From NCBI GenBank assembly GCA_040770465.1, contig JAXGJB010000006.1, positions 1 through 64,000 on the forward strand: a stretch of DNA of 64,000 nt, given 5' to 3'. Both the position numbers and the translations under genes were made by a program. Shown one piece after another: positions 1 to 64,000 of the stretch (positions within the stretch are counted from its first letter, which is position 1; each line of letters begins with the position of its first letter). This DNA comes from Methanothrix sp. Its GTDB lineage: Archaea > Halobacteriota > Methanosarcinia > Methanotrichales > Methanotrichaceae. The notes below the pieces were generated by a model, which saw only the letters and a list, made by a program, of their open reading frames with translations, did not search any database and had not been told where the DNA came from.

Positions 1-269
1 GCGGCTCCGAAGGGGCAGGCGAGCCGGCAGAGGCCGCACCTTGTGCACAATCCCTCGTCGAAGGCGACCTCGCCCCCCTCCTGGCGGAGCGCCCCGGTGG
101 GACAGACGATGGCGCAGGGGGCGACCTCGCAGTGGTGGCAGGAGACGGGGACCGACGCCCGGTCCTTCACCGCCTCCACCGATATCCTCGACTCGCCGTG
201 CTCCCTCTCGCACGCCACCTCACAGGCGTGGCAGAAGATGCACCTCTCCATATCAACGTAAATCTCCAA
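1..269 (-). CDS. 4Fe-4S dicluster ferredoxin-like protein (CooF/HycB-like), truncated by window edge
   Basis: Manual translation from TTG at 269 gives MEIYVDMERCIFCHACEVAC...CHHCEVAPCAIVCP...CTRCGLCRLACPFGA, with multiple CxxCxxCxxxC motifs; GGTGA RBS upstream; not in ORF track. Confidence 0.85.
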   Translation of the reverse strand, partial: MEIYVDMERCIFCHACEVACEREHGESRISVEAVKDRASVPVSCHHCEVAPCAIVCPTGALRQEGGEVAFDEGLCTRCGLCRLACPFGA

Positions 270-381
270 TCCTTTTCACCCCTTTCACCCCTTTCATCTC
301 GCCGATTCGAAAGCCATCAACCTCGAACTCCGACCGATCATGTCGATCCCAAAAAGTGGTCAGTGGTCGGTGGGAGGTCCG

Positions 382-897
382 TCACCGGCTCCCGCCGGCG
401 GCAACCCCCCTCGCCATCTTCAGGGCGGACTCGACCCTCTTCGACTCGGAGAACTCCTCCACCTCTTTGAAGACGAGCGCTCCCGCGGGACAGGCGGTGA
501 CGCAGGCGGGGACATCCAGGTCGGGGCACCGGTCGCACTTGATGGCGATCCTCTCCTCCTTGTTTCTGCCGATCATCCCGTAGTTGCAGACCGAGGCGCA
601 GGTCCAGCAGCCGATGCACGCCTCGGGGTTGTGGGTCACCACCCGGGTGAACTCGTCCTGGCGGAGGGCGCCGGTGGGGCAGACCGCGACGCAGGGAGCG
701 TCCTCGCAGTGGCGGCAGACCATGGGAACCGAGATCGCGTACTCGGGGGCGAACTCGACGTAGACCCTCTTTCGGGGAACCGGCCGCTCGGCCACGGCTC
801 CAAAGAGGCTCTTCGTCCCCGAGTGCTCGACGGCGCAGGCGATCTCACAGGACCGACACCCCATGCACCTTTCAGGCCTTACCAAGATCTCTTTCAT
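382..897 (-). CDS. cooF: CO dehydrogenase-associated iron-sulfur protein (CooF-like)
   Basis: Four Fe-S motifs (CMGCRSCEIAC, CRHCEDAPCVAVCP, CIGCWTCASVC, CDRC...CVTACP); directly downstream of cooS. Confidence 0.85.
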   Translation of the reverse strand: MKEILVRPERCMGCRSCEIACAVEHSGTKSLFGAVAERPVPRKRVYVEFAPEYAISVPMVCRHCEDAPCVAVCPTGALRQDEFTRVVTHNPEACIGCWTCASVCNYGMIGRNKEERIAIKCDRCPDLDVPACVTACPAGALVFKEVEEFSESKRVESALKMARGVAAGGSR

Positions 898-934
898 CTG
901 ATCTCAACTCCTGGGAAATTGGGCGGGCGCGAGC

Positions 935-2812
935 CTAAAGCCCCAGCCCCTTCCTCTTCTCCTCGATCTTGGCGATCATCAGGCCTGCCGCCTTGAAGGG
1001 GTCGGGCTCCACGGCGAAGGTGGCGCCGACGACGCCTTCAACGTCCTTGGTGAGGACGCTTGTAACCACCGGGCTCCCGAGGACCGGCGGAACCGTCCCC
1101 AGGACGGTGTAGACCCCCGAGGATATGACGTAAGCCCCGATGCTGACGGCTTTCTCGCTCATCCATTCGGGGGCAGCGCCCGCGGCCGGCAAGTCGCTGA
1201 TGTCTACCCCCAGGTGGTTTGCGAGGGCCGCGGCCAGGACGAGGATCCGGCTGATGTCGACGCAGGAGCCCATGTGGAGGACCGGCGGAACGCCCAGTGC
1301 CTCACAGATGGGCCTCAGCCCCGGCCCCGCCTCCTTCGCCGCCTCGGGCTTGAGGAGCCCGGCCTTGGCGCAGGCGATGGCGTTGCACCCGGTGGTGACC
1401 ACCAGAACGTCGTTTTTGATCAGCTCCCGGACCAGGTTGACGTGGCCGAAGTCGTGCTGGATCTTGGGGTTGTTGCAGCCGACGACGGCTCCAACCCCCT
1501 TGACGGCACCCGAGACTATGGCGTCGATGAGGGGCTGGGGTGTCCCGCCAAGAGCTCCCAGAATCGCCTCGGCGCTGAACCCCACCATGCAGGCGCTCTT
1601 CTCTTTTGGTATGTTCACCCTGCCGGAGTCGCGGTTCGGGTAGTTCTCGACGGCGGCCTTCACGATCTCCTTGGCGATCTCCAGAGCCTTCTCCTCGTGG
1701 TACTCCATCCGAACCGTTCCTGGGAAGTCGGCCTTCGGGGACGTGGAGATGAACTTTGTGTGGTAGCAGCTCGCCAGGTTTCCGAGGGCGGGCATGATGC
1801 ACTGAACGTCCACCACCATCGCCTCGACGGCGCCGGTGATGACTGCCAGCTCCTGCTGGAGGAAGTTTCCTGCCGTCGGAACCCCGTGGCGCATGAGAAC
1901 CTCGTTTCCGGTGCAGCACATTCCGGCGACGCTGATCCCCTTCGCGCCCATCTTATTGGCAAGGGCGATCATCTCGGGGTCCTCGGCAGCGGCGACGATC
2001 ATCTCCGAGAGGATCGGCTCGTGGCCGTGGACGATTATGTTAACCTCGTCGGACTTCAGGACACCGAGGTTCGACTCCGACATTACGGGAGTCGGGGTGC
2101 CGAAGAGGACGTCCTGGACGTCGGTTGCGATCATCGAGCCGCCCCAGCCGTCGGAGATGCTCGTTCTGAGGCCGTGGAGGAGTATGTGAACGGGGTCGTT
2201 GTCGACGCCGATGTGAGTTCTGTGCATGCACTCGACGATCTCCCGGTCAACCCCCCTCGGGTCGATCCCGGCGTTCTCCCAGATCTTCTGCCTCTTCTCG
2301 GGAGCTCTCCGGGTGAACGTGATCGGTCCCGTCTGCTTTCCAAACTCCGATAAGAGGACGTTTGCAAGCTCCAACGCCACATCCCCGGGGTTTCGATCTA
2401 GTGTGGAGATGTCAAACTCAGCGGCAAGAGCGTTCAGCTTCGCCTCGTCCTTCACCGCGTAGCTTTTGGCTTTTCCCTCGGCCATCTGCTTGAACGTCAT
2501 GACGGCGTCCCGAGCGTGGTCGGAGTGGGCGGCTGCGCCCGCGGCTATCATCCGGAGGAGATTTCGAGCGACGATGATGTCGGCGGTGGCACCGCAGACT
2601 CCCTTGTCAGGTCCCTCGCCGAAGGGGTCGATCCGGCATGGGCCCATGTTGCAGTTGCGACAGCAGACCCCGAGCTGGCCGAATCCACACTGAGGCTGCT
2701 GCTTTTCGAAACGGTCCCAGGCGGTTTCTATCCCCGCCCGTTCGGCTTCCAAGAGCATCGCCCGGGTGGCGGGATCGACGCTCCTCTCGTTGACGTTCTT
2801 CGCCATTCTCAT
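935..2812 (-). CDS. cooS: Anaerobic Ni-Fe carbon monoxide dehydrogenase catalytic subunit (monofunctional CooS type)
   Basis: QPQCGFGQLGVCCRNCNMGPC, AAAHSDH, HGHEP, GMCCTGNE, VDVQC, GCNN, TTGC, GSCVD, EWMSEKA motifs. Confidence 0.95.
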   Translation of the reverse strand: MRMAKNVNERSVDPATRAMLLEAERAGIETAWDRFEKQQPQCGFGQLGVCCRNCNMGPCRIDPFGEGPDKGVCGATADIIVARNLLRMIAAGAAAHSDHARDAVMTFKQMAEGKAKSYAVKDEAKLNALAAEFDISTLDRNPGDVALELANVLLSEFGKQTGPITFTRRAPEKRQKIWENAGIDPRGVDREIVECMHRTHIGVDNDPVHILLHGLRTSISDGWGGSMIATDVQDVLFGTPTPVMSESNLGVLKSDEVNIIVHGHEPILSEMIVAAAEDPEMIALANKMGAKGISVAGMCCTGNEVLMRHGVPTAGNFLQQELAVITGAVEAMVVDVQCIMPALGNLASCYHTKFISTSPKADFPGTVRMEYHEEKALEIAKEIVKAAVENYPNRDSGRVNIPKEKSACMVGFSAEAILGALGGTPQPLIDAIVSGAVKGVGAVVGCNNPKIQHDFGHVNLVRELIKNDVLVVTTGCNAIACAKAGLLKPEAAKEAGPGLRPICEALGVPPVLHMGSCVDISRILVLAAALANHLGVDISDLPAAGAAPEWMSEKAVSIGAYVISSGVYTVLGTVPPVLGSPVVTSVLTKDVEGVVGATFAVEPDPFKAAGLMIAKIEEKRKGLGL

Positions 2813-3155
2813 GACCTCTCGTGCCTTCTTGAGATTTAAAGTGATATGACAAAAATTTACACGATCACCTATTTAGCTTTTGCCACATTTTTGTTGTTTA
2901 CACAGGCACATATCTTTTAAATGTGATGTAAACTTCGGCGAATGAAAGCGTTTAATGTAACTTTTATGTTATGCTACTTTTCATTTTACGCATCGTTGTC
3001 CATCTTAAATTTGCTGACATTCCGCTGAACAAAAGTTCGCTTCAATGAACGATGCCGTCCGATTATGTCGAGACTGCCGTTCCATCACGTTAATACATCT
3101 TTTGCATCAGCCCTCTCAGCCGGTCATCGATTCGCCTTTCGAAACGACCGAGATC

Positions 3156-3199
3156 CCTGAAGGGGTATCCCAGAAGGCCTTAAGGGATATCCCAAAAGG
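3156..3199. repeat. Tandem pair of 22-bp near-palindromic units, candidate operator
   Basis: CCTGAAGGGGTATCCCAGAAGG followed directly by CCTTAAGGGATATCCCAAAAGG in the cooS/MFS divergent intergenic region. Confidence 0.6.
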
Positions 3200-3783
3200 C
3201 GGATAACGTTTCTTGACCAGATTCAGCCACGTGGCAATAACTTTCCTATACATATTCAATTGAGGCTCTTTTCGACCTCATTACAACGAGGACAAAACCT
3301 TGGACCTAAATATGGGTTCGCCTAGGCGGAATCGATGACGTCAAAACGAATCTTTTTTGGTATATAATAGAAATAATTCTGATGTTTATGAAAAGCCATT
3401 CGGTCATTATTAGAGTATTTCAGTATTTTGCTGTATTCAAAGGGATAAAACTACTAAATATCACAAATAAAATGGGTTATATAGATCAATTAGATGAGTA
3501 TTTTGCATTATTTTAACTTTTTACAGACAGCAATCTATATATAGGGATTACCTCGTTGAAGTATGATGATGAGACTGAGCAAGGCAATCTCGCTCTGTAT
3601 AAACCTGCGCTCTGGCTTATAGTGCACCATTTTAGCGTTCGCTTAGCCCTGCTCAAATCTCCGCATCTGGCCTTCTCTGTCTATTGCGGCTTCCTGGTCG
3701 ATTTGACGGTCATGGCCATCTTGGGCATAGCTCTTTAGTATATTACTGTAAAAATTCGAACATGAAAATAGGAGGTGAAAAAT

Positions 3784-4419
3784 ATGAATCGCACCATAAA
3801 GCTCCTCATGATCTCGGACGTCTTCGTCCTCACGGGCTTCGGCCTGATCCAGCCGATCCTGGCCATCTTCATAAACGAGGGGGTGGCCGGAGGGAACATC
3901 CTCACCGCAGGGGTGGCGAGCACCCTATTTCTGGTGACAAAGTCCCTCGTCCAGCTCCCCTTCTCCCGATACATCGACAACAGCAAAACGAAGACTCGAT
4001 GGCTTATACTGGGAACGGCTCTGATCGCCGCAGTTCCGGTGATGTACATATTCATAGACGACATACGCCAGGTCTACCTGGCGGAGACGCTCTACGGCAT
4101 CGGGAGCGGCCTTGCCTACCCCACCTGGGTCGGGCTCTGGAGCCTGAACCTGAACCCTGGAAGGGAGAGCTTCGAGTGGTCGGTTTATTCCACCTCCACG
4201 GGCCTGGGGACCGCCGCCACCGCGGCCGCCGGAGCCGCCATAGCGAGCTTTGCGGGCTTCACCGCCACCTTCATCCTGACTGGGCTTTTGTGCATATTGG
4301 GGTGCGGCATCCTCCTGATGCTGGATCACGAGAGTGCTGAGAAGAGGAGGAGCGATTCAGTCGTAGTATCGATGGAGAGGAAGAGCAGATCCGGGATCGA
4401 TCGTTTCAGCCTGGACTGA
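3784..4419 (+). CDS. Half-size (about 6 TM) MFS-like membrane protein
   Basis: Hydrophobic helices with MFS-like patterns (GFGLIQPILAIF, YGIGSGLAYPTW); GGAGGTGA RBS upstream. Confidence 0.75.
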   Translation: MNRTIKLLMISDVFVLTGFGLIQPILAIFINEGVAGGNILTAGVASTLFLVTKSLVQLPFSRYIDNSKTKTRWLILGTALIAAVPVMYIFIDDIRQVYLAETLYGIGSGLAYPTWVGLWSLNLNPGRESFEWSVYSTSTGLGTAATAAAGAAIASFAGFTATFILTGLLCILGCGILLMLDHESAEKRRSDSVVVSMERKSRSGIDRFSLD

Positions 4420-4628
4420 CCGGACGGACCTGTGACCGATCACCCTTTCCGCCCATCTCTTCTTCATTCACCTCTTCGTTTTACATCCCCGTCACAAATT
4501 TGTCCTCCGGTCTGTCACCACTTCGTCTCGCATCCTCTCTTTCCGCCTTCTATCTGCCTTTTTCCCATTCCCAGCAACCCCTCATCTTCACGATGAGTAT
4601 TTAGTCCCCGAACCACCATCTCAGTGAC

Positions 4629-5612
4629 ATGCCTGGAGAGCTCTTGGACCGGTTTCGGGGCTGCATGCTCGGCCTTGCCGTCGGCGACGCCCTGGGGATG
4701 CCCGTCGAGGGGCTGACCTGCGACCAGATCCGCGAGGTGCATGGCGAGGTCTGTGAGATGGTCGCCCCGGCCGCCGACCACTTCCACTGCTGCCTCGGAC
4801 CGGGGCAGTACACCGACGATACCGAGCAGACCCTCATTCTTGCGGAGTCGATCATCGAGGCCGGGTTCTTCGACGTCGAGAGGTTCGCCTCGAAGCTCGC
4901 CCTTTGGGGACGGTGCTGGATCCAGGACCCGTCCCTGAATCGGGGCGTCGGATTGACCAGCAAGACCGCGATCCAGGAGCTTTTGAGGGACCGGCCCTGG
5001 CAGGATGTGGGACTACCGACGCCGACCTGCGGCTCTGCAATGAGGACGGCGCCGATAGGCCTCGTCTACCACTGCAGCCTCGATCTCGTCGCCAGGTACG
5101 CCGACCTCCAGAGCCTTCCCACCCATTCGTCGACCGGGGCGAGGGCGGGGTCCGTCGCCGTCGCCGTCGGGGTCGCCCTCTCCCTCCTCGGCTTCTCCAG
5201 AATCAAGGTTCTGGAGATGGCCGCCGCCTTCTCCGAGCGGATCGACCGGGGGTTCGGACGGAAGCTTCTCGTAGTAAAAGAGATGCTCGACCTCGATCCG
5301 CCGGAGGCGCTGGCGGAGATCGGAACGTCGCCGATGGTCTGGGAGACGGTTCCAGCCGCCTTCTATTGCCACCTGAAGTTCGAGCCGGAGGAGGCGCTGA
5401 TCGCTGCCGCCTCCTCGGGCGGGGATACAGACTCCATAGCCTCCATCGCCGGGGCCCTGGCGGGAGCGGCACGGGGCTCAGATTGGATTCCGGATAGGTG
5501 GCTATTGCGGCTTGAAGAGAGGAAGAGGATCGAGGAGGTGGCTACGGACCTCTCCTCAGTCGCATCGAGGATCTGTCCGGGGATGGTGAGCCAACAGACC
5601 AGTCAGCATTAA
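4629..5612 (+). CDS. ADP-ribosylglycohydrolase family protein (DraG/ARH-like)
   Basis: GLAVGDALG, YTDDTEQ, GSAMR, GGDTDSIASIAG motifs. Confidence 0.92.
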   Translation: MPGELLDRFRGCMLGLAVGDALGMPVEGLTCDQIREVHGEVCEMVAPAADHFHCCLGPGQYTDDTEQTLILAESIIEAGFFDVERFASKLALWGRCWIQDPSLNRGVGLTSKTAIQELLRDRPWQDVGLPTPTCGSAMRTAPIGLVYHCSLDLVARYADLQSLPTHSSTGARAGSVAVAVGVALSLLGFSRIKVLEMAAAFSERIDRGFGRKLLVVKEMLDLDPPEALAEIGTSPMVWETVPAAFYCHLKFEPEEALIAAASSGGDTDSIASIAGALAGAARGSDWIPDRWLLRLEERKRIEEVATDLSSVASRICPGMVSQQTSQH

Positions 5613-5717
5613 TTCTTATGTAACTTTTAACAGTAATTATTTATACTCCCAGAGCTAAATCGAAATAATCAAAAATATACCCAGTCTGGATATATGGGTT
5701 AACTGGAAGAAGCAAAG

Positions 5718-6380
5718 ATGTCCGATATTAGTTGGCTAGTCGCAGCGGTGGCCACTTCAGCATTCGCAATTTTTACATTTGCTGCACAGAAGATCGTGGA
5801 GTCGCGGTTTGCTGTCGCTGAAGCTAAAATTGCGAAGCAGGAAAAGCTCGAAGAGCTGAAGCTTTCCAGGTTAGCCCAGCTTAAAAAATTACAATCATTA
5901 CTTCGAGCGTCGCATGCAGTTTATAATATCCAGGCAAAAAAGAGAAACGAGCTAAACAAGTTGGTCAAAAGAGATTTTCCCCAGATAACAAAGACTGGGG
6001 TCGGGTATGAAGACAACTTATCAAAAGCATATCCTCTATTCGATTCTGAGATTCACTCGGAGCATATTGAGCTCCACAAAATAATAAGAGGATATACGAT
6101 CTATGCCATCAGACCATTGAATCTTGCCGTGCTGAATTGGCTTCAAGATGATACGTACTTCAAATCGCGACTGAATGACAAAAATAGCCTTGGAGAATTG
6201 GCGAACAAGCTTGCAAATTTGGAGATACATCTCCTACTTTGGATCGCAAAATATGAGATGTGGATCCCGAAAAGCCCGGAACATTGTCTCGTATATATGG
6301 CGGATGAGAAAGATCACGGTTTGGGCTTTCCTAAGGGAATTGAAAATCTGATCGAAGAGGTGCTAGTCGAATTGGCCTAA
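5718..6380 (+). CDS. Hypothetical protein with N-terminal TM helix and coiled coil, AT-rich insertion
   Basis: 220-aa ORF, visibly lower GC than its neighbours, no recognised motif. Confidence 0.7.
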   Translation: MSDISWLVAAVATSAFAIFTFAAQKIVESRFAVAEAKIAKQEKLEELKLSRLAQLKKLQSLLRASHAVYNIQAKKRNELNKLVKRDFPQITKTGVGYEDNLSKAYPLFDSEIHSEHIELHKIIRGYTIYAIRPLNLAVLNWLQDDTYFKSRLNDKNSLGELANKLANLEIHLLLWIAKYEMWIPKSPEHCLVYMADEKDHGLGFPKGIENLIEEVLVELA

Positions 6381-6504
6381 TGCTAAGCGCTCTTAAACGA
6401 GCACCTCGATTCTAAAGGAGGTCTCGTAATATCGGTTTTTCCGTTAGAAGGTTTCTTCGACGCCAGCGTGTCGATTTTATACCAGCCCGTATTGCTCTTC
6501 TGCC

Positions 6505-7530
6505 ATGATCAAGGTTGGAATAGTCGGCGGGTCCGGCTACACCGGCGGAGAGCTGCTCCGCCTCCTCAGCCTCCACCCCGGAGCCGAGGCGGTCTGCATC
6601 ACCTCCCGCAAGCTGGAGGGAAAATCGGTGGGTGACGTCCACACCCACCTCCGGGGGATATCCTCCCTCAAGTTCGAATCGCCATCGATCTCGGAGATCG
6701 CCGAGAGGTGCGACCTCGTCTTCACCGCCGTCCCCCACGGGACGGCGATGGACTGGGTTCCGGGACTGCGGGACGCTGGGGCGAAGGTCGTGGACCTCTC
6801 CGCAGACTACAGGCTTCCCCAGGACGTCTTCGAGAAGACCTACGGGATGAAGCACAGGGCCTTTCGGGAGGCGGTCTTCGGGATGCCGGAGCTTCACCCC
6901 GAGGTGAGGGGAGCCGAGCTGATCGGAAACCCCGGCTGCTACCCAACGGGCGCGACCCTCTCGGCAGCTCCACTGGTCAAGGCGGGCCTTGCAGAGAGGG
7001 TAGTCTTCGACTCCAAGTCCGGGATCTCCGGGGCGGGGATCGCCCCCTCCGAGACGAGCCACTACCCGAACATGGCCGAGAACGTCATCGCCTACAAGCT
7101 CACCACCCACAGGCACAGGGCCGAGATAAACCAGGAGCTTGGTCGGCTCTCGCCAGGGATCAAAGTCAGCTTCACCCCTCACGTCGTCCCCGCCATAAGG
7201 GGCATTCTGACGACGGCCCACATCCTGGTGAAAGACGAATACGTGGGCAAGATCCCCGAGAGGGCGGATATACTGAAGATCTACCAGGAGTTCTATCGGG
7301 ACTGTCCCTTCGTCAGGCTCGTCCCAGGGGTCCCATCCCTCGGCGCCGTCCGGGGCTCGAACTTCTGCGACATGGGCTTCGAGGTGGACGGGTCCGGCGA
7401 CAGGATCGTCGTCGTATCGGCGATAGACAACCTGGTGAAGGGAGCCTCCGGCCAGGCGATCCAGAACATGAACCTGATGCTGGGGCTTTCTGAGACCGAG
7501 GGGCTGTGGTTTCCGGGCGGCGCGCCCTGA
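6505..7530 (+). CDS. argC: N-acetyl-gamma-glutamyl-phosphate reductase
   Basis: GGSGYTGGELLRLL, DLSADYR, NPGCYPT, IDNLVKGASGQAIQNMN. Confidence 0.97.
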   Translation: MIKVGIVGGSGYTGGELLRLLSLHPGAEAVCITSRKLEGKSVGDVHTHLRGISSLKFESPSISEIAERCDLVFTAVPHGTAMDWVPGLRDAGAKVVDLSADYRLPQDVFEKTYGMKHRAFREAVFGMPELHPEVRGAELIGNPGCYPTGATLSAAPLVKAGLAERVVFDSKSGISGAGIAPSETSHYPNMAENVIAYKLTTHRHRAEINQELGRLSPGIKVSFTPHVVPAIRGILTTAHILVKDEYVGKIPERADILKIYQEFYRDCPFVRLVPGVPSLGAVRGSNFCDMGFEVDGSGDRIVVVSAIDNLVKGASGQAIQNMNLMLGLSETEGLWFPGGAP

Positions 7531-7592
7531 GGGGCGCCTGGCGGAGCCGGAGACTGAAAGGGTAAATAAATAGAGAGCTGTTGAGGTAGAGC

Positions 7593-8078
7593 ATGTTGGT
7601 AAGGGACGTGATGAATCCAGAGCCGGTCGCCTGCCAGGCGAGCGACGCCGTAAGCGACGCTGTGAAGCTTCTGAAAAAGAACGATATCAGCGGGATGCCG
7701 GTTCTTGAGGGCGAGCGGCTGGTGGGGGTGGTCTCCGAGTCGGATCTTCTCAAGATGCTCTCTGCAGAGGATGAGGGAGGACTGTGGCTCCCAAGCCCCC
7801 TTGAGATCCTGGAGGTTCCGATCCGGGACCTGATCCGATGGGAGAGGCTCCAAGCCGGGGCCGAGGAGATCGGCAAGATCCGGGTCACCGATGTGATGAC
7901 AAAGAAGGTCGTCACCGTCGGCCCCGAGGATACGATCGAGCGGGCTGCATCGATGATGGTCCGCCATCGGATCAACCGTCTCCCGGTCCTGGAGGGCGAA
8001 AAGCTGGTGGGGATCGTCACACGGGGAGACATCATAGCAGGGCTTGGGATGGGGGCGTCGGAAGTTGAAACGGATTGA
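7593..8078 (+). CDS. CBS domain pair protein
   Basis: VRDVM...ISGMPV...LVGVVSESD and VTDVMT...INRLPV...LVGIVTRGD. Confidence 0.9.
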   Translation: MLVRDVMNPEPVACQASDAVSDAVKLLKKNDISGMPVLEGERLVGVVSESDLLKMLSAEDEGGLWLPSPLEILEVPIRDLIRWERLQAGAEEIGKIRVTDVMTKKVVTVGPEDTIERAASMMVRHRINRLPVLEGEKLVGIVTRGDIIAGLGMGASEVETD

Positions 8079-9240
8079 TGGCGGGATATGCGCCGTCGAC
8101 GGGGTCAGGGCCTCCGGAGTGAAAAGGGGCAAGTACGGCGTCGCCCTGATCGCCGCCAGCGGCAACGCCGCCGGGGTCTTCACGACGAACAAGATCAGGG
8201 CGGCGCCCCTGGACGTGACCTCCGATAATCTGGCCGGCTCGAACGGAAGGCTTGCCGGGGTGATCGCCAACAGCGGCTGCGCCAACGCCTATACCGGCTC
8301 GCGAGGCATCGAAGACGCCCGCTGGATGGCGGCCCTCCTCGCAGGCCATCTTGGGGTCGGCGCCGACGAGATCGGGGTCGCATCGACGGGGGTGATAGGA
8401 AGGTATCTGGACCGCGACGTGATGAATGAGCTCTTCGGTGAGGCGAAGGCCCGTCTCCGGTCCGATCTTGTTGCAAGCTCTGAGGCGGAGAGGGCGATCA
8501 TGACCACAGACACCGTCGTCAAGGAGATCGCCGTCGAGCACGCCGGTTTTCGGGTGGCGGGGATCACCAAGGGCGCCGGTATGATCGAGCCGAATATGGC
8601 GACGATGCTCTCTTTCATCTACACCGACGCCAGGGTCTCGCCGGAGGTTCTCCGGGAGTGCCTGCTTGAAGCCGTCGACGAGAGCTTCAACATGCTCGTC
8701 GTCGACGGAGACACCAGCACAAACGACATGGTCCTGGTGACGGCCACCGGCAAGGTTGATGCTGACATTGCCTCTTTCAAGGAGGCGTTGAGCTATGTCT
8801 GCGTCGAGCTTGCGAAGATGATGGCAAAGGACGGAGAGGGGGCAACAAAGCTGGTTGAGACCCGCGTTCTGGGGGCGAGGAGCCGAAATGACGCCCGCCT
8901 CGCCGCCAAGGCGATCATGGGTAGCAGCCTCGTCAAGACCGCCATCTTCGGAAACGACCCCAACTGGGGGAGGATCGTGGCGGCGGCGGGAAGGTCGGGG
9001 GCCGAGATCGATCCCGATAAGATTACCCTCTCGATCTCCGACGCCAGGCCGGGTGAAGAGATCTTCCTCGTAAAAGACGGCGAGATCGTCGCCGGCGTCC
9101 TGGAAAAGGCCGAAGAGGCGATGAAGTCCGGAGAGCTTCTGATAACCCTCGACCTCGGCCTCGGAGACGGCGCCGCCCGCTCTTTCGGCTGCGACCTCTC
9201 CTACGACTACGTCAAGATCAACGCAGATTATACAACCTGA
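8065..9240 (+). CDS. argJ: Ornithine acetyltransferase / N-acetylglutamate synthase
   Basis: NSGCANAYTG, STGVIG, MTTDT, KGAGMIEPNMATML, DGDTSTND, DGEGATK, C-terminal INADYTT; likely TTG start at 8065. Confidence 0.96.
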   Translation: MKRIDGGICAVDGVRASGVKRGKYGVALIAASGNAAGVFTTNKIRAAPLDVTSDNLAGSNGRLAGVIANSGCANAYTGSRGIEDARWMAALLAGHLGVGADEIGVASTGVIGRYLDRDVMNELFGEAKARLRSDLVASSEAERAIMTTDTVVKEIAVEHAGFRVAGITKGAGMIEPNMATMLSFIYTDARVSPEVLRECLLEAVDESFNMLVVDGDTSTNDMVLVTATGKVDADIASFKEALSYVCVELAKMMAKDGEGATKLVETRVLGARSRNDARLAAKAIMGSSLVKTAIFGNDPNWGRIVAAAGRSGAEIDPDKITLSISDARPGEEIFLVKDGEIVAGVLEKAEEAMKSGELLITLDLGLGDGAARSFGCDLSYDYVKINADYTT

Positions 9241-9261
9241 GGACGGGGGGGGCGGGAAAAT

Positions 9262-10695
9262 ATGCTTTTGAGAGGAGAGAGGCTCGGCGAGATCTCCGGG
9301 GAGGTGCTGGAGTTCATATCCTCCCGGGAGGCTGACCGATGGATCTATGAGGCGGACCTTCTGGTTGACAGGGCCCACCTGGTGATGCTGAAGGAGCGGG
9401 GGCTCATCGCCCCCGAGGAGTTTAGAGAGATCGTGGCGGGGCTCGACAAAATCGATGAGGATAGCCTGGGAGAGGGGGAAGACGTCCACGAGGCGATCGA
9501 GGCGGAGCTGATAGCGCAGGTCGGAGCCGTCGGGGGCAGGATGCACACCGGACGGTCGAGAAACGATGAGGTGGCCACCTGCATCAGGATCGTCCTCAGA
9601 GACGAGATCCTCGGCCTCATGGCCGAGGTGAACGATCTCTGCAAGGCCCTGGTCAAGAGGGCCGCCGAGAACGCCGAGTCGATTATACCGGGGTTCACCC
9701 ACCTCCAGCACGCCCAGCCGACGACCCTCGCCCACCACCTCCTCGCTCACGCCGACGCCCTCCTCCGGGACGTAGACCGGCTCCGGGACTCCTACTCGCG
9801 GGTCAACCGCTCGCCCCTGGGCGCCGCGGCCTTCGCCTCCACCGGCTTTGATATCGACCGGGCGAGGACGGCAGAGCTTCTCGGATTCGACGGCCTCGTC
9901 GAGAACAGCATGGACGCGGTATCGACGAGAGACTTTCTCCTCGAGGCGTTATCCAATTCAGCCATCCTGATGGCGAACTTGAGCCGCCTGGCAGAGGAGC
10001 TGATCCTCTGGTCGACCTCGGAGTTCGGGTACGTGGAGCTTGACAACCTCTTCACCTCCACCTCCTCCATCATGCCCCAGAAGAAGAACCCGGACACCGC
10101 GGAGCTGGTCCGGGGGAAGTCCGGCTCGGTATTCGGCTCGCTAGTCGCAGCTCTCACGATCTGCAAGGCGCTCCCAATGAGCTACAACCGGGACCTGCAG
10201 GAGGCGACGCCGAACCTCTGGCGCGGGATCTCGACGACCAGGGGCGCAGTCCGGATCATGGCCGGGGCCGTCTCGTCGGCGAAGTTCAGGACCGATCGGC
10301 TGGAGGCTGCCTCCAGCGCCGGCTTCTCGACGGCGACGGAGCTGGCCGACTCCCTAGTCAGAAAGACGAAGATCCCCTTCAGGACCGCCCACCAGATCGT
10401 GGGGGCCCTGGCGGCGAAGGGCGGAACGCCGACGATCCGAGATCTGGACGAGGCTGCCGAGAGGATCGCCGGGTTCAGACCCAGCGAGAGGGGCTTTGCC
10501 GAGAGGGAATTGAAGGCCGCCCTCGACCCAAAGGAGAACGTCGCCGCAAGGTCGAAGATCGGTGGCCCTGCGCCATCGGAGACGAAGAGGATGGTCGCCG
10601 ACCGATTGAAAAGAATCGAGGAGAACGAGCAGCTCGTCGGAGAGATGAGGGGGAAAGTCGACGGGGCCCTCGAATCGTTGCGGGAGATTAGGTGA
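9262..10695 (+). CDS. argH: Argininosuccinate lyase
   Basis: HTGRSRND, PGFTHLQHAQP, SSIMPQKKNPD, YNRDLQE. Confidence 0.97.
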   Translation: MLLRGERLGEISGEVLEFISSREADRWIYEADLLVDRAHLVMLKERGLIAPEEFREIVAGLDKIDEDSLGEGEDVHEAIEAELIAQVGAVGGRMHTGRSRNDEVATCIRIVLRDEILGLMAEVNDLCKALVKRAAENAESIIPGFTHLQHAQPTTLAHHLLAHADALLRDVDRLRDSYSRVNRSPLGAAAFASTGFDIDRARTAELLGFDGLVENSMDAVSTRDFLLEALSNSAILMANLSRLAEELILWSTSEFGYVELDNLFTSTSSIMPQKKNPDTAELVRGKSGSVFGSLVAALTICKALPMSYNRDLQEATPNLWRGISTTRGAVRIMAGAVSSAKFRTDRLEAASSAGFSTATELADSLVRKTKIPFRTAHQIVGALAAKGGTPTIRDLDEAAERIAGFRPSERGFAERELKAALDPKENVAARSKIGGPAPSETKRMVADRLKRIEENEQLVGEMRGKVDGALESLREIR

Positions 10696-10711
10696 CATCC
10701 TGAGAAGAGCG

Positions 10712-11050
10712 ATGGCTTCTGAGGCTGTGATGACGACGGCGCCGGGCGGCACGGCTTTGGAGGCGGGCCGAGCATTGCAGACCGAAAAAGTTGGGCCGAA
10801 GGCCGAACCTGCAAGCTGGAGGCGGCGGCTCGGCTTTCTCCTCGTCATCCTATCCTGTCTTCTTTACGGCTCTCTCATTCTCGTCCCGATGACCCCCTTT
10901 TCCGCCAAAGGGAAGGTTGCCCTCTCGTCTCTGCTCGTCATCTCCGGCGAGGCATCCTTCTGGATCGGCGGCCTCATCCTCGGCCGGGAGGCGATCGCCC
11001 GCTGGCGGGGCGCCCTCGATCCGCGCCGGTGGATTCGAGGTCGGGGATGA
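10712..11050 (+). CDS. Small two-TM membrane protein (transporter-suffix-domain-like)
   Basis: Two hydrophobic helices ending GEASFWIGGLILGRE. Confidence 0.6.
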   Translation: MASEAVMTTAPGGTALEAGRALQTEKVGPKAEPASWRRRLGFLLVILSCLLYGSLILVPMTPFSAKGKVALSSLLVISGEASFWIGGLILGREAIARWRGALDPRRWIRGRG

Positions 11051-11196
11051 GGATCGCCGCACTCTCCGAGGTCCCGGAGGAGTACTGCGAGGTCGTGACC
11101 CCAGCGCCTCCGATCCAGCGCGAGAGTCGCCTCCGTTATACGCGAGATCGGCGGGATCGAGCTGTTCTGGAACGTGAGCCGAGGGGACGGAGATGA
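11047..11196 (+). pseudogene. Short degraded ORF; N-terminus resembles metallophosphoesterase starts
   Basis: ATGA overlap with previous gene; MRIAALSEV start then the ORF ends after 49 aa. Confidence 0.3.
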
Positions 11197-11245
11197 AGAA
11201 AAGCCGCTTACATTGGGACTTGCTCCAAAGTGGCCTCGAAATATG

Positions 11246-11404
11246 AAATGACTGCACAACCCCTTCGTCTCCAACTACACTTGGACACATCGAAGTGTGC
11301 TTGGTTTCGATCAGATATTCGTCCTCTAAAGTACGCTTTGGATCATCCCATATCATAGAAGGATAAATATCGAGTGGCTGCACCATCCATCTCTGGCGGT
11401 CACC
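11246..11404 (-). pseudogene. Degenerate duplicate of internal segment 12501-12659 of the large toxin-like gene
   Basis: MVQPLDIYPSMIWDDPKRTLEDEYLIETKHTSMC vs MVQPLEIYPSMIRDDPKCTLEDEYLIEAKHSSLC; nucleotide similarity visible by eye. Confidence 0.85.
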
Positions 11405-14400
11405 ACTCTCTGTGTACTAGCACCCATTGTTGGTATTGACAGCCCGCTTCATTATCCCATTTTTCCTCTACTAGCTCGACTTCTAGCTGATCGTCGTTCT
11501 CATCACCGTCGCCCTTAAGATACGTCTCATCCCAGTTTTGTTCTATGCTGTCCACGTTTGCAATTCTATAATAACCATCACAGTCACCCAAGCTATCTTT
11601 TAGCTTGAAAAACCACCATCCTTTACTTTTGTGGGATGCGTCACGCGTATCCAGGTCGACTTCCGCTAAAGCATCTTCGTCGCCTTCACCAACGAGCACG
11701 CATTCTTTGTCCTTCTTATCGCCATCGACATTTACAATCACATATTTACCATATAGATGTTCCTCTAACTTCCACAGCTGCTGGTCGTCATCTGATTTAT
11801 AGTCATCTAGATCTACTTCAGAATTATCATCTTCGCTCTCGACTCCCGTCAGATAGCACTCTTTATCATCCTCAACACTCCCCCGGCTCACGATACTTAT
11901 GTGACCCAAATCACTGATCTTCAAAGTCATAAATGAAGATACGTCCCCCAATAACCAGTCGCCTATATACGGCACGCTGCTGTCGAGGAATATCTGCGAT
12001 TTTCCCTTATAATCACTTTCTTCGTATAGTATTATGGCATATCCAGAAGGAAGGTTGCTCCTAAACGAACGTACCTCCTTACCGAAATCGCCAATATTTG
12101 GAGATCTGTCCGTAAATATCCTCCCACTGCCGTCATAGTTAGTATCATTGAATAACACTACGTGGGTACTATATTCGCTCGACTTGACGAGTTTCCATCT
12201 TTGATAATCGTAGCCGAGATAGTCGTATTGTTGGACGTTGGCTCCGCCGTCTTTGCTGCCGCCTGCAACTTCCAGGCACCTATCGCTGTATTTGGAGATG
12301 ATTTTACAGTAACCATCTGCGGCAGGCTCAAATCTCCATACCTGATTCTCACTTCCATCATAATCGCATACTACAACGTCGACTCCATTGCTTGTATTGT
12401 CCCGATCAGAAGTTGCAAGGCACTTGTCGCCGTTAACTATCTTGAAGCAACCGTCCCCAACAGGTTTTAACATCCAGTTCTGGCCACTTTCTCCGAAATA
12501 AAATGACTGCACAACCTCCTCGCCTTCAACTACACTTAGACACAGCGAACTGTGCTTGGCTTCGATCAGATATTCATCCTCTAAAGTGCACTTTGGATCA
12601 TCACGTATCATGGAAGGATAAATCTCGAGCGGCTGCACCATCCATTTCTGGTGGTCACCTTCTGTGTAATTATCCTGGATGACGCTGGCACTATCTTCCA
12701 ATCTCGCCCTCTCAACCGATAGGTAATTTCCACTGTGCCGCGCACCGATCTTGTAGTAGCCGTCCCCAACTGGCTCAAAGTACCATTGTTGATACATTTT
12801 AGGGTAACAATTTTCGTCAAATTCTAATATGCCTGACTGAACGTTTGCTCCTCCGCGCACCATCCCGTGATCAACCTCTAGATAACGGTAGGTGTCGTTG
12901 TTATGAACTATATAATAACCATGTCCGATATGCTCCAGATACCATCTTTGTTTTGGACCAATGCCGCCTTTATATTGATACGCGTTGTAGTCATGATCTT
13001 CATCAGATCCGTCCAAGCACTTCTCACTGTTTTTTACAGTGAATACGTACCAGCCGTCGCTGAACGGTGCTGCGACAGAATCTGGAAGCAGGCCAATTTC
13101 AAGTTGACTGGAGGAGTTATTGAGATTGGTGGCGATGATGGTGGCGTTTTTGTCTCTCCTCATCACCTGGATTACTGAAGTTTCGTATATCGTATCGTTA
13201 TCGTCATCGGTCATGGTCAAGTTTCGATACTCGCCGTTTACCTTCACGTGAGCGATCACGCTCTTAATTCCATATCCATCGGTAACCGATGCATATGCTC
13301 TCGTCATGTCCAAGCTGTAACCGGCCCAGTGGATCTTTGGTTTTTCAGATATTTGCGGTGTCAAGATGAAATGCCATCCTGGCTCCAGTTCAAGCTCCCC
13401 TATACTCCTATTGCTGTCGTTTAGCTCTTTGGCTCGCTTCAAAGCATCTATATCAGAAACACCGAGCACCCACTTCGTGTTATTTTGGTGTGGCACGCTG
13501 TCATCGCTTCCAATGGTCCAATTGATCGCATCACCCAAGGTTACCGAAGAGCCTGCATATACCTTGTATTCTTTGTAGACTCCATCTTCCAGATCGAACA
13601 TGAGAGTTGCGGTCTTCTTATCTATCTCTTCCATATAAGTACTGAAATCCTCTTCTGTGCAAACCCACTCATTTTTCTCCCCGCTCCATTTCTTGACCTT
13701 CGCATCAACTTTAAACGACTCAATGCTGAGAGGTGTTCCACAGTCAATTGATTTCAATTGTTCGAAAGAGGTGGTTATGTCTTCACCTCTGTTGCCGACC
13801 AGACCTTGATCAAGCTCTACGTCTGCGCTCGTCTCCCCTCTATCAAGCGAGGTTATCGAGGTTGGCGAGGTGACGGTTGCAATCACCACTTCCCCAAGCT
13901 TTATGTTGACATTGGGGACTACGTTTTCGGCTGGCGTCATCCCGATATTTTTGACGTTCAACGTGAAGGCGAGCTTTGCAGCCTCGTCCAAGCTGGTGGT
14001 GGTTGCGGTGCTCCAATCTTCCTGGGTAAAACCGGAAGTAGTATTTGAATCAGTTGTAGTGGTCGTCTTCTCCCAAAATCCCATATAATGCAACGTGACC
14101 TTACCACCAGTAATCATCGTAAGGGGACTTAAGCTTGGCGTAAATTCAAAGTTACCCCCCCCCTCCTGATGATTTGTATGGGCAATAGATGTTTCGTGAG
14201 TTATACTCCATCCTGTATTATTTGAGCCGCCCGTGGTGGACGTGATCTCTGCGATGGGCGTAACTCGCGTCTCTTTGAGCACCACCTTAAGACCGGGATA
14301 CGCAGCCACCAGGGGGTGATCTGCTGGCGATATCTCTGGCATGTTCACGTGGAAATATTCCTGGCCATCGCCATAAAGATCGCCGTCGGTGCTGAAGATC

Positions 14401-15635
14401 TTGAAGTCCGTCCCCACCTCGTGCATCTCAGCGGCGTCTGGCAGGCCGTCACCATCTACGTCGTTGTCCCGGTTAATGTCCTCAGACCTGTAAGGGTAGG
14501 TCCTATTTGGATTCTCGGAGTCTATAGATGCGCTGTCGTTAATCTGATCGCCGTTGGTGTCCGGGTCGGTACGGCTGCATAGCCACCACCCTTCTCTGGT
14601 GTCGTTGAGGCCGTCGTCGTCCGAATCATGATCGAGATAGTCGGGAACGCCGTCGCCGTCGGTATCCGCAGGGTTGCTGGGATCAGAGCCTGCCTCGACC
14701 TCATCGGATATGCCGTCGTCGTCTGAATCGAGATCGAGATAGTCGGGAACGCCGTCACCGTCGGTGTCTGCAGGGTTGCTGGGATCGGAGCCTGCCTCGG
14801 CCTCATCGGGAATGCCGTCGTCATCTGAATCCGGATCACAATAATTGAGAAGACCATCACCGTCGGTGTCGTTTGCCAAAAGGGGTCCACTGTCGTTTAG
14901 TCCGTCTATTGGCGTGTTGTCGGTAAAGTTATCGATTTCTCCGTCTCTATCAGCGTCTTCGCCCCCCGCCTCGATCAAATCAGGAATGCCGTCGTCATCT
15001 GAGTCGTGATCCCGACAATCGATATCGCCATCATTGTCTGTGTCGGGCGAGGGCTTGTCAGGGTCTATGTCGTCGCATAATCCATTAGAGTCAGAGTCGA
15101 CAAAGTTATCGATCCTCCCATCGATGGGGTCAACATCTGCATATCCTGCCTCGACAACGTCAGCAATTCCATCGTTATCTGAGTCAAGGTCCAAGACGTC
15201 CTTTACGTTGTCATTATCTGTATCTTGAGTGCTCGTTTGCTCAGCAAGATCTGGAATTCCGTCGTTATCGTCGTCGGCATCTCGGTTATCATTAACACCA
15301 TCACCATCAGTGTCGGTGACCGGAGGTCTGTCTCTCTTATCAGGGCCAATGCTGTCGTTTTCTGTAGGGCCTGCCTCAACAACGTTAGGAATTCCAGCGT
15401 TGTTTGAGTCTAGGTTGCGTAAGCCGTCTCCATCAGTATCTTCGGTAGTGTATTGTTCTAAAAGGTCAGGAGGAAAACTTTCTATAGAAAAATCAATTTC
15501 AAAGTTTGGATTCAAGAAATCAGTATCATTAATATCATAATTTTCAGTGCATAAAGAAGGTTGAATAATACTTAATAATGCCACCAAATACAAACAGCTA
15601 CGGATTATACAACTACCCCTATAGTACTCCATCAA
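11400..15635 (-). CDS. Secreted multidomain protein: signal peptide, TSP3-like Ca-binding repeats, binary toxin B/protective antigen-like domain, ricin-B lectin repeats, beta/gamma-crystallin-like domain
   Basis: Many DxDxDGxxD repeats; DVDGDGLPDAAE...STDGDLYGDGQE...HPLVAAYP followed by a Ser/Thr-rich stretch; QxW ricin motifs (QRWYL, QQWYF, QKWMV, QNWML, QVWRF, QRWKL); crystallin-like VLFNDTNYDG and ILYEESDYKG. Confidence 0.85.
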   Translation of the reverse strand: MMEYYRGSCIIRSCLYLVALLSIIQPSLCTENYDINDTDFLNPNFEIDFSIESFPPDLLEQYTTEDTDGDGLRNLDSNNAGIPNVVEAGPTENDSIGPDKRDRPPVTDTDGDGVNDNRDADDDNDGIPDLAEQTSTQDTDNDNVKDVLDLDSDNDGIADVVEAGYADVDPIDGRIDNFVDSDSNGLCDDIDPDKPSPDTDNDGDIDCRDHDSDDDGIPDLIEAGGEDADRDGEIDNFTDNTPIDGLNDSGPLLANDTDGDGLLNYCDPDSDDDGIPDEAEAGSDPSNPADTDGDGVPDYLDLDSDDDGISDEVEAGSDPSNPADTDGDGVPDYLDHDSDDDGLNDTREGWWLCSRTDPDTNGDQINDSASIDSENPNRTYPYRSEDINRDNDVDGDGLPDAAEMHEVGTDFKIFSTDGDLYGDGQEYFHVNMPEISPADHPLVAAYPGLKVVLKETRVTPIAEITSTTGGSNNTGWSITHETSIAHTNHQEGGGNFEFTPSLSPLTMITGGKVTLHYMGFWEKTTTTTDSNTTSGFTQEDWSTATTTSLDEAAKLAFTLNVKNIGMTPAENVVPNVNIKLGEVVIATVTSPTSITSLDRGETSADVELDQGLVGNRGEDITTSFEQLKSIDCGTPLSIESFKVDAKVKKWSGEKNEWVCTEEDFSTYMEEIDKKTATLMFDLEDGVYKEYKVYAGSSVTLGDAINWTIGSDDSVPHQNNTKWVLGVSDIDALKRAKELNDSNRSIGELELEPGWHFILTPQISEKPKIHWAGYSLDMTRAYASVTDGYGIKSVIAHVKVNGEYRNLTMTDDDNDTIYETSVIQVMRRDKNATIIATNLNNSSSQLEIGLLPDSVAAPFSDGWYVFTVKNSEKCLDGSDEDHDYNAYQYKGGIGPKQRWYLEHIGHGYYIVHNNDTYRYLEVDHGMVRGGANVQSGILEFDENCYPKMYQQWYFEPVGDGYYKIGARHSGNYLSVERARLEDSASVIQDNYTEGDHQKWMVQPLEIYPSMIRDDPKCTLEDEYLIEAKHSSLCLSVVEGEEVVQSFYFGESGQNWMLKPVGDGCFKIVNGDKCLATSDRDNTSNGVDVVVCDYDGSENQVWRFEPAADGYCKIISKYSDRCLEVAGGSKDGGANVQQYDYLGYDYQRWKLVKSSEYSTHVVLFNDTNYDGSGRIFTDRSPNIGDFGKEVRSFRSNLPSGYAIILYEESDYKGKSQIFLDSSVPYIGDWLLGDVSSFMTLKISDLGHISIVSRGSVEDDKECYLTGVESEDDNSEVDLDDYKSDDDQQLWKLEEHLYGKYVIVNVDGDKKDKECVLVGEGDEDALAEVDLDTRDASHKSKGWWFFKLKDSLGDCDGYYRIANVDSIEQNWDETYLKGDGDENDDQLEVELVEEKWDNEAGCQYQQWVLVHREW
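14607..14826 (-). repeat. Two near-identical 102-bp (34-aa) intragenic tandem repeats
   Basis: DDDGIPDEAEAGSDPSNPADTDGDGVPDYLDLDS / DDDGISDEVEAGSDPSNPADTDGDGVPDYLDHDS; boundaries approximate. Confidence 0.8.
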
Positions 15636-15704
15636 GACCCCTTCAATTACCCTAGATCTGGTTCAGATTTTGGGATGATGATGCTATATATTATTTTCGG
15701 TTGA

Positions 15705-16550
15705 TGTCTCCACACTGTCGAAGAGAAAGAAAAATCACACGCTGGAAACTGCAGCAAGACCAGACAGGTCGCGACCTACACCGTCACCATCGAGATCGAC
15801 GGCAACGCTGCCCTGGGACCGCCATACCTGAAACCTCTTCCCCCGGGGGCAATCTTCAGAGAGCCCTCGTCCTTGAGGCCGACGATAGACGACGTTGCGA
15901 CGATAACCCCGAAGCTTGACGTGACCAAATACTACCCGAGCGAGCTGGTGAACAGAGTCAAGGTCTGCGGCCAGTATAACGGAGCAGAATGGATCTGCGC
16001 CTCGAACTTCACGGCTCTTGAGGTGAACTGGCTCAGCTGCTGCACCAACGAGACGGTCTCAGTGACGAAGACTGCTCGACTGGACGGAACGAACGATAGC
16101 CTTGTCTGGTACACCGTCGAGATAAGAAACAACGACAACGTCACCCGGGCGGCGACGGTGACCGATCGGCTCCCGGTGGGGATGGAACTCGTCGAATCGT
16201 CGGTTCCGTTCGCCTCCTATGAAGACGGCGTCGTCGTCTGGAACCTCGTCGAGATCGGGCCGTTCGAGACGGCGACGATCGAGTTCTCCGCCCTCGCCCC
16301 CGGAGACGGCAGGTTCACGAGCACCGTCGAGGTGGACCCGAGGTCCGTCAATGGTCCCGTCGTCCAGCCCGTACGTGCCACCTGCGTCATCGACGTCGGC
16401 GTCGTCGAGGGTGAGTGCGGTGCCGTATCCTGCGGGATATGGCAGCCGCCGAACTGGGACCTGGAGCATTACGGGTACCAGCCGGACGAATTGGCCTGCG
16501 AGCAGACGACATGCACCGGGTGTGACGGGGACTCGTGCACCGCGCCATGA
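15705..16550 (+). pseudogene. 5'-truncated DUF11-type surface protein remnant
   Basis: The frame of the 15873 ORF stays open upstream (QVATYTVTIEIDGNAALGP) to a TGA at 15702, with no start or signal peptide; DUF11 pattern VTKTA...YTVEIRN...VTDRLPVG. Confidence 0.65.
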
Positions 16551-16640
16551 AAACGGGCGCGGGGCGACATCTTTTTTCAGTCGATTATATAATCACAATC
16601 TAAAAGAATCCACTAATGGAGAGGATGAACTGTGGTGAGT

Positions 16641-17117
16641 TCAGCTCCTGGATATCTTCATGACGCAGCCGTCGTCGGTCTCCTCGACCTCGAGCTTCAT
16701 CCCCAGGTCTGCGAACACCTTCCGCCAGTGGTTCTCGACGCAGGTCTTGCAGTGCTGCTTTGCAACGAGCCCGGCTCCCAGGCGGGCGAAGGCGTTGATC
16801 CCCTCCTTGATGGCGCACCTCTCCCGTCTGATCTCGGCCCAGCCGTCCCCCACCCCCACCGAGACTTCGCTTCCGAAGAGGTTCTTGTCGTTGGTGGCAA
16901 TGGCAATGGCGAGGTCTCCCGGCTCGGATAGCTCCAACCTTTTGAATGTGTCTGCCACCTGGTGGGCGCCCATATCCTGGAACTCTCGAAGCCCTTTTTT
17001 TCCGAGCCTCTTTGCGACGTAGCCGCTGCTTCCGTAGAAGCTTCCAAGCCACATCGCCACCACACGCTGCTGAATCTCATGTCGGGGGATCTCGGGAACG
17101 TCGGTCATGAATCCCAC
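16641..17117 (-). CDS. Hypothetical protein, possibly V4R/ATC-hydrolase-like small-ligand fold
   Basis: 158-aa ORF with spaced Cys residues (RCAI, HCKTC, DGC); family is a guess. Confidence 0.6.
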   Translation of the reverse strand: MGFMTDVPEIPRHEIQQRVVAMWLGSFYGSSGYVAKRLGKKGLREFQDMGAHQVADTFKRLELSEPGDLAIAIATNDKNLFGSEVSVGVGDGWAEIRRERCAIKEGINAFARLGAGLVAKQHCKTCVENHWRKVFADLGMKLEVEETDDGCVMKISRS

Positions 17118-17216
17118 TCGTCATAGAGGCGATATAACCTTTCCGAGGGTTGGGAACGTTGGTGCCATTCGATCTTTATCAACCCTGAAACAGTTCAGCC
17201 GTCCCTTATCCTCGAT

Positions 17217-18215
17217 TCACCGAAACCTGTCGGAGAGCAGGTAGTAGGCGGCAACGCCCGCCAGCTCTCCGAACCGGGAGAGGATCTCTTCCGCCTCCCG
17301 GGCCGAAGCTCTCTCTCCCCCCTTGTAGAAGAGGCCGACGGCGTCTCTTATCCCCAGGTCGTCGAAGGGGACGGCCTCAAACCTCCCCAGGCCCCGAACA
17401 AGAACGTAGTCGGCAGTCCACCTCCCGACACCCTTGATCGATACGAGAACCTCTCTCGCCTCGTCCGTCGTCATCCTCTTGAGCAACTCAAAATCCTGGT
17501 CCCCCGAGGCGACGCCGTCGGCGATCCCCAGGATGAAGCGGCTCTTGTTCATGCTGAGCCCCAGATCTCTCAGATCCTGGGGGTCTAGCCCCGCGAGCCG
17601 ATCGGGCGATGGGAAGGCTGAAAACTCGAGGTCTCCGAACTTGAAAGGCGGGCCGAAGCGGGAAACGAGCCTGTTCTGGAGAAGGTTGGCGACCCGAAGA
17701 CCGATCTGCTGCTCGATAATAGCGATCACCAGGCCCTCGAAGACCGTTGCGGTCCTCGGCGGTTTGAGGCCGCAAAACCTCTCCGCCAGGGGCGCGAAGA
17801 CGGGGTCGTCCACCTGATATAAGGGCTGAAGGTCCAGGTCCGATGAGAGGATCCAGGCGGCGAGGCTTGCGGCCGCAGGCCACGAGGACGCCATTCCGGT
17901 CGGCCGATCGACTCCGGGGTCCAAGATCGGGCCGGGTTCTGAAGGCCCCTGTCTATAGAGGCGAGCCTCTATCCTGCCCTCCTCCACCGCCTCCTCCGCT
18001 ACCTCCTCCATTACCTCTTCCTCACCCCCCTCCCCCTCTTCTGTCTCGAAGACCTCCAGAAGATGGGGCGCGCCCTCCGTCTCGAAGGCCTTGTAGAGGA
18101 CGCCGTCGACGAAGGCGGTGTGGGTCCACACCTCAAACCGGGCGTAGATGCTGCAGCTTTTGCCGAAATCGAAGGGCTGGAGGGGGCTGATCGTCCCCTG
18201 AGAGATCGGGATCAT
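17217..18215 (-). CDS. DNA-3-methyladenine glycosylase II (AlkA family, HhH-GPD)
   Basis: AIIEQQI, FPSP, HhH motif LVSIKGVGRWTADY, catalytic PFDDLG. Confidence 0.9.
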   Translation of the reverse strand: MIPISQGTISPLQPFDFGKSCSIYARFEVWTHTAFVDGVLYKAFETEGAPHLLEVFETEEGEGGEEEVMEEVAEEAVEEGRIEARLYRQGPSEPGPILDPGVDRPTGMASSWPAAASLAAWILSSDLDLQPLYQVDDPVFAPLAERFCGLKPPRTATVFEGLVIAIIEQQIGLRVANLLQNRLVSRFGPPFKFGDLEFSAFPSPDRLAGLDPQDLRDLGLSMNKSRFILGIADGVASGDQDFELLKRMTTDEAREVLVSIKGVGRWTADYVLVRGLGRFEAVPFDDLGIRDAVGLFYKGGERASAREAEEILSRFGELAGVAAYYLLSDRFR

Positions 18216-18219
18216 AATT

Positions 18220-19293
18220 TCAGGGCCCCCTTGCCGGGATCATCGATGTACTGCATTTCGTCCCATTCTTGCCGACCTTCCTCAGGAGGTGAGCTGTGCA
18301 TATCCCGCCGAGGAAGGTGTGAAACCACAGCTGGGCGACCCTCGCCAGGATGGTGACGGCCGCCGCGTCGTGAAGCGAGACGCCGACGGCGGTGAAGAGG
18401 GCGGTCATGAGGATCTCGACGATCCCGATCCCTCCCGGCAGGATCAGGGGCAGGTTCTGGAAGACCATGATCACCGAGTAGACGGCGAATAAGGCGAAGA
18501 TGGGGACCTTTACCCCCAGGGACCGGAACGCGGCGAAGGCCACCAGGTTAAGAGATAGCCAGCCCAGAAGGGCCCAGAAGGAGCTCAATATGAGGGGACC
18601 GTTTTTGTTTCGCAGCAGGAACATGCTCTGCTGAAACTCGTGGGTGATGCCGCAGCAGAAGTTGCGATCGATGCTCCTCTTAAAGAGCCGCTCCACCTGG
18701 TCGATGACGACGTTGACCGTTCCCAAAAGCCAGCTCTCAGAGAAGCAGATGCCGACGAAGAGGGCGCCTGCCGAGACCATGAGAAAAACCATCGAAAAAC
18801 AGGTGGTCAGGGCCCAGGATGGGACATCGTACCAGAGGACGAGGTAGACGAGCCCCAGGGACATCCCGAGAACGAATGGCGCCGCCGTGATGATCCTGGT
18901 GGCGGCGACGCTGGCGGTGCTGGAATCGAGCCTCGCGTTCCCCGCGATCTTGTTCAGGAAGTATAGACGGGCGGTCTCCCCGGATACGCTCCCCGAGGGG
19001 ATGAGGTTGTTGAGAAATATGCTGGACATGTAGATCGAGAAGACGTCCGCGAGAGAGATCCGATAGTCCAGCTCTCTGACCAGGGTCTTCCAGGAGAGGG
19101 CGTTGAAGACGACGTCCAGAAGGGATAGAAGAAACGCGAGGCCGTAGACCGTCAGGTTCACCTGAGAGAGGCTTGCCGTAACCTCTGAGAGCCCCAGGTG
19201 GCAGAGGTACGCGAAGTAGGCTAAAAGCCCCAGGACGACCAGAAGCGTGGACTTTTTGGGGTCGATCGTCGGAAGCTCTAAGTCCTGGACCAC
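18220..19293 (-). CDS. UPF0104 / lysylphosphatidylglycerol synthase TM-domain (flippase-like) membrane protein
   Basis: FLNNLIPSGSVSGETARLY and LPGGIGIVE motifs; multiple TM helices. Confidence 0.85.
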   Translation of the reverse strand: MVQDLELPTIDPKKSTLLVVLGLLAYFAYLCHLGLSEVTASLSQVNLTVYGLAFLLSLLDVVFNALSWKTLVRELDYRISLADVFSIYMSSIFLNNLIPSGSVSGETARLYFLNKIAGNARLDSSTASVAATRIITAAPFVLGMSLGLVYLVLWYDVPSWALTTCFSMVFLMVSAGALFVGICFSESWLLGTVNVVIDQVERLFKRSIDRNFCCGITHEFQQSMFLLRNKNGPLILSSFWALLGWLSLNLVAFAAFRSLGVKVPIFALFAVYSVIMVFQNLPLILPGGIGIVEILMTALFTAVGVSLHDAAAVTILARVAQLWFHTFLGGICTAHLLRKVGKNGTKCSTSMIPARGP

Positions 19294-19418
19294 GAGGACG
19301 AAGAGGGTTTTGCTGTAGAAATAGTTATCTTTTCTCGATTAGAATACCATCGAAATACCATCGAAGAGATCAGGCGGGCGTCGCCGACAACTCGCTTTTC
19401 GAAGGGATGGGCTGAAAA

Positions 19419-20213
19419 TTGCACAACTGGAGTCCGGATAAGTACGAGAAGAGCTCCTCTGCCCAGAAGCTCTGGGCGGATGAGCTGATAAATAAGATCG
19501 AGATACAGGGCGACGAGAGGGTCCTCGATATCGGCTGCGGCGACGGCAGGATCACCGCGGGGATCGCCGACCTCGTCCCGAGGGGCTCGGTCCTGGGGAT
19601 CGACAGCTCCGAGGAGATGGTCTGTTTCGCTGGAAGGAGGTTTCCGCCCGAGAGCTGCCGAAACCTCTCTTTCCAGCAGGCCGACGCCCGAGACCTCTCG
19701 TTTGAGGAGGAGTTCGACCTGGTCGTCTCCTTCGCCGCCCTCCACTGGGTCCTGGACCACGCCCCCGTCCTTCGGGGAATCCAGCGAGCCCTCAAGCCCG
19801 GCGGCCGAGCATTCCTCCAGTTCGGCGGTCGGGGGAACGCCGCAGCCCCCCTCGGGATCGCCGACGAGATGATACGAGAGGAGAGGTGGCACCGTTACTT
19901 CGAGGGCTTCGACTTCCGGTACGGGTTCTTCGGGGCCGAGGAGTACCGGGGCTGGCTCGTCGAGTCCGGCCTTATCCCCAGGAGGGTCGAGCTGATCCCA
20001 AAGGAGATGATCCAGCCGGGACCAGAGGAGTTTTGCGGCTGGATCGAGACGACGTGGCTTCCCTACACCGAGCGGGTGCCCGAGGACCTCCGCCGGGATT
20101 TCGTCTCTGAGATCGTCGACCGCTACCTACGGGATCACCCGCTCGACGGCAAAGGGTGGGTCCACGTCGGGATGGTGAGGCTTGAGGTGGTGGCGGAGAA
20201 GCCCCGGAGCTGA
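19419..20213 (+). CDS. Class I SAM-dependent methyltransferase (Tam-like)
   Basis: [27 protein letters not shown]. Confidence 0.9.
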
Positions 20214-20231
20214 AGACGGAGCTGAACACTG

Positions 20232-20330
20232 TCCCAGACGATGACGCCGCCGGCGCCGTACTCCCCCTCGGGGATCGTCCCCTCAAAGTCGATGTAGTCG
20301 AGGGGGTGGTCCTCGGTGGGGACGGCGACG
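20232..20330 (-). pseudogene. Fragment of a LigD 3'-phosphoesterase (PE) domain
   Basis: [32 protein letters not shown] is the LigD PE core; the rest of the domain is absent. Confidence 0.8.
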
Positions 20331-20374
20331 CCACCAGTTTTGAATTTGAAATACAAGTATCTGGATGCTTTTGC

Positions 20375-21247
20375 CTAAACTCTCAGGATATCTCTCCTGT
20401 CGATGATCTTGAGGCTGGACAGAAAAGACCTGGCGGTGAGGGGGTTTGCCATCATCTCGGGGAGGCCGAGCTCTTCGACGGTTCGCCGGCACAGCTCCAT
20501 TCCGTCCTGCGAAGAGCTCGCCTCCGCAGACCTGATGACTGCATCGTGAATCCGCTGAAGATAGCCGAGACCCCGGTCCATGACGCGGCGTGCATCATCA
20601 CCAAACCGCGGCTCATCCCAGGCCGAAAGGAGGACTTTGACTCCATCGATCGCCCGCAACCTCGCGATCGATCGGACGGAGGCCAGGATGTCGTCGTATA
20701 TCGGCATGGTCCCATCGAGGGGAACGGCATCGGCGGAGAAGAGGACCCCGTCCTCGGGCATCCAGAGGGAGATCGAGCCGGGGGAGTGTCCGGGGGTGTG
20801 AAGGACTTCGAGCCTGATCCCATCTCCCAGATCGATGACGTCCCCATCCTGGAGTATCTCGTCGATCCCAACCGAACCGCCCACAAGATCCCAAAAGCCC
20901 GGGACGGGTCGCTCTGCAAGCTGCCGATCGGCGTCCTCTATCCAGACCCTGTCTCCCGGATGGGATGCCACCGAGCAGCCGGAGATCTCCTTGATCGCCC
21001 CGGCCGCCCCCATGTGGTCGGGATGGCCGTGGGTCAGGATCAGCCGCGATATATCCTCCGGTCCTCGGCCCGTCTTTCTCAGATGATCGACGATGATCGC
21101 CTCAGAGGATGCCACACCTCCGTCGACGAGAGATATGTCTTCGCCGCATATCATATAGATGAAAACGAACCGCGAAAGTGCAATGCCGGAAGGATCTCTG
21201 ATGCTGAAGGGGATCTTCAGGGGGTGGATGTGATCTGGGATCTTCAT
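20375..21247 (-). CDS. MBL-fold metallo-hydrolase
   Basis: THGHPDHMG, HTPGHSPGS, FSADA; likely start ATG 21247. Confidence 0.9.
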   Translation of the reverse strand: MKIPDHIHPLKIPFSIRDPSGIALSRFVFIYMICGEDISLVDGGVASSEAIIVDHLRKTGRGPEDISRLILTHGHPDHMGAAGAIKEISGCSVASHPGDRVWIEDADRQLAERPVPGFWDLVGGSVGIDEILQDGDVIDLGDGIRLEVLHTPGHSPGSISLWMPEDGVLFSADAVPLDGTMPIYDDILASVRSIARLRAIDGVKVLLSAWDEPRFGDDARRVMDRGLGYLQRIHDAVIRSAEASSSQDGMELCRRTVEELGLPEMMANPLTARSFLSSLKIIDRRDILRV

Positions 21248-21527
21248 AATCTCTCGCTCCTGAAACTTTCGGTCGTTTCTCCGGCTCTTGCTCGGCCCCC
21301 ATTTAAATTGTTGTCGCATATCTCCAGAGCCCTCCGGTACCATATCCCCTGATCTCCGCCTTCAACCGACGAGCCGTTCGTCTTCTCGTTTCGATCGCGC
21401 CGATCATCATCCCAGAAGCCCTCATCCCTGATAAGCAAGATAATATAAAAATTAACCCCGGACGTAATTTTTGGATTATCGAAACATTCTAATTCTTTAA
21501 AGGGGTAATATCTTCAGGTGAAATTTC

Positions 21528-22631
21528 ATGGACGCCGAAAAACTATGGTTCTCCAAACTGGAGCGCCAATACTCCGCCGATCTGGGACAGTTCCGATGGA
21601 CGGATGAGCAGAGGACCTGGGATTGGACCAAGCTCACTTCGTTGGAGCTGGTGATGACCAGGAACGGCACAAAGAAGCTGATATTGAGAAGAGAAGGACA
21701 TATAACCACCAAGAAAGGGCGACCTGAAGAAAACGCCTCCCGCGGCAAGGATGAATTTGACGCAACACTGAGGTATATGCTGGGAATCGATATCGACGAC
21801 CATCTTGGAGATATCAAGACCGATTATTATACTGCCAAGATCTACAATCACAAGGACGGAAGCTGGGATCTGGAAGGTCCAAAGAAGAGGTGGTCCTTTC
21901 AAATCGGCGATGATGCATGGCTGTGGCAGTGGGCAGACGACAACCCAAATTTATTGAGGAGTCCCCTGAATGCAAAGATTGGTGAGGTTCATAAATATAT
22001 AAAGAATATTTTATCAGCTGATGATCTGGTCTATACCAACATATTCGACCTGGGCGTCAAGCCGAACAGCGAATGCTGTCCGGTCATATACCAGCCTGCA
22101 GTGGATGGGATGAAGAACTTCATCCGGGAGATTCACTGCTCGACCACCGCCGGGTATGGAAAGAAGGAGGTAGAGGTCACCATAGTCTTCAACAACGAAG
22201 AGCTGAGAAGACATAAGATCCTGAATCGGATTTATGAACAGGTCCGAAACGCCAAATACGGCCGATTGAAGGATGTAGAGAGCTTCGTCATCATGGTGGA
22301 CTCCGCCAAAGACAAAGCCAACGGGCTGCGCTTCGAGAATATCTACAGCGGTCACCACGACCTCGAAGAAGACACGATCCACGGGGACGCTGAAGGGGAT
22401 CTCCCTCCGCATCGAGTGAGATATTATGCCGACGATTATAACCATCCGATAATCTTCATCAACACGTCAAACCACGCCATGGCGGAGCATGATACAAACC
22501 CCGACCTCTGGAAGTGGGAGTATGTTCCCTGGAGTGACGACAGGCCCTTTGTATCAGGCAAAAAAAGCCGCGACGAGGTGGACAGACCGTTTAAGAGCCT
22601 TCTCAAGAGGCTCCTCGAAAGATTCACCTGA
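21528..22631 (+). CDS. Hypothetical protein
   Basis: 367-aa ORF with AGGTGA RBS and lower GC; no certain family. Confidence 0.75.
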   Translation: MDAEKLWFSKLERQYSADLGQFRWTDEQRTWDWTKLTSLELVMTRNGTKKLILRREGHITTKKGRPEENASRGKDEFDATLRYMLGIDIDDHLGDIKTDYYTAKIYNHKDGSWDLEGPKKRWSFQIGDDAWLWQWADDNPNLLRSPLNAKIGEVHKYIKNILSADDLVYTNIFDLGVKPNSECCPVIYQPAVDGMKNFIREIHCSTTAGYGKKEVEVTIVFNNEELRRHKILNRIYEQVRNAKYGRLKDVESFVIMVDSAKDKANGLRFENIYSGHHDLEEDTIHGDAEGDLPPHRVRYYADDYNHPIIFINTSNHAMAEHDTNPDLWKWEYVPWSDDRPFVSGKKSRDEVDRPFKSLLKRLLERFT

Positions 22632-22918
22632 AATCGTTGATCGGCATTATTATTGAAATTCGGTAATCCATTGAGAATCCTGGCAATAGCCGATCTTCCG
22701 GAGGATTCTGAGTCCAAGCTCCGACCTCAAACCCACAACTTCCAAGGACGTCCCTATGCGGCCTCAACTCGATTGCCTGCGGATTCACTCTGGTCCGGAC
22801 CCCGGCAAGCTCTGGTGGGGCGACTCAAGCTCTCTTCTCATCAATCGGATCCGGTCAAATACCGGGAGCTGGAAAGGGCTATTTCTGGGGTCTGGGGCTG
22901 GTCTCGACTCATCTCCTT

Positions 22919-23947
22919 TCAGCTCTGATGTCTCAGCCAGTCGTTCCAGGTGTACAGCCTGGCGTCGCGCCCCTGGAGCATCAGGGCGTACCAGACGATG
23001 GAGGCCTGGCCACCGTTCTTGGTGTAGACGGCGACGGGCCGATCCGCCTCCAAGTCGGCGAAGATCCCGGCGAGGGCCGAGTCATCCTTGATCCAGCCGC
23101 CGTCGATCATCCTGTTGAAGTCGATGTTGACGGCTCCATCGATATGACCGGCAGCGAACTGACCCGGTGTCCTTGCATCGACGACCACAAACTCGCCGGC
23201 GGCGACTGAGTCGTAATCTGCGAGAAGCTCGGGGCGGAGGTGTGATGTGTAGGTGGCGGCAGGCCTCGTCGTCGTCGAACCCGCAGTGGGAATCCCGGCC
23301 GCCGCCCAATCTCCCGAAGATCCCCGGAGGATCGTGACGTTCTCGTGGCCCAGGTACTGCATGATCCAGAAGACAAAGGTAGGATCACCACAGGAGAGGC
23401 AGTCGCCGTAAATCACCAGATCGTCATCTTCGGTGACCCCCGCATTCCCGAGAACCCCGGCCATTTCAGATTCGGATTTCAACATGCCTAGCCCGGAATC
23501 GTCGTTCTTGACGAAGCTCTTTGAGGGGAGGTTTATCGATCCCTCGATGTAGGATGAGCTCTGGGGCGCGGTGTTGCTGACGTAGGCGATCAAGGGCTTT
23601 TTGTCACCGTCGAGCCTCAACTTAAGCTCCTGGGCTGAGACGGACCAGGTGCTGGTGTCATAATCGTCATAAAAAGCCGCTTCGGTCCCAGCTTCAGCGC
23701 CCGTCTCAGACTCAGAATTCATACCATCCGATGGGGCCGAATCGTTCGAAGCGGCTGAATTGTTCGAGGTGGCCGAATCGTTCGACGATCCCCCCAGAGC
23801 CGTCTCGATCCACGACTCGCCGTCCCAGATGCCGCCGCTTCCTCCGCCGCACGATGGGCATTCGGCCTCTGCGCCGCCTAAAAGGACGACCAACGTTATC
23901 ATAACAGCCCCATACTTCGCTATGTTGCTTCGCATCTTTTTATTCAC
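22919..23947 (-). CDS. Secreted tandem-domain rhodanese-like protein, copy 1
   Basis: Signal peptide ending AEA then CPSC; [39 protein letters not shown]; catalytic Cys position reads VYTKNG. Confidence 0.85.
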   Translation of the reverse strand: MNKKMRSNIAKYGAVMITLVVLLGGAEAECPSCGGGSGGIWDGESWIETALGGSSNDSATSNNSAASNDSAPSDGMNSESETGAEAGTEAAFYDDYDTSTWSVSAQELKLRLDGDKKPLIAYVSNTAPQSSSYIEGSINLPSKSFVKNDDSGLGMLKSESEMAGVLGNAGVTEDDDLVIYGDCLSCGDPTFVFWIMQYLGHENVTILRGSSGDWAAAGIPTAGSTTTRPAATYTSHLRPELLADYDSVAAGEFVVVDARTPGQFAAGHIDGAVNIDFNRMIDGGWIKDDSALAGIFADLEADRPVAVYTKNGGQASIVWYALMLQGRDARLYTWNDWLRHQS

Positions 23948-23998
23948 TTCCTGAAAAGAACCCCACTTTTAGGACCCCACTTTTGAGATGGGGCCCGT

Positions 23999-24418
23999 TC
24001 ATACCCTCCCCTCTCCTGTCACCAGCTCTGCCAGTTTCATCATCTCGATGACCGCCCCATCTGAGAGCCGGTAACGGGACCACTTTCCCTCCTTCCTCTC
24101 CTTTACCAGACCCGCCCCCTTCAGGATAGATAGATGATGAGACGTGGACGACTGGGGCCTGTCGAGGGCGGTCATGATCTCGCAGACGCAGAGCTCCCCC
24201 CCCCTGAGGAGCTCGAGGATCGCAAGCCTGCAGGGGTCTGCCATGGCCTTGAAGACCTCGGCCCCGGCAACTAGCCGACCCTCATCCAGATTTTCGGTTA
24301 ATGTTTGAAGCCTCCGGGCTGCATTCTCGGCCTTGCATCGATCTCCCGTCAGCCTTGTAAGCCTCTCAATGCAGGGGTCCGGGGTTTTTATCTCCTTACT
24401 AATGTCGATCAGCCCCAT
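23999..24418 (-). CDS. arsR: ArsR/SmtB family transcriptional regulator
   Basis: FKAMADPCRL, ELCVCEI metalloid box, SHHLSILK. Confidence 0.9.
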   Translation of the reverse strand: MGLIDISKEIKTPDPCIERLTRLTGDRCKAENAARRLQTLTENLDEGRLVAGAEVFKAMADPCRLAILELLRGGELCVCEIMTALDRPQSSTSHHLSILKGAGLVKERKEGKWSRYRLSDGAVIEMMKLAELVTGEGRV

Positions 24419-24428
24419 ATCGATCGGC

Positions 24429-24572
24429 TCAGCAGCAGGAGCACCCAGAAGATGGAAGAAGCATCTCCGCCTCCTGTCTCAAGCATTCCCTGCAGATCCT
24501 CACCCGCCCCCTCTTCCGATGCCTCGCTTTGAAGAGGGGATCCGACTCCTTGCCGCAGATCTCACATATCAT
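24429..24572 (-). CDS. 47-aa Cys-rich microprotein, copy 1 (CxxC...CxxC...CSCC)
   Basis: Manual translation MICEICGKESDPLFKARHRKRGRVRICRECLRQEAEMLLPSSGCSCC*; same-length paralog at 27909-28052. Confidence 0.8.
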   Translation of the reverse strand: MICEICGKESDPLFKARHRKRGRVRICRECLRQEAEMLLPSSGCSCC

Positions 24573-24733
24573 TAAGGACCACATCCCCGTTATGGAGGTC
24601 CGGAGGAAGATCTCTCTGGCCCGGGTTCCGGATTGGGGTGGCAGAAACCGTCAAATCCACCTTCGGACCGCAGTTCAAAGGGATTAAGGATGGAGAGATC
24701 TCCGACCGTCTCCATAGAGCTCGCAATTTTCGT

Positions 24734-24765
24734 ATCAAGTTTATTCGATATATAAGGGTATCGAA
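24734..24765 (-). promoter_or_regulatory. TATA box with overlapping ArsR-type operator
   Basis: ATCAA-N6-TCGAT at 24734-24749 and TTCGATA-N8-TATCGAA at 24744-24765 around CTTATATA (minus strand); conserved at 28283-28314. Confidence 0.7.
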
Positions 24766-24872
24766 ACTCAGGTCACCTTCAGCCCGTCCGAATAAGGCGA
24801 TTTATTCGGATGGTATTTTAAAATAAGAAAAAGCATTATCGTCCCAAAATTGTAGATTAAATGGCTGTTTTC

Positions 24873-24910
24873 TGTGGATTATTGCTCCGCCTATCCAACA
24901 ACTATATATG
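24873..24910 (+). promoter_or_regulatory. Conserved inverted repeat plus TATA upstream of thioredoxin-like gene
   Basis: TGTGGAT-N13-ATCCAACA followed by CTATATAT; same motif at 28423-28460. Confidence 0.55.
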
Positions 24911-25061
24911 AACGTACTTCAACAAAAGGCCAAATCGGCTAGAAGCGCCAAAAAAAAGGGCCTCTCGAAATCCGCCTTCATGAATATAGAAATGCGCTCT
25001 GCTCAAGCTGGGAATTTATGCTGTAACGAATAGAAAGTGTGATAGATATAGAGAGTGGGAG

Positions 25062-25619
25062 TTGGTATATATTTCGAGAAAAGTCACAAATACCCTTGCT
25101 GCCCTGGTTTTAGGGCTAGTTCTTTCCGCCGGCCTTGTCGCCTCCGTCTCGGCGACGGAGTATTCCGTCGGGGAGGGGCCCGACGATTGGTGGACCGTCT
25201 ACCAGGATCTGCATACGAATTCCGGCGCCGAGGTCGACCACCCCTCGTGGGTCCTGGACCTCCTGGCGGAGAAGCCGGTTCTCATTCTTGATCACAGCAC
25301 CAACTGCGAAGGCTGCATCAACCAGGAGGCCTACGTCAACGCCGTCCTGGAGGACTACGGCGATGACGTGGCGTACGAGAACCTTATCACCGGCAGCGGC
25401 GACTGGAAGGCCGACACCCTCTTCGACATCTACGATCCCAACGGTGGCAAGCCCACCATGCCGCTGACGGTGATTCTGACGTTGGTGGAAGTTGACGGGG
25501 AGGTCGTGGTCGGATGGCACAGCATGGAGGACGCCGCCGGTGGGGAGGAGATGGTCAGATCCTACGTTGAGGACGCCATCGACTATTACGACGAGAACGC
25601 CGACGACTGGGAAGCGTGA
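25062..25619 (+). CDS. Secreted thioredoxin-like protein, copy 1
   Basis: Signal peptide, CEGC active site, cis-Pro-like MPLTVIL, very acidic. Confidence 0.85.
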   Translation: MVYISRKVTNTLAALVLGLVLSAGLVASVSATEYSVGEGPDDWWTVYQDLHTNSGAEVDHPSWVLDLLAEKPVLILDHSTNCEGCINQEAYVNAVLEDYGDDVAYENLITGSGDWKADTLFDIYDPNGGKPTMPLTVILTLVEVDGEVVVGWHSMEDAAGGEEMVRSYVEDAIDYYDENADDWEA

Positions 25620-25823
25620 TCGGATAGGTGCCCAAATTTTTATCTTTTTTTTATCTTTGATGCCTGAACCTGAGGAGGAGAAGACGAATCCGGAGGTAAG
25701 GACGATCCTTCGCTTCCATGAGGCAAATGCTCGCACTAAGATCGACGAGCCTCCGGAAATTTCTGTGAAATCTGACGGCGGACGGTACCACCAACCTCTA
25801 TGGTACCATCCCCTCTTCTACTT

Positions 25824-26798
25824 CTAAACAGCTGGCTGATGTCTCAGCCAGTCGTTCCAGGTATAAAGCCTGGCATCGTACCCCAAATGCTGAAGGGCAG
25901 ACCAGACGATGGAGGCCTCGCGGACGTCGTCGGAATAGACGACAACGGGCCTTTCAGGATCAAGATCGATGAATATCTCGGTGAGGGCTGAATCGTCCTT
26001 GATCCAGTCGCCCTCGATCACGCGGTTGTAGTCGATATTTATCGCTCCATCGATGTGACCTGCTGCGAACTTATCTGGGGTCCTAGCGTCAACTATCACA
26101 AACTCGCCTGCGGCGACGGACTCGTAATCGGCGAGAAGCTCAGGGACTGGATCGTCCAAGTAGATTGCAGCGGGCTTCGTCGTCGTGGACGATGCCGTGG
26201 ACAGTCCGGTCGCTGGTCCCTTGAGGATCTGGACGTTCTGGTGGCCCAGGTACGACATGACCCAGAAGACGAAAGTTGAATCGCCACAGGAGAAACAGTC
26301 ACCGTATAGCACCACAGCATCCTCCTCGTTGATCCCAGCGCTGCCGAGAACCCCAGCCAGGTCAGAGACGGATTTCAGCGTTTCATTTCCTGAATCGTCT
26401 TCTTGGATGAAGTTATCTGAAGGAAGATTGATCGATCCGTCGATGTAGGATGAGTTTTGTGGTGGGGTGTTGCTGACATAGGCGATCACGGGCTTCGTTT
26501 CTTCTTCTAGAATCTCCTCCAGCTCTTGGGAGGATATGAACGAGTAGCCGATGTTGTCATTCTGGTCCGACACCACCTCGGATCCCTCAACTACGGTCTC
26601 GGCTTCCGTCCCAGTCGACGTGGCAGATTCGCCTGATTCCTGGCTCATCGAGTCTCCGAGCCATGATTGGCCGCTCCATGTGCCACTAATTCCGCTGCTA
26701 CTACCTCCGCCACCGCAGGCGCATCCGGCTTCTGCTCCGCCTGCAAAAGCGATCATAACGACCAGGATCGCTCCATACTTCGCTAGTTCACAACGCAT
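25824..26798 (-). CDS. Secreted tandem-domain rhodanese-like protein, copy 2
   Basis: Paralog of 22919-23947; AEA-GCAC N-terminus, [30 protein letters not shown]; catalytic position reads VYSDD. Confidence 0.85.
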
Positions 26799-27856
26799 TC
26801 AGTATACACTCCTTGAAAGTACATTTCTTTGAAATAAAGCGCCACGTTCACCAGGCTTATCAGCACGGGAACCTCCACCAGGGGACCGATAACAGCCGCG
26901 AATGCCTCGCCGGAGTCGATGCCGAATACGGCTACCGCAACTGCGATGGCCAGCTCGAAGTTGTTGCTTGCTGCGGTGAAGGAGAGGGCCGCGGTGTTCT
27001 CGTAGCTAACGCCCATCTTGTGGGATATGAAGAAGGCTACAAGGAACATTGCCAGGAAGTAGATGATGAGAGGAAACGCGACCCTCACCACGTCGAAGGG
27101 AAGCTCAACGATGTATTCGCCCTTGAGGGAGAACATGACGACGATGGTGAAAAGGAGGGCGATCAGGGTCAGGGGGGAGATCTTGGGGATGAACCTCTCT
27201 TCGTACCAGTTTTTTCCCCTCCTTTTGATCAGAGCAAATCGGGTGATGATCCCCGCGAGGAAGGGTATCCCGAGATAAACGAAGACGCTCTTGGCGATAT
27301 CAGCCATGGTTATGGCCACCACGAACCCTTCAGATATCCCGAGGATGGGGGGAAGAACCGTGATGAATACGTATGCGTAGACTGAGTAGAAGAGGACCTG
27401 GAAGATCGAGTTGAGGCCGACGAGCCCCGCACAGTACTCGGTGCATCCGCAGGCAAGCTCGTTCCATACTATCACCATTGCGATGCACCGGGCGATCCCG
27501 ATCAGAATCAGGCCAACCATGAAATGAGGGTAATCCCGAAGGAATATGACCGCCAGGCCGAACATGAGGACCGGCCCGACCGCCCAGTTCAGAAAAAGGG
27601 ATAGACCTAGCACTTTCGTGTCTTTGAAGACCTCACCCAGCTCCTCGTACTTCACCTTGGCAAGGGGCGGGTACATCATCAAGATCAGGCCGACGGCGAT
27701 GGGGATCGATGTGGTCCCAACCTGAAAGCCGGTTACGAACTCCGAGACTCTGGGGAAGAAATAGCCCATCCCGATGCCGAGGATCATCGCACCGAAGATC
27801 CAGACCGTCAACAACCTGCTCAAGAGCGGGAGCCTAGCCCTTTCTCTCTCGTTCAT
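26783..27856 (-). CDS. acr3: Acr3 family arsenite efflux transporter
   Basis: [54 protein letters not shown]. Confidence 0.95.
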
Positions 27857-27908
27857 CCATATCAAGTCCTAAAAATCCTCGATAAGCCTTTCTTCCTCTG
27901 CCATCGGA

Positions 27909-28052
27909 TCAGCAGCAGGAGCACCCATCGGAGGGAAGAAGCATCCCCTCCTCAGCTCTCAGACATTCTTCGCATATCTTCACCCGTCCCCACCTCCGGT
28001 GCTTCACCTTGAAGAGGGAATCTGATTCCTTGCAGCATATCTCACATTTCAT
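27909..28052 (-). CDS. 47-aa Cys-rich microprotein, copy 2
   Basis: Manual translation MKCEICCKESDSLFKVKHRRWGRVKICEECLRAEEGMLLPSDGCSCC*; GAGGA RBS upstream. Confidence 0.8.
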   Translation of the reverse strand: MKCEICCKESDSLFKVKHRRWGRVKICEECLRAEEGMLLPSDGCSCC

Positions 28053-28282
28053 GTCTTCCTCAGCCCCAAGCCGGCTCGTCCCCATCGAGCCTTCTCGCCG
28101 ATGTCCACCATCGTTGGTCCTCCCAAAGGTCTCTCCGAAGCGGACATCCTCGCCATTAGGCCATCACGCGGATCTATCGTGCCGACGATAAAGGGTCAGG
28201 AAGAGCAGCAACCATCCTCTTGATGGTGGCCTTTATCGATGCGGATAATCCCGGCATTCCTGCCTGATTTTGCAGCACTCGC

Positions 28283-28314
28283 ATCAATCCTTTTCGATAT
28301 ATAAGTTTATCGAC
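28283..28314 (-). promoter_or_regulatory. TATA box with overlapping ArsR-type operator, copy 2
   Basis: ATCAA-N6-TCGAT at 28283-28298 and TTCGATA-N8-TATCGA around CTTATATA (minus strand). Confidence 0.7.
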
Positions 28315-28422
28315 TCGATCAGATCGCCCTCCTTCGTCCTTAAATAGGGCGTTTGTACAGGTGTTATTATGACTCAATATGAGCCAATATCATCCAAAAT
28401 GAAGCAGCTAAAATGTAGTTTT

Positions 28423-28460
28423 TGTGGATAATTGGCTTGGTGATCCAACAGATTTATATA
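28423..28460 (+). promoter_or_regulatory. Conserved inverted repeat plus TATA, copy 2
   Basis: TGTGGAT-N13-ATCCAACA followed by TTTATATA. Confidence 0.55.
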
Positions 28461-28625
28461 TCAATCTAATCCACCAAGAATTCCGTTCAGCCGGCACGGC
28501 AAAACTGGGAGTCGTTCTAAATCCAAGTTCATGGATATAACGGCTCCTGAATCACGCCGGAAATGGGCCTGGCTGGACCTGTGTGCATATGGTGTGAGAA
28601 AGAGAGTGGGTGAAAGAAAACGATA

Positions 28626-29150
28626 GTGGGAGTTGGTTTTATTCCGTGCATAATCAAAAATAAGATTGCGGCCCTGGCTGCTGGGATCTTCCTTGCGGCC
28701 AGCCTTATCTCTGTCGTCTCGGCATACTCCGTCGGGTCTGGACCCGACGACTGGTGGACCTCCGACGTGAGCCATCCCGACTGGGTTTTAGATGCCCTGG
28801 AGGAAAAGCCCGTCCTGGTCTACGCCCATCTGGGATGCGACTACTGCAAACCTCAGACTGATGCTGTGAACGAGATCGTCGACGAATATGGCGATGAAAT
28901 CGAGTTTTTTGACCTGCCCGCCGACGGGAGCGACGAGAGGAGCGAGGAGGCCCTCGTAGCTTATGATACCAATGGAGGCGCATCCCTGGTCCCCCTGACG
29001 GTCATCCTCACCCTGGCGGCAGGAGAGGATGGCGAGGTTGAGGTTGCCTGGCACAGCACAGAAGAGGTAACAGGCAAGGAATGGATCCAGGAGTACGTTG
29101 AAGACGCTATCGATTACCACGAAGAGAACGTCGAGAACTGGGACGAGTGA
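28626..29150 (+). CDS. Secreted thioredoxin-like protein, copy 2
   Basis: Signal peptide, CDYC active site, VPLTVIL; paralog of 25062-25619 (YSVGxGPDDWWT). Confidence 0.85.
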   Translation: MGVGFIPCIIKNKIAALAAGIFLAASLISVVSAYSVGSGPDDWWTSDVSHPDWVLDALEEKPVLVYAHLGCDYCKPQTDAVNEIVDEYGDEIEFFDLPADGSDERSEEALVAYDTNGGASLVPLTVILTLAAGEDGEVEVAWHSTEEVTGKEWIQEYVEDAIDYHEENVENWDE

Positions 29151-29156
29151 TCGGAG

Positions 29157-30560
29157 ATGAGATCCGATCACAAACATTTTTTCATTGTGGGTATCGTAAC
29201 GCTTCTTATCGCCCTGGTCGCTTTATTCTCATATAGTTCGACTTTGGGATCGAATCAGGAACCGATCCCGGCGCCGGACTTCACGGCCGCTGACCAAATC
29301 GGCGAAAACTTCTCCCTCAGCGATTACAGGGGCGAGGTGGTCGTACTTCACATTACGAACATAGAGAGCCCGATCTGCGTCGAGTGCGAGAGGACTCTCA
29401 AGGCCCAGACGGGCGAGCTTCAACGGCTGGTGGAGAATAAGCCAGACGTCAATCTGATTACTCTGAACGTCCGGAAGAACCCCTTCTCAAATGACGGCAA
29501 GAGCCTTGCCGAGAGCTGGTGGAACGCCAACGTAAGCTGGATCTGGGCCGAAGACTTTGAGCCCTACAATATCGCCGGCAAGTACGTCGACTACACAAAC
29601 TATGAAGGAGGCTTCTCAAACCCCACCATCCTCTTGATCGACAGAGATGGGATGGTGGCGGGGGTCTACCACGTCTATCAGCTTGGAAGAGGTGAGATAG
29701 ACGGGATTCAGGATGCAGAGACCCTTCAAGCAAAAGTCGAGGCTCTGGAGAGGGGCGAATGGGCCGGGATGGAGGGGAGCGTTTCCATCCAGAAGATCAC
29801 GTTTCTTGGCATGTTCGCCCTCGGGATCATCACCTCGTTCTCGCCCTGCTCTCTTGCCCTCCTCATAGCCATGTTCTCCTACATCATGACATCTCGAAGA
29901 AAGAAGGTTCTCACTGACGATCAGGATCGCGGCTCCTCGTCCAAAGAGGGGCTACTTATCGGGATCGCCTTCACCCTCGGGATGGCAATGGTCTTCTTCG
30001 TCGTGGGGCTCTTCATATCGAACGTGGGGATCTTCGTCCGGGACTCGCGATTCTTCGACTTCGCGGCCGGGGTCATCCTGGTGGTTCTGGGGATCAACGT
30101 CTTCAAGCCCATCGGCGAGATCATCGAGCCGGTCAGGTCCAGACTTCCTTCAAGAGAAGAAGACGAAGAAGAGTTCAGGGAGAAGAAGGGGTTCATGGAG
30201 AGGGCTGTGAACTTATCCATCGGCCTCTTCAAGCATTCGACCTTCATCGGGGCCTTCACCCTCGGGGTCTTCTTCGCCCTGGGCTGGGCTCCATGTGCCG
30301 TCTCCCTGGTATTTCCCGCCCTGATCTGGCTCTTGTCTCAGGATATATCTGTCCTGACCGGAGGGCTGATGCTCTTCGTCTTCGGGGTGGGCCACGGTGT
30401 TCCCATAATCCCCATCGCCACCTTCAGCAGATCCTTCGGAGGAAAGATGGGCGAGGAGTACCTGGCCATCGGAAAGCTGGTGGTCAAATTCTTCGGGGTG
30501 ATGATAATAGTCACGGGGCTCGTCTTTGCGTCCCGATACTTCGGCTACAAGCTCTGGTAG
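29157..30560 (+). CDS. Redoxin (TlpA/AhpC-like) fused to CcdA/DsbD-type transmembrane domain
   Basis: APDFTAADQIGENFSLSDYRG and CVEC; TM-domain Cys pair SFSPCS and GWAPCA. Confidence 0.88.
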   Translation: MRSDHKHFFIVGIVTLLIALVALFSYSSTLGSNQEPIPAPDFTAADQIGENFSLSDYRGEVVVLHITNIESPICVECERTLKAQTGELQRLVENKPDVNLITLNVRKNPFSNDGKSLAESWWNANVSWIWAEDFEPYNIAGKYVDYTNYEGGFSNPTILLIDRDGMVAGVYHVYQLGRGEIDGIQDAETLQAKVEALERGEWAGMEGSVSIQKITFLGMFALGIITSFSPCSLALLIAMFSYIMTSRRKKVLTDDQDRGSSSKEGLLIGIAFTLGMAMVFFVVGLFISNVGIFVRDSRFFDFAAGVILVVLGINVFKPIGEIIEPVRSRLPSREEDEEEFREKKGFMERAVNLSIGLFKHSTFIGAFTLGVFFALGWAPCAVSLVFPALIWLLSQDISVLTGGLMLFVFGVGHGVPIIPIATFSRSFGGKMGEEYLAIGKLVVKFFGVMIIVTGLVFASRYFGYKLW

Positions 30561-30611
30561 ACGCCAAAAAAAAACAAATAGTGAGGCTAGAAAACCCATA
30601 TAGGTGGTGAG

Positions 30612-31409
30612 ATGCCGGGAAAGCCGGAAGAGATCAAGATGGTGAGCAACGCCATGGCCAACATACCGCGGAGGAAGATGATGGCCTTCCTGGTCGGGAG
30701 CGAGAAGACGGCGGAAGAGATCGGGGAGGCGGTCGGCAAATCGATGCTCGACTACCATCTCAAGATTCTGCAACAGGCGGGGCTCATCGAGATGGCTGAT
30801 GGGAGAGTGCGGCTCAGCGAGTTCGGCAAGAACTTCATGGAGGGAAAGTCGGAGAAGGCGCCAGAGAAGGCAGCCGACCTCTCCGATGCAAAGCCGGTGG
30901 AGATCACAGAGGTGAGGCAGCTTTTGCCCTGCATAGCCGACTCGACGAAGTTTCGGATCATTGCCAAGATGGCTCCCCCCCTGGGTGGAGCCCTCAAGGC
31001 TCTGGAGCCCTTATTTCCAAGAGGGAGGTACTCCGAGAGGATCGGAGCTCTCATAATCCAGAGGGGAGACGTCCTGATCACCATCTATGGGACGGGAAAC
31101 GTCACCATGACGATGATCAAAGACGAGGCCGAGGCGAAGAAGACGCTAAGCGACCTGAAGGAGACGATCAACGAGGCGATAGCCAAGGGCGTCGCTCCGG
31201 CGCCTCGCGAGAAGATCAGGGTCGAGCCGATGGAGATATACAAATACCTCCCCCAAACGAACTGCGGCGAGTGCGGCGAGCAGAGCTGCTACTCCTTCGC
31301 CATCAGGCTGATGGGCGGGGAGGTCTCCATCGACCTATGCACGCCCCTCAAGGACCCGAAGTACAGACAGAACCTTGAGCACCTTCAGGTCTTGACCGAG
31401 TACATCTGA
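30612..31409 (+). CDS. ArsR-type HTH fused to a putative Fe-S-binding domain
   Basis: N-terminal wHTH (LDYHLKILQQAGLI); C-terminal LPQTNCGECGEQSC...C motif. Confidence 0.8.
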   Translation: MPGKPEEIKMVSNAMANIPRRKMMAFLVGSEKTAEEIGEAVGKSMLDYHLKILQQAGLIEMADGRVRLSEFGKNFMEGKSEKAPEKAADLSDAKPVEITEVRQLLPCIADSTKFRIIAKMAPPLGGALKALEPLFPRGRYSERIGALIIQRGDVLITIYGTGNVTMTMIKDEAEAKKTLSDLKETINEAIAKGVAPAPREKIRVEPMEIYKYLPQTNCGECGEQSCYSFAIRLMGGEVSIDLCTPLKDPKYRQNLEHLQVLTEYI

Positions 31410-31422
31410 GCCGGAGGATCCT

Positions 31423-31791
31423 TTGAAGACCCTGACCATCATCCTCGCCGACGGTCCCTACATCTCCGAGTACGCCCATATAGCGTTCAAGATAGCCGAT
31501 GCCGCCCTAAAAAGGTATCATGTGAACATATTCCTCTACCTGGACGCCGCCCACATCCCCCGCCGAGGACAGAACCCGGCATTCTTCGCCGACGAGGGCG
31601 AGCTCTTCAAAGACCTCGCCGAGAGGGGGGCGGTGATAAGGGCCTGCTCCCGGTGCGCCGCCGCCAGGGGCTACATTGGGGAGGAAGACGGCTCCTCACA
31701 GGATTATCCCGATGGGATAAAGATCACCAGCCTCTACGACCTCCCGGAGATGATCTCAGGAAGCGACAGGGTGATAGCTCTATGCCGATGA
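31423..31791 (+). CDS. DsrE/TusD family sulfur relay protein
   Basis: DGPY, IFLYLDA, conserved ACSRCAAARG. Confidence 0.85.
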   Translation: MKTLTIILADGPYISEYAHIAFKIADAALKRYHVNIFLYLDAAHIPRRGQNPAFFADEGELFKDLAERGAVIRACSRCAAARGYIGEEDGSSQDYPDGIKITSLYDLPEMISGSDRVIALCR

Positions 31792-32132
31792 GGTCGGTCT
31801 TCTACCTCCTCGACTCCCCCCCTTACGGGAGCGAGAAGGCCTTCGGCCTCCTGAACGCTGCCGCTGTCAGCCTAGGAAATATGGGGGTGACGGTGGGGCT
31901 CTACGGGGACGGGGCGTATCTGGCCCTGGGAGATCAGGACTCAAAGGGGCTCGGGGTCCCAAACCTCGCCGAGATCCTCCGCGCCTACCGCGAGATGAGG
32001 GTCATCGCCCACGAGCCCTCCTTGTTGAATAGAGGGATATTTTTCGAGGGGCTGGTCGAGACGGTGGAGCTTGTCGACGAGGAGGTTTTTCTGGAAGCGA
32101 TGGAGGGTTCAGACTGTTTGATCCTGATTTGA
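31788..32132 (+). CDS. DsrF/TusC-like sulfur relay protein
   Basis: SPPYGSEKAFGLL, LYGDGAY; ATGA coupling with the dsrE-like gene. Confidence 0.8.
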   Translation: MRSVFYLLDSPPYGSEKAFGLLNAAAVSLGNMGVTVGLYGDGAYLALGDQDSKGLGVPNLAEILRAYREMRVIAHEPSLLNRGIFFEGLVETVELVDEEVFLEAMEGSDCLILI

Positions 32133-32161
32133 AAAGGTGAATTGGGATAAGAGGGTCGAGA

Positions 32162-32452
32162 TTGATTGACGTATTTCTCATGACAAAACCGCCTAAAAGC
32201 GAACGGTCCGAGCTCTGCCTGAAGCTCCTGGCCCGGTCGGAGAAGTCGAGGCTCTATCTCGTCGGGGACGGAGTCTATCACCTGCTGAGTCAGGCCGTCG
32301 AAATTCCGCCGTCCTGTGAGGTCCTCGCCTGCAAGGAGGACGTGGCCGCTCGGGGGGTCGTGCCGAAGAGGAGAGCAGAGGTTCGAGAGAACTTTTACGA
32401 GAGGCTCGTCGAGGATGTGATGGAAGGGGACGGTCAGTTCTTCACCTTCTGA
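32162..32452 (+). CDS. DsrH/TusB-like sulfur relay protein
   Basis: LVGDGVY, ACKEDVAARG; third gene of an E-F-H arrangement. Confidence 0.8.
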   Translation: MIDVFLMTKPPKSERSELCLKLLARSEKSRLYLVGDGVYHLLSQAVEIPPSCEVLACKEDVAARGVVPKRRAEVRENFYERLVEDVMEGDGQFFTF

Positions 32453-32479
32453 GATACCTTCCATGGAGATGGTAATTTT

Positions 32480-32725
32480 ATGATCGTGGTGACCATAGAA
32501 CGGGAAGGCTGCATCAGCTGCGGCCAGTGCTGGGGAAGCTGCCCCGAGTTCTTCATCGAGGATCCCGAGGACGGAATGAGCTCGATAAGAGAAGTGTACA
32601 GGATCGCGGGAAAGGTGGACGAAGGGTCGGCCCCTGATCAATTCGAGGCTTGCCTCAAAGAGGCCGAAGAGGCCTGCCCTGCTGAGGTGATCCGGGTGAG
32701 CCCGGTCCAGCCGAGCTTTGATTGA
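32480..32725 (+). CDS. Single-cluster ferredoxin
   Basis: CISCGQCWGSCP ... ACPAEVI. Confidence 0.88.
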   Translation: MIVVTIEREGCISCGQCWGSCPEFFIEDPEDGMSSIREVYRIAGKVDEGSAPDQFEACLKEAEEACPAEVIRVSPVQPSFD

Positions 32726-32849
32726 CGAGGTAGTACATACGAGATGAACAATGGGTGGATCATCGAGAGGTTCGGATGAAGAAGAACTGAGAGATCAGCT
32801 ATCGGTGACTATTGAGAAATTTGAATGTATTCTCGTCTGAGGTGAGAAT

Positions 32850-33680
32850 TTGAAAGATCAGGATGTCAAAAGAGTCGTGAAGGAGAGGTATGGCCGCGTT
32901 GCAAGAGAGGTCGGATCGTGCTGCTGCTCGTCTACCTGCTGCGGGACCGCAAAGCCCCAGGAGATCGGGAAGAAGATCGGATACTCCGAGGAGGAGCTGG
33001 CAACCGCCCCTGCGGGATCAAACCTGGGGCTCGGCTGCGGAAACCCCACCGCCCTCGCATCGATCCGGGAGAGAGAGACGGTCCTGGACCTGGGATCTGG
33101 AGCAGGATTTGACTGCTTCTTAGCCTCCGAGAAGGTCGGCCCGAAGGGAAAGGTGATAGGCGTCGACATGACCGGAGAGATGGTGGACCGGGCCAGGGCC
33201 AACGCCGCCGCCGGCGGGTACAAGAATGTGGAGTTCAGGCTCGGCGAGATCGAGACCCTCCCGGTAGAGGACGAATCCATCGATCTGGTGATATCAAACT
33301 GCGTCATCAACCTCGTCCCCGACAAGAGGGCAGCCTTCAGAGAGGCCTATCGGGTTCTCAGGCCCGGCGGGAGGCTCGTCGTCTCAGATATCGTTCTGCT
33401 GGGTGAACTGCCGGATCTCGTCAAAGATTCGGTTGAGGCCTATGTCGGCTGCGTCTCCGGCGCCGTCTTTAAAGATGAATATCTGGATGCGATATGGTCT
33501 GCGGGGTTCATGGATGTGAGGGTGATTGATGAATCGGCCTTCTCCCTGGACTGCGTGACCAGCGACCCGACTGGCCGGGCTCTCCTGGACAGTCAGAAAG
33601 CCGAGGGGGAAGGGATGGGAGAAGTCGAGAGAGCGATCGTCAGCATAAAAGTCATCGCGTCCAAACCCGGTGAAGCGTAA
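32850..33680 (+). CDS. arsM: Arsenite S-adenosylmethionine methyltransferase
   Basis: CCCSSTCC N-terminus, LGLGCGNP, VLDLGSGAGFDC, ISNCVINL, YVGCVSGA. Confidence 0.93.
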   Translation: MKDQDVKRVVKERYGRVAREVGSCCCSSTCCGTAKPQEIGKKIGYSEEELATAPAGSNLGLGCGNPTALASIRERETVLDLGSGAGFDCFLASEKVGPKGKVIGVDMTGEMVDRARANAAAGGYKNVEFRLGEIETLPVEDESIDLVISNCVINLVPDKRAAFREAYRVLRPGGRLVVSDIVLLGELPDLVKDSVEAYVGCVSGAVFKDEYLDAIWSAGFMDVRVIDESAFSLDCVTSDPTGRALLDSQKAEGEGMGEVERAIVSIKVIASKPGEA

Positions 33681-33749
33681 GAAGAGGGGGAAGAATAAGA
33701 ATCAAGGGGGGCAGGACCAGAAGAAGTCCTTACCCGGATGTAATGAGTC

Positions 33750-34151
33750 CTAAGGCTGAACCCTCAACCCCTCTTTGATCTTCTTCACCACTTTCGCACA
33801 GTCGGAAGCGTCGACATCGAGGCTCGGAGACTTCTCTATCCCGAGGTCGGTCACCACCACCGATAAGGCTGATTCCAAGCCTGCGTGATCCAGGATCTTC
33901 TTCGCACATTGGACTGGACAGCCATCTATCGTCACCAGATTCCTCTCCTTGGCCGGCAAGATCATGGTCTCCAGGTGAGCGCCGATCCCTGCGAGGCAGA
34001 AGAGCCGGCCTCTCCCCTCCCTCGCGAGCTCCACCGCCGCCTGGTTGGATATCTGGCCTACGTTCGAGCCGCCGGCGCAGGCCAATAATAGCAGGTCGCC
34101 GGAAGCACAGAGACATTCCTCTTCCTTCCGCTCATTCTCTTCTTCGAGCAA
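33750..34151 (-). CDS. DGC-domain putative zinc-binding protein
   Basis: ACAGGSNVGQ, FCLAG, IDGCPVQCAKK. Confidence 0.85.
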   Translation of the reverse strand: MLEEENERKEEECLCASGDLLLLACAGGSNVGQISNQAAVELAREGRGRLFCLAGIGAHLETMILPAKERNLVTIDGCPVQCAKKILDHAGLESALSVVVTDLGIEKSPSLDVDASDCAKVVKKIKEGLRVQP

Positions 34152-34157
34152 TATTTT

Positions 34158-34394
34158 TCACCTCTTCAGCATCCCCTTTATCTCCGCCACCGATGGCGCC
34201 CTTCCCACGGCCACCGCCTCACCGTCGATGAAGAGGGCAGGGGTCATCATCACTCCGCGGTTCATTATCTCCTGAAGGCTCTCCACCTTCACGATCTCCG
34301 CCTCGACCCCGGCCTCGGCCACCGCCTTTTCGACGTTTTTTGCAAGAGACTTGCACTTGGAACACCCGGTACCCAAAACTTCTATCTTCATCAT
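34158..34394 (-). CDS. Small redox-active disulfide protein (MTH895/ArsE-like thioredoxin)
   Basis: KIEVLGTGCSKC ... GVMMTPALFIDG. Confidence 0.9.
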   Translation of the reverse strand: MMKIEVLGTGCSKCKSLAKNVEKAVAEAGVEAEIVKVESLQEIMNRGVMMTPALFIDGEAVAVGRAPSVAEIKGMLKR

Positions 34395-34436
34395 AGCCTT
34401 TCACATCCTCAAATCAGGTTTTGACTTACGAAATAA

Positions 34437-35513
34437 CTACGTTATCGCCCCGTAGATCATGCCCATCGCCGTCGATAGGAGGACGACGAGGGTGATGTAG
34501 ACGCTCGCCCTCTTCGATCCGATTATCCGCCAGATGACGATCATGTTCGGAAGGCTCATGGAGGGGCCCGCGAGGAGGAGGGCCAGCGCTGGTCCAGAGG
34601 CCATCGCCCCCGACGAGTAGCCGAACAAGGTGCCGACTATCGGAACCTCCAGGAGGGTCGGCATGTACAGGAGGGACCCTATCACCGAGGCGACGAGACA
34701 GGCGACGAAGTCGCTCTCGCCGAAGACCGTCTTGATCAGGTCCACGGGCAGATAGTAGCCTATGATGCCTGTTATGAAGGTCCCCACGAGAAGAAGGGGA
34801 AAGATCCGCTTGGCGAGCCACCAGGTCTCTCCGAAGAAGGATGACCTCTCCGTCTCGGAGAAGTATGCTCCCAGAAGCAAAGCCGATGCCAGGACCAGGA
34901 TCGCGACCAGGGCGGCCTTCGGCACGAGGGCGAGGCCCGAGGTGGCGGCGAGGAGGACGGCGACCAAGACCCCGACGAAGAGGGGCGGGACGTATCCGGG
35001 CCTCTTATCTTCGTCTCCGGCTTTCGAGGGTGGGATCTCGCAGGCAGCCGTCTCATCCGCCTCTTTTGGTCCCCGCTCGAAGATGGCGGCCATGACGAGA
35101 CCGATGATCACCGACATCGAGACGGCTGCGACGACCCGAGCGGCGCCCAGCTCCAACCCCAGAACCCGGGCCGTCAGGACCACGGCCAGGAGGTTTATGG
35201 CGGGACCTGCAAATAAGAACGCAGTGGCGGGACCGATCCCGGCGCCTCGCCGATGAATCCCCGCAAACATCGGGAGGATCGTACAGCTGCAGACGGCAAG
35301 GATGGTGCCAGAGGTGGAGGCGACGCTGTAGCATAACCATTTCGGTGCGTCTTTTCCGAAGTACTTTAAGACCGCCTCCCTCTGGAGAAGGGCGGCTATC
35401 GCCCCTGCTATGAAGAAGGCCGGTATGAGGCAGGTGAGGACGTGGGCCGAGAGGTACTCCATCAGAGCCTCAAAGCCAGCCTCCAACGGTGGCGAGAATA
35501 TTTCCGGATTCAA
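34437..35513 (-). CDS. ArsP/DUF318 family permease
   Basis: HVLTCLIPAFFIAGAI, AVCSCTILP, FLFAGPAIN, YMPTLLEVP, LLAGPSMSLP. Confidence 0.88.
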   Translation of the reverse strand: MNPEIFSPPLEAGFEALMEYLSAHVLTCLIPAFFIAGAIAALLQREAVLKYFGKDAPKWLCYSVASTSGTILAVCSCTILPMFAGIHRRGAGIGPATAFLFAGPAINLLAVVLTARVLGLELGAARVVAAVSMSVIIGLVMAAIFERGPKEADETAACEIPPSKAGDEDKRPGYVPPLFVGVLVAVLLAATSGLALVPKAALVAILVLASALLLGAYFSETERSSFFGETWWLAKRIFPLLLVGTFITGIIGYYLPVDLIKTVFGESDFVACLVASVIGSLLYMPTLLEVPIVGTLFGYSSGAMASGPALALLLAGPSMSLPNMIVIWRIIGSKRASVYITLVVLLSTAMGMIYGAIT

Positions 35514-35585
35514 AGCATCACAACCTGGGACCTTTGGCAGATGTAAACGCCAACGACATCAGACAACTCCTGCAATTCTTCAAAC

Positions 35586-35918
35586 TCATCCGACAGAGCC
35601 CTTCAAGATCTCTTCGGCCTTCTTCAGCTCAGATATCTCCTCCAAAGCGAGAGCGTCCACCTCTCGCAGAAGGTCGAATATCCTTGGGTTCTTCACCTGG
35701 TAGAGGGTCCGCTTGCCGTCTATCCTTCTCTCCAATATCCCCGCCTCGTTGAGGATGGCCAGGTGCTTTGATATGGTGGACTGAGCCCTGCCGAAGGCGG
35801 GAACGATCTCGCAGACGCACCTCTCCTCTCGTCCGAGAAACTCTATTATCTCAAGCCTTGTGGGGTCGGAGAGGGCGCCGAGGATCTTGGCGCGCCAATT
35901 GGTGGCCGATCTTCTCAT
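35586..35918 (-). CDS. arsR: ArsR/SmtB family transcriptional regulator
   Basis: ALSDPTRL, ERCVCEI, QSTISKHL. Confidence 0.9.
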   Translation of the reverse strand: MRRSATNWRAKILGALSDPTRLEIIEFLGREERCVCEIVPAFGRAQSTISKHLAILNEAGILERRIDGKRTLYQVKNPRIFDLLREVDALALEEISELKKAEEILKGSVG

Positions 35919-35945
35919 CGTATCGGAGACTCAAAGCAACTGATT

Positions 35946-35974
35946 CTTATATATACATATCGCCATGAAGCGAT
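35946..35974 (-). promoter_or_regulatory. TATA box and palindromic operator upstream of arsR-arsP operon
   Basis: ATCGC-N6-GCGAT at 35959-35974 next to TATATATAAG (minus strand). Confidence 0.5.
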
Positions 35975-36027
35975 TTAGCCTCAGCCAGGTTTTGAACTTG
36001 CCACAAGTCAACTTCCGCCGGAGCCCT

Positions 36028-36183
36028 TCACCTCACCCTCTTGATATTCCTCGACCGGCAGGATTGGCAGGCGACGACGACTCCTGAGGCCTTGAAATCG
36101 ATCCCGCAGTTGAGGCACTTGAACTGTTTCTCGTAGAGAGACCCCTCGGCGGGGTCTATCGAGCAGCCGCATATGTTGCACAT
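36028..36183 (-). CDS. 51-aa Cys-rich zinc-ribbon microprotein
   Basis: Manual translation MCNICGCSIDPAEGSLYEKQFKCLNCGIDFKASGVVVACQSCRSRNIKRVR*; three CxxC; not in ORF track. Confidence 0.7.
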   Translation of the reverse strand: MCNICGCSIDPAEGSLYEKQFKCLNCGIDFKASGVVVACQSCRSRNIKRVR

Positions 36184-36204
36184 GGAGCAAAAACCCCCGT
36201 TACG

Positions 36205-36486
36205 TCATCGGATATCCAAAAGTTCCTCGATATATCCGAGGGCGATCTTCCCAGCTATCTCCAGGGACTTCAGGGGGTTCCACCCCTTGACACCGCCGTA
36301 GGCGGTGGGGTGGCCCTCCTCGTATGTGATCCCCGAATCTCCGTACACGTCGTCCGCCACGCTCCCCGCGAAGATGGCGACGAGGAGCGTCGATATCCCC
36401 AACATGGCAAGCTTGCCCGCCCTTCCAAGGACCGCCATAACTGTCTTTATCGTTATGGCCGTCCTGGAGATATCCCTTACCCTCAA
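36205..36486 (-). CDS. Small hypothetical protein, possibly secreted
   Basis: Hydrophobic stretch followed by an acidic segment; fills the gap between thiI and the microprotein. Confidence 0.4.
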   Translation of the reverse strand: MRVRDISRTAITIKTVMAVLGRAGKLAMLGISTLLVAIFAGSVADDVYGDSGITYEEGHPTAYGGVKGWNPLKSLEIAGKIALGYIEELLDIR

Positions 36487-36519
36487 AAATAGCAGAACTC
36501 AACTCTTCTGGCTCTGAGA

Positions 36520-37665
36520 TCAGATCCTCGTCTTTTCCCTCTCGGCGAACAGGGCTCGCGCCATCGCCTCAAGTTCAAGCTCCTCCTCCATCGCCCTGAT
36601 CTCCCCGGCCTTCGCCCGGGTCATCGGCTTCTTAGGCGCGGCGGCGCAGGTCCCGGCGTCCGCCGTCGCCCGGTACGTCCCGATCTTACGGGCCAAGTCT
36701 GTGATCTCCGACTTGTCCATGGCGATGAGGGGGTGGTAAATGGAAAGGTCGATCCCCGACTGCTCTGCCATGATGTTCGCCGGGGTCTGGGAGGCGACCT
36801 GGCCCAGGGAGTAGCCGGTCACAACGCCGAATGCCTCCTCCTCATCCATCACGAGCTTCGCGATCCTGTACATCAGCCGCCGGCATAGTAGGCAGGTGGC
36901 CCGGGGCTCGGCGGAGGTTATCCTCGAAAGGCCCGCGCCGATCGGCACCTGGATGAAGTTGATCTTCCGCCCGGAGGTCCACCGGCGCAGAACCTCTGCC
37001 GACTTCATCGCCTGGGAGAGGGCGTCGACGTAAGGCCGGGGGTCAAAATAGAGGAGGGATACCGGGCAGCCCCTCCGCATCATCATCCAGGCGGCGACGG
37101 GCGAGTCGATCCCCCCGGAGATTAGGGCGAGCATCCGGGGCTGGGTCCCCAGGGGCAGGCCGCCGACGCCGCGGGCGACCTCGGTGAAGACGAAGACCTT
37201 CTTCTCCCGAGCCTCGACGAAGATCTCAAGCTCGGGGCCCGTCAGGTCCACCTTAGATCCCGTCCTTGCCTTTACGGCTTCGCCTGCAGAGACGGCGATC
37301 TCGGTGCTCGATATCTCGCCTCCGCCCCGGCGGGATCTGATGGCGAAGGAAGAAGGCTGCAGCTCAAATGCGATATCTGAGGCGACCTTTGAGACCGCGT
37401 TCAGGTCGGGCTCGCAGGTCCAGACGGGGCTAGTCGAGACGACCCCAAAAACGTCGGCTATGATTCCGGGGGCCCTGGGGTCGGACGTGAGGACGAAGAT
37501 CCTCCCCCGTTCCAGGGATACCTGGTGATCTATCCCCGCCTCCAACAGGTCGTGCGCGATGTTCGAGGCGAGGGTCCTCTCCCAGCTCTTCCTGGTCCAG
37601 GGGTCCTTGAGGGCGATCTCGCCGTATCTGACCAGGACGGAGTCGAAAGAGGGGATAGAGGCCAT
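36520..37665 (-). CDS. thiI: tRNA 4-thiouridine sulfurtransferase ThiI (no rhodanese domain)
   Basis: VRYGEIALK, THUMP region, PP-loop SGGIDSPVA, CLLC, LGQVASQT. Confidence 0.93.
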   Translation of the reverse strand: MASIPSFDSVLVRYGEIALKDPWTRKSWERTLASNIAHDLLEAGIDHQVSLERGRIFVLTSDPRAPGIIADVFGVVSTSPVWTCEPDLNAVSKVASDIAFELQPSSFAIRSRRGGGEISSTEIAVSAGEAVKARTGSKVDLTGPELEIFVEAREKKVFVFTEVARGVGGLPLGTQPRMLALISGGIDSPVAAWMMMRRGCPVSLLYFDPRPYVDALSQAMKSAEVLRRWTSGRKINFIQVPIGAGLSRITSAEPRATCLLCRRLMYRIAKLVMDEEEAFGVVTGYSLGQVASQTPANIMAEQSGIDLSIYHPLIAMDKSEITDLARKIGTYRATADAGTCAAAPKKPMTRAKAGEIRAMEEELELEAMARALFAEREKTRI

Positions 37666-37684
37666 ATCGGCCTTTACCTAGCCT

Positions 37685-37864
37685 TCAGGTCCTGGCGGCG
37701 ATGGCCTTCGCGGACCGCGCTATCTTCCTTCTCCTCGCACCGGAGGAGGTGTACTTCTGGAGGGGGCCGGGTTTCTTGTGAGAGGCCTCGGCGTTAGGCA
37801 CCTGTCTAATCTGACCTTTTCTTCCCTTTATCTTGGTCCATTCAACGCTTCCTGTCTTTCCCAT
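37685..37864 (-). CDS. Small basic conserved methanogen protein (DUF5350-like)
   Basis: Manual translation MGKTGSVEWTKIKGRKGQIRQVPNAEASHKKPGPLQKYTSSGARRRKIARSAKAIAART*. Confidence 0.75.
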   Translation of the reverse strand: MGKTGSVEWTKIKGRKGQIRQVPNAEASHKKPGPLQKYTSSGARRRKIARSAKAIAART

Positions 37865-37961
37865 AAGCGGTAACTACCAGGATCGATCTTAAATAGGTTT
37901 CGAGGAACGGGGCGAATATCGGTCCGGTTCCCCCACCGAAGAGAGGCGGAAGAGAGGGCGA

Positions 37962-39140
37962 GTGAAGAGAACACTTATAGGCGGGAATACCATCAACGCA
38001 TGTGTGAACCGCGAGACGGCCCTTCCCAGGATCCAGGTCAGCAAGTCGTCAGCCCTCGTTCTCGTGGGGCTTGGGGTCTACCTCGCATACCTCCGGCACC
38101 TGGGGCTGGGGGAGGTGGCCGAGAGCCTGGACGGCGTGAGCCTTCCGGTCTTCTCTTCGGCCCTGATTCTGTCCCTCATGATGGTGGCCTTCAACGCCCT
38201 CTCCTGGAGGAGGGTGGCCGAAGAGCTCGACCGCCGGGCGTCTTTTTGCGATCTCTTCATAATCTACCTCTCCAGCATCTTCCTCAACAACCTCATCCCC
38301 ACGGGGAGCTTCTCGGGGGAGACGGCCCGGCTCTACTTCATGGAGAAGGTAGGCGGCGGCTCAGGTTCCGACTCAAGTTCCAGTTTCAGTTCCAACCCCA
38401 GCACCACCTCTCTACCCCGATCGAGCTTCGGCGCGAGCTTCGCGTCCGTCGCCGCGAGCAGGATCATCACCGCCGTCCCCTTCATCCTCGGGATGATCCT
38501 GGGGCTCGCCTACCTGACATCCTCGCGCCAGGTGCCGGGGTGGGCCCTCAAAACCTGTTTCGCCATGATGATCCTGTCGGTCACCGCGGGTTTCGCCTTC
38601 GTCGGGATCTGCTTTGAAGAGCGATGGCTCCAGAGGATGGTGGGCGTCACCATCGGCCCCCTGGGGAGGATATTTCGCCGGGATATGGACCGGGAGCTCT
38701 GTTCGGGCGCAGTGACCGGGTTTATGAGGAGCATGGTCCTTCTGAGGCAGAAGAACAGAGCCCTCCTGGAGAGCCTCGTCTGGGCCTTCGCGGGCTGGCT
38801 CTGCCTTGAGATGGTGGCCTATGCCGCCTTCCGGTCCCTCGGAGTCCACGTCCCCCTCCTCGCCATCTTCGCCGTCTACTCGGTCGTCATCGTCTTTCAG
38901 ACCCTCCCCATCGGCCTTCCGGGCGGGATTGGCCTTGTGGAGATTCTGATGACCGCCCTATTCGGCGCCGTGGGGATTCCGATCCACGATGCCGCCGCCG
39001 TCACCATACTCATCCGCCTCGTACAGCTCTGGTTTCTAGCGATCCTCGGAGGCGTGTCCACCGTCCATCTGATAAGGCGGATCGAGAGGGAGCAGAACGG
39101 CCGCGAGCCAAGGGTGAGTTCGGAAGGCGCCGGGATCTGA
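37962..39140 (+). CDS. UPF0104 flippase-like membrane protein, paralog of 18220-19293
   Basis: FLNNLIPTGSFSGETARLY, LPGGIGLVE; Ser-rich insert. Confidence 0.85.
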   Translation: MKRTLIGGNTINACVNRETALPRIQVSKSSALVLVGLGVYLAYLRHLGLGEVAESLDGVSLPVFSSALILSLMMVAFNALSWRRVAEELDRRASFCDLFIIYLSSIFLNNLIPTGSFSGETARLYFMEKVGGGSGSDSSSSFSSNPSTTSLPRSSFGASFASVAASRIITAVPFILGMILGLAYLTSSRQVPGWALKTCFAMMILSVTAGFAFVGICFEERWLQRMVGVTIGPLGRIFRRDMDRELCSGAVTGFMRSMVLLRQKNRALLESLVWAFAGWLCLEMVAYAAFRSLGVHVPLLAIFAVYSVVIVFQTLPIGLPGGIGLVEILMTALFGAVGIPIHDAAAVTILIRLVQLWFLAILGGVSTVHLIRRIEREQNGREPRVSSEGAGI

Positions 39141-39181
39141 AATAGAGTTAAATACCATCGAGGCGTCAAGCCCCGTCTAGC

Positions 39182-39256
39182 GGGACAGTAGGGTAGCCTG
39201 GTCCATCCTCGAGCGTTTGGGACGCTTGGACTGCGGTTCAAATCCGCGCTGTCCCA
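39182..39256 (+). tRNA. tRNA-Pro(TGG)
   Basis: GGGACAG/CTGTCCC acceptor stem, anticodon arm GAGCG-TT TGG GA-CGCTT, GTTCAAATC T-loop. Confidence 0.95.
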
Positions 39257-39671
39257 TCAACTGGTTTTCAAAGCGATTCGCGATTTTGACGGTCAAATTC
39301 CGAGGCCATTTTTCATCCACCCAAAATTTTTTGCCAAAAGGTGCGAAGACACCGACCGGAAAAGGAACTGAGGAGAGCGAAGCCGCTCATCGTCCCGGCG
39401 CTGCTGATGCTGTCGTTCGCAGCGACCGCGCTGGCAGAAACGACGGGAAACGAAAGCGGCACATGTCAGGTGCGATCCACAAACCCTTCTGAGAGCGAGT
39501 CCCCAGGAGCTGTACCAGTACCAGAAAGTCCAGAATCTGCCAAAAAAAACGCTGGTGGAGACAATCATCGGTCCTCCTGTTTTTATTCTGCCGCCAATAT
39601 TATAGTCATAAACCTGACTATTAGATCTTAATTTTCCGTCTATATCCCAAATCCTCAGTTAAAAATCAGAT

Positions 39672-39759
39672 TGGTGCGGGGGATGGGATTCGAACCCACG
39701 AACTCCTGCGAGACTAGGCCCTGAACCTAGCGCCGTTGACCTGGCTTGGCGACCCCCGC
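39672..39759 (-). tRNA. tRNA-Leu(CAG)
   Basis: GCGGGGG/CCCCCGC acceptor stem, CTAGG-TT CAG GG-CCTAG anticodon arm, long variable arm, encoded CCA. Confidence 0.95.
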
Positions 39760-39893
39760 GCTAAGAGGCAACGTTGAAGTCTCAGTACACCTATTTAATT
39801 GTATTCGTGCGCGGTGCCATGATGAGCCGACCTGCCTGATCGATGATGAGGATTTTGAGTCCCTGAGCGCCGTCTTCGCCTTATCCTCATAAT

Positions 39894-39985
39894 TTACAGA
39901 TCCCGATGGGGATCAGATCGCAGCCGGTGCGCGTGCTGATAAGCAGCCGGTCTAGGCGACGTCGCCCCTCAGCCCTGCTCGCCGA
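39894..39985 (-). pseudogene. Degenerate duplicate of the 3' end of the radical SAM gene (40799 to about 40890)
   Basis: TTACAGATCCCGATGGGG...CAGATCGCAGCCGGTGC...GGCGACGTCGCCCC...GCCCTGCTCG shared, with indels. Confidence 0.8.
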
Positions 39986-40036
39986 TGGCGGGCGGCCACT
40001 GTGCCCCAATCTTGCTGATCATAATTTCATTATGTG

Positions 40037-40684
40037 TCACTCTGACAGTTGTCCGGGGATCATGGAAATGATATGCGGTTCACATGCCGTCTGATTTCTC
40101 GAGACCCCCCATTCGTACAGCACGTCTGATGTTCTCGAATTGCTTATCTCGCCGAGGGCCCAGGCTGCGTTCATCCGGACATGCTGATCGGTATCCGCAT
40201 GACGGTAGCCGGTATCGTTGAGCAAACTGGTCAGGGGTTCAACGGCCTTGGGGTCGCCTATCCGACCGAGAGAATGGGCTGCGACCGCCCGGACACCATC
40301 ATCCTCATCATCGAGGGACGCGATGAGGGGATCTGTCGCCCTCGGATCGCCGATCTCACCGAGAGCCCAGGCAGCATACATCCGAACATCGCTGTTCGAG
40401 TCATTCAGCGCCAAGATCAGGGGATAAACGGCCCGCGGGTCGCCGATATCGCCGAGAGCTACCGCAGATGAAGATCGGACTTCGTCATCTGAATCGTTCA
40501 ATGTTCGAATCAGAGGATCTACAGCCTTGGGGTTGCTTATCAAGCCGAGAGCCCAGGCGCTGCCCTCCCGGACGCCGGGATCGCCGACGCTCAGATCCGA
40601 TATGAATTTGTCCACCTCATCGGCTTCAACAGGCATCATCAGAGTCGCCAGCATAAGCGCGCAAAAGATCAATCCCGGTCTCAT
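40037..40684 (-). CDS. Secreted HEAT/PBS-lyase repeat protein
   Basis: Signal peptide then repeats of VR..AA.ALG.IGDPRAV.PLI..LND. Confidence 0.88.
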   Translation of the reverse strand: MRPGLIFCALMLATLMMPVEADEVDKFISDLSVGDPGVREGSAWALGLISNPKAVDPLIRTLNDSDDEVRSSSAVALGDIGDPRAVYPLILALNDSNSDVRMYAAWALGEIGDPRATDPLIASLDDEDDGVRAVAAHSLGRIGDPKAVEPLTSLLNDTGYRHADTDQHVRMNAAWALGEISNSRTSDVLYEWGVSRNQTACEPHIISMIPGQLSE

Positions 40685-40798
40685 CTACTCCCCTCTTTCC
40701 CTCTTTTGTGAATAACTGTCACGATCCACTAAAAATGTTTCGGTGATGTGGCGATGCGACCTCTAAAGCTCCTCCCTGGTCTCAGACCCTGTCTCTGA

Positions 40799-41785
40799 TT
40801 ACAGATCCCGATGGGGGACCAGATCGCAGCCGGTGCACCGATAGCATCCGGTCTCGGCGACGTCGCCCCGGAGGCCCTGCTCGTCGAGGACCTTCCGGAG
40901 ATGACGGGCGAGGTCGATGAGCCGCTCCGCTGACGGCCTCGTCATCTCGATCTCGCCTCGCCTGAGGGGGTGGGGATAAACCGCCCTGATCACCGGAAGG
41001 ACTCCCATCCCGGCCAGCTCCTCGATCCCGTCCCGGAGGGCGCGGTCCGACTCACCGAGGCCGACGATGACGTTCGAGAAGACCCTGTTCTCGCCGAAAT
41101 GGCCGACGGCGTTCGAGAGCGCCGCCTTGATCTTATCGAGGGAGACGCCGGGGCAGACCCTCTCGAAGAGGACGGGGTCGAGGCACTCCACGTTGTACTT
41201 GATCTCGTCGGCCCCCGCCGCCTTCAGGATCTTGCTGGACCCGGGGGCTGGGGTGACCGAGACGCCTATCGGCAGATCGAACCTGCGAAGCGCCCTCACG
41301 ATCTCGGCAACCCTTGCCACCTCCACCTCCGGAGACTGCTCGACCCCGCTGGTCAGGGATATCGCCTCAAGCTCCCCCGTCTCCTGGGCCCTGGCCACCA
41401 TCTTCACGACCAACTCCCTCGACTTAACCCCCCCCGAAAGCTTCGGTACGGCGCAGAACTTGCAGTCGTAGATGCACCTCTCGCTGACGGTGATGTAGGC
41501 CTGCCGGGGACAGTGGAGGAGAGGCTTTTCGAGGACCCCCCGAGCGACCTCTTTGCCATTCTCCAGTATAGCCACCTCGTCGCCACCAAGCTCCTCCAGC
41601 GTCAGGGGGGAGCCCTCCGCCACGGAGAGCCTCACCCTCTTCCCGCCGGATCGGAAGAAGACGTTCTTCTCCCCGGCGCCCGGACCCGCCGTCGAGACGG
41701 GCCCCGAAGGGCGCAACACCTCCGGCAGCTCAACGTTGCCCCAGGAGATGAGTCGAGCTTTTGTCTTCGGGTCCATCGACATCAA
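40799..41785 (-). CDS. Radical SAM protein (biotin synthase-related, archaeal)
   Basis: CIYDCKFC motif; C-terminal GCYRCTGC. Confidence 0.88.
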   Translation of the reverse strand: MMSMDPKTKARLISWGNVELPEVLRPSGPVSTAGPGAGEKNVFFRSGGKRVRLSVAEGSPLTLEELGGDEVAILENGKEVARGVLEKPLLHCPRQAYITVSERCIYDCKFCAVPKLSGGVKSRELVVKMVARAQETGELEAISLTSGVEQSPEVEVARVAEIVRALRRFDLPIGVSVTPAPGSSKILKAAGADEIKYNVECLDPVLFERVCPGVSLDKIKAALSNAVGHFGENRVFSNVIVGLGESDRALRDGIEELAGMGVLPVIRAVYPHPLRRGEIEMTRPSAERLIDLARHLRKVLDEQGLRGDVAETGCYRCTGCDLVPHRDL

Positions 41786-42043
41786 GTACCTCCCGAGAGT
41801 TTATAGGTATGACCCCACACCTCCAAGCCGAAAGTCGGCCGAAATGTGGAACCGGATTTTTGACCGCCGAGACCGTTCACTCGTCCAGCCGGTGGTAGAC
41901 TGCCCGGAATTGGGGCCTGAATTCATCGGCATAAATTCATAAAATCGCCCCACAAAGTGCATCTTGACTTTCATCGAACTGCAAACTTATTTCAGCGATG
42001 CCCATTCAAAATGACTCTCAGCAGGATGAAGAGGTGATTTGGA

Positions 42044-42385
42044 TTGCCGACGATAATGGACCAGAGAACTGAGCCGGGCTCTGAACCGACTTCTGAACCG
42101 ACCTCTGAAAGAGACGAAAAAAAGAACGGGCTCCAGGAAGAGCACTCATTGAGCTTTTCCGAAGCCGCCGCCTTCCTGCGGGAGCTGGCAGATGTCATGG
42201 AGAGGGGGGGCGATATCAAGATGGCCATCTCCCAACAACAGATCCAGATCATCCCCGACGAGCCCGTCACCCTGGAGATCAGCTACAGGGAAGACCCCAA
42301 GAAGAAAAAGATGGAGGTCGAGCTGGAGATCAAAGAGCACTTCGGCAAGGCGGCCTCAGGGGCGGGACGGCCTCGATTGGAATAG
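42044..42385 (+). CDS. Amphi-Trp domain-like small protein
   Basis: EAAAFLRELAD...VTLEISY...MEVELEI pattern. Confidence 0.65.
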   Translation: MPTIMDQRTEPGSEPTSEPTSERDEKKNGLQEEHSLSFSEAAAFLRELADVMERGGDIKMAISQQQIQIIPDEPVTLEISYREDPKKKKMEVELEIKEHFGKAASGAGRPRLE

Positions 42386-42477
42386 CCAGCTGATACCAGG
42401 CGGCAGGGGACCGGGCAAACCCAACTCCTCCCCCCGCTTCCCTTAACGCCATTTACACGATTTTCAACCCCCTTAAC

Positions 42478-43236
42478 ATGTCAAGATCGATCAAGCTCAT
42501 CGACGTCGCCCCCACATTGGCCCGGGTCCTGGGGGTGAAAACCCCTCCAGTCGATGGGCATCCAATCGACGAGGTGGAGGGATGGGGGTGCGACAGAGCC
42601 GTACTGGCCATCGTCGATAGCCTTGGCTACGGTCTCTATCGAGCGCTGGAGAGCGACCTCCCTAATATGCGGTCGATGACAAGAGAGGGGCTCCTCCTGA
42701 AGGCCGAGTGCGTTGCGCCGTCCACCACCCCCGCCATCGCCTCGATCCTAACAGGCCTTCTGCCCCAAAACCACGGAATCAGCAACACCAGCCAGGCTTC
42801 CGAGTCGGAGATAAGAAGCCTTCTTGAATGGGCGAGCTCCGAGAACCTCCGATCGGCGGTGGTGATGGAGGTGGAGGGCGCACGAACCTTCGAAGGGTTC
42901 GTGAAGACGGTGATGGGGGTCCCCAAAAGCCTCGGGATCCGGGATTTCGATCGAGAGATCCTGGCCCGATCGCTGGAGGCCCTCGATACGGACCCGAAGC
43001 TCCTCGTCGCCCACTTCGTCGGGATCGACCGGATCGCGCATCGTGGAGGAGGGATCGATGAGATCCGGGAGGCGGCGTCCGCCATCGATGGTCATCTCGG
43101 AGATCTGATCGCCGCAATCCCCGAAGATTGTATGATGATAGTCTGTGGAGATCATCCTCTCCACGCCGGAAAGCTGAAAGGGGTCTTCGACTCGAAGTAC
43201 GTGGCATTGATAATCTGGAAGAAGGGATACGGCTGA
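42478..43236 (+). CDS. Alkaline phosphatase superfamily protein
   Basis: IVDSLGY, PSTTPAIASILTG, HFVGIDRIAH, CGDH. Confidence 0.85.
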   Translation: MSRSIKLIDVAPTLARVLGVKTPPVDGHPIDEVEGWGCDRAVLAIVDSLGYGLYRALESDLPNMRSMTREGLLLKAECVAPSTTPAIASILTGLLPQNHGISNTSQASESEIRSLLEWASSENLRSAVVMEVEGARTFEGFVKTVMGVPKSLGIRDFDREILARSLEALDTDPKLLVAHFVGIDRIAHRGGGIDEIREAASAIDGHLGDLIAAIPEDCMMIVCGDHPLHAGKLKGVFDSKYVALIIWKKGYG

Positions 43237-43421
43237 GGACCCGCTTATCGGAGGCGGCTATTTGAGGCTGTCTATTGGGATCTGTTTATTTGAGGCTGTC
43301 AGGAGGTCGTTCCTGGACGGTGCGTCCGCTCTGGCCATCTGCCGGGGTATTTCTCCATCAGAACGTCCGGCTTTGGGCGCGCGACAGATTTAAATGGGTT
43401 CTCGGCTGCCTTAGATCATAC

Positions 43422-43544
43422 ATGTACGAAGACTTATCCGAGATCTACCAGGCCGCTTTGGAGGATGAGCGGAAGCGCAAGTATATGAAAGAGATCGGCG
43501 ACTGGCTGGTGGAGGAGTACTTCGAACCCTATCAGGCATCTTGA
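43422..43544 (+). CDS. 40-aa hypothetical microprotein
   Basis: MYEDLSEIYQAALEDERKRKYMKEIGDWLVEEYFEPYQAS*; TTTAAA TATA-like box about 30 nt upstream; precedes a Zn-finger ORF. Confidence 0.5.
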   Translation: MYEDLSEIYQAALEDERKRKYMKEIGDWLVEEYFEPYQAS

Positions 43545-43548
43545 TTTC

Positions 43549-43728
43549 ATGGAACTTATGGGCATCTGCAGCATCTGCGGCGGGACGGGCAAGCTTTTTA
43601 CGTGCCATCTTTGCGGGAGGATCGTATGCGCGCGATGCTTCGACCCCGGCACAGGGGCCTGCCGCCAATGCAGTGGCGGCAGGAGATCCGGAGACCTATC
43701 CAAAAGGCCCTTCACAAGCGACCTTTGA
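43549..43728 (+). CDS. 59-aa archaeal zinc-finger protein (four CxxC)
   Basis: Manual translation MELMGICSICGGTGKLFTCHLCGRIVCARCFDPGTGACRQCSGG... Confidence 0.75.
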   Translation: MELMGICSICGGTGKLFTCHLCGRIVCARCFDPGTGACRQCSGGRRSGDLSKRPFTSDL

Positions 43729-44093
43729 GGCCGCAGAAATCTGGAATTTGAGCTCCAGAAAAAACACCCATTCTTTTTCGAAGGCCGCATTGATCGGAAA
43801 TATTTTAGGTCCCTGGCCATTTTCCCGAAGATTATGGTGAAATTTTTCAGTTTTTCCCGCCATGGTCTGTCCGATAAACATGAATTTTCTGATATTTGGA
43901 TTGATTAAATCCAAAACCTATTTAGAGCTATGTGAACATGATTAAACCAGCTATTTAGACCTAAATCTAGAATTAAACCGTATTTATGGGATTTAACATG
44001 GCTACTACACTTCCCTACACTCAGAAAAGTTTATATACCAATATAACACAAGGGATTGTGGTAGAAGCAAATTCGCATCCTGCCTGATCACAC

Positions 44094-44448
44094 AGCAATG
44101 AAGGGGGGACCTTTGCTTTGAAGGGGGCAGAGGTTCTTCATTGGTAGGGGAAGTGAAGGGGAGGCAGGATCGCGATTTCCATCTGCCTTTGGAGCGACTT
44201 CGGGATTCTTCCCGGGGCTCCAAGTTCATATTTAGGTACGCAGCAGGTAAGGGAGATAGCAATGAAGGGGGGCGGGCGGATCGGGATGGAGCTTCCGAGA
44301 CGGCTCTTCCTGTTTCGCCCTTCATCACTCGACGATTAATATCATCGAATTAAGGGCATAAATGAAGGGGGGTGGCGGATCAGGAGCTTGATTTCTTCCT
44401 GATTCGCCGATATCTATTCCCTCGATCTGGATGTCGGGCTTCTTCATC
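44094..44448 (+). repeat. Degenerate hairpin-forming repeat units (AATGAAGGGGGG core) in a long leader
   Basis: AGCAATGAAGGGGGG at 44094 and 44258, AATGAAGGGGGG at 44361, variants at 44119 and 44153; each main unit closes with C/GTTCAT; TTTATATA box near 44030. Confidence 0.65.
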
Positions 44449-44517
44449 TCCATTATCACCCATATGGCGGGCGTCGGTTCCGTCTGCAGAGGTCCCTGAG
44501 GACAAGAGGTGGCTTGA

Positions 44518-44967
44518 ATGAAGGTCAAGATCGAGATCGAAGATGAGGGGATGAGGTCCACTCACGTATTTGAGGGCGTCATCATAAGAGAGAAGATCCT
44601 CGATTTCTTGGCCGCAGCCGGCGTCTTTTCAGAGGTTTCGGGCGAGCCCGTTGGGGATAACTTGCAGAAATCTGATAACAGTCGGACCCTCAGAGATCGG
44701 TTGGAGATCTTCGTGAGGGAGGAGTTCCCAGACTCCTGGTTCTCCTCAAACGAGCTCAGAGACCAATACGAGACCGTATCCGACGACATAAAGCTCAGCA
44801 CAGTATCGACGTACCTTTCTCGAATGTATTACGACGGCGTCCTCGAACGTCGCGGCAACAGAAACCAGAGGCAGTACCGCCTGGTGACCGAAGAGTTCAC
44901 CTCTGAGGTCAAGTATCCGGGCACCGTCTTCAAAGAATCCTCGTGGAAGGCGGAGAGCGGCTTGTAG
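44518..44967 (+). CDS. Winged-helix DNA/RNA-binding protein, hypothetical
   Basis: C-terminal WFSSNELRDQY...IKLSTVSTYLSRMYYDGVLERRG...YRLV wHTH pattern. Confidence 0.8.
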   Translation: MKVKIEIEDEGMRSTHVFEGVIIREKILDFLAAAGVFSEVSGEPVGDNLQKSDNSRTLRDRLEIFVREEFPDSWFSSNELRDQYETVSDDIKLSTVSTYLSRMYYDGVLERRGNRNQRQYRLVTEEFTSEVKYPGTVFKESSWKAESGL

Positions 44968-45292
44968 GCCGGAAACCGCGCTCATCCCCAGCCGCTCCTC
45001 TTCTTTCGCGCTCGTCGCGGCCAATACGCCCATCTCAGCCGACACCGCGGACGCGGGGTGGAGACCTACGGATCCACCGGCCGGTTGGAAAGCTCCGGCA
45101 GTCATCTTCCGTCGACCATATCGGCGCGAAGACGAAAGATACGATACGCGGAAAAATAGAAGATCGGCAGAAGCAAAAGGGACGAAGACGGTTCAAAAAT
45201 TCGTTTTGGACCGTACCCCTCGTCACTTTTTCTTCTTCGCCCCGGCTCCTTCAACGATCTCGACCTGCTCTTCGACAACCCCGGGAACCTTC

Positions 45293-46183
45293 TTATTTCT
45301 CAAACTGCTGCTGGACGTCGCATCCGAGCTTACCTATGGCGTCGGACCTGCACTGTCTGCAGTGCCTCATCTGCTTCATTATCGTGGCCAGCTCATCCTG
45401 AACCGCCCTCTTCTGGGCCGGCGTCGGCGGCGAGAGGTGGGAGAACCGATACTGGGGGATGAGGGGCATAACGTTCTGGATGTAGACCCCGAGCTTCTTT
45501 ATCGTCCTCGCGATCTCCATCACGTGGTCGTCGTTTATGGTGGGGATGAGGACGGTGTTCACCTTGACGATCATCTTCCTCTTCACCGCCTCAGCGAGGC
45601 CCTCAAGCTGGTGGTCGAGGAGGATCTCGGCGGCCTCAAGGCCTGTGTACTTCTTCCCCTCGTAGGTGACGTACTCGTAGATCTCTTTGCCGATGTTGGG
45701 GTCGACGGCGTTGAGGGTCACTGTGACGTTGCTGATTCCGAGGCTGTCGAGCCGGTCGATCTCGTCGGGTAGGAGGAGGCCGTTGGTGCTGATGCAGAGG
45801 ATGAGGTTAGGGTACTTCTCGCCGACGAGCCGGAAGGTCTCGAAGGTCGGCTCGTTGAAGAGAGGCTCGCCGGGACCCGCCACCGCCACCACCTTGATGT
45901 AGTGGAGCTTCTCCATCACCTCGTCGACCCGCTGGAGGGCCTCCTCGGGGCTCAAGACCTGGCTTGTCACCCCGGGCCTGCACTCGTTTACGCAGTCGAA
46001 GTCCCGGATGCAGTAGTTGCACTGGATGTTGCATCTCGGAGCGACGGCAAGGTGCATCCTGCCGAACCGGTGGCAGGCCTTCTCGCTGAAGCAGGGGTGC
46101 TCCTGGATCCTCCTCAGCTGCTCCGGGTCCCAGGGAACCTCCTGGTCGCCGACCTTGGCGGTGGGATAGGCATTCTCGCTCAT
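45293..46183 (-). CDS. nifB: NifB-like radical SAM protein (short methanogen type)
   Basis: HPC, HLAVAPRCNIQCNYC, NECRPG, AGPGEPL, CISTNG, MRHCRQCRSDAIG; no NifX-like domain. Confidence 0.88.
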   Translation of the reverse strand: MSENAYPTAKVGDQEVPWDPEQLRRIQEHPCFSEKACHRFGRMHLAVAPRCNIQCNYCIRDFDCVNECRPGVTSQVLSPEEALQRVDEVMEKLHYIKVVAVAGPGEPLFNEPTFETFRLVGEKYPNLILCISTNGLLLPDEIDRLDSLGISNVTVTLNAVDPNIGKEIYEYVTYEGKKYTGLEAAEILLDHQLEGLAEAVKRKMIVKVNTVLIPTINDDHVMEIARTIKKLGVYIQNVMPLIPQYRFSHLSPPTPAQKRAVQDELATIMKQMRHCRQCRSDAIGKLGCDVQQQFEK

Positions 46184-46370
46184 GATCACGAACTCCAGAG
46201 ACCTCTTCGGCATTTCTTCTCTAAAAGGCTATCTCAAACCCTTCTCAAGGATTGCGTCGGCGATGAAGCTCTTAAAGCCGGCCGGTCCGAGGAAGTTTTG
46301 AGACCATCGAGCTCTTCGCCATCCCGAAAGGGCCAAAAATCTTATCCAGCAGTGGAACGTGGGGGTCATC

Positions 46371-46658
46371 ATGTCCGGCAAAGACGGCCGATGGGTGATC
46401 TGGCCAGCCTACATCGACGCCGAGAAGTCCAGAAGCCAGGGGAGGGCGGTCTCAAAGCGCGACGCCGTAGAGAAGCCCACCGTCGACGAGATCCTGGTGG
46501 CGGCATTGCAGATGGGCCTGAAGGCAGAGGTCGAGAAGGATAAGCATTACCCTAAAGAGTGGTGGGAGAAGCCCGGCAGGGTCATGGTATCAAAGAAGGG
46601 ACCAAAGACGGCCCTGGTGAAAGAGATCGCGATCAGGATCAGACGGCGACGGGGATGA
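46371..46658 (+). CDS. srp19: Signal recognition particle 19 kDa protein
   Basis: VIWPAYIDAEKSRSQGR, KHYPKEWWE..GRV. Confidence 0.93.
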   Translation: MSGKDGRWVIWPAYIDAEKSRSQGRAVSKRDAVEKPTVDEILVAALQMGLKAEVEKDKHYPKEWWEKPGRVMVSKKGPKTALVKEIAIRIRRRRG

Positions 46659-46765
46659 AGAGCTGAACCCTACAGTCCCCAGGTATGCGTTCCCAGGTTA
46701 GGCGTTCCCAGGCTCGAAGATCGTCCTGTTCGGTCTACATCTCAAGATGGGCCGCGAGCAGGTCG

Positions 46766-47059
46766 TCAACGGTCCTGGAGGGTCTCCACCTCTTCTACGA
46801 TCTCTTTTCCGGCCACAACCTCGTCGATGCTGTGGATCACGCCGCCGAAGTCCTCTATCACCGACTCCACGGCCAGGTAATCGATCTTATCTCCCTTGAT
46901 GGTGATCTTGATAGTCTCGGTCTGCTGATCCACCTCGGAGAGGCTCAAGTTTACCCCAGTTATTCCGCCGAGCTTGCTCAGAGCCTCGGCGAGCTCCAAA
47001 ATTGTGGGGACATGGGGCTTCAATACGTCAAGTACCAAACGTCTGATGGCGGTGGTCAT
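46766..47059 (-). CDS. DUF211 family protein
   Basis: [12 protein letters not shown] ... [13 protein letters not shown]. Confidence 0.9.
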
Positions 47060-47136
47060 CGAAAACTCCCGGTATGATATTGGGCGGATTTTGGTTTGAG
47101 GCAATACTTAATAATGTTTGTGATTCAGGCGAACCT

Positions 47137-47772
47137 ATGATCGACCTTCACACTCACACAGTCTTCAGCGACGGCGAGCTGATCCCAAGCGAGCTGGTCC
47201 GCAGGGCAGAGACGATTGGGTGCCGGGCCCTGGGGATCGCAGATCACGTCGACTTCACCAACGTCGAGTTCGTCATCGATCACGTATCGAAGGTGAAGGA
47301 GCTGGAGGAGGTCCTGGATATGAGGATCCTAGCCGGCGTCGAGCTGACCCACGTCCCCCCGGCGAAGATGGAGAAGCTGGCGACTCTTGCCCGGAGGCTC
47401 GGAGCGGACCTGATCGTGGTCCACGGCGAGACCCCCGTCGAGCCGGTGGCTGCCGGCACCAACCGGAAGGGCCTGGAGATCGGAGCCGATATCCTGGCCC
47501 ACCCCGGCTTCCTGACCCCCGAGGAGGCGGATCTGGCCAGGGATAACGGCGTCTGCCTGGAGCTGACCGCCCGGCGCGGCCACAACATCACCAACGGCCA
47601 CGTGGCGAGGCTGGCCCTTGAGGCGGGAGCAAAGCTGGTCGTCGACACCGACGCCCACGCCCCCGAGGACCTCATCGATCGCGAGAGGGCGATCGAGATC
47701 GCCAGGGGCGCGGGGCTGACCCTCGATCAGGCGACGGCTGTGGTCGAAAAGCACGCCATAATCGACATCTGA
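47137..47772 (+). CDS. PHP-domain protein (histidinol-phosphatase-like)
   Basis: DLHTHTVFSDG, IADH, GVELTH, VHGET, LAHPG, DTDAH. Confidence 0.9.
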   Translation: MIDLHTHTVFSDGELIPSELVRRAETIGCRALGIADHVDFTNVEFVIDHVSKVKELEEVLDMRILAGVELTHVPPAKMEKLATLARRLGADLIVVHGETPVEPVAAGTNRKGLEIGADILAHPGFLTPEEADLARDNGVCLELTARRGHNITNGHVARLALEAGAKLVVDTDAHAPEDLIDRERAIEIARGAGLTLDQATAVVEKHAIIDI

Positions 47773-47802
47773 AGACGATCGATCCGGCGAAGAGATGATA
47801 AC

Positions 47803-48198
47803 TTGGACGTGGTGGCGGTCGACATCTCGGGAAGGCACGCGGTGGGCGGAAGGTACATCATGGTCTCAGCCTCGGTGGCGGCGAGGATAACCCCGGAGGG
47901 GATCGAGAAGACGAGGAGGATGAGGCTCGTCCCCCTGGTGGCTGAGTCGGTGGATATGGAGGTTGTGATCGGCCTCATCGAGGAGTCGGTCCGGGGGCTA
48001 TCCGGCGTCGTTCTGGCCGAGAAGGGGGACCTCTACAACCTGGAAAGGTGGCGGGCCGAGAGCATCCTGGGCCGGGAGTTCAAGTACCCCGAGTCCCGGG
48101 GGGAGAGGAGGGCGATGGAGCTCGCCCACCACGCCTCTTTTGCCGGCCGGAGGCTGTTTTTGAGGCTCTTGGGGGAGGGGCTTGGCGAGGAGGCGTGA
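47803..48198 (+). CDS. DUF2209-like conserved archaeal protein
   Basis: VAVDISGRH ... ELAHH. Confidence 0.75.
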   Translation: MDVVAVDISGRHAVGGRYIMVSASVAARITPEGIEKTRRMRLVPLVAESVDMEVVIGLIEESVRGLSGVVLAEKGDLYNLERWRAESILGREFKYPESRGERRAMELAHHASFAGRRLFLRLLGEGLGEEA

Positions 48199-49601
48199 AA
48201 GATGACGGCAGGGGGAGGATGAAGGGGGAGAAGACTGCGGTCCTCCTCTTCCGGGAGGACCCAAAGGAAGAGCCCCACCCGGAGAAGATGGAGGAGCTCC
48301 GGGGGCTCGCCGAGGCCGCAGGCTATCGGGTCCTCGCCGAGATCTCTCAGCGGAGGGGTAGAGACCGGAGGTTTCAGCTCGGTCGGGGCAAGATCGTCGA
48401 GGCCGCATCTCTCTTGCCCGAGAAGCTGATCTTCAACGAACCCCTCAGCCCCGGCCAGATCTTCAACATCGGAAAGGAGTTTGAAGTTGTTGCCATGGAC
48501 AGGTTCAACCTGATCCTGGAGATCTTCGCGTCCCGGGCCTCAACGAGGGAGGCGAAGCTCCAGGTGGAGCTCGCTCGCCTCTCCTACGAGGCGCCCTTCG
48601 TCCGGACGATCGAGTCTCTAAACAAGCTGAGCGAGCGGCCCGGCTACCGGGGATCGGGAAGCTACGACGTCTCGATGTACCGGGACATCAAGGGGAGGAT
48701 GGCGAAGATCAGGGCCGAGCTTAAGGCGGTGGAGGAGACTGGCGAAAGGAGGCGGGAGAGGAGGCGGGAGCTCGGCTTCGACCTCGTCGCCCTAGCCGGC
48801 TACACCAACGCCGGGAAGAGCACCCTCTTCAATCGCCTCGCCGAGGAGACGGTCGCAGCGAAAGATCAGCCTTTCACAACCCTCTCGCCCACGACCCGGG
48901 CGGTGGCCGCGGGCGATCGACGATTCCTCCTCACCGACACGGTGGGGTTCATCGACGATCTCCCCCTCTTTCTGATCAAGGCCTTCCGGTCGACCCTGGC
49001 GGAGATCGTCGAGGCGGATCTCGTCCTTCTGGTGGTGGATCTATCCGATCCGCCGGAGCTATTGAGGGAGAGGGTCGCGTCCTGCCACGAGGCTCTCTGG
49101 GACTGTGGCTGCTACGCCCCCATCGTCTCGGTCCTGAACAAGGTGGACCGGATCGGGCCCGAGGCGGCAAAGGAGAGATGCGAGCTCCTGAAAGACCTCG
49201 CCCCCAGCCCCGTTTTCATCTCCGCCATGGAGGGGCTGGGACTGGACCAGCTCATCGACGCCATCCTGGAGAAGCTTCCGCCCCTCGAAGAGTTTCTCGT
49301 CCGCCTCCCCTCGTCGGAGGCGGGAATGGCGCAGCTCTCGCGGCTCTACGATGTGGCAGAGCCGGAGGAGGTGAAGTACGGCGAAGAGATCGAGGTTCTC
49401 CTGAGGGGGAGGCGGGAGATCGTGGCTCGGGCCCTGAAGGGCGCCGAGAGGGCGAGGCCCCAGCCGGAGCCCGGACCGGAAACGGAGCCTGAGCCCAAAC
49501 CGGAACCTGAGCCCGTTCCCGAATCTGAGCCCGAGCCGGAACCTGAAACTGAGCCGGAACCTGATCCGGGGCCGGAGCCATCGCCTCTGGCGGAGGGGTG
49601 A
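48195..49601 (+). CDS. hflX: GTPase HflX with Pro-Glu repeat tail
   Basis: EAKLQVELA, GYTNAGKS, FTTL, DTVGFI, NKVD; likely GTG start at 48195. Confidence 0.93.
   Translation: MKDDGRGRMKGEKTAVLLFREDPKEEPHPEKMEELRGLAEAAGYRVLAEISQRRGRDRRFQLGRGKIVEAASLLPEKLIFNEPLSPGQIFNIGKEFEVVAMDRFNLILEIFASRASTREAKLQVELARLSYEAPFVRTIESLNKLSERPGYRGSGSYDVSMYRDIKGRMAKIRAELKAVEETGERRRERRRELGFDLVALAGYTNAGKSTLFNRLAEETVAAKDQPFTTLSPTTRAVAAGDRRFLLTDTVGFIDDLPLFLIKAFRSTLAEIVEADLVLLVVDLSDPPELLRERVASCHEALWDCGCYAPIVSVLNKVDRIGPEAAKERCELLKDLAPSPVFISAMEGLGLDQLIDAILEKLPPLEEFLVRLPSSEAGMAQLSRLYDVAEPEEVKYGEEIEVLLRGRREIVARALKGAERARPQPEPGPETEPEPKPEPEPVPESEPEPEPETEPEPDPGPEPSPLAEG
49458..49580 (+). repeat. Low-complexity (PE)n coding repeat
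   Basis: PQPEPGPETEPEPKPEPEPVPESEPEPEPETEPEPDPGPEP. Confidence 0.8.
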
Positions 49602-49604
49602 CCG

Positions 49605-50324
49605 GTGGATCTCATCAGGGAGAGGTTCAGGCTGAAGGAGACGATCGTCACCATCACGGCTCAGGATGAGGGTCACGTCGATGCGGCCAAAGAGGAGATC
49701 GCGAAACGAAGGGCTCATCTGGAGGAGTTCATCAGAGCCGACCCGTTCTTCCTCGTCACCCTGGAGCCCTACGACCGCCCCATCGACGCTGCCCCCCTGA
49801 TCGTCAGGGAGATGGTGAGGGCTGGCGCAGCCGTTGGGATCGGCCCCATGAGCAGCGTCGCCGGCACCATCGCGAGGTTCGCCCTGGGGGCGATGATCGA
49901 GGCCGGGGCGACCCACGCCATCGTCGACAACGGCGGGGACGTCGCCCTCGTCTCCGACCGGCCCGTTTTGATGGGGATCTACGCCGGCACCTCGCCCCTG
50001 AAAAACCTCGCCCTCTCGATCCCGCCCCGAGCGAAGCCGCTGGGCATCTGCACCAGCAGCGGGACCGTCGGCCCCTCCATCAGCTTCGGGTTCGCCGACG
50101 CCGCCGTCGTCGTCTCCGATGACGTCTCTCTCGCGGACGCCGCGGCGACGGCCCTCGGGAACGCCGTCGGATTGGCATCACCACTGGCCGACTCCTTCGG
50201 GGCGGTGGCGGTCACGGGGGTCGCTGGAGCCCTTGTCATCAGAGGGGAGGAGATGGCGCTCTGGGGGGAGCTTCCCCCGATCCGGAGGGCGAGCCTCCGG
50301 CCCGAGCTGATCACCAGGGCTTAA
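49605..50324 (+). CDS. UPF0280 family (ApbE-like) protein
   Basis: GPMSSVAG, VDNGGD, GICTSSGTVGPSISFG, ADAAATALGN. Confidence 0.9.
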   Translation: MDLIRERFRLKETIVTITAQDEGHVDAAKEEIAKRRAHLEEFIRADPFFLVTLEPYDRPIDAAPLIVREMVRAGAAVGIGPMSSVAGTIARFALGAMIEAGATHAIVDNGGDVALVSDRPVLMGIYAGTSPLKNLALSIPPRAKPLGICTSSGTVGPSISFGFADAAVVVSDDVSLADAAATALGNAVGLASPLADSFGAVAVTGVAGALVIRGEEMALWGELPPIRRASLRPELITRA

Positions 50325-50851
50325 GTCTTAAAAGAAATATTGACTGTCTCCACCGGGCCGGGTGACGGGACCTCCAATCCCGAAATGAACGGGAGGGGAT
50401 GGCTGGAGGCGAGGGTGCAGATCGTACGTTCTCGGACTTCTTCGAATTCATCCAGAATATAGTACACTTCGACTCCAGACTTCCTGGCACTATCAACCTG
50501 ATGTTTGTCGTTTGAGACGAGAAAAGCTTCTTCAAGCTTTGCAGCAGCTACGTAAAAAGAATCGATCGCCCGTGATCCGGTCAGAACGGCGACACCATAG
50601 GCCATATCAAAAAGTTCTGACGCGTCGATGAAGTTCATGCCTGAGAAGATCTCCTCAGCCAGAGCGGTCGCCTCTTCCTTCTTTAGCCTTCTGACGAGCT
50701 GGCCGATCATCTCAATCTTGAATGCGTCAGGCTCGAAGATCGGAACGCCATTTTCCTCGATCAAGTTGAAGAGGCCGTCGGCGATGGCGGTCCTATCGCA
50801 GCGATAATCGAAGATCAGATCCAGGAATACGGATGCATCGACGACGATCAT
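50321..50851 (-). CDS. vapC: PIN-domain toxin (VapC family)
   Basis: MIVVDASV ... RAIDSFYVAAA ... LVSND. Confidence 0.88.
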   Translation of the reverse strand: MIVVDASVFLDLIFDYRCDRTAIADGLFNLIEENGVPIFEPDAFKIEMIGQLVRRLKKEEATALAEEIFSGMNFIDASELFDMAYGVAVLTGSRAIDSFYVAAAKLEEAFLVSNDKHQVDSARKSGVEVYYILDEFEEVRERTICTLASSHPLPFISGLEVPSPGPVETVNISFKT

Positions 50852-51057
50852 CGTCTCTCCTCGACGAACTCTTTGAGAAGGTCCTCGTCGACCTTCCTCC
50901 TGTGCCTCCTTGCAGCCTCCAGGATCCCTCCCGGCTTTATCACCACGATGGCCTCGGTCCCCTCCTTCAGCTTCACATCTGAGAGCGGCCTGAAGACTCC
51001 CCTCTCATAGACGACCTCGATCTTCTTATCGGCCTTTGCGGTGTAAACTGCGCCCAT
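50848..51057 (-). CDS. Antitoxin, DUF104/AF2212 family
   Basis: IEVVYERGVFRPL...LKEG; ATGA overlap with vapC. Confidence 0.85.
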   Translation of the reverse strand: MGAVYTAKADKKIEVVYERGVFRPLSDVKLKEGTEAIVVIKPGGILEAARRHRRKVDEDLLKEFVEERR

Positions 51058-51287
51058 CTTTTCGACCCCCAGGATATATGGGAAGTTGGAGGGATATATA
51101 GCCCTCTCTAACTCACCTCGGATGGGCGTCGATCTCGGGATGATCTTGGATGATCTCTTCGTATGGCCCTCTGCGCTCAGAGGATCTGCCAGCTGCGCGG
51201 TATCCGGAGCGCTTGCCCCCCTCAGGGGGATGATTCCTTCCCCGTCGCCAGAATCCTTTTAACATATTAAACCATAATCGACGCAAT

Positions 51288-51617
51288 ATGGCTGCAACAA
51301 AATCGAAGGGGCATGTTATGGGCTCGAAGATACCACCCACCGAGTTTGAGCAGATCCAACGATTGGTGGACGCTGGGTTTTATCTAAATACATCCGATTT
51401 TGTGAGAGATGCAATAAGAGATAAGCTAGCATCCATCAAGGTGATCAAATATCGCGACGTGGATTACAAGACCGCTAAGAAAGAGGTTGCAGGATACTTC
51501 CAGTCCAGGGGTGAAGCCTATCCCTCCGACGCCAGCGAAGATCTGGAGCTGGACTATGACCTAGTATGTGAGATCACCGAAGAGCTCCGAAGAGAGGGGC
51601 GGCTGGAGGTCGTCTGA
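51288..51617 (+). CDS. Ribbon-helix-helix (CopG/ParD-like) protein with C-terminal HTH
   Basis: LVDAGFYLNTSDFVRDAIRDKL. Confidence 0.8.
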   Translation: MAATKSKGHVMGSKIPPTEFEQIQRLVDAGFYLNTSDFVRDAIRDKLASIKVIKYRDVDYKTAKKEVAGYFQSRGEAYPSDASEDLELDYDLVCEITEELRREGRLEVV

Positions 51618-51790
51618 TGGAAGGATATGAGGTGGGAGACACCATCAGAGGGTCGAGGATATATGCTGAGGCGAGGAAGATCAGCGATCCGGTTGTCATA
51701 GTAAAAACAGGGCGGCACAAGGCCCAGCGAGTCATCTTATCAGAGAACGCCGTGGCGAGGGTCGAGAAGAAGCTGAGGTGGATAGCGTGA
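51617..51790 (+). pseudogene. 57-aa ORF coupled to the RHH gene, possible internally deleted toxin
   Basis: TGATG overlap; MEGYEVGD...VIVKTGR...VEKKL weakly recalls the ends of PemK/MazF proteins. Confidence 0.35.
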
Positions 51791-51820
51791 CCAAAGTCCA
51801 GAAGGCGGAGGGGCTCCGAC

Positions 51821-53032
51821 TCACTGATCGCCGCCTGGAAGTAGATCCTCAAGAAATCTCCGACCGGCCTCTTCGAGATCGCCATCCAACGAGAATTCCA
51901 AGCTCCGAACCCTTATTTTTCCGATCATCTCATCCAAGTTTATGGGTTTTGGATAGATCAGTATCGCCTCATGGCATCCCTTAGCGGTTGCATAGGTTAC
52001 CACCTGGCTGATGTCGTCGTTTCCCGGATGGTCCGGCGCTTTGTATTTGGTGTCGAGGACGAAGAGCGCCTTCGGTGTGTCTCTTTCGTAGACCACAAGA
52101 TCGATGTTGAATTTGATCCTTCCATCCTGACCGATGACGACTTTCTCTTGAGATTTTACAACAAAATCCGGCAGCTTTTGAGCCTTCAGCTTCAGCCATT
52201 CTGCTACAAAGAGCTCGTAAAGCTTTGCCATATCCACCAGGAAGGGGATCATCGTCCTATCTCCGACCTTATGAGACGGTCCGCTCTGCTCCAAAAAGAA
52301 GCGGCATAGGGCGTGCATCGGCTGATAGTCCTGGTTCAGGCGGTTGTAAAGCCGACCTGCACAATCCTGGGGGTCGCATGGAATAGGAGTTGCCAAGCCC
52401 CGAAGAGACTGATAGGCCCTTCGAACCTGGGGCAAGGATCGCTCGGTGCAGATCCCACTTTGGAGAATTCGCCGCAGCGTCCAGGCTAGGATCTGATTAT
52501 CCTCGACGTCGGAGGTGTGCTCCTCGTAGCGACATTCCGGCAAAACGTCCCAGGGTTTCAGGCAGCTCTTCCGGACGTCGAAGCGACCGCGGACATAGGG
52601 GATTCGATCTTTCTGGGGTTGATAAGATCGAAAGAAGCCCTTGCGCCCCCGGTCGAGGACCCTGAGGGCGAAGAGCTTGGCCAGGGTCTCGTAAAATTCC
52701 TCCAATGAGTCGCATTCGGTTAAGCCCTCAGGAAACTTGAGGCTATTGCTCTTTAGCTGGTAGGCGTACTCCAGCATCCCAAACAAGTTCCTTATCTCCA
52801 CTTTTGGCAGGAGGGCGATCTGAAACTCTGGGGTCAGGGGTATGTGACCCGCCCAGCCGTTTGCAGTCAGAGACCACTGGTTGCCGTTCTTGAAGGATGG
52901 CTCATCTATCGAGATCTGGCTCCCATAGCTCTGCCATATCTTCATGCCAAGCTCTTCGGAGATCTCGGATCTGGGAAACCTTCGAGTCTCGTACTCCACA
53001 AGCTCGATCCGCTGAATTTCCCTGGAGTTCAT
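51821..53032 (-). CDS. mcrC: McrC family restriction nuclease subunit
   Basis: LFGMLEYAY, VDMAKLYELFV, IDLVV...LDTKYK (PD-D/ExK), DISQVVTY. Confidence 0.92.
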   Translation of the reverse strand: MNSREIQRIELVEYETRRFPRSEISEELGMKIWQSYGSQISIDEPSFKNGNQWSLTANGWAGHIPLTPEFQIALLPKVEIRNLFGMLEYAYQLKSNSLKFPEGLTECDSLEEFYETLAKLFALRVLDRGRKGFFRSYQPQKDRIPYVRGRFDVRKSCLKPWDVLPECRYEEHTSDVEDNQILAWTLRRILQSGICTERSLPQVRRAYQSLRGLATPIPCDPQDCAGRLYNRLNQDYQPMHALCRFFLEQSGPSHKVGDRTMIPFLVDMAKLYELFVAEWLKLKAQKLPDFVVKSQEKVVIGQDGRIKFNIDLVVYERDTPKALFVLDTKYKAPDHPGNDDISQVVTYATAKGCHEAILIYPKPINLDEMIGKIRVRSLEFSLDGDLEEAGRRFLEDLLPGGDQ

Positions 53033-55644
53033 GGCATGATCTCTCTTTTGACCTCATCCCAACGGAAGTCATCGACCTTCTCAGGCCGGTCGAAGAAGTA
53101 CTCGTCCAGGTAGGGCTCGATCTCCATCTTCCAGACGTCCTCTATCTCCTCGGCGAGGTCTTCCCGGAGGAAGAAGGATATCCCTACCTCGAAGTGGCTG
53201 TCGTTTATCTGGGTGTTCAGTCGGCGCAAAACCCCGATCAGCCCCTCGACGGCAAAGCCAGTATCGCGATTTTGGTGATACGAGCGAAGAACATCGTGAT
53301 TCGGCTGGAGCCGCAGGAAGGCGAAGCGCCGCCTGAGGGCGTGATCCACCAGGGCGATGGAGCGGTCTGCGGTGTTCATCGTCCCGATGATGAGGACGTT
53401 ATCGGGTATCCGGAGATACCCGCCACCAGCCAGGGGGATCGAACGATCGCGATATTCGAGGAGGTACATCAGTTCCCCGAAGACCTGGGATAGGTTCGCC
53501 CGGTTGATCTCGTCGATGATCAGAACGCAGGTTCCGCTGCGAGAGTCTGCCCGCTCGCAGAATTCGAGGAATCGTCCCGGAACGAGGGGGTACCTCAGCC
53601 CGCCGTCGTCGTCCGATTGCGGCCTTATCCCCTGGATGAAGTCCTCGTAGGCGTAGGCGGGATGGAACTGGACCAGGTCGGCGAAGCCATCTCCACCGCC
53701 GATCAGGTGTTTTGCCAGATGTTCGGCGACGTACGTCTTCCCGGTCCCCGGCGGGCCGTATAGGACGGCCTGGCCCTTCCGCTTGATGGCGCGAACCCAG
53801 CGCTCTAAGGTTTCGAGATCGAAGCCGGTATCTTCGGCGCAATCGGACAGTGGATACTCTCCGTTTTCTTGGAACTCAGGGGACATTGCCGATCCTAAGA
53901 AATCGGGCCAATCGGTATCAGGCTGTGATCGTCGGATAATATCAAGCCCCTCAGAATTTAGCCGAAATAAATATCCCTGTTTTACGCCACCGTTGTTGTT
54001 TAGAGGGCCTTGATTTATATCGAGTTTCGAAAGCGATTGTGAGAATTTGTCCAATGCGATGGGAGGCTTTAGCTCATGATAATCGACTCGAACAAGATTA
54101 CCTTCTTGGGACCAATTTCTTCCGTTCATGGCGTGCGGATCTTTGGTCTTTTTTGCAGGCTCAATAACTCGGCTTACATAACGTAAGTAGCCGTTGGCGT
54201 AATGAATGATAGTATCATCATTGCCTACATCTGACAAGTTGTCCCAGTGATAAATAGAACGTCCCGTTTTGGACTTTATCGGCGCCCAGATATAGCCGCC
54301 ATTTAATTCTACATCGAGCGTTGATCCCTGGTTGACCCACCAAATGTTCTTTGCCACAATTCCGGCGCCAAATGAGCCCGCAAGCAGTTCTTCACGTCTT
54401 TTCGTATCAAATGCTGCGTGTGCAAATCGTTCTTGATATTTATTCCGCCAAGGCGATCTTTTCCAATCTTTGAACTTGTTTGCAATATGATTTAGAGCCT
54501 CTTCGTAGGCGTTAAAGATCTCGTCTCCAGAGGACATGGCCATTTCAATCGGTATCTTGTAGTTTCTTATGTCGGGGTCATCCTCATCTTGAGCAAAAAC
54601 GAATGATACAAAACTTTCGTCCAAAATATTTTGATTTGATGAAAGTGTTATAGTAACGCTATCTGAAGCGTGATCTTTTGAGCCATCGAATCCCAATACC
54701 AACCAAGGGCCAAAACTCAGATGGAGAGTTCTCCCACCGGATCTTATCGGTATTGTGATCGAAAAACGCTCATCATCGAGACTATTGACGCCTAGACGCT
54801 CAAGGGTCATCTTCAGCAAATCAAAAGCCCATCCGGCCTCCAGCTTGTTCCTGAAGATCTTTTCACATATTTTAGCAAATGGTTCAGAGAGCTCTTTTGG
54901 GTCTAGGTCCAGGAAGTTTTGGATATCATCGGAAGCTTCCCTTTTGAGATCATATCTCTTGATTGCCACCAACCAGTGAGTGAACATATCGAAGAGATCA
55001 TCTGATCTAATTCCTGAAATCCCAAAATCGCCAATGTCGTCTGAGATGTCGTTTACCAGTGAACGTGCCATCTCATTGATTGAGGGGTAATCTGCCAAAC
55101 TTGACGAATAGGACGTGCCGGAGAAGTAGTTGACAGCTCGCCTCGATTTGTTGTTTATCAAGATGAAATCATCCGGCCTGAGTGCATGGAGGATCGGCGT
55201 CAAGGTACCGGCTTGAAAACCTTTGGAGTAAGGTGAATCTGAAAACTCGTCACATGCGATCTTTAACTCTTCTGGATGATCATTGCAACGGCGAACAAAA
55301 CGCAAAATCGAGTTCGCTACTTTGGGCCAATCTTCCGGTTTTGTCCATCCTGCAGCTTCGAACCTCTTCTTCACATCGACTTTAAAAACCGAAGCGATGG
55401 AGATCCAATAATTCATTTCTCGATTGGCTTTGGTATCTTCATAGGGAAGCAACTTTATCAAGACTTTTTCGGTTACATCCTCGCCTCGCCCTTCAGCCTG
55501 GAGGATAGCCTCAAAATTCTTCTTGCCCTCTTCCCTCTCTTCTTCGTAATGCCCAAGATGAGACTGACCTTTAGACGTGAGAGGATAGCTATGTGCAAAT
55601 TCACGAAAAAGCTCGATAAACTCGGCCCTCTTCTCCGCCAGCAA
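53029..55644 (-). CDS. mcrB: McrB family AAA+ GTPase with multi-domain N-terminus including an EVE-like domain
   Basis: GPPGTGKT, VQFHPAYAYEDF, IIDEINRAN, GTMNTADRS, LRRRF; upstream IWWVNQG...GGYIWAP. Confidence 0.92.
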   Translation of the reverse strand: MLAEKRAEFIELFREFAHSYPLTSKGQSHLGHYEEEREEGKKNFEAILQAEGRGEDVTEKVLIKLLPYEDTKANREMNYWISIASVFKVDVKKRFEAAGWTKPEDWPKVANSILRFVRRCNDHPEELKIACDEFSDSPYSKGFQAGTLTPILHALRPDDFILINNKSRRAVNYFSGTSYSSSLADYPSINEMARSLVNDISDDIGDFGISGIRSDDLFDMFTHWLVAIKRYDLKREASDDIQNFLDLDPKELSEPFAKICEKIFRNKLEAGWAFDLLKMTLERLGVNSLDDERFSITIPIRSGGRTLHLSFGPWLVLGFDGSKDHASDSVTITLSSNQNILDESFVSFVFAQDEDDPDIRNYKIPIEMAMSSGDEIFNAYEEALNHIANKFKDWKRSPWRNKYQERFAHAAFDTKRREELLAGSFGAGIVAKNIWWVNQGSTLDVELNGGYIWAPIKSKTGRSIYHWDNLSDVGNDDTIIHYANGYLRYVSRVIEPAKKTKDPHAMNGRNWSQEGNLVRVDYHELKPPIALDKFSQSLSKLDINQGPLNNNGGVKQGYLFRLNSEGLDIIRRSQPDTDWPDFLGSAMSPEFQENGEYPLSDCAEDTGFDLETLERWVRAIKRKGQAVLYGPPGTGKTYVAEHLAKHLIGGGDGFADLVQFHPAYAYEDFIQGIRPQSDDDGGLRYPLVPGRFLEFCERADSRSGTCVLIIDEINRANLSQVFGELMYLLEYRDRSIPLAGGGYLRIPDNVLIIGTMNTADRSIALVDHALRRRFAFLRLQPNHDVLRSYHQNRDTGFAVEGLIGVLRRLNTQINDSHFEVGISFFLREDLAEEIEDVWKMEIEPYLDEYFFDRPEKVDDFRWDEVKREIMP

Positions 55645-55841
55645 GCCAAATCTCCTCCATGTTTATATCCGAAATCAAGCCCATAACCTCGAAGCCCGAC
55701 TTGCGGGACACGATGCTGGCATCAGCGAAAAATGTTTTGCTGAATCAAGATGTCATTTGACCTGTTTTTTTACCGCTGGCTCACTCAAGTGGATGAATCA
55801 GATCACAACCTATAAGCCCTTAGAGCCCTTACGGCGCTTAC

Positions 55842-56033
55842 GTGGGCGAAGTGGAAGATAAAATGATCCCAGTGACCCGCGAAGTTTGGGAAGGCCTATC
55901 GGACCTCAAAAGGCCGAAAGAGACGTTCACGACCCTCCTCGCAGAGATGATCGAGCACGAGAAGACCCGGCGGCTCTTCCTCGATATGGACGAAATCGAG
56001 AAGGAGGGCAACTTCGTGGAGCTGCACATTTAA
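55842..56033 (+). CDS. Small antitoxin-like DNA-binding protein
   Basis: IPVTREVWEGLSDLKRPKETFTTLLAEMI pattern; no toxin gene follows. Confidence 0.65.
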   Translation: MGEVEDKMIPVTREVWEGLSDLKRPKETFTTLLAEMIEHEKTRRLFLDMDEIEKEGNFVELHI

Positions 56034-56209
56034 CCTTCTCCTTGACTCCTACCTTCTCCGAGATTATATTTGAATTAATTTATATCCAACGGAGGCATCT
56101 CCGTCGATCCCCCTCTCCTGCTGGTAGGTATTTAAATCATTGAAAGCCAATAAAGACCGGAGGTCATTTCGCAGAAGAATAGTGATCGCCCTTCCCGGAG
56201 GTTGAGCTT

Positions 56210-58948
56210 GTGGTCGATGACGAAAAAAGATGGCATTCTCTCAGCGTCGAAGAGGCGTTTGACGTCCTGAAATCGAGTCCGAGGGGCCTTGCCACCTCGG
56301 AGGCCGAAAAGAGGCTGGAAGAGTACGGCCCAAACGAGCTTCAAGAAGAGGAGGGGACGGGCAGGCTCGCCCTTTTGGCAGAGCAGGTCAAAAACCCCCT
56401 CATCGCCGTTTTGGCCCTGGCGGCGATCATATCCCTCCTGGCGGGCAAGACGATAGACGCCGTCGTCATCGTCGGCGTGATCAGCATAAATACCATCCTC
56501 GGCTTTTATAAGGAGTACAAGGCAGAGGAGGCGATCCTCGCCCTCCAGTCCCAGGCCTCCCCCGAGGCGAGGGCCCTCCGGGACTCTTCTGATTCCGGCC
56601 CGCGGAAGGAGACGCGGATCAAAGCGAGGGAGCTCGTCCCCGGCGACGTCATCCTCCTGGAGGCGGGGTCCCGGGTTCCCGCCGACGCCCGGACCATCGA
56701 GGCCGCAAACCTGGAGGCGGACGAGTCGATGCTCACCGGCGAGTCCGTCCCCTCGAGGAAGAGGGCCGAGCCCCTCGCAGGAGACCTCCCCATCGGCGAC
56801 CGGGATAACATCCTCTTCGCCGGGACGATCATCACCCAGGGGAGGGCGAAAGCCCTCGTCTTCTCGACGGGGATGGCCACCGAGATGGGGAAGATCGCCG
56901 GGATGATCACAAAGACCGGAAAGACCGCCACGCCCCTCAAAGGGCGGACCCTGGACCTGAGCAAGAAGCTGATGATCCTCGCCTTCGTCGCCAGCAGCGT
57001 AACCCTGGCGGCGGGGCTCCTGAGGGGCTTTGAGTTCGTCGAGCTCGCCCTCTTCACCCTGGCGATGGCGGTCTCGGCGATCCCCGAGGGTCTCCCGGCG
57101 GTGATAACCGTCACCCTGGCGGTGGGCGTCAGCCGGATGGCGAAGAGGAACGCCATCATCCGGAAGCTCGACGCAGTCGAGGCCCTCGGCTCCGTCACCG
57201 CCATCTGCACCGACAAAACCGGGACCCTCACCACCAACCAGATGACCGTCCAGAAGATCTTCCTGGGGAGGGGGATGGTGGACGTCTCCGGCGCCGGCTT
57301 CCGCCCCCAGGGGGAGTTTGAGATGGACGGCGCCCGGATCGACGCCGCCAGGGACCCGGACCTCTCGAGTCTCCTCCAGATCGCCGCCCTCTGCAACGAC
57401 TCAGTTCTCAAGGCCTCGGAGGAGGGGGACGGCGAGAGGTGGGAGGTCCTCGGCGACCCCACCGAAGGCGCTCTGGTGGTGGCGGCGGCCAAGGCCGGCC
57501 TGGACCGGGATCGGCTGGCAGAAGATCGTCCCAGGATCGGCGAGATCCCCTTCGACTCCAGCAAAAAGTACATGGCCACCATCCACCGGACCCCGGAAGG
57601 GCGGGCGGTCGCCTACCTCAAGGGCGCCCCCGAGGTGATCCTGGGCTTCTCCTCCGATATCCTCGTCGACGGCCAGGTCGAGAAGCTGGACCAGAACCGG
57701 AAGGAGGACCTCCTCAGGGCGAGCGGCGGCATGGCCGAGGGGGCTCTGAGGGTCCTGGCCATGGCCTATCGAGAGCTGGACGAGGCCGAGATCGGATCCT
57801 TCAAGGATGCGGGCCCGAAAGATCTAGTCTTCGCCGGCTTCTCCGGGATGATAGACCCCCCCAGGCCCGAGGCGATAACCTCCATCGCCCTCTGCCAACG
57901 GGCCGGGATCAGGGTTATGATGGCCACCGGCGACCACAGGGTCACCGCCGAGGCGATCGCAAAGGAGATCGGGATCGCCTCGGAGGGGTCGAAGACCCTC
58001 GCAGGCTCCGACCTCGACGATATGGACGACGAAGCCCTCGCTGAGGTGATAGAGGAGGTCGCCGTCTTCGCCCGGGTCTCTCCCGAGGACAAGTACAGGA
58101 TCGTGGAGGCCCTGAGGAGGCGGGGTCACATCGTCGCCATGACCGGCGACGGGGCGAACGACGCTCCCGCCCTGAAGTTGGCGGAGGTGGGGATAGCCAT
58201 GGGGATCGCAGGAACCGACGTCACCAAGGAGACGGCCGACATGATCCTCACCGACGACAACTTCAGGAGCATCGTCAGCGCCGTCGAGGAGGGGAGGGTG
58301 ATCTTCGAAAACATCCGGAAGGTGGTCAAGTACCTCATCAGCACCAACGCCGGTGAGATCCTGACAATCCTCACCGCCATCACCATCCTGATGATCAACA
58401 CCCTCATCTTCACCCCGGTCCAGATCCTCTGGGTGAACCTGGTCACCGACGGCCTTTTGGGGGTAACCCTAGCCATGGAGCCGAAGGAGAAGAAGATCAT
58501 GGATCAGCCCCCGAGGCGTCCCGGCGAGAAGATCATCAACCGGGAGATCCTCATGAACGTCATCTTCGTGGCGATCTTCATGGCCGCAGGAACCCTCTTC
58601 GTATTCACCAGGCAATGGAACGGCGGCGAGATCTTGAGGGCCCAGACGATGGGGTTCACCACCATGGCCATGTTCCAGGTCTTCAACGCCCTCAACTGCA
58701 GGTCCAGGACCGAGTCCATATTCACTCTGGGTCTCCTCTCGAATAAGCATCTGATCGGGGCGATAGCGGTCTCCTTAACTCTCCAGATGCTGGTGACCGT
58801 CGTCCCAGCCTTCCAGTTGGCCCTTGGGACCGTCGCCCTAACTCTAGTCGACTGGGCGACGATCTTCGCCGTAGCCAGCACCGTCCTCTTCGGGGACGAG
58901 GTGAGGAAGCTGGTCGGCAGGAGAAGGGCAAAAAGCCCCTCCATCTGA
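56210..58948 (+). CDS. P-type cation-transporting ATPase (type IIA, Ca2+-like)
   Basis: LTGES, AIPEGLP, DKTGTLT, KGAPE, DPPR, TGD, GDGANDAP, QILWVNLVTD. Confidence 0.95.
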   Translation: MVDDEKRWHSLSVEEAFDVLKSSPRGLATSEAEKRLEEYGPNELQEEEGTGRLALLAEQVKNPLIAVLALAAIISLLAGKTIDAVVIVGVISINTILGFYKEYKAEEAILALQSQASPEARALRDSSDSGPRKETRIKARELVPGDVILLEAGSRVPADARTIEAANLEADESMLTGESVPSRKRAEPLAGDLPIGDRDNILFAGTIITQGRAKALVFSTGMATEMGKIAGMITKTGKTATPLKGRTLDLSKKLMILAFVASSVTLAAGLLRGFEFVELALFTLAMAVSAIPEGLPAVITVTLAVGVSRMAKRNAIIRKLDAVEALGSVTAICTDKTGTLTTNQMTVQKIFLGRGMVDVSGAGFRPQGEFEMDGARIDAARDPDLSSLLQIAALCNDSVLKASEEGDGERWEVLGDPTEGALVVAAAKAGLDRDRLAEDRPRIGEIPFDSSKKYMATIHRTPEGRAVAYLKGAPEVILGFSSDILVDGQVEKLDQNRKEDLLRASGGMAEGALRVLAMAYRELDEAEIGSFKDAGPKDLVFAGFSGMIDPPRPEAITSIALCQRAGIRVMMATGDHRVTAEAIAKEIGIASEGSKTLAGSDLDDMDDEALAEVIEEVAVFARVSPEDKYRIVEALRRRGHIVAMTGDGANDAPALKLAEVGIAMGIAGTDVTKETADMILTDDNFRSIVSAVEEGRVIFENIRKVVKYLISTNAGEILTILTAITILMINTLIFTPVQILWVNLVTDGLLGVTLAMEPKEKKIMDQPPRRPGEKIINREILMNVIFVAIFMAAGTLFVFTRQWNGGEILRAQTMGFTTMAMFQVFNALNCRSRTESIFTLGLLSNKHLIGAIAVSLTLQMLVTVVPAFQLALGTVALTLVDWATIFAVASTVLFGDEVRKLVGRRRAKSPSI

Positions 58949-59173
58949 ACGACGGCCCGGACGGCATTCGCCTCCGGGACCCCACCCCGGGGGCGATATG
59001 AAACCCCTCATCTCCGATCGATCCGAAAGTCTGCGGTAGCGATCGTCGAATTTCGCATGGCGATCGCTCCATGAGATATGAGAATATCAAAAAAGATTTT
59101 TCCAGATCGGTGCGGTTCATAGGGCTATCTATTTATCCCCACCTCGCCCAAGCTTCATCGAGAGGGAGGGACT

Positions 59174-60154
59174 TTGACGGAAGATGACATCTTCAAGGAC
59201 CTGGGAATAAGGCCCTTTCGGAGGCTGAACAAAAGCGGGAGGCCCGCGCCGCATCTCTCCCTGCGGTTCGACTCCCACCTCTTCTCGATAGACACCAGCC
59301 GCTCGCCGAAAAGCTCCCTCCAGCCCGACGCCTACCTCATAACCCACGCCCACAGCGACCACTACGGCAAATCGGCGATGCTCTCGCCCGACGCCATCGC
59401 GTCGCGGGAGACGGCCCGGGCCCTGGAGATCAGACACGATCGAAGGTACGAGGGTCGAACCTTCTCAGTCGGCGGGAGCATCGTCGTCGACGAGCTGGAG
59501 ATCAAAACCTACTCCACCGGCCACACCATCGGCTCCGTCGCCTTCGGCTGGGAGACCGAGGTGGGAACCAGGGTCCTCGTCACCGGGGACGTCAAAAACT
59601 ACGAGAACCTCCCCAAATGCGATCTGCTGGTGACCGAGGCGAACTACGGCGACCCCTGGGACCCAGCCTGCAGGTTCGAGGACGACATCGTCGGCTTCGG
59701 CGACGCCGTCGAGGCTGGCGCCACCTTCGGTGCCTACGCCTTCGGCAAGGCCCAGCGGGCGGTATCTCTTATTCGGGCGCTGGGATGCAAGGAGGAGATC
59801 GGGATGGATGAGAAGAGCCTCGCCCTCACCAGGGAGCTTTTGCCCGGCTTCGGCCCTTTTACCCCTGTGGAGGAGAACGGGACCGAGATCAACGTCGTCA
59901 CCCCCTGGGAGCTGGCCGGCATGAGGTCGAAGAGAAAGTACGTCCTCACCGGGAGGAGCGACCTCCCCTTCACCCAGATCCGGATCAGCGACCACCTCGA
60001 CTTCAAGGGGTTGATGAGGATGGTGGAGAGGATCTCCCCCGAAGCCGCCCTGATATACCACCCCGAGGGAAAGAGGGCGAACATGATGGCCCACCACCTC
60101 CGGGAGCTGGGGATGTCCTCGATCTCCGTCAGCGAAGTCGAGGACTCTTTTTAG
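59174..60154 (+). CDS. MBL-fold metallo-hydrolase (beta-CASP-like nuclease)
   Basis: THAHSDH, GHTIGS, TGDVK, EANYGDP, AYAFGKAQR, SDH. Confidence 0.85.
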   Translation: MTEDDIFKDLGIRPFRRLNKSGRPAPHLSLRFDSHLFSIDTSRSPKSSLQPDAYLITHAHSDHYGKSAMLSPDAIASRETARALEIRHDRRYEGRTFSVGGSIVVDELEIKTYSTGHTIGSVAFGWETEVGTRVLVTGDVKNYENLPKCDLLVTEANYGDPWDPACRFEDDIVGFGDAVEAGATFGAYAFGKAQRAVSLIRALGCKEEIGMDEKSLALTRELLPGFGPFTPVEENGTEINVVTPWELAGMRSKRKYVLTGRSDLPFTQIRISDHLDFKGLMRMVERISPEAALIYHPEGKRANMMAHHLRELGMSSISVSEVEDSF

Positions 60155-60232
60155 AGCCGATTTTTGAGATTTGAGAGAGATGTTCCAGAGAAGCTTCTGA
60201 GACAGAGACGGTTCAGAGACGTTTCAGTCAGG

Positions 60233-61495
60233 TCAGAGATAGTACGCCAGAAGCGGCACCATCAGGACCCCCATGGCGTGGGTCTTTCTGACCCCTGCAA
60301 AGGGGGCCACGAGGCCCAGGACCGTCGATACAAAATAGAGGAAGAGGCCGAAGGGGCCAGTGAAACAGAAGGTCATCGCCGTCAGGAAGGCCAGGACGGC
60401 TATGCAAATAATCCTGTAGTTCAGACGCCTCACCACCTTCGCCGCCATCCTCCCCGCCGCGAGGGTGGCGAAGTAGGAGAGGATGGAGACCGATAGGACG
60501 ATGGTCACCATGACCAGGAGAAGGCGTCCGTCCAGGTCCACCAGCTCCTCGATGGCGACGGCGGCGCCGGACCGGGGCCTTCCGACGACGAGGAGGGCCA
60601 CCAAAGTGAATAGAGAGTTGGCGGTGTTCACCCCGGAGACGCTGACGAGAAACTCCCGGTTCGACCCCTCCGACCCGAGCCTTGAGGCGACGGTGGCCAC
60701 CGCCGGGGTCACCCCTGGAACCCAGGCAACCACCGACCCCGCAAGCCCTCCAAGGAAGGCGGACCTGGCGATGGCCCAGGTCGAGAGGTCAAACTCCGTC
60801 TCCCTCTGCTCTGGAACCTCGGCCTTGGAGGCGAGGCTCAAGAGGAGCATCGAGGCGCCGAAAAGACCGCCGAGGAGGGGCAGGAGAACCTCGGGCTGAA
60901 ATCCCAGGGGCGAACGTGCGATATCCTGATGTCCGAAGGCAAATATCCCGAGATAACCGGTCGAGAGGAAGAGGACGAGGGCGAAGAGCTTGTACTTGAT
61001 GTGCACAAGCGACCCCTGCCCCTCGATCATCCGGCCCCGCTCCGTCAGGATCATGAGGGCCGCAATCGAGAGGATGACGAGGCCTACATGCTCCATGAAC
61101 GGGGCGTAGAACCTGCCGAACAGGAGCGATAAGGGAACGATCAAAATCAGAGCCACCAGGACCGAGGAGGCGCTCCCCAAGGCCGAGAGGCGGACCGCCT
61201 CAACCCCCCGCCCGTCGAGCATCATCTCGTGGCCCGGGAGTACGGCGAGGGCGGTGTCGGCGTCGGGAGCGCCAATGAATATCGACGGCACTATGTCGAG
61301 GAAGGTGTGGGCGACGCTCGCCGCCAGGATCGCCGCCGCGAGATCGAAGGGATCAAGCCCGAGATCCAGAAAGGCGGGGGATAGGGCTAGCAGCAGAGCC
61401 GCAAAGTTGTTGGTGTGAAGTCCTGGCGTAAGGCCGCTGCATATTCCGAGAAGAAAGCCTCCTGCCACCGATATTCCCAGTGCTATATCTGCCAT
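60233..61495 (-). CDS. TctA/DUF112 family membrane protein
   Basis: SGLTPGLHTN, FLDIVPSIFIGAPD...VLPGH. Confidence 0.85.
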   Translation of the reverse strand: MADIALGISVAGGFLLGICSGLTPGLHTNNFAALLLALSPAFLDLGLDPFDLAAAILAASVAHTFLDIVPSIFIGAPDADTALAVLPGHEMMLDGRGVEAVRLSALGSASSVLVALILIVPLSLLFGRFYAPFMEHVGLVILSIAALMILTERGRMIEGQGSLVHIKYKLFALVLFLSTGYLGIFAFGHQDIARSPLGFQPEVLLPLLGGLFGASMLLLSLASKAEVPEQRETEFDLSTWAIARSAFLGGLAGSVVAWVPGVTPAVATVASRLGSEGSNREFLVSVSGVNTANSLFTLVALLVVGRPRSGAAVAIEELVDLDGRLLLVMVTIVLSVSILSYFATLAAGRMAAKVVRRLNYRIICIAVLAFLTAMTFCFTGPFGLFLYFVSTVLGLVAPFAGVRKTHAMGVLMVPLLAYYL

Positions 61496-61734
61496 TATCT
61501 GGATAAGTTATCACCGAAGTAAGATAAAAAATTTACTCTATTATCGCTGATACTGTCGCAGCGCCGGGATCGACGGCCCGGCTTGGCGCTCCAGGACGTG
61601 AAAACCCTTAAATACTCTTAATCAGGTGGTTGTAGAGATCCGCAGAGGGAGCACAAGCGCCCCCTCTCTGGCGCATGGACCTAAGAGTCTGAACGCGCTA
61701 TTGTGCGCGTGAGTCGGCCTCAGGAAAGGAGGCT

Positions 61735-62112
61735 ATGCGGAGGATTAAGATGAAGAAGGTCAAGAAGACAAACCCGAGATTGGTCGCTCTGATCGACGAT
61801 CTCAAGGCCGCCACCCGGAATGACGGGGCGGCGATCTGGCGGGACGTCGCCTGCAGGCTGGAGAAGTCCAGGCGAAAATACGCCGCCGTTAACGTCAGCA
61901 AGATAAACAGGCACACCGCCCCCGACGACCTGGTCCTCGTCACCGGGAAGGTTCTGGGGTCGGGAGATCTTGATCACAAGGTGACCGTTGCCGCCCTCCA
62001 TTTCAGCGAACAGGCCGCATCGAAGATAAAGTCGGCCGGTGGCGAGTGTCTCAAGATAGAAGAGCTGGTCGAAAAGCATCCGAAGGGTTCCGGCATAATT
62101 ATTTTAAGGTGA
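61735..62112 (+). CDS. rpl18e: 50S ribosomal protein L18e
   Basis: [21 protein letters not shown]. Confidence 0.95.
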
Positions 62113-62116
62113 TCTG

Positions 62117-62533
62117 ATGATTATCGACGCATCTGGAATGATCCTGGGACGCCTGTCCAGCCTCGCCGCTTCAAAGCTCCTCGCAGGGGAGGAGATATCA
62201 ATAGTCAACGCCGAGAAGGCCATAATCTCAGGTCGAAGAGAGAGCATCTACCGCGAGTACGAGGAGATGAAGAACAAGGGCTCCACCGAGAAAGGCCCCC
62301 ACTATCCCAAGAGGCCCGAGCGGATCATGAAGAGGACGGTCCGCGGTATGCTCCCCCACAAGACGAAGCGGGGTCGCGAAGCCATGTCCAGGCTCAAGAT
62401 ATACGTGGGCGTCCCATCGGAGTTCGAGGGGATGAAGATCGAGCGGCCAGAATCGGCGAAGATGACCCGCCTTGGTACCGCCAAATACGTAGAACTCGGC
62501 GACGTAAGCCGAAAGTTCGGATCAAAATTCTGA
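62117..62533 (+). CDS. rpl13: 50S ribosomal protein L13
   Basis: IIDASGMILGRLSS, RTVRGMLPHK. Confidence 0.96.
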   Translation: MIIDASGMILGRLSSLAASKLLAGEEISIVNAEKAIISGRRESIYREYEEMKNKGSTEKGPHYPKRPERIMKRTVRGMLPHKTKRGREAMSRLKIYVGVPSEFEGMKIERPESAKMTRLGTAKYVELGDVSRKFGSKF

Positions 62534-62542
62534 GGGGTCAGC

Positions 62543-62941
62543 ATGAAGATAACCAACTCGTCAGGTAAAAACAGAACGGCGATCGCCAGGGCCAGCTTGA
62601 CCGAAGGGAAGGGCAGGGTCAGGATCAACAGCAAACCCCTGGAGATCTATGAGCCCGTCCTCGTTCGGCAGAAGATCATGGAAGCCTTGATGATAGCCCA
62701 GGATAAGGCCTCGGCGCTCGATATAGACGTCAAAGTTCGCGGAGGCGGGTTCATGGGTCAGGCAGCCGCCGTCAGGACCGCCATCGCCCGCGGAATCGTG
62801 GAGTGGACCGGGGACACGGCCCTCAAAGAGGCGTACATGGAGTACGATCGATCGCTCCTGGTCAACGACCACCGGCAGAAGGAGCGGAAGAAGGTCGGCG
62901 GTCCCGGTGCGAGAGCCAAGTATCAGAAGTCTTATAGGTGA
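62543..62941 (+). CDS. rps9: 30S ribosomal protein S9
   Basis: [19 protein letters not shown]. Confidence 0.97.
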
Positions 62942-62947
62942 ATTCGC

Positions 62948-63133
62948 GTGATCCCTGTGCGATGTTTCACTTGCGGAAACGTCATTTCTGATGTATGGGA
63001 GGAGTACAAGGAGCGCACCAAGTCAGAGCCACCGGGTAAGGTGATGGACGATCTGGGAGTAGAGAACTACTGCTGTCGTCGCATGCTCCTGACCCACGTG
63101 GAGATCGTTGACGTGCTTCGGCGGTATCAGTAA
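62948..63133 (+). CDS. rpoN: DNA-directed RNA polymerase subunit N (Rpo10)
   Basis: IPVRCFTCG ... [10 protein letters not shown]. Confidence 0.96.
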
Positions 63134-63140
63134 AAGGCGT

Positions 63141-63218
63141 GGGGTTGTGGGGTAGCCTGGTCCATCCCTCGGCGTTCGGGACGCCGTAACCTGAGTTCGA
63201 ATCTCAGCAACCCCACCA
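63141..63218 (+). tRNA. tRNA-Pro(CGG)
   Basis: GGGGTTG/CAACCCC acceptor stem, CGGCG-TT CGG GA-CGCCG anticodon arm, encoded CCA. Confidence 0.95.
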
Positions 63219-63243
63219 CTTGCCTTTCTTTTGAGGTGGCCAC

Positions 63244-63441
63244 TTGACGGATTCGATGGATGAAAAATATACGCGGTATGAACGCGCACGGATAGTGGGG
63301 GCTCGAGCTCTACAGATTCTGATGGGCGCCCCGGTATTGATCAAGACCGAGTCCATAGACCCCCTCGAAATCGCTCTTGAAGAGATGAGATTGGGATTTG
63401 TTCCCATCACCGTTAAACGGGATCGTAGAACCTCTAGGTAG
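63244..63441 (+). CDS. rpoK: DNA-directed RNA polymerase subunit K (Rpo6)
   Basis: [17 protein letters not shown]. Confidence 0.95.
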
Positions 63442-63450
63442 GTGACATTT

Positions 63451-64000
63451 TTGGATGATGAAGTGATAACTCCAGCTGAAGATTATGAGACGCTTATCCC
63501 CATAGATGAGTATCTAGCGGCGGGCATACACATAGGCACTCAGCAGAAGACGAAGAGCATGATGGACTACATATACAGGGTCAGAACCGACGGCCTCTAC
63601 GTCCTCGACGTCCAGTCGACGGACAAGAGGATCAGGCTTGCGGCCAAGTTCCTATCCAAGTACGACCCCTCCAAGATCCTGGTGGTCTCGGCGAGGCAGT
63701 ACGGCCAGCGCCCAGCCACCATGTTCTCCAAGTCGGTCGGCGCCAAGGCGATCGTCGGCAGGTTCATACCCAACACCCTGACCAACCCCACCTTCTACGA
63801 CTACGTCGAGCCCGACGTGGTGGTGGTGACAGACCCCAGCGGCGACAGCCAGGCGATCAACGAGGCGATCGACGTGGGGATCCCGGTGGTGGCCCTCTGC
63901 GACACCAACAACCTGACCTCCAACGTAGATCTGGTGATACCCACCAACAACAAAGGTCGAAAGGCCCTGACCCTCATATACTGGCTCCTGGCCAAAGAGG
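63451..64000 (+). CDS. rps2: 30S ribosomal protein S2, truncated by window edge
   Basis: Manual translation from TTG 63451 gives ...[13 protein letters not shown]...[10 protein letters not shown]...[11 protein letters not shown]...[10 protein letters not shown]. Confidence 0.95.

Follow-up and report, generated by a model that had tools for sequence, protein, structure and literature searches.

Protective antigen (PA; PA83/PA63), the clostridial binary-toxin B components iota Ib, C. difficile CDTb and C2-II, and Vip1 of Bacillus thuringiensis share a core of three domains (1', 2 and 3), a translocase unit conserved in every known binary toxin. In PA, Ib and CDTb, domain 1' is where the A-component docks. 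The clostridial B components and Vip1 have adjacent ADP-ribosyltransferase A-component genes, and they carry a phi-clamp. PMC8687597 states that the phi-clamp Phe is present in every B component described up to that time, and that translocation is lost in PA and C2-II when this residue is exchanged. Vpb4 (Vip4) of B. thuringiensis, e.g. Vpb4Da2 (PDB 7mjr; PMC8687597), has PA-like domains 1-3 and a long pore-forming loop, and in that account it has no phi-clamp Phe, no enzymatic partner and extra C-terminal carbohydrate-binding-type domains. Tandem ricin-type trefoils are found in the Lysinibacillus MTX holotoxin (2vse), botulinum HA33, the ricin B chain and the hemolytic lectin CEL-III, the last of which also couples its trefoil lectins with a beta-pore-forming domain.

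A gene that joins such a core to such lectins lies in the window analysed here, a 64,000-nucleotide stretch of contig JAXGJB010000006.1 from Methanothrix sp. (GCA_040770465.1). The genome carries mcrA, in agreement with the sequence-only reading, which had assigned the DNA to a methanogen and had described an ORF of 1411 codons for a secreted protein. The frame is open over that whole length and begins with a hydrophobic N-terminus (Table 1). The start codon is likely the ATG at 15632, directly after the TTG, giving 1410 aa; a protein database entry (P0002) has this form and is 100% identical. The leader around the TATA-like box is 33% GC (GC 0.33 at 15400-15699), and the box may act as the promoter. 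Residues 6-28 are the sole hydrophobic stretch of the protein, with the only 19-mer of mean hydropathy >1.6, and the segment may be cleaved. The hydropathy scan found no C-terminal anchor and no membrane or cell-wall anchor.

Table 1. Features of the gene and its surroundings (positions in the window).
Feature	Residues	Position	Strand	Basis
TATA-like box AAAATAATATATAG, AT-rich, 49-62 nt upstream of ATG		15684..15697	(-)	read from sequence
Whole ORF, 1411 codons from TTG		11400..15635	(-)	frame fully open, intact, 4.2 kb
Signal-peptide-like hydrophobic segment	1-29	15549..15635	(-)	hydropathy
Asp-rich region, 14 DxDxDGxxD thrombospondin-type-3-like calcium motifs	60-350	14586..15458	(-)	motif count
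Family-conserved linker (WWLC...TYPY) before domain 1'		14469..14585	(-)	alignment consensus
PA domain 1'-like calcium-binding module, HPLVAAYP at its end	390-447	14295..14468	(-)	PA63 and Ib alignments
PA domain 2-like pore-forming domain	448-675	13611..14294	(-)	phmmer, profile, AF2 model, Foldseek
Putative Ser/Thr-rich membrane-insertion hairpin, alternating hydrophobic tip GNFEFTPSLSPLTMITGGKVTLHYMGFWEK	476-540	14016..14210	(-)	PA alignment
Loop equivalent to PA phi-clamp loop	606-620	13776..13820	(-)	phmmer alignment, family columns
PA domain 3-like domain	676-762	13350..13610	(-)	profile match
Eight-stranded beta-sandwich, where PA domain 4 stands	763-846	13098..13349	(-)	AF2 model
Two ricin-type beta-trefoil lectin domains	858-1000, 1015-1150	12186..13064	(-)	six QxW motifs
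Beta/gamma-crystallin-like (or I36 inhibitor-like) module	1155-1240	11916..12173	(-)	weak Pfam
Third, divergent trefoil-like region	1250-1411	11403..11888	(-)	three QxW motifs
Truncated duplicate of internal segment (trefoil-1/trefoil-2 junction)		11243..11404	(-)	copy of 12498-12659

The likeness of the middle part to PA is far beyond chance, and alignment and predicted fold show residues ~390-760 to be homologues of domains 1', 2 and 3 of PA and of the clostridial and Bacillus binary-toxin B components. A phmmer search of the PDB with aa 376-802 found 27 PA63, PA, Ib, C2-II and CDTb chains (E 8e-7 to 2.6e-5, the best for PA) over PA 226-497. A family profile of 60 sequences, which includes distant members that themselves have Pfam Binary_toxB, matched toxin chains at 3e-68 to 5e-45. 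The best matches were Ib (3e-68), PA (1e-66), CDTb (4e-64) and C2-II (5e-61) over PA 164-593, followed by Vip4 chains (1e-52 and 5e-50) and Vip1 (5e-48). An AF2 model of the core has pLDDT 85.3 and pTM 0.81, and the top Foldseek matches listed against the PDB were all PA, CDTb, Ib or Vip1 (E 2e-23, for PA, to 1e-18; TMq 0.46-0.56), with a low aligned identity of 13-14% for the PA chains. The sequence-only reading had made its claim depend on PA domain 2 being matched by a profile or a structure, and the profile and Foldseek both give such a match. The order 1'-2-3 that it proposed is confirmed by phmmer, profile and predicted fold, and its location was right, but the core is longer than the 13600-14470 it gave and extends to about aa 760 (~13350-14468); the profile match runs to PA residue 593 and Ib 401. 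The check it had suggested fared worse: Pfam Binary_toxB, Binary_toxB_2 and Binary_toxB_3 do not match this protein even at E<=10, and at E<=1e-3 they match 8, 2 and 4 of the 24 family members.

All six motifs that it quoted lie where it had placed them: DVDGDGLPDAAE at aa 392-403 (14427-14462), STDGDLYGDGQE at 415-426, HPLVAAYP at 440-447 (14295-14318), AKLAFTLNVKNIGMTPAENVVP at 553-574, DQGLVGNR at 609-616 and ITTSFEQL at 620-627. The protein shares with PA the calcium-binding pattern of domain 1', HPLVAAYP, the insertion hairpin, the NxGTAP strand and domain 3. Not one of the 24 family members departs from the calcium ligand pattern D392/D394/D396/L398/E403/D423. In the phmmer alignment the hairpin falls on the PA 2beta2-2beta3 loop at near-equal length; it is 34% Thr+Ser in an alternating pattern, and the confidence of the core model is low here and nowhere else. 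Within the family its tip varies while its length is kept.

At the N-terminal side, the PA14/PA20 pro-domain of PA is absent; Vpb4 keeps PA14 at the place where this protein has its calcium motifs. The Asp-rich region is 27.5% Asp and built of 102-nt tandem units. That thrombospondin-type repeats stand in place of PA14 holds for the 14 motifs and the missing PA14, but the TSP3 assignment is under the Pfam threshold for the protein itself (TSP3_bac E 0.011, 16 bits vs a cut-off of 25; NCBIfam throspo3_MtsC E 0.0037); TSP3_bac is matched by 6/24 family members. No activation site, and in particular no furin-type site, is recognisable in the protein, and the conserved linker is a candidate for proteolytic activation.

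The C-terminal side begins with the beta-sandwich, which separates domain 3 from the first trefoil and whose strands are confidently modelled (model residues 380-471). Since this domain-4-like sandwich precedes the lectins, the proposal that lectins replace the receptor-binding domain is right about their C-terminal place but slightly inexact as to replacement; unlike PA, this protein appends trefoils after the sandwich, and CDTb and Ib also have additional C-terminal receptor-binding domains. The two ricin-type trefoils are strongly supported (PF14200 1.5e-46, PF00652 5.6e-20; model pLDDT about 90). In Foldseek the C-terminal model matches MTX holotoxin, HA33, ricin B and CEL-III (E 6e-17 to 1e-10), a likeness of the targeting module alone: where these toxins form pores or act as enzymes, they do so with parts that have no relation to the PA fold. 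The C-terminal modules of Vpb4, in contrast, are not ricin trefoils. The crystallin half of the earlier claim is less firm, with Crystall (E 0.0044) and Inhibitor_I36 (E 0.0064) both under cut-off for this protein; the model there has pLDDT 73-86, and 6/24 family members match Crystall and 6/24 Inhibitor_I36 (E<=1e-3). The third trefoil-like region, which brings the total to nine QxW motifs in three trefoil-like units, is poorly supported: its C-terminal piece matches RicinB_lectin_2 at 1.3e-7 and it has QxW at 1286, 1366 and 1402, but the model is unconfident (pLDDT about 30). Across the 24 family members the C-terminal end carries ricin (18), crystallin/I36 (6), PLAT (3), FG-GAP (2) or, in one member, an archaeal S-layer domain instead of lectins. 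One homologue has no NCBI name beyond 'FG-GAP repeat protein'.

The phi-clamp region lacks Phe, as the sequence-only reading had noticed: the phmmer alignment puts Asn615 at the position of PA Phe427. None of 60 aligned relatives has Phe in this column (0/60), the loop being variable or deleted, and an aromatic residue stands there in 3/157 environmental relatives. As the loop is hard to align, and as 44/157 relatives have some Phe inside the 15-residue segment, the absence of the clamp is firm for this protein and approximate for the wider family. That reading had also seen no enzymatic gene next door, and this too stands. No known A-component is among the neighbours (argC/J/H, DUF11, HhH-GPD, LPG synthase) or in six homologous contexts; the neighbours scanned at other loci are housekeeping genes, none conserved bar those of the near-identical L014/L015. 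No LF/EF-type partner was found, nor was the ADP-ribosyltransferase domain PF03496 in the gene's own genome (94.85% complete).

An accessory cassette acquired by horizontal transfer, the gene forms a low-GC3 island in a variable slot, and within the family its targeting end can be exchanged. Its GC3 is 0.51, whereas the neighbours have 0.80-0.85, and its codon usage is foreign; just 3.4% of equally long genome windows are as poor in GC. Five genomes of the same genus align with the window up to ~11052 and have nothing for ~11053-15717, and two of the five hold other accessory genes in that slot. The core is present in 3/105 genomes of the host's taxonomic family and 8/401 sampled in the phylum (both including this genome); the gene is rare in the host's family and commoner in another family of the phylum. 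Directly past the stop codon, at the downstream edge of the island (GC step ~11240), lies the truncated duplicate, a 162-nt direct repeat of 88% identity (tblastn 74.6% over 59 aa; BLASTP 76% over 49 aa), which is the scar of a displaced trefoil-junction copy.

With moderate confidence, we favour a secreted, calcium-binding, lectin-targeted beta-barrel pore former of the PA/binary-toxin-B superfamily, most likely stand-alone like Vpb4. By analogy Vpb4 is probably the best model for its mode of action, although Vpb4 comes from a Firmicute and targets the insect gut, and this protein from an mcrA-bearing archaeon. The hydrophobic N-terminus suggests export by an N-terminal signal. The tandem trefoils, perhaps with the crystallin-like module, would then attach to a glycan on the surface of a foreign cell, as their fold suggests. 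The Asp-rich region would be removed or displaced and, judging from the homologues, domains 1'-3 would build a ring-shaped prepore. The long domain 2 hairpins, whose length and character are conserved, would extend and join into a membrane-spanning beta-barrel. Since the lumen would lack the phi-clamp Phe and the searches turned up no gene for a partner enzyme, harm probably comes from the pore itself (leakage of ions and solutes) and not from protein delivery. The target may be grazing anaerobic protists, or bacteria or archaea living nearby. An acquired PA-like core joined to sugar-binding modules in a methane-cycling archaeon suggests that archaea too make pore-forming toxins.

It is quite unlikely that the protein is instead the B component of a true binary toxin, whose enzymatic partner is of an unrecognised family and encoded elsewhere in the genome. 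It does have the translocase core, with a domain 1' and its calcium site, and a partner could be missed because the genome is a draft of 66 contigs; the search for ATLF (PF07737) is uninformative, its control matching in no genome. Against such a delivery role stand the Phe-less and variable clamp loop, set beside the Phe that translocation needs in PA and C2-II, the lack of a conserved neighbour across the compared loci, and the failure to find an ADP-ribosyltransferase domain in the draft genome.

Rather more weight, though still on the unlikely side, goes to a protein that works outside the cell or on its surface without causing lysis (as an adhesin, as matrix or in cell-cell contact, e.g. 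towards syntrophic partners), its core being no more than a scaffold, stabilised by calcium, that links the calcium repeats to the lectins. Adhesins and envelope proteins commonly contain TSP3-like repeats, lectins, FG-GAP and S-layer domains, the S-layer member and the FG-GAP name would fit a cell-surface role, and PMC11576556 reports elaborate, horizontally exchanged envelope proteins in the lineages that hold the family. However, hairpin length, Ser/Thr richness and amphipathic tip are kept at 35-73% family identity, which is hard to explain for a spacer, there is no anchor, and a patchy distribution with horizontal acquisition and swapping of the targeting end is what toxins typically show. 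The foreign codon usage, the truncated duplicate and a homologue (L003) split into two ORFs could also point to a decaying or silent acquisition with no present function, but this is highly improbable given the fully open frame and the gene's recurrence. Short contigs from two RNA libraries of one study, which may derive from contaminating DNA, match inside the gene at >=99%. Runs of 10 studies, one of which may be the source, contain at least half of the gene's sampled words. Two of these runs, DNA from separate studies, were compared at contig level, and both carry the gene with few differences, one of them on a 4533-nt contig with a single difference.

Three independent lines of evidence establish that the core of the secreted protein (residues ~390-760) is homologous to anthrax protective antigen (PA): sequence comparison with PDB chains, its relatives and the profile built from them, and the predicted fold. 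A phmmer search with residues 376-802 against all PDB chains returned 29 sequences, of which 27 are PA, PA63, iota Ib, C2-II or CDTb (E-values of 8e-7 to 2.6e-5), covering PA 226-497. Among 1.84 billion representative proteins there are 314 relatives at E<=1e-3, a number that falls to 186 at E<=1e-10 and to 29 at E<=1e-30; some of these relatives, such as P0021 (8.5e-29), carry precomputed PF03495 and PF17475 annotations. A profile of 60 relatives matches Ib (3e-68), PA (1e-66), CDTb (4e-64), C2-II (5e-61), Vip4 (1e-52) and Vip1 (5e-48), values that include the contribution of distant members and thus show a chain of homology rather than the score of this protein by itself. The match spans PA 164-593, which corresponds to domains 1', 2 and 3. 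The AlphaFold2 model of residues 376-860 has a mean pLDDT of 85.3 and a pTM of 0.81, with the insertion loop as the sole floppy stretch. In Foldseek against the PDB, the top matches listed are all PA, CDTb, Ib or Vip1 (E-values of 2e-23 to 1e-18, TMq 0.46-0.56), in agreement with the structural match to PA that the sequence-only reading had predicted. The comparison it had proposed with the Pfam Binary_toxB models gave no match. The superfamily is described by InterPro as Bacterial_exotoxin_B and by Pfam as PF03495, PF17475 and PF17476, and these three models do not match the isolated core at any E-value up to 10; Pfam and NCBIfam searches of the whole protein give ricin-type lectin domains and no Binary_toxB. 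The homology therefore rests on the PDB sequence, profile and fold searches. In the close family of 24 aligned members, matches at E<=1e-3 are found in eight (PF03495), two (PF17475) and four (PF17476).

The functional parts of the PA core can be followed through the protein, and all six motifs quoted in the sequence-only reading were found where it had placed them. The calcium-binding domain 1' is present with DxDxDGxPDxxE and a second acidic loop, DVDGDGLPDAAE pairing with DRDNDGIPDSLE of PA. Residues D392, D394, D396, L398, E403 and D423 are unchanged in every one of the 24 close-family members, and the spacing of the calcium ligands is that of PA. Domain 2 is present over the alignment to PA 226-497, with HPLVAAYP and a long amphipathic insertion hairpin rich in Ser and Thr (34% together). 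The counterpart of the PA 2beta2-2beta3 hairpin runs from HPLVAAYP to a conserved SGF.Q.DWST stretch and is nearly equal in length, and its alternating hydrophobic tip ends in ITGG (DIGG in PA). The sequence of the tip differs across the family, while length and character are constant. Domain 3, the oligomerisation domain, follows; the profile match extends to PA 593 and Ib 401, and the domain is confident in the model. At the position of Phe427, the phi-clamp of PA, the protein has Asn615, so the clamp Phe is indeed missing. None of the 60 sequences in the wider alignment keeps Phe in this column, which lies in a loop that varies or has been deleted. When the 157 relatives that cover the region were aligned with hmmalign, the column was aromatic in three (one F, one Y and one W). 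It is worth noting that 44 of these 157 have a Phe somewhere within the 15-residue clamp loop, which, together with the uncertainty of the loop alignment, limits the claim of clamp absence for the wider family.

On both sides of the core the architecture departs from PA. Fourteen thrombospondin-type-3-like DxDxDGxxD motifs precede it, in a region with an Asp content of 27.5%, part of which consists of 102-nt tandem units. The PA14 pro-domain has no Pfam match in the protein and these repeats occupy its place, as had been proposed; the Pfam model PF18884 (TSP3_bac) scores 16 bits, below its cut-off of 25. Domain 3 is followed in the model by an eight-stranded beta-sandwich at the place of PA domain 4, and then by two confident trefoils, predicted to be ricin-type lectins on the basis of sequence and model. 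The ricin-B repeats claimed earlier are thereby upheld: PF14200 matches at 1.5e-46 (157 bits) and PF00652 at 72 bits, both above the Pfam threshold, the protein contains nine QxW motifs, and the trefoil pair is modelled at a pLDDT of about 90. Its best Foldseek matches are the lectin parts of MTX holotoxin, botulinum HA33, the ricin and mistletoe B chains and the hemolytic lectin CEL-III. The next module is crystallin/I36-like (PF00030 reaches 17.5 bits, short of its cut-off of 25, and a match to I36 competes with it); PF00030 is found at E<=1e-3 in six of the 24 close-family members. A final third region bears QxW motifs and has a weak ricin match and an unconfident model.

The C-terminal modules of the 24 close-family members are ricin domains in 18, PLAT in three, FG-GAP in two and an S-layer domain in one. 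Such swapping of modules among the members supports an arms-race pattern like that of toxins. Among the homologues P0028 (649 aa), P0016-P0018 and P0013/P0025, the other ends seen are an archaeal S-layer domain (PF07752, 5e-33), PLAT/LH2 lipid-binding domains and FG-GAP repeats. P0037, a distant relative of 1443 aa from Clostridiales, is named 'metallophosphoesterase' and has the PA-like core at its N-terminus. A bacterial cell-wall target, suggested by PSA_CBD in one homologue, was dropped because the match was weak and only 27 residues long.

The positions of the gene and of the other features are collected in the following table.

Coordinates of the gene, its surroundings and ORFs in homologous loci
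Feature	Sequence	Positions	Strand	Remarks
Gene of the PA-like protein	Window	11400-15635	-	Single unbroken frame, TTG start, 1411 codons; ATG immediately next at 15632 (1410-aa version is database entry P0002)
Trefoil-1/trefoil-2 junction	Window	12498-12659
Truncated duplicate	Window	11243-11404		Directly after stop codon; 162-nt direct repeat, 88% identical to 12498-12659
Stretch aligned by five same-genus genomes	Window	9300-11052		79-84%
Stretch with nothing aligned in these five	Window	~11053-15717
DUF11 protein	Window	15873-16550	+	Cys-rich, divergently oriented neighbour, from a multi-copy family
Second low-GC stretch, McrBC-type restriction pair	Window	51821-55644	-	GC 0.455 at 54-56 kb; AAA_5 ATPase (871 aa) and McrC-like protein (403 aa)
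Homologue in two overlapping ORFs	L003, contig titled Candidatus Methanophagaceae	1951-5515		672 + 532 aa; frameshift or assembly error
Giant ORF	L005, contig titled Thermoplasmatales	7779-15170		2463 aa
Giant ORF	L006, contig titled Chloroflexota	7119-16378		3086 aa, past locus end
Giant ORF	L007, contig titled 'archaeon'	1679-5875		1398 aa

The genes argC, argJ and argH lie upstream on the opposite strand, and past the gene there are the DUF11 protein, an HhH-GPD glycosylase and an LPG-synthase-like membrane protein. A TATA-like box is located 49-62 nt upstream of the gene, in an AT-rich leader. As the sequence-only reading had stated, no gene for an enzymatic A-component is adjacent: none is known among the neighbours in the window, and none was seen beside the homologues in the other loci compared. 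An all-against-all comparison of the ORFs of 12 homologous loci found no common neighbour save in two near-identical loci (L014/L015). In L004, L013, L014, L015, L017 and L003 the scanned neighbours were housekeeping or unrelated genes (purL/Q/S, Hef, CDC48, MetRS, ABC ATPase, NosD-like). The loci were gathered from the close-family alignment with three peptide patterns only and are a partial survey (5 and 11 loci). The genome itself (2.54 Mb, 66 contigs, 94.85% complete) contains the core once, and within this 94.85% there is no match to the ADP-ribosyltransferase model PF03496. The search of the genome with PF07737 (ATLF) had no working positive control, and its result is not counted as absence. 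An ORF of 178 codons just downstream was considered as a gene partner and rejected: it begins with 49 residues that copy residues 999-1047 of the protein at 76%, and the copy belongs to the 162-nt direct repeat that ends the low-GC island.

The gene is of foreign origin. Its GC content is 0.475 and its GC3 0.51, compared with 0.574 for the genome and a GC3 of 0.80-0.85 for the neighbouring genes; 3.4% of the 4.2-kb windows of the genome, which carries mcrA, are equally GC-poor. The five same-genus genomes align up to about 11052, then diverge and offer nothing for the gene itself, and the slot after argH varies within the genus, two of the five having other accessory genes there. In these two loci (L040 and L041, from genomes G023 and G021) one slot contains a 506-aa protein of unknown function, a ParA-like ATPase and a HEPN protein, and the other a pentapeptide-repeat protein. 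The duplicate of the trefoil junction marks the edge of the island. Since the family conserves the peptide QKW..QP..YP at this junction, the duplicate looks like a recombination scar left when a C-terminal targeting cassette was exchanged or displaced, which points in the same direction as the toxin-like swapping of modules.

The core is rare in the sampled genomes. It was found in three of 105 genomes of the same family, this one included and one of the three being a weak partial match in the same genus, and in eight of 401 sampled genomes of the phylum, where the remaining seven all belong to one other family, f13 (seven of 54). Carriers in f13 include G489 (L021, L028), G219, G344, G373 and G455, some in the close clade and some in the distant one; G489 and G219 have two PA-like matches each, and the pair in G219 adjoin on one contig. 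With members of both clades and double matches, the f13 lineage holds several divergent PA-like proteins. Homologues occur in these named records: a Methanosaeta MAG (L004, where the C-terminus is FG-GAP), a contig from Methanophagaceae (ANME-1; L003) and the ANME-1 UniRef protein P0004, and the proteins are called 'uncharacterized', 'hypothetical' or 'FG-GAP repeat protein' in the databases. In a tree of 40 rows the close family forms a clade (support 100/99), in which the protein has a metagenome protein of 74% identity as its sister and falls with the Methanosaeta-titled protein into a clade of 14 rows (98/97). The ANME-1-named protein and f13 rows are more basal, and f13 rows also occur in the distant clade, whose 'bacterial' label refers to two named proteins only (P0022, Bacteroidota, and P0037, Clostridiales). 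The giant ORFs of L005, L006 and L007 have only the N-terminal part of the core, with the calcium site and an HPLVAAY-type motif, in common, at 30-46% over 60-250 residues. PMC11576556 reports that genes for envelope proteins have repeatedly passed between Methanotrichales and ANME-1, which makes a transfer of the core gene plausible. A common envelope type (sheaths) as the link between the lineages holding the gene was dropped, as passages of the same paper mention no such protein; it serves only as background to gene exchange.

Runs from 10 studies contain half or more of the words sampled from the gene; one of them may be the source sample, and several that share year and habitat may belong to one campaign. 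In one DNA run a 4533-nt contig runs across argH, the scar and the gene, showing a single difference, and in another a variant is represented by a 1763-nt contig with 26 differences. Two metatranscriptome libraries of one study contain contigs of 200-515 nt inside the gene at >=99%; these leave much of the gene, and of the intergenic stretch upstream of it, uncovered, and the uncovered parts carry no weight. Since such libraries can contain DNA, the contigs are a hint of transcription.

By fold and core motifs the protein belongs with PA and the B-components of binary toxins. Three features define the classical binary toxins, namely a Phe at the clamp, a PA14 pro-domain and an A partner; none of them was found for the protein, which also misses the Pfam thresholds of the Binary_toxB models. 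According to PMC8687597, Vpb4Da2 is PA-like without the clamp Phe, recruits no enzyme and requires its C-terminal domains of carbohydrate-binding type. The archaeal protein matches this description in its clamp-less core, the lack of a partner and the extra C-terminal domains of that type. Vpb4 is the closest known system in its probable working mode, from which the protein differs at both ends and in its archaeal source. With the clamp absent, no partner found and Vpb4Da2 as a precedent for acting alone, a stand-alone cytolytic pore is the most likely function, and we hold this to be somewhat probable. Going by the biology of PA, Ib and CDTb, the protein would be exported, its lectins would bind a glycan on another cell, and the N-terminal repeat region would be released or displaced, after which domains 1'-3 would assemble into a ring and the hairpins convert into a membrane-spanning barrel.

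Domains 1'-3 are also the core of the translocases of the known binary toxins; in view of Asn615 and the neighbours found so far we consider such a role, with an unknown partner, improbable. A non-lytic role at the surface or in adhesion is unlikely too, if less so. The predicted lectins and the S-layer domain in one close-family member would be in keeping with it; in the protein itself the hydrophobic segment at residues 6-28 is the sole one, located N-terminally, and a C-terminal anchor was looked for in the protein and not seen, which fits a secreted soluble protein. That the gene is a silent relic seems very remote: the scar at its end and the foreign composition would fit it, but its frame is unbroken and contigs of the RNA libraries match inside it.

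A broader reading can be offered tentatively, at somewhat less than even chances. Methane-cycling archaea may hold diversified, horizontally exchanged PA-type toxins with swappable targeting ends (ricin lectins, PLAT, FG-GAP, S-layer), directed against protist grazers or neighbouring microbes; these would be the first archaeal members of a classic bacterial exotoxin family, and the known binary toxins would be a specialised, clamp-bearing offshoot of a much larger environmental family of proteins acting alone. The carriers in this reading are the protein's own lineage and, more often, a second family of the phylum, whose PA-like proteins cluster with the ANME-1-named ones. In Gram-positive bacteria, PA-type pore formers are textbook virulence factors, whereas the common view of archaea is that they make no classic protein exotoxins. 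The full texts searched contain no description of PA-like proteins in archaea. The protein would bring the scaffold of a classic bacterial exotoxin into archaea, within a large environmental family: its environmental relatives number at least 314 (at 50% clustering), and an aromatic clamp residue is present in few of the 157 examined. Here an intact, predicted PA-type pore former with lectin modules, found in RNA libraries, is present in an abundant archaeon of digesters and sediments. If this is true, the PA fold would be seen as a widespread, modular stand-alone cytolysin instead of a delivery machine of a few pathogens. It would also raise the question of how methane-cycling archaea resist grazers or compete, with a bearing on the stability of methanogenic communities, and the protein is amenable to direct testing.

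The DUF11 protein next to the gene has counterparts at several places, at 67-77%, in each of the five same-genus genomes searched.

Follow-up and report, generated by a model that had tools for sequence, protein, structure and literature searches.

Cys-tailed microproteins at the head of two Methanothrix ars operons belong to an undescribed archaeal family and may bind As(III)

The cytoplasmic protein ArsD, originally regarded as a second regulator of the ars operon, binds As(III) through a vicinal Cys pair and a third Cys and passes it on. As(III) sites in both ArsR and ArsD are S3 thiolate sites built with vicinal cysteines, and in ArsR-family sensors with terminal Cys clusters (e.g. a vicinal pair plus one) an intramolecular As(III) site of two or three thiolates, often from adjacent Cys, lies on a flexible terminal segment. 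ArsD serves ArsA only; we know of no accessory arsenite-binding protein for Acr3- or ArsP-type pumps, and of no chaperone for Acr3. A second point of reference is provided by the cyanobacterial proteins SmtA/BmtA, Cys-rich polypeptides of ~50 aa with a zinc-finger-like fold, whose genes adjoin, and are repressed by the product of, that of the ArsR-family regulator SmtB and which act as thiolate buffers for the inducing metal. Archaea also encode one-domain C4 zinc ribbons of <70 aa, among them the C(P)xCG proteins of Haloferax (HVO_2753) and the CxxC-x17-CxxC proteins of Methanosarcina mazei. ArsD has been called "the first arsenite metallochaperone" (PMC6205960), and Zn binding by ICP-MS has been reported for two M. 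mazei small zinc-binding representatives (PMC12704099).

The window, the whole 64,000-nt stretch of Methanothrix sp. DNA analysed here, contains two minus-strand microORFs exactly where a sequence-only reading had placed them (Table 1), each of 144 nt including the stop codon and encoding 47 aa. Alignment of the two (34 invariant columns) confirmed the seven common Cys of that reading (C3, C6, C27, C30, C44, C46, and C47), which are invariant between the copies together with the last five residues; copy 2 has an eighth Cys at position 7. Both copies have a CxxC-x20-CxxC core and end in C-x-C-C. Each is the first cistron of its operon (copy 1, ArsR, rhodanese-like protein; copy 2, Acr3, rhodanese-like protein), and the claim that the copies directly precede arsR or acr3 held at the spacings given in Table 1. 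The "same operator" proposed before both copies corresponds to an exact shared palindrome, TCGATA-N8-TATCGA, present at these two sites only in the 64 kb (0.05 expected; two occurrences reached in 0/100 shuffles) and, in nine more genomes at genus level, lying 39–350 nt before the orthologue. Overlapping the presumed promoter of each operon, it probably serves as operator for the adjacent ArsR, and this regulator would thereby control the promoter.

Table 1. Features of the locus, in window coordinates.
Feature	Position	Strand	Remarks
Two-domain rhodanese-like protein B	22919..23947	-	N-terminal hydrophobic anchor
ArsR/SmtB metalloregulator	23999..24418	-	ELCVCE motif, ~50-aa N-terminal extension; 10 nt after copy 1
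MicroORF copy 1	24429..24572	-	47 aa; C4 zinc ribbon (predicted) and C-x-C-C tail
Palindrome TCGATA-N8-TATCGA over TATA-like element	24745..24764	.	173 nt upstream of copy 1; candidate ArsR operator and promoter
Membrane-anchored thioredoxin-fold protein, CxxC	25062..25619	+	Divergent from copy 1; no Pfam family
Two-domain rhodanese-like protein A	25824..26798	-	N-terminal hydrophobic anchor
Acr3 arsenite efflux permease	26783..27865	-	TIGR00832 E=1e-133; 43 nt after copy 2
MicroORF copy 2	27909..28052	-	47-aa paralogue of copy 1, 72% identical
Second TCGATA-N8-TATCGA	28294..28313	.	242 nt upstream of copy 2
Paralogous membrane-anchored thioredoxin-fold protein	28626..29150	+	Divergent from copy 2
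Thioredoxin-like (AhpC/TSA) domain fused to DsbD/CcdA-type membrane domain	29157..30560	+	
ArsR-type HTH protein, C-terminal Fe-S domain (PF04060)	30612..31409	+	
DsrE/DsrF-like protein	31423..31791	+	

The regulator downstream of copy 1 (NF033788, E=5.7e-29; PF01022, E=3.6e-17) belongs to ArsR/SmtB by its winged HTH and the Cys pair in ELCVC(D/E), a motif whose second Cys never varies, and whose first hardly does, in 21 ArsR sequences; we take its ELCVCE to be a classical R773-type As(III) site. The permease downstream of copy 2 is an equivalog-level match (TIGR00832, 445.8 bits against a cut-off of 282.8) and the only Acr3 match in the genome. ArsD was not found in this genome, whose sole full-length ArsA/Get3-like match lies on a different contig (C4). 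The window locus encodes no ArsA, and neither do the annotated neighbours of the other microORF copies, bar a secondary ArsA_ATPase match on a ParA/NUBPL protein (L115).

Judged from their sequences, both microORFs are genuine conserved protein-coding genes under purifying selection. The homologue search and dN/dS estimate that had been suggested as a check bear this out: full-length homologues occur in 35/61 related genomes, dN/dS between the copies is 0.26 (median 0.28 over 261 pairs), and codon position 3 is the most variable (0.55 vs 0.33 and 0.30). Upstream in-frame ATGs lengthen the two frames to 51 and 58 aa in the ORF listing; we prefer the 47-aa reading because conservation in 38 homologues starts at the ATG originally proposed. 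Metatranscriptome contigs span copy 1 and the start of arsR (X1 record 4, 24332–24666; X3 record 17, 24327–24656) or cover the first 25 nt of copy 2 and its leader (X3 record 21, 28028–28224), and RNA-library contigs reach a word depth of 13–31 over the divergent gene at 25062–25619; these contigs are unstranded, come from one study with two runs spanning copy 1, and may include DNA carry-over. The short length, the absence from many annotations, and the position as first cistron with tight spacing to arsR would fit an ORF that arose by chance, or a uORF or leader peptide that acts on arsR/acr3 only through its own translation. However, such an origin is scarcely credible given the selection on the amino-acid sequence, a metal-ligand pattern that is invariant across families, a confident fold prediction, and stand-alone copies that no arsR or acr3 follows.

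The two copies are paralogous members of an undescribed archaeal microprotein family. Homologues occur in 75/401 genomes of the phylum (62 of them at E <= 2.2e-11), and 55 representatives, mostly of 42–112 aa, were retrieved from among 1.84 billion proteins. One entry among these representatives, of 2,505 aa, is without the matched stretch. Public records label the homologues "hypothetical protein", including that of Methanosarcina acetivorans (WP_162829684.1), and our literature searches found no description of this microprotein family. Profile searches with the window copies and 38 members assigned no Pfam or NCBIfam family; 10/38 members weakly matched DUF4428 (best E=7.7e-4; neither window copy at E <= 0.01), and faint echoes of DUF7685 and Zn_ribbon_8 appeared in four of the 38 each. 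Across 38 sequences, six positions (C6, H18, C27, C30, E34, and C46) do not vary, and C3 varies hardly at all. The common architecture is a predicted N-terminal C4 zinc ribbon followed by a short flexible tail that ends in two to four Cys, mostly as C-x-C-C.

Structure prediction supports this division. In the AlphaFold2 model (mean pLDDT 86), strands 13–18 and 22–27 (pLDDT ~90) and a helix at 28–33 form a predicted C4 zinc ribbon in which two CxxC knuckles flank the beta-hairpin and would bind one Zn(II), whereas the last residues, in the tail, drop to a pLDDT of 57. Foldseek searches with the model returned weak rows throughout (best E=0.51), mostly zinc-binding ribosomal proteins and zinc fingers, with HVO_2753 at rank 32 (E=2.6). 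The Zn-ribbon core with a Cys tail that the sequence-only reading had envisaged thus stands as regards the ribbon (invariant or nearly invariant CxxC-x20-CxxC) and the flexible tail, but C46 is the sole invariant Cys of the tail. Tails of ars-linked members vary (CC, CxC, CxCC): 30/41 have C-x-C-C and 11/41 two Cys, with at least two close Cys in all 41. Because of those 11 two-Cys tails, an S3 site inside a single peptide is not universal. The ribbon also bears a conserved His18/Glu34 face, for which the As(III)-binding reading given below does not account.

Comparison with the described systems places the microprotein near several of them and within none. Like ArsD (PF06953), whose function rests on its vicinal Cys pair and third Cys, it is small and encoded in ars operons, and the C-x-C-C tail of most ars-linked members would resemble that Cys arrangement. 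In contrast to ArsD (~120 aa, thioredoxin-like fold), it has 47 aa and a predicted zinc ribbon, and ArsD's client ArsA is absent from the microORF loci. An assignment to ArsD itself was rejected on this predicted fold and on the profile searches, in which 0/38 members matched PF06953 at E <= 10. With SmtA/BmtA the microprotein shares a small, Cys-rich sequence, a zinc-finger-like fold (here predicted), and an adjacent ArsR/SmtB-family gene; the palindrome common to both copies, which overlaps a TATA-like element, makes repression by that regulator a candidate further parallel. It differs from them in its context, arsenic rather than zinc, and in having seven Cys of which the ribbon uses four, so that its capacity would be one metalloid per peptide and no multi-metal cluster. 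We also rejected membership of the metallothionein family, which is not among the 16 families listed for the 38 members at E <= 10. The ribbon alone is most like the Haloferax and M. mazei proteins, though its Cys pairs are x20 apart where the M. mazei spacing is x17; the available part of the M. mazei article yielded neither an appended Cys tail nor an ars context for those proteins (PMC12704099). Finally, whereas ArsR sensors carry their Cys cluster on the repressor itself, here it sits on a separate 47-aa protein encoded before ArsR.

Association with ars genes recurs in several archaeal families. Homologues do lie beside ars genes, as the sequence-only reading had led one to expect: among 60 copies (58 loci from no fewer than eight GTDB families of the phylum), an ars gene lies no more than 4 kb away in 42, counting ArsR, Acr3, ArsP, LMWP-type ArsC, and ArsR-methyltransferase genes with Pfam support. 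Immediately downstream comes ArsR in 30 cases and Acr3 in three. This arrangement raises the possibility that the microprotein is a co-sensor or anti-repressor that binds the ArsR encoded downstream, perhaps via its ~50-aa extension, with tail thiolates completing an intermolecular As(III) site and thereby tuning the sensitivity or selectivity of derepression. Gaps to the aligned ArsR start range from -30 to 203 nt and are 2–53 nt in 28 of the 30 cases. Conversely, in the best 80 species-representative loci of this ArsR subfamily the microORF lies directly upstream on the same strand in 58; the rest comprise two with a frameshifted microORF, two without upstream room, and 18 without a microORF, giving 60/78 usable loci when the frameshifted copies are included. 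The ArsRs next to microORFs share the N-terminal extension, which is absent from the window's other ArsR (35586–35927), and 22 of the 30 extension matches in the 61 relatives adjoin a microORF. The classical site has only the two ELCVCE Cys, extension Cys not being conserved, so a third As(III) ligand could come in trans, and one ENA protein (P0095, on an 888-nt contig) joins microprotein and ArsR in a single in-frame chain. Nevertheless, we consider a co-sensor unlikely. For derepression, ArsR sites with two Cys are known to be enough; in the window, copy 2 precedes Acr3 with no ArsR, as does one further copy elsewhere (L105); and copies in Methanosarcinaceae are often solitary, with ArsP, Acr3, or ArsR-methyltransferase genes nearby. 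Seven of the 30 extension matches lie away from a microORF, and for two of these the search of the whole genome found no microORF; the 18 ArsR loci without a microORF point the same way. The other two apparent fusions (L145; L067 = L172) are frameshifts, one of them in a homopolymer run and probably a sequencing error.

The divergent thiol-relay operon, which the sequence-only reading overlooked, suggests another role. The tail might act as a mini-redoxin whose C-x-C or CC dithiol passes cytoplasmic electrons to the divergently encoded DsbD/CcdA-type relay, keeping the extracytoplasmic thioredoxin-fold and Cys-bearing rhodanese-like proteins reduced (e.g. in support of extracellular arsenate reduction or arsenic-thiol chemistry), or the tail might reduce a cytoplasmic arsenate reductase. 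Within the window's own family, the microORF intergenic region is common to the operon of the membrane-anchored thioredoxin-fold protein, for which Foldseek gave 13 PDB matches at E <= 1e-3, almost all thioredoxins among the matches listed. That operon also encodes the thioredoxin-like/DsbD_TM fusion, the HTH-Fe-S protein, and DsrE, and the annotated genes of the cluster include no cytoplasmic thioredoxin. A DsbD-type gene lies within 4 kb of 20/60 copies, a Thioredoxin_3 gene lies near several copies in other families, and two copies (L050, L051) keep only rhodanese-like and thiol-relay genes, with no ArsR or Acr3 within 4 kb. We judge this role improbable, since most copies in Methanosarcinaceae and other out-groups have ars genes and no DsbD-type gene nearby and the fold is predicted to be that of a zinc ribbon rather than of a thioredoxin. 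Moreover, redox carriers seldom use a disulfide between adjacent Cys, which is strained, and the variable tail is unlike catalytic redox motifs.

No ars gene was found within 4 kb of 18/60 copies. Besides the two that keep thiol-relay genes, 13 of these represent distant branches that retain the ribbon together with a G/S linker and terminal Cys. ParA/NUBPL-type P-loop NTPase genes adjoin three of the five distant loci examined (L109, L112, L115), and NifU or ferredoxin, also FrhB-like genes, occur near some of these copies. Since such branches adjoin Fe-S-carrier-type genes and not ars genes, the Cys tail is not arsenic-specific, and this branch together with the variability of the tail weakens a strictly arsenic-specific reading. 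The microprotein could accordingly be a general carrier of thiophilic cargo related to Fe-S or metal-cluster handling, with the ars-linked branch serving, under arsenic stress, to protect or repair sites of the Fe-S or zinc-thiolate type and binding no arsenic for export. We find this highly doubtful: such neighbours were not found in the ars-linked branch, the annotated distant loci number only five, and no Fe-S motif is predicted.

The reading we favour, as a serious possibility if short of a probable one, is that the microprotein is a cytoplasmic accessory of the ars regulon that binds As(III). On entry of As(III) into the cell, ArsR would leave the palindrome, and the microprotein would be made first and in excess. 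Two or three tail thiolates, the vicinal pair included, could then capture As(III) as a thiolate complex, while the zinc ribbon would hold the peptide folded and its conserved face (H18, G22, E34, L38) might dock on a client of the ars regulon, the efflux permease and ArsR being candidates. The As(III) might be handed on by ligand exchange or simply be kept from vulnerable dithiols. Zinc binding, As(III) binding, control by ArsR, and the identity of any client are inferences. The lack of ArsD, with an ArsA/Get3-like gene elsewhere in the genome, possibly creates a need for such a protein; the differing adjacent pumps (Acr3, ArsP) argue against one conserved transporter client. On a broader and rather unlikely proposal, the family would found a class of "Cys-tail carrier" zinc-ribbon microproteins in Halobacteriota, in which the ribbon docks on a client and the tethered Cys cluster ferries thiophilic cargo. 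One branch would be an arsenite carrier or co-sensor (through an intermolecular As(III) site with ArsR, or hand-over to Acr3/ArsP), the first such helper of arsenite pumps that work without ArsA, and another would serve Fe-S-cluster P-loop carriers.

Acetoclastic methanogens are the dominant source of methane in rice paddies and anaerobic digesters, settings in which the speciation of arsenic bears on food safety and on the stability of the process. Should the accessory-protein reading hold, these organisms (Methanothrix/Methanocrinis, Methanosarcina) and related archaea possess a conserved arsenic-resistance component that has been overlooked because it is only 45–55 aa long. A small thiolate carrier opening ars operons would make the question of accessory proteins for Acr3 and ArsP testable, and M. 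acetivorans, which carries a homologue, is genetically tractable. The finding also places one family of archaeal zinc-finger microproteins, a growing catalogue whose members mostly lack a known role, in a functional context.

The sequence-only reading proposed two cysteine-rich 47-aa open reading frames (microORFs, here copies 1 and 2), and both are present as described, each 144 nt long and encoding the seven cysteines named. Their products are 72% identical, with the last five residues the same in both. The ORF listing offers an earlier in-frame ATG for both frames, giving 51 and 58 aa; conservation among homologues begins at the methionine originally chosen. A homologue search and a dN/dS comparison, both suggested with the original proposal, bore it out. 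Full-length open homologues were recovered by translated search in 35 of 61 related genomes (28/36 in family f1, 0/3 in f2 and 6/21 in f3), and dN/dS (Nei-Gojobori) between the two copies was 0.26 (dN 0.16, dS 0.64), with a median of 0.28 and a maximum of 0.68 over the 261 pairs with 0.1 < dS < 2. Mean pairwise difference at codon positions 1, 2 and 3 was 0.33, 0.30 and 0.55, and we consider it very unlikely that the ORF is non-functional or a mere leader peptide. Residues C6, H18, C27, C30, E34 and C46 were invariant in the 38-sequence alignment, and C3, I5, G22 and L38 nearly so. No third copy was detected in the 2.54-Mb assembly (94.85% complete), where the next-best matches had E > 0.1. 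Of the 16 genomes that represent the genus, six gave two matches, the window's genome among them; of the second matches, one was partial and one had an internal stop. Phylum-wide, a profile search of 401 genomes gave a match in 75, with E <= 2.2e-11 in 62; the other 13 (E 1e-5 to 1e-3) lie inside long open frames, and we regard them as unrelated zinc ribbons.

Features of the window around the two microORFs, with side observations on composition and on a second regulator
Feature	Coordinates	Strand	Remarks
Low-G+C segment	12001-14000		G+C 0.46, against 0.55-0.65 around
Rhodanese-like protein behind ArsR	22919-23947	-	Hydrophobic start, Cys pair, Ser/Gly-rich linker; by eye, Ser or Thr at the expected catalytic Cys of the C-terminal domain and a D-C-x-S-C-G-D loop in the N-terminal domain
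ArsR	23999-24418	-	Behind copy 1
Copy 1	24429-24572	-	MicroORF
Palindrome	24745-24764		Upstream of copy 1
Thioredoxin-fold protein	25062-25619	+	Divergent from copy 1
Rejected ORF	25116-25736	-	206 aa, no family
Rhodanese-like protein behind Acr3	25824-26798	-	As for its paralogue
Acr3	26783-27865	-	Behind copy 2
Copy 2	27909-28052	-	MicroORF
Palindrome	28294-28313		Upstream of copy 2
Thioredoxin-fold protein	28626-29150	+	Divergent from copy 2; paralogue of 25062-25619
Operon behind the copy-2 thioredoxin-fold gene	29157-31791	+	Thioredoxin-like/DsbD_TM fusion; ArsR-type HTH with Fe-S domain (PF04060); DsrE-like
Second ArsR-family gene	35586-35927	-	Short; lacks the N-terminal extension common to microORF-adjacent ArsRs
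Low-G+C segment	54001-56000		G+C 0.46, against 0.55-0.65 around

Neither copy matched a Pfam or NCBIfam model at E <= 0.01. Scanned at E <= 10, all 38 members together gave weak echoes of generic zinc ribbons (DUF4428 in 10/38, best E 7.7e-4; DUF7685 and Zn_ribbon_8 in 4/38 each) and no match to ArsD, metallothionein or rubredoxin models; rubredoxin or metallothionein membership was rejected on the missing profile matches. Word-indexed searching across 5.8 billion clusters yielded 39 proteins, none with Pfam domains, of which 17 were named 'hypothetical protein' and one carried an unrelated JGI label (aMBF1). Exhaustive HMMER searching of 1.84 billion representatives found 55, nearly all of 42-112 aa, and the nearest ESM Atlas clusters ('hypothetical protein' and one DUF4428 cluster) gave no functional lead. 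RefSeq members, all 'hypothetical protein', come from Methanosarcina acetivorans (WP_162829684.1), M. barkeri, M. siciliae and others, and from Methanothrix and Methanotrichaceae MAGs. Full-text literature searching found no description of the family. In sections of a review on how ars genes are distributed, ArsD is the only arsenite metallochaperone mentioned (PMC6205960). Portions of two papers on the M. mazei small proteome describe a different group, with a CxxC-x17-CxxC pattern, and leave arsenic unmentioned (PMC11456600, PMC12704099).

The AlphaFold2 model built from the alignment (mean pLDDT 86.3) pairs a beta-hairpin (residues 13-18 and 22-27) with a short helix at residues 28-33, and confidence is low in the tail (block mean pLDDT 57). 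Foldseek of this model against the PDB returned only generic zinc-binding small proteins, none of them below E = 0.5, and a profile search of PDB sequences with the family yielded no match below E = 0.1. As modelled, the microprotein is a structural member of the generic archaeal C4 zinc-ribbon microprotein class.

Within the window, both neighbours named in the sequence-only reading were recovered. Copy 1 lies 10 nt ahead of an ArsR/SmtB regulator (NF033788, E = 5.7e-29) that bears an ELCVCE motif and is extended by ~50 aa at its N terminus; a two-domain rhodanese-like protein comes next. Copy 2 lies 43 nt ahead of the genome's sole Acr3 (TIGR00832, 445.8 bits), which in turn precedes a paralogous rhodanese-like protein. 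The candidate for the shared operator that had been proposed is an exact palindrome, TCGATA-N8-TATCGA, overlapping a TATA-like run in the homologous regions upstream of both copies. It occurs nowhere else in the 64-kb window (0.05 occurrences expected), and nine further genomes of the genus have it 39-350 nt upstream of their orthologous microORF. Homologous flanks, the same palindrome and paralogous neighbours together indicate that the window holds a duplicated module, in which a thioredoxin-fold gene diverges across the palindrome from the microORF, itself followed by ArsR or Acr3 and a rhodanese-like gene.

The paralogous thioredoxin-fold proteins (~180 aa) begin with a hydrophobic helix, contain an invariant CxxC and match no Pfam family even at E <= 1. 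An AlphaFold2 model (pLDDT 78.6) matched thioredoxins in the PDB (13 chains at E <= 0.001); on this model the pair look like an unannotated, membrane-anchored thioredoxin family kept beside the ars operon, with a probably extracytoplasmic location. We rejected the opposing 206-aa ORF as a gene, probably spurious, because the same DNA is taken up by the plus-strand thioredoxin-fold gene, which relatives conserve. In the operon behind the copy-2 partner, the thioredoxin-like/DsbD_TM fusion bears a weak ArsG-family echo (E = 1.5e-14, far under the cut-off). Taken with the thioredoxin-fold gene, this operon suggests a relay that reduces thiols across the membrane and is regulated together with arsenic efflux. 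Judged from sequence, the rhodanese-like pair may be extracytoplasmic thiol or arsenic binders rather than sulfurtransferases.

To place the module in other genomes, about 8-14 kb was fetched around 58 loci, and 60 microORFs were placed by profile from stored alignments. Neighbours were classed by Pfam and by local phmmer against window and locus proteins; the resulting counts, like those of the reverse scan below, are descriptive and not statistics, because the relatives are not independent. In the window's family the microORF typically precedes ArsR, Acr3 and a rhodanese-like gene, and the divergent strand reads thioredoxin-fold gene, Trx/DsbD_TM, HTH-FeS and DsrE. The next gene downstream of the 60 copies was ArsR in 30, Acr3 in 3, rhodanese-like in 1, MtrA-like in 1, and none or another in 25; ArsR, Acr3, ArsP, LMWP-type ArsC or an ArsR-methyltransferase fusion lay within 4 kb of 42/60. 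Methanosarcinaceae copies stood before ArsR-ArsP, opposite ArsR-methyltransferase fusions, or beside DGC-domain, Usp-Acr3 and Thioredoxin_3 genes, and the ars association extended to five to six more GTDB families (loci L101-L107). MtrA-like (PF04208) genes were seen within the ars clusters of L101, L103 and L104, adjoining ArsP, Acr3 or LMWP-type ArsC; a corrinoid-protein link to arsenic methyl chemistry is possible.

A reverse scan seeded with ArsR, at one genome per species, kept 80 loci from Methanothrix, Methanocrinis, Methanotrichaceae, Methanosarcinales and one Methanospirareceae. The microORF lay directly upstream on the same strand in 58; the others had a frameshifted microORF (2), a contig edge (2) or no microORF (18). 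We regard the gene family and its ars linkage as solid, with very little doubt attached. So tight a pairing with ArsR, and the N-terminal extension common to ArsRs adjoining the microORF, could also mean that the microprotein acts on ArsR as a co-sensor; we think this unlikely. Of the extension matches, 7/30 lie away from any microORF, and many microORFs have no adjacent ArsR. Complex prediction from alignments of two ArsR chains and the microprotein, run without controls, scored 0.01 against a mark of 0.32, a value that weighs on binding in neither direction.

Apparent fusions were considered separately. A search for longer forms gave four matches, three of them over-called starts; the fourth, database protein P0095, is an apparent in-frame microORF-ArsR read-through on an 888-nt ENA contig, with Trp at the stop position. 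Loci L145 and L067 (= L172), two MAG contigs in which frameshifts carry the microORF into or over arsR, were rejected as Rosetta-stone evidence; these run-ons are probably assembly errors, that of L145 lying in a run of A.

Four groups make up the 18/60 copies that have no ars neighbour. Two loci (L050, L051) pair the microORF with rhodanese-like and thiol-relay genes only, which, like the thiol-relay operon divergent from the microORF, would suit a role as thiol-redox donor; this leaves the out-group contexts unexplained, and we give it the same low standing as the co-sensor. Two short-tailed copies (L055, L059) belong to one genus, one (L056) is from Methanosarcinaceae, and the remaining 13 are distant branches. 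Of the five distant-branch loci annotated, three lie no more than 2.6 kb from a gene for a ParA/NUBPL-type P-loop NTPase, some of them also next to NifU, ferredoxin or FrhB-like genes. This branch adjoining Fe-S-carrier genes would suit a broader 'thiophilic cargo carrier', an idea we rate as less likely still.

Within the last nine residues, C-x-C-C was present in 30 of the 41 ars-linked tails (one read-through copy omitted) and in 6 of the 18 non-ars tails, CC in 7 and 3, and C-x-C in 4 and 2, respectively; another six non-ars tails had C-x-x-C, and one had none of these patterns. C-x-C-C is thus the predominant ars-linked form, though not exclusive to ars-linked copies. More distant representatives also have the ribbon, with an added Gly/Ser linker and varied cysteine clusters at the end; together with the tail counts, they indicate that a tethered cysteine cluster is the family trait. 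The distant-branch loci L109, L112 and L115, from another family of the phylum, lie by P-loop NTPases and not by ars genes; their microproteins join this ribbon to a G/S linker and finish in C-x-x-C-K or C-x-C-C.

RNA-library contigs from a single study span all of copy 1 and the start of arsR (X1 record 4, 24332-24666; X3 record 17, 24327-24656). They derive from a close strain whose product (P0003) is 94% identical, with every cysteine kept. Copy 2 has one contig over its first 25 nt and leader, and in some runs of that study no contig covers most of copy 2 and acr3, a gap that carries no weight in contigs from one study. The contigs lack strand information and DNA may be present in the libraries, so they lend weak support to expression.

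Arsenite sites in ArsR and ArsD exemplify established thiolate chemistry. Two-way genomic linkage, the ArsR/palindrome arrangement and this chemistry make a cytoplasmic As(III)-binding accessory protein of the ars regulon the best-supported, if still tentative, reading of the sequences. On this accessory-protein reading, ArsR would release the palindrome and the microprotein would be made first; its flexible tail would capture As(III) through thiolates, and the zinc ribbon would supply stability and a conserved docking face. Such a protein might buffer arsenite, pass it to a pump or act on ArsR. The genome of the window encodes no ArsD and no ars-linked ArsA, which agrees with such a role. Of the arsenite-binding zinc ribbon put forward from sequence, the predicted fold and the ars linkage stand; arsenite binding itself we still infer.

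Two known systems are the nearest functional analogues: ArsD, a small As(III) carrier of ars operons with a vicinal Cys pair, and SmtA, a small zinc-finger-containing thiolate buffer beside its ArsR-family repressor SmtB. By profile test the microprotein belongs to neither family, and ArsA, the client of ArsD, is absent from its ars loci. The microprotein represents a new family whose probable function, metalloid thiolate binding, is of a familiar type, carried out in a new form and setting. Conserved and lacking annotation, the microORF stands first in archaeal ars operons, and a genetically tractable methanogen encodes a homologue.
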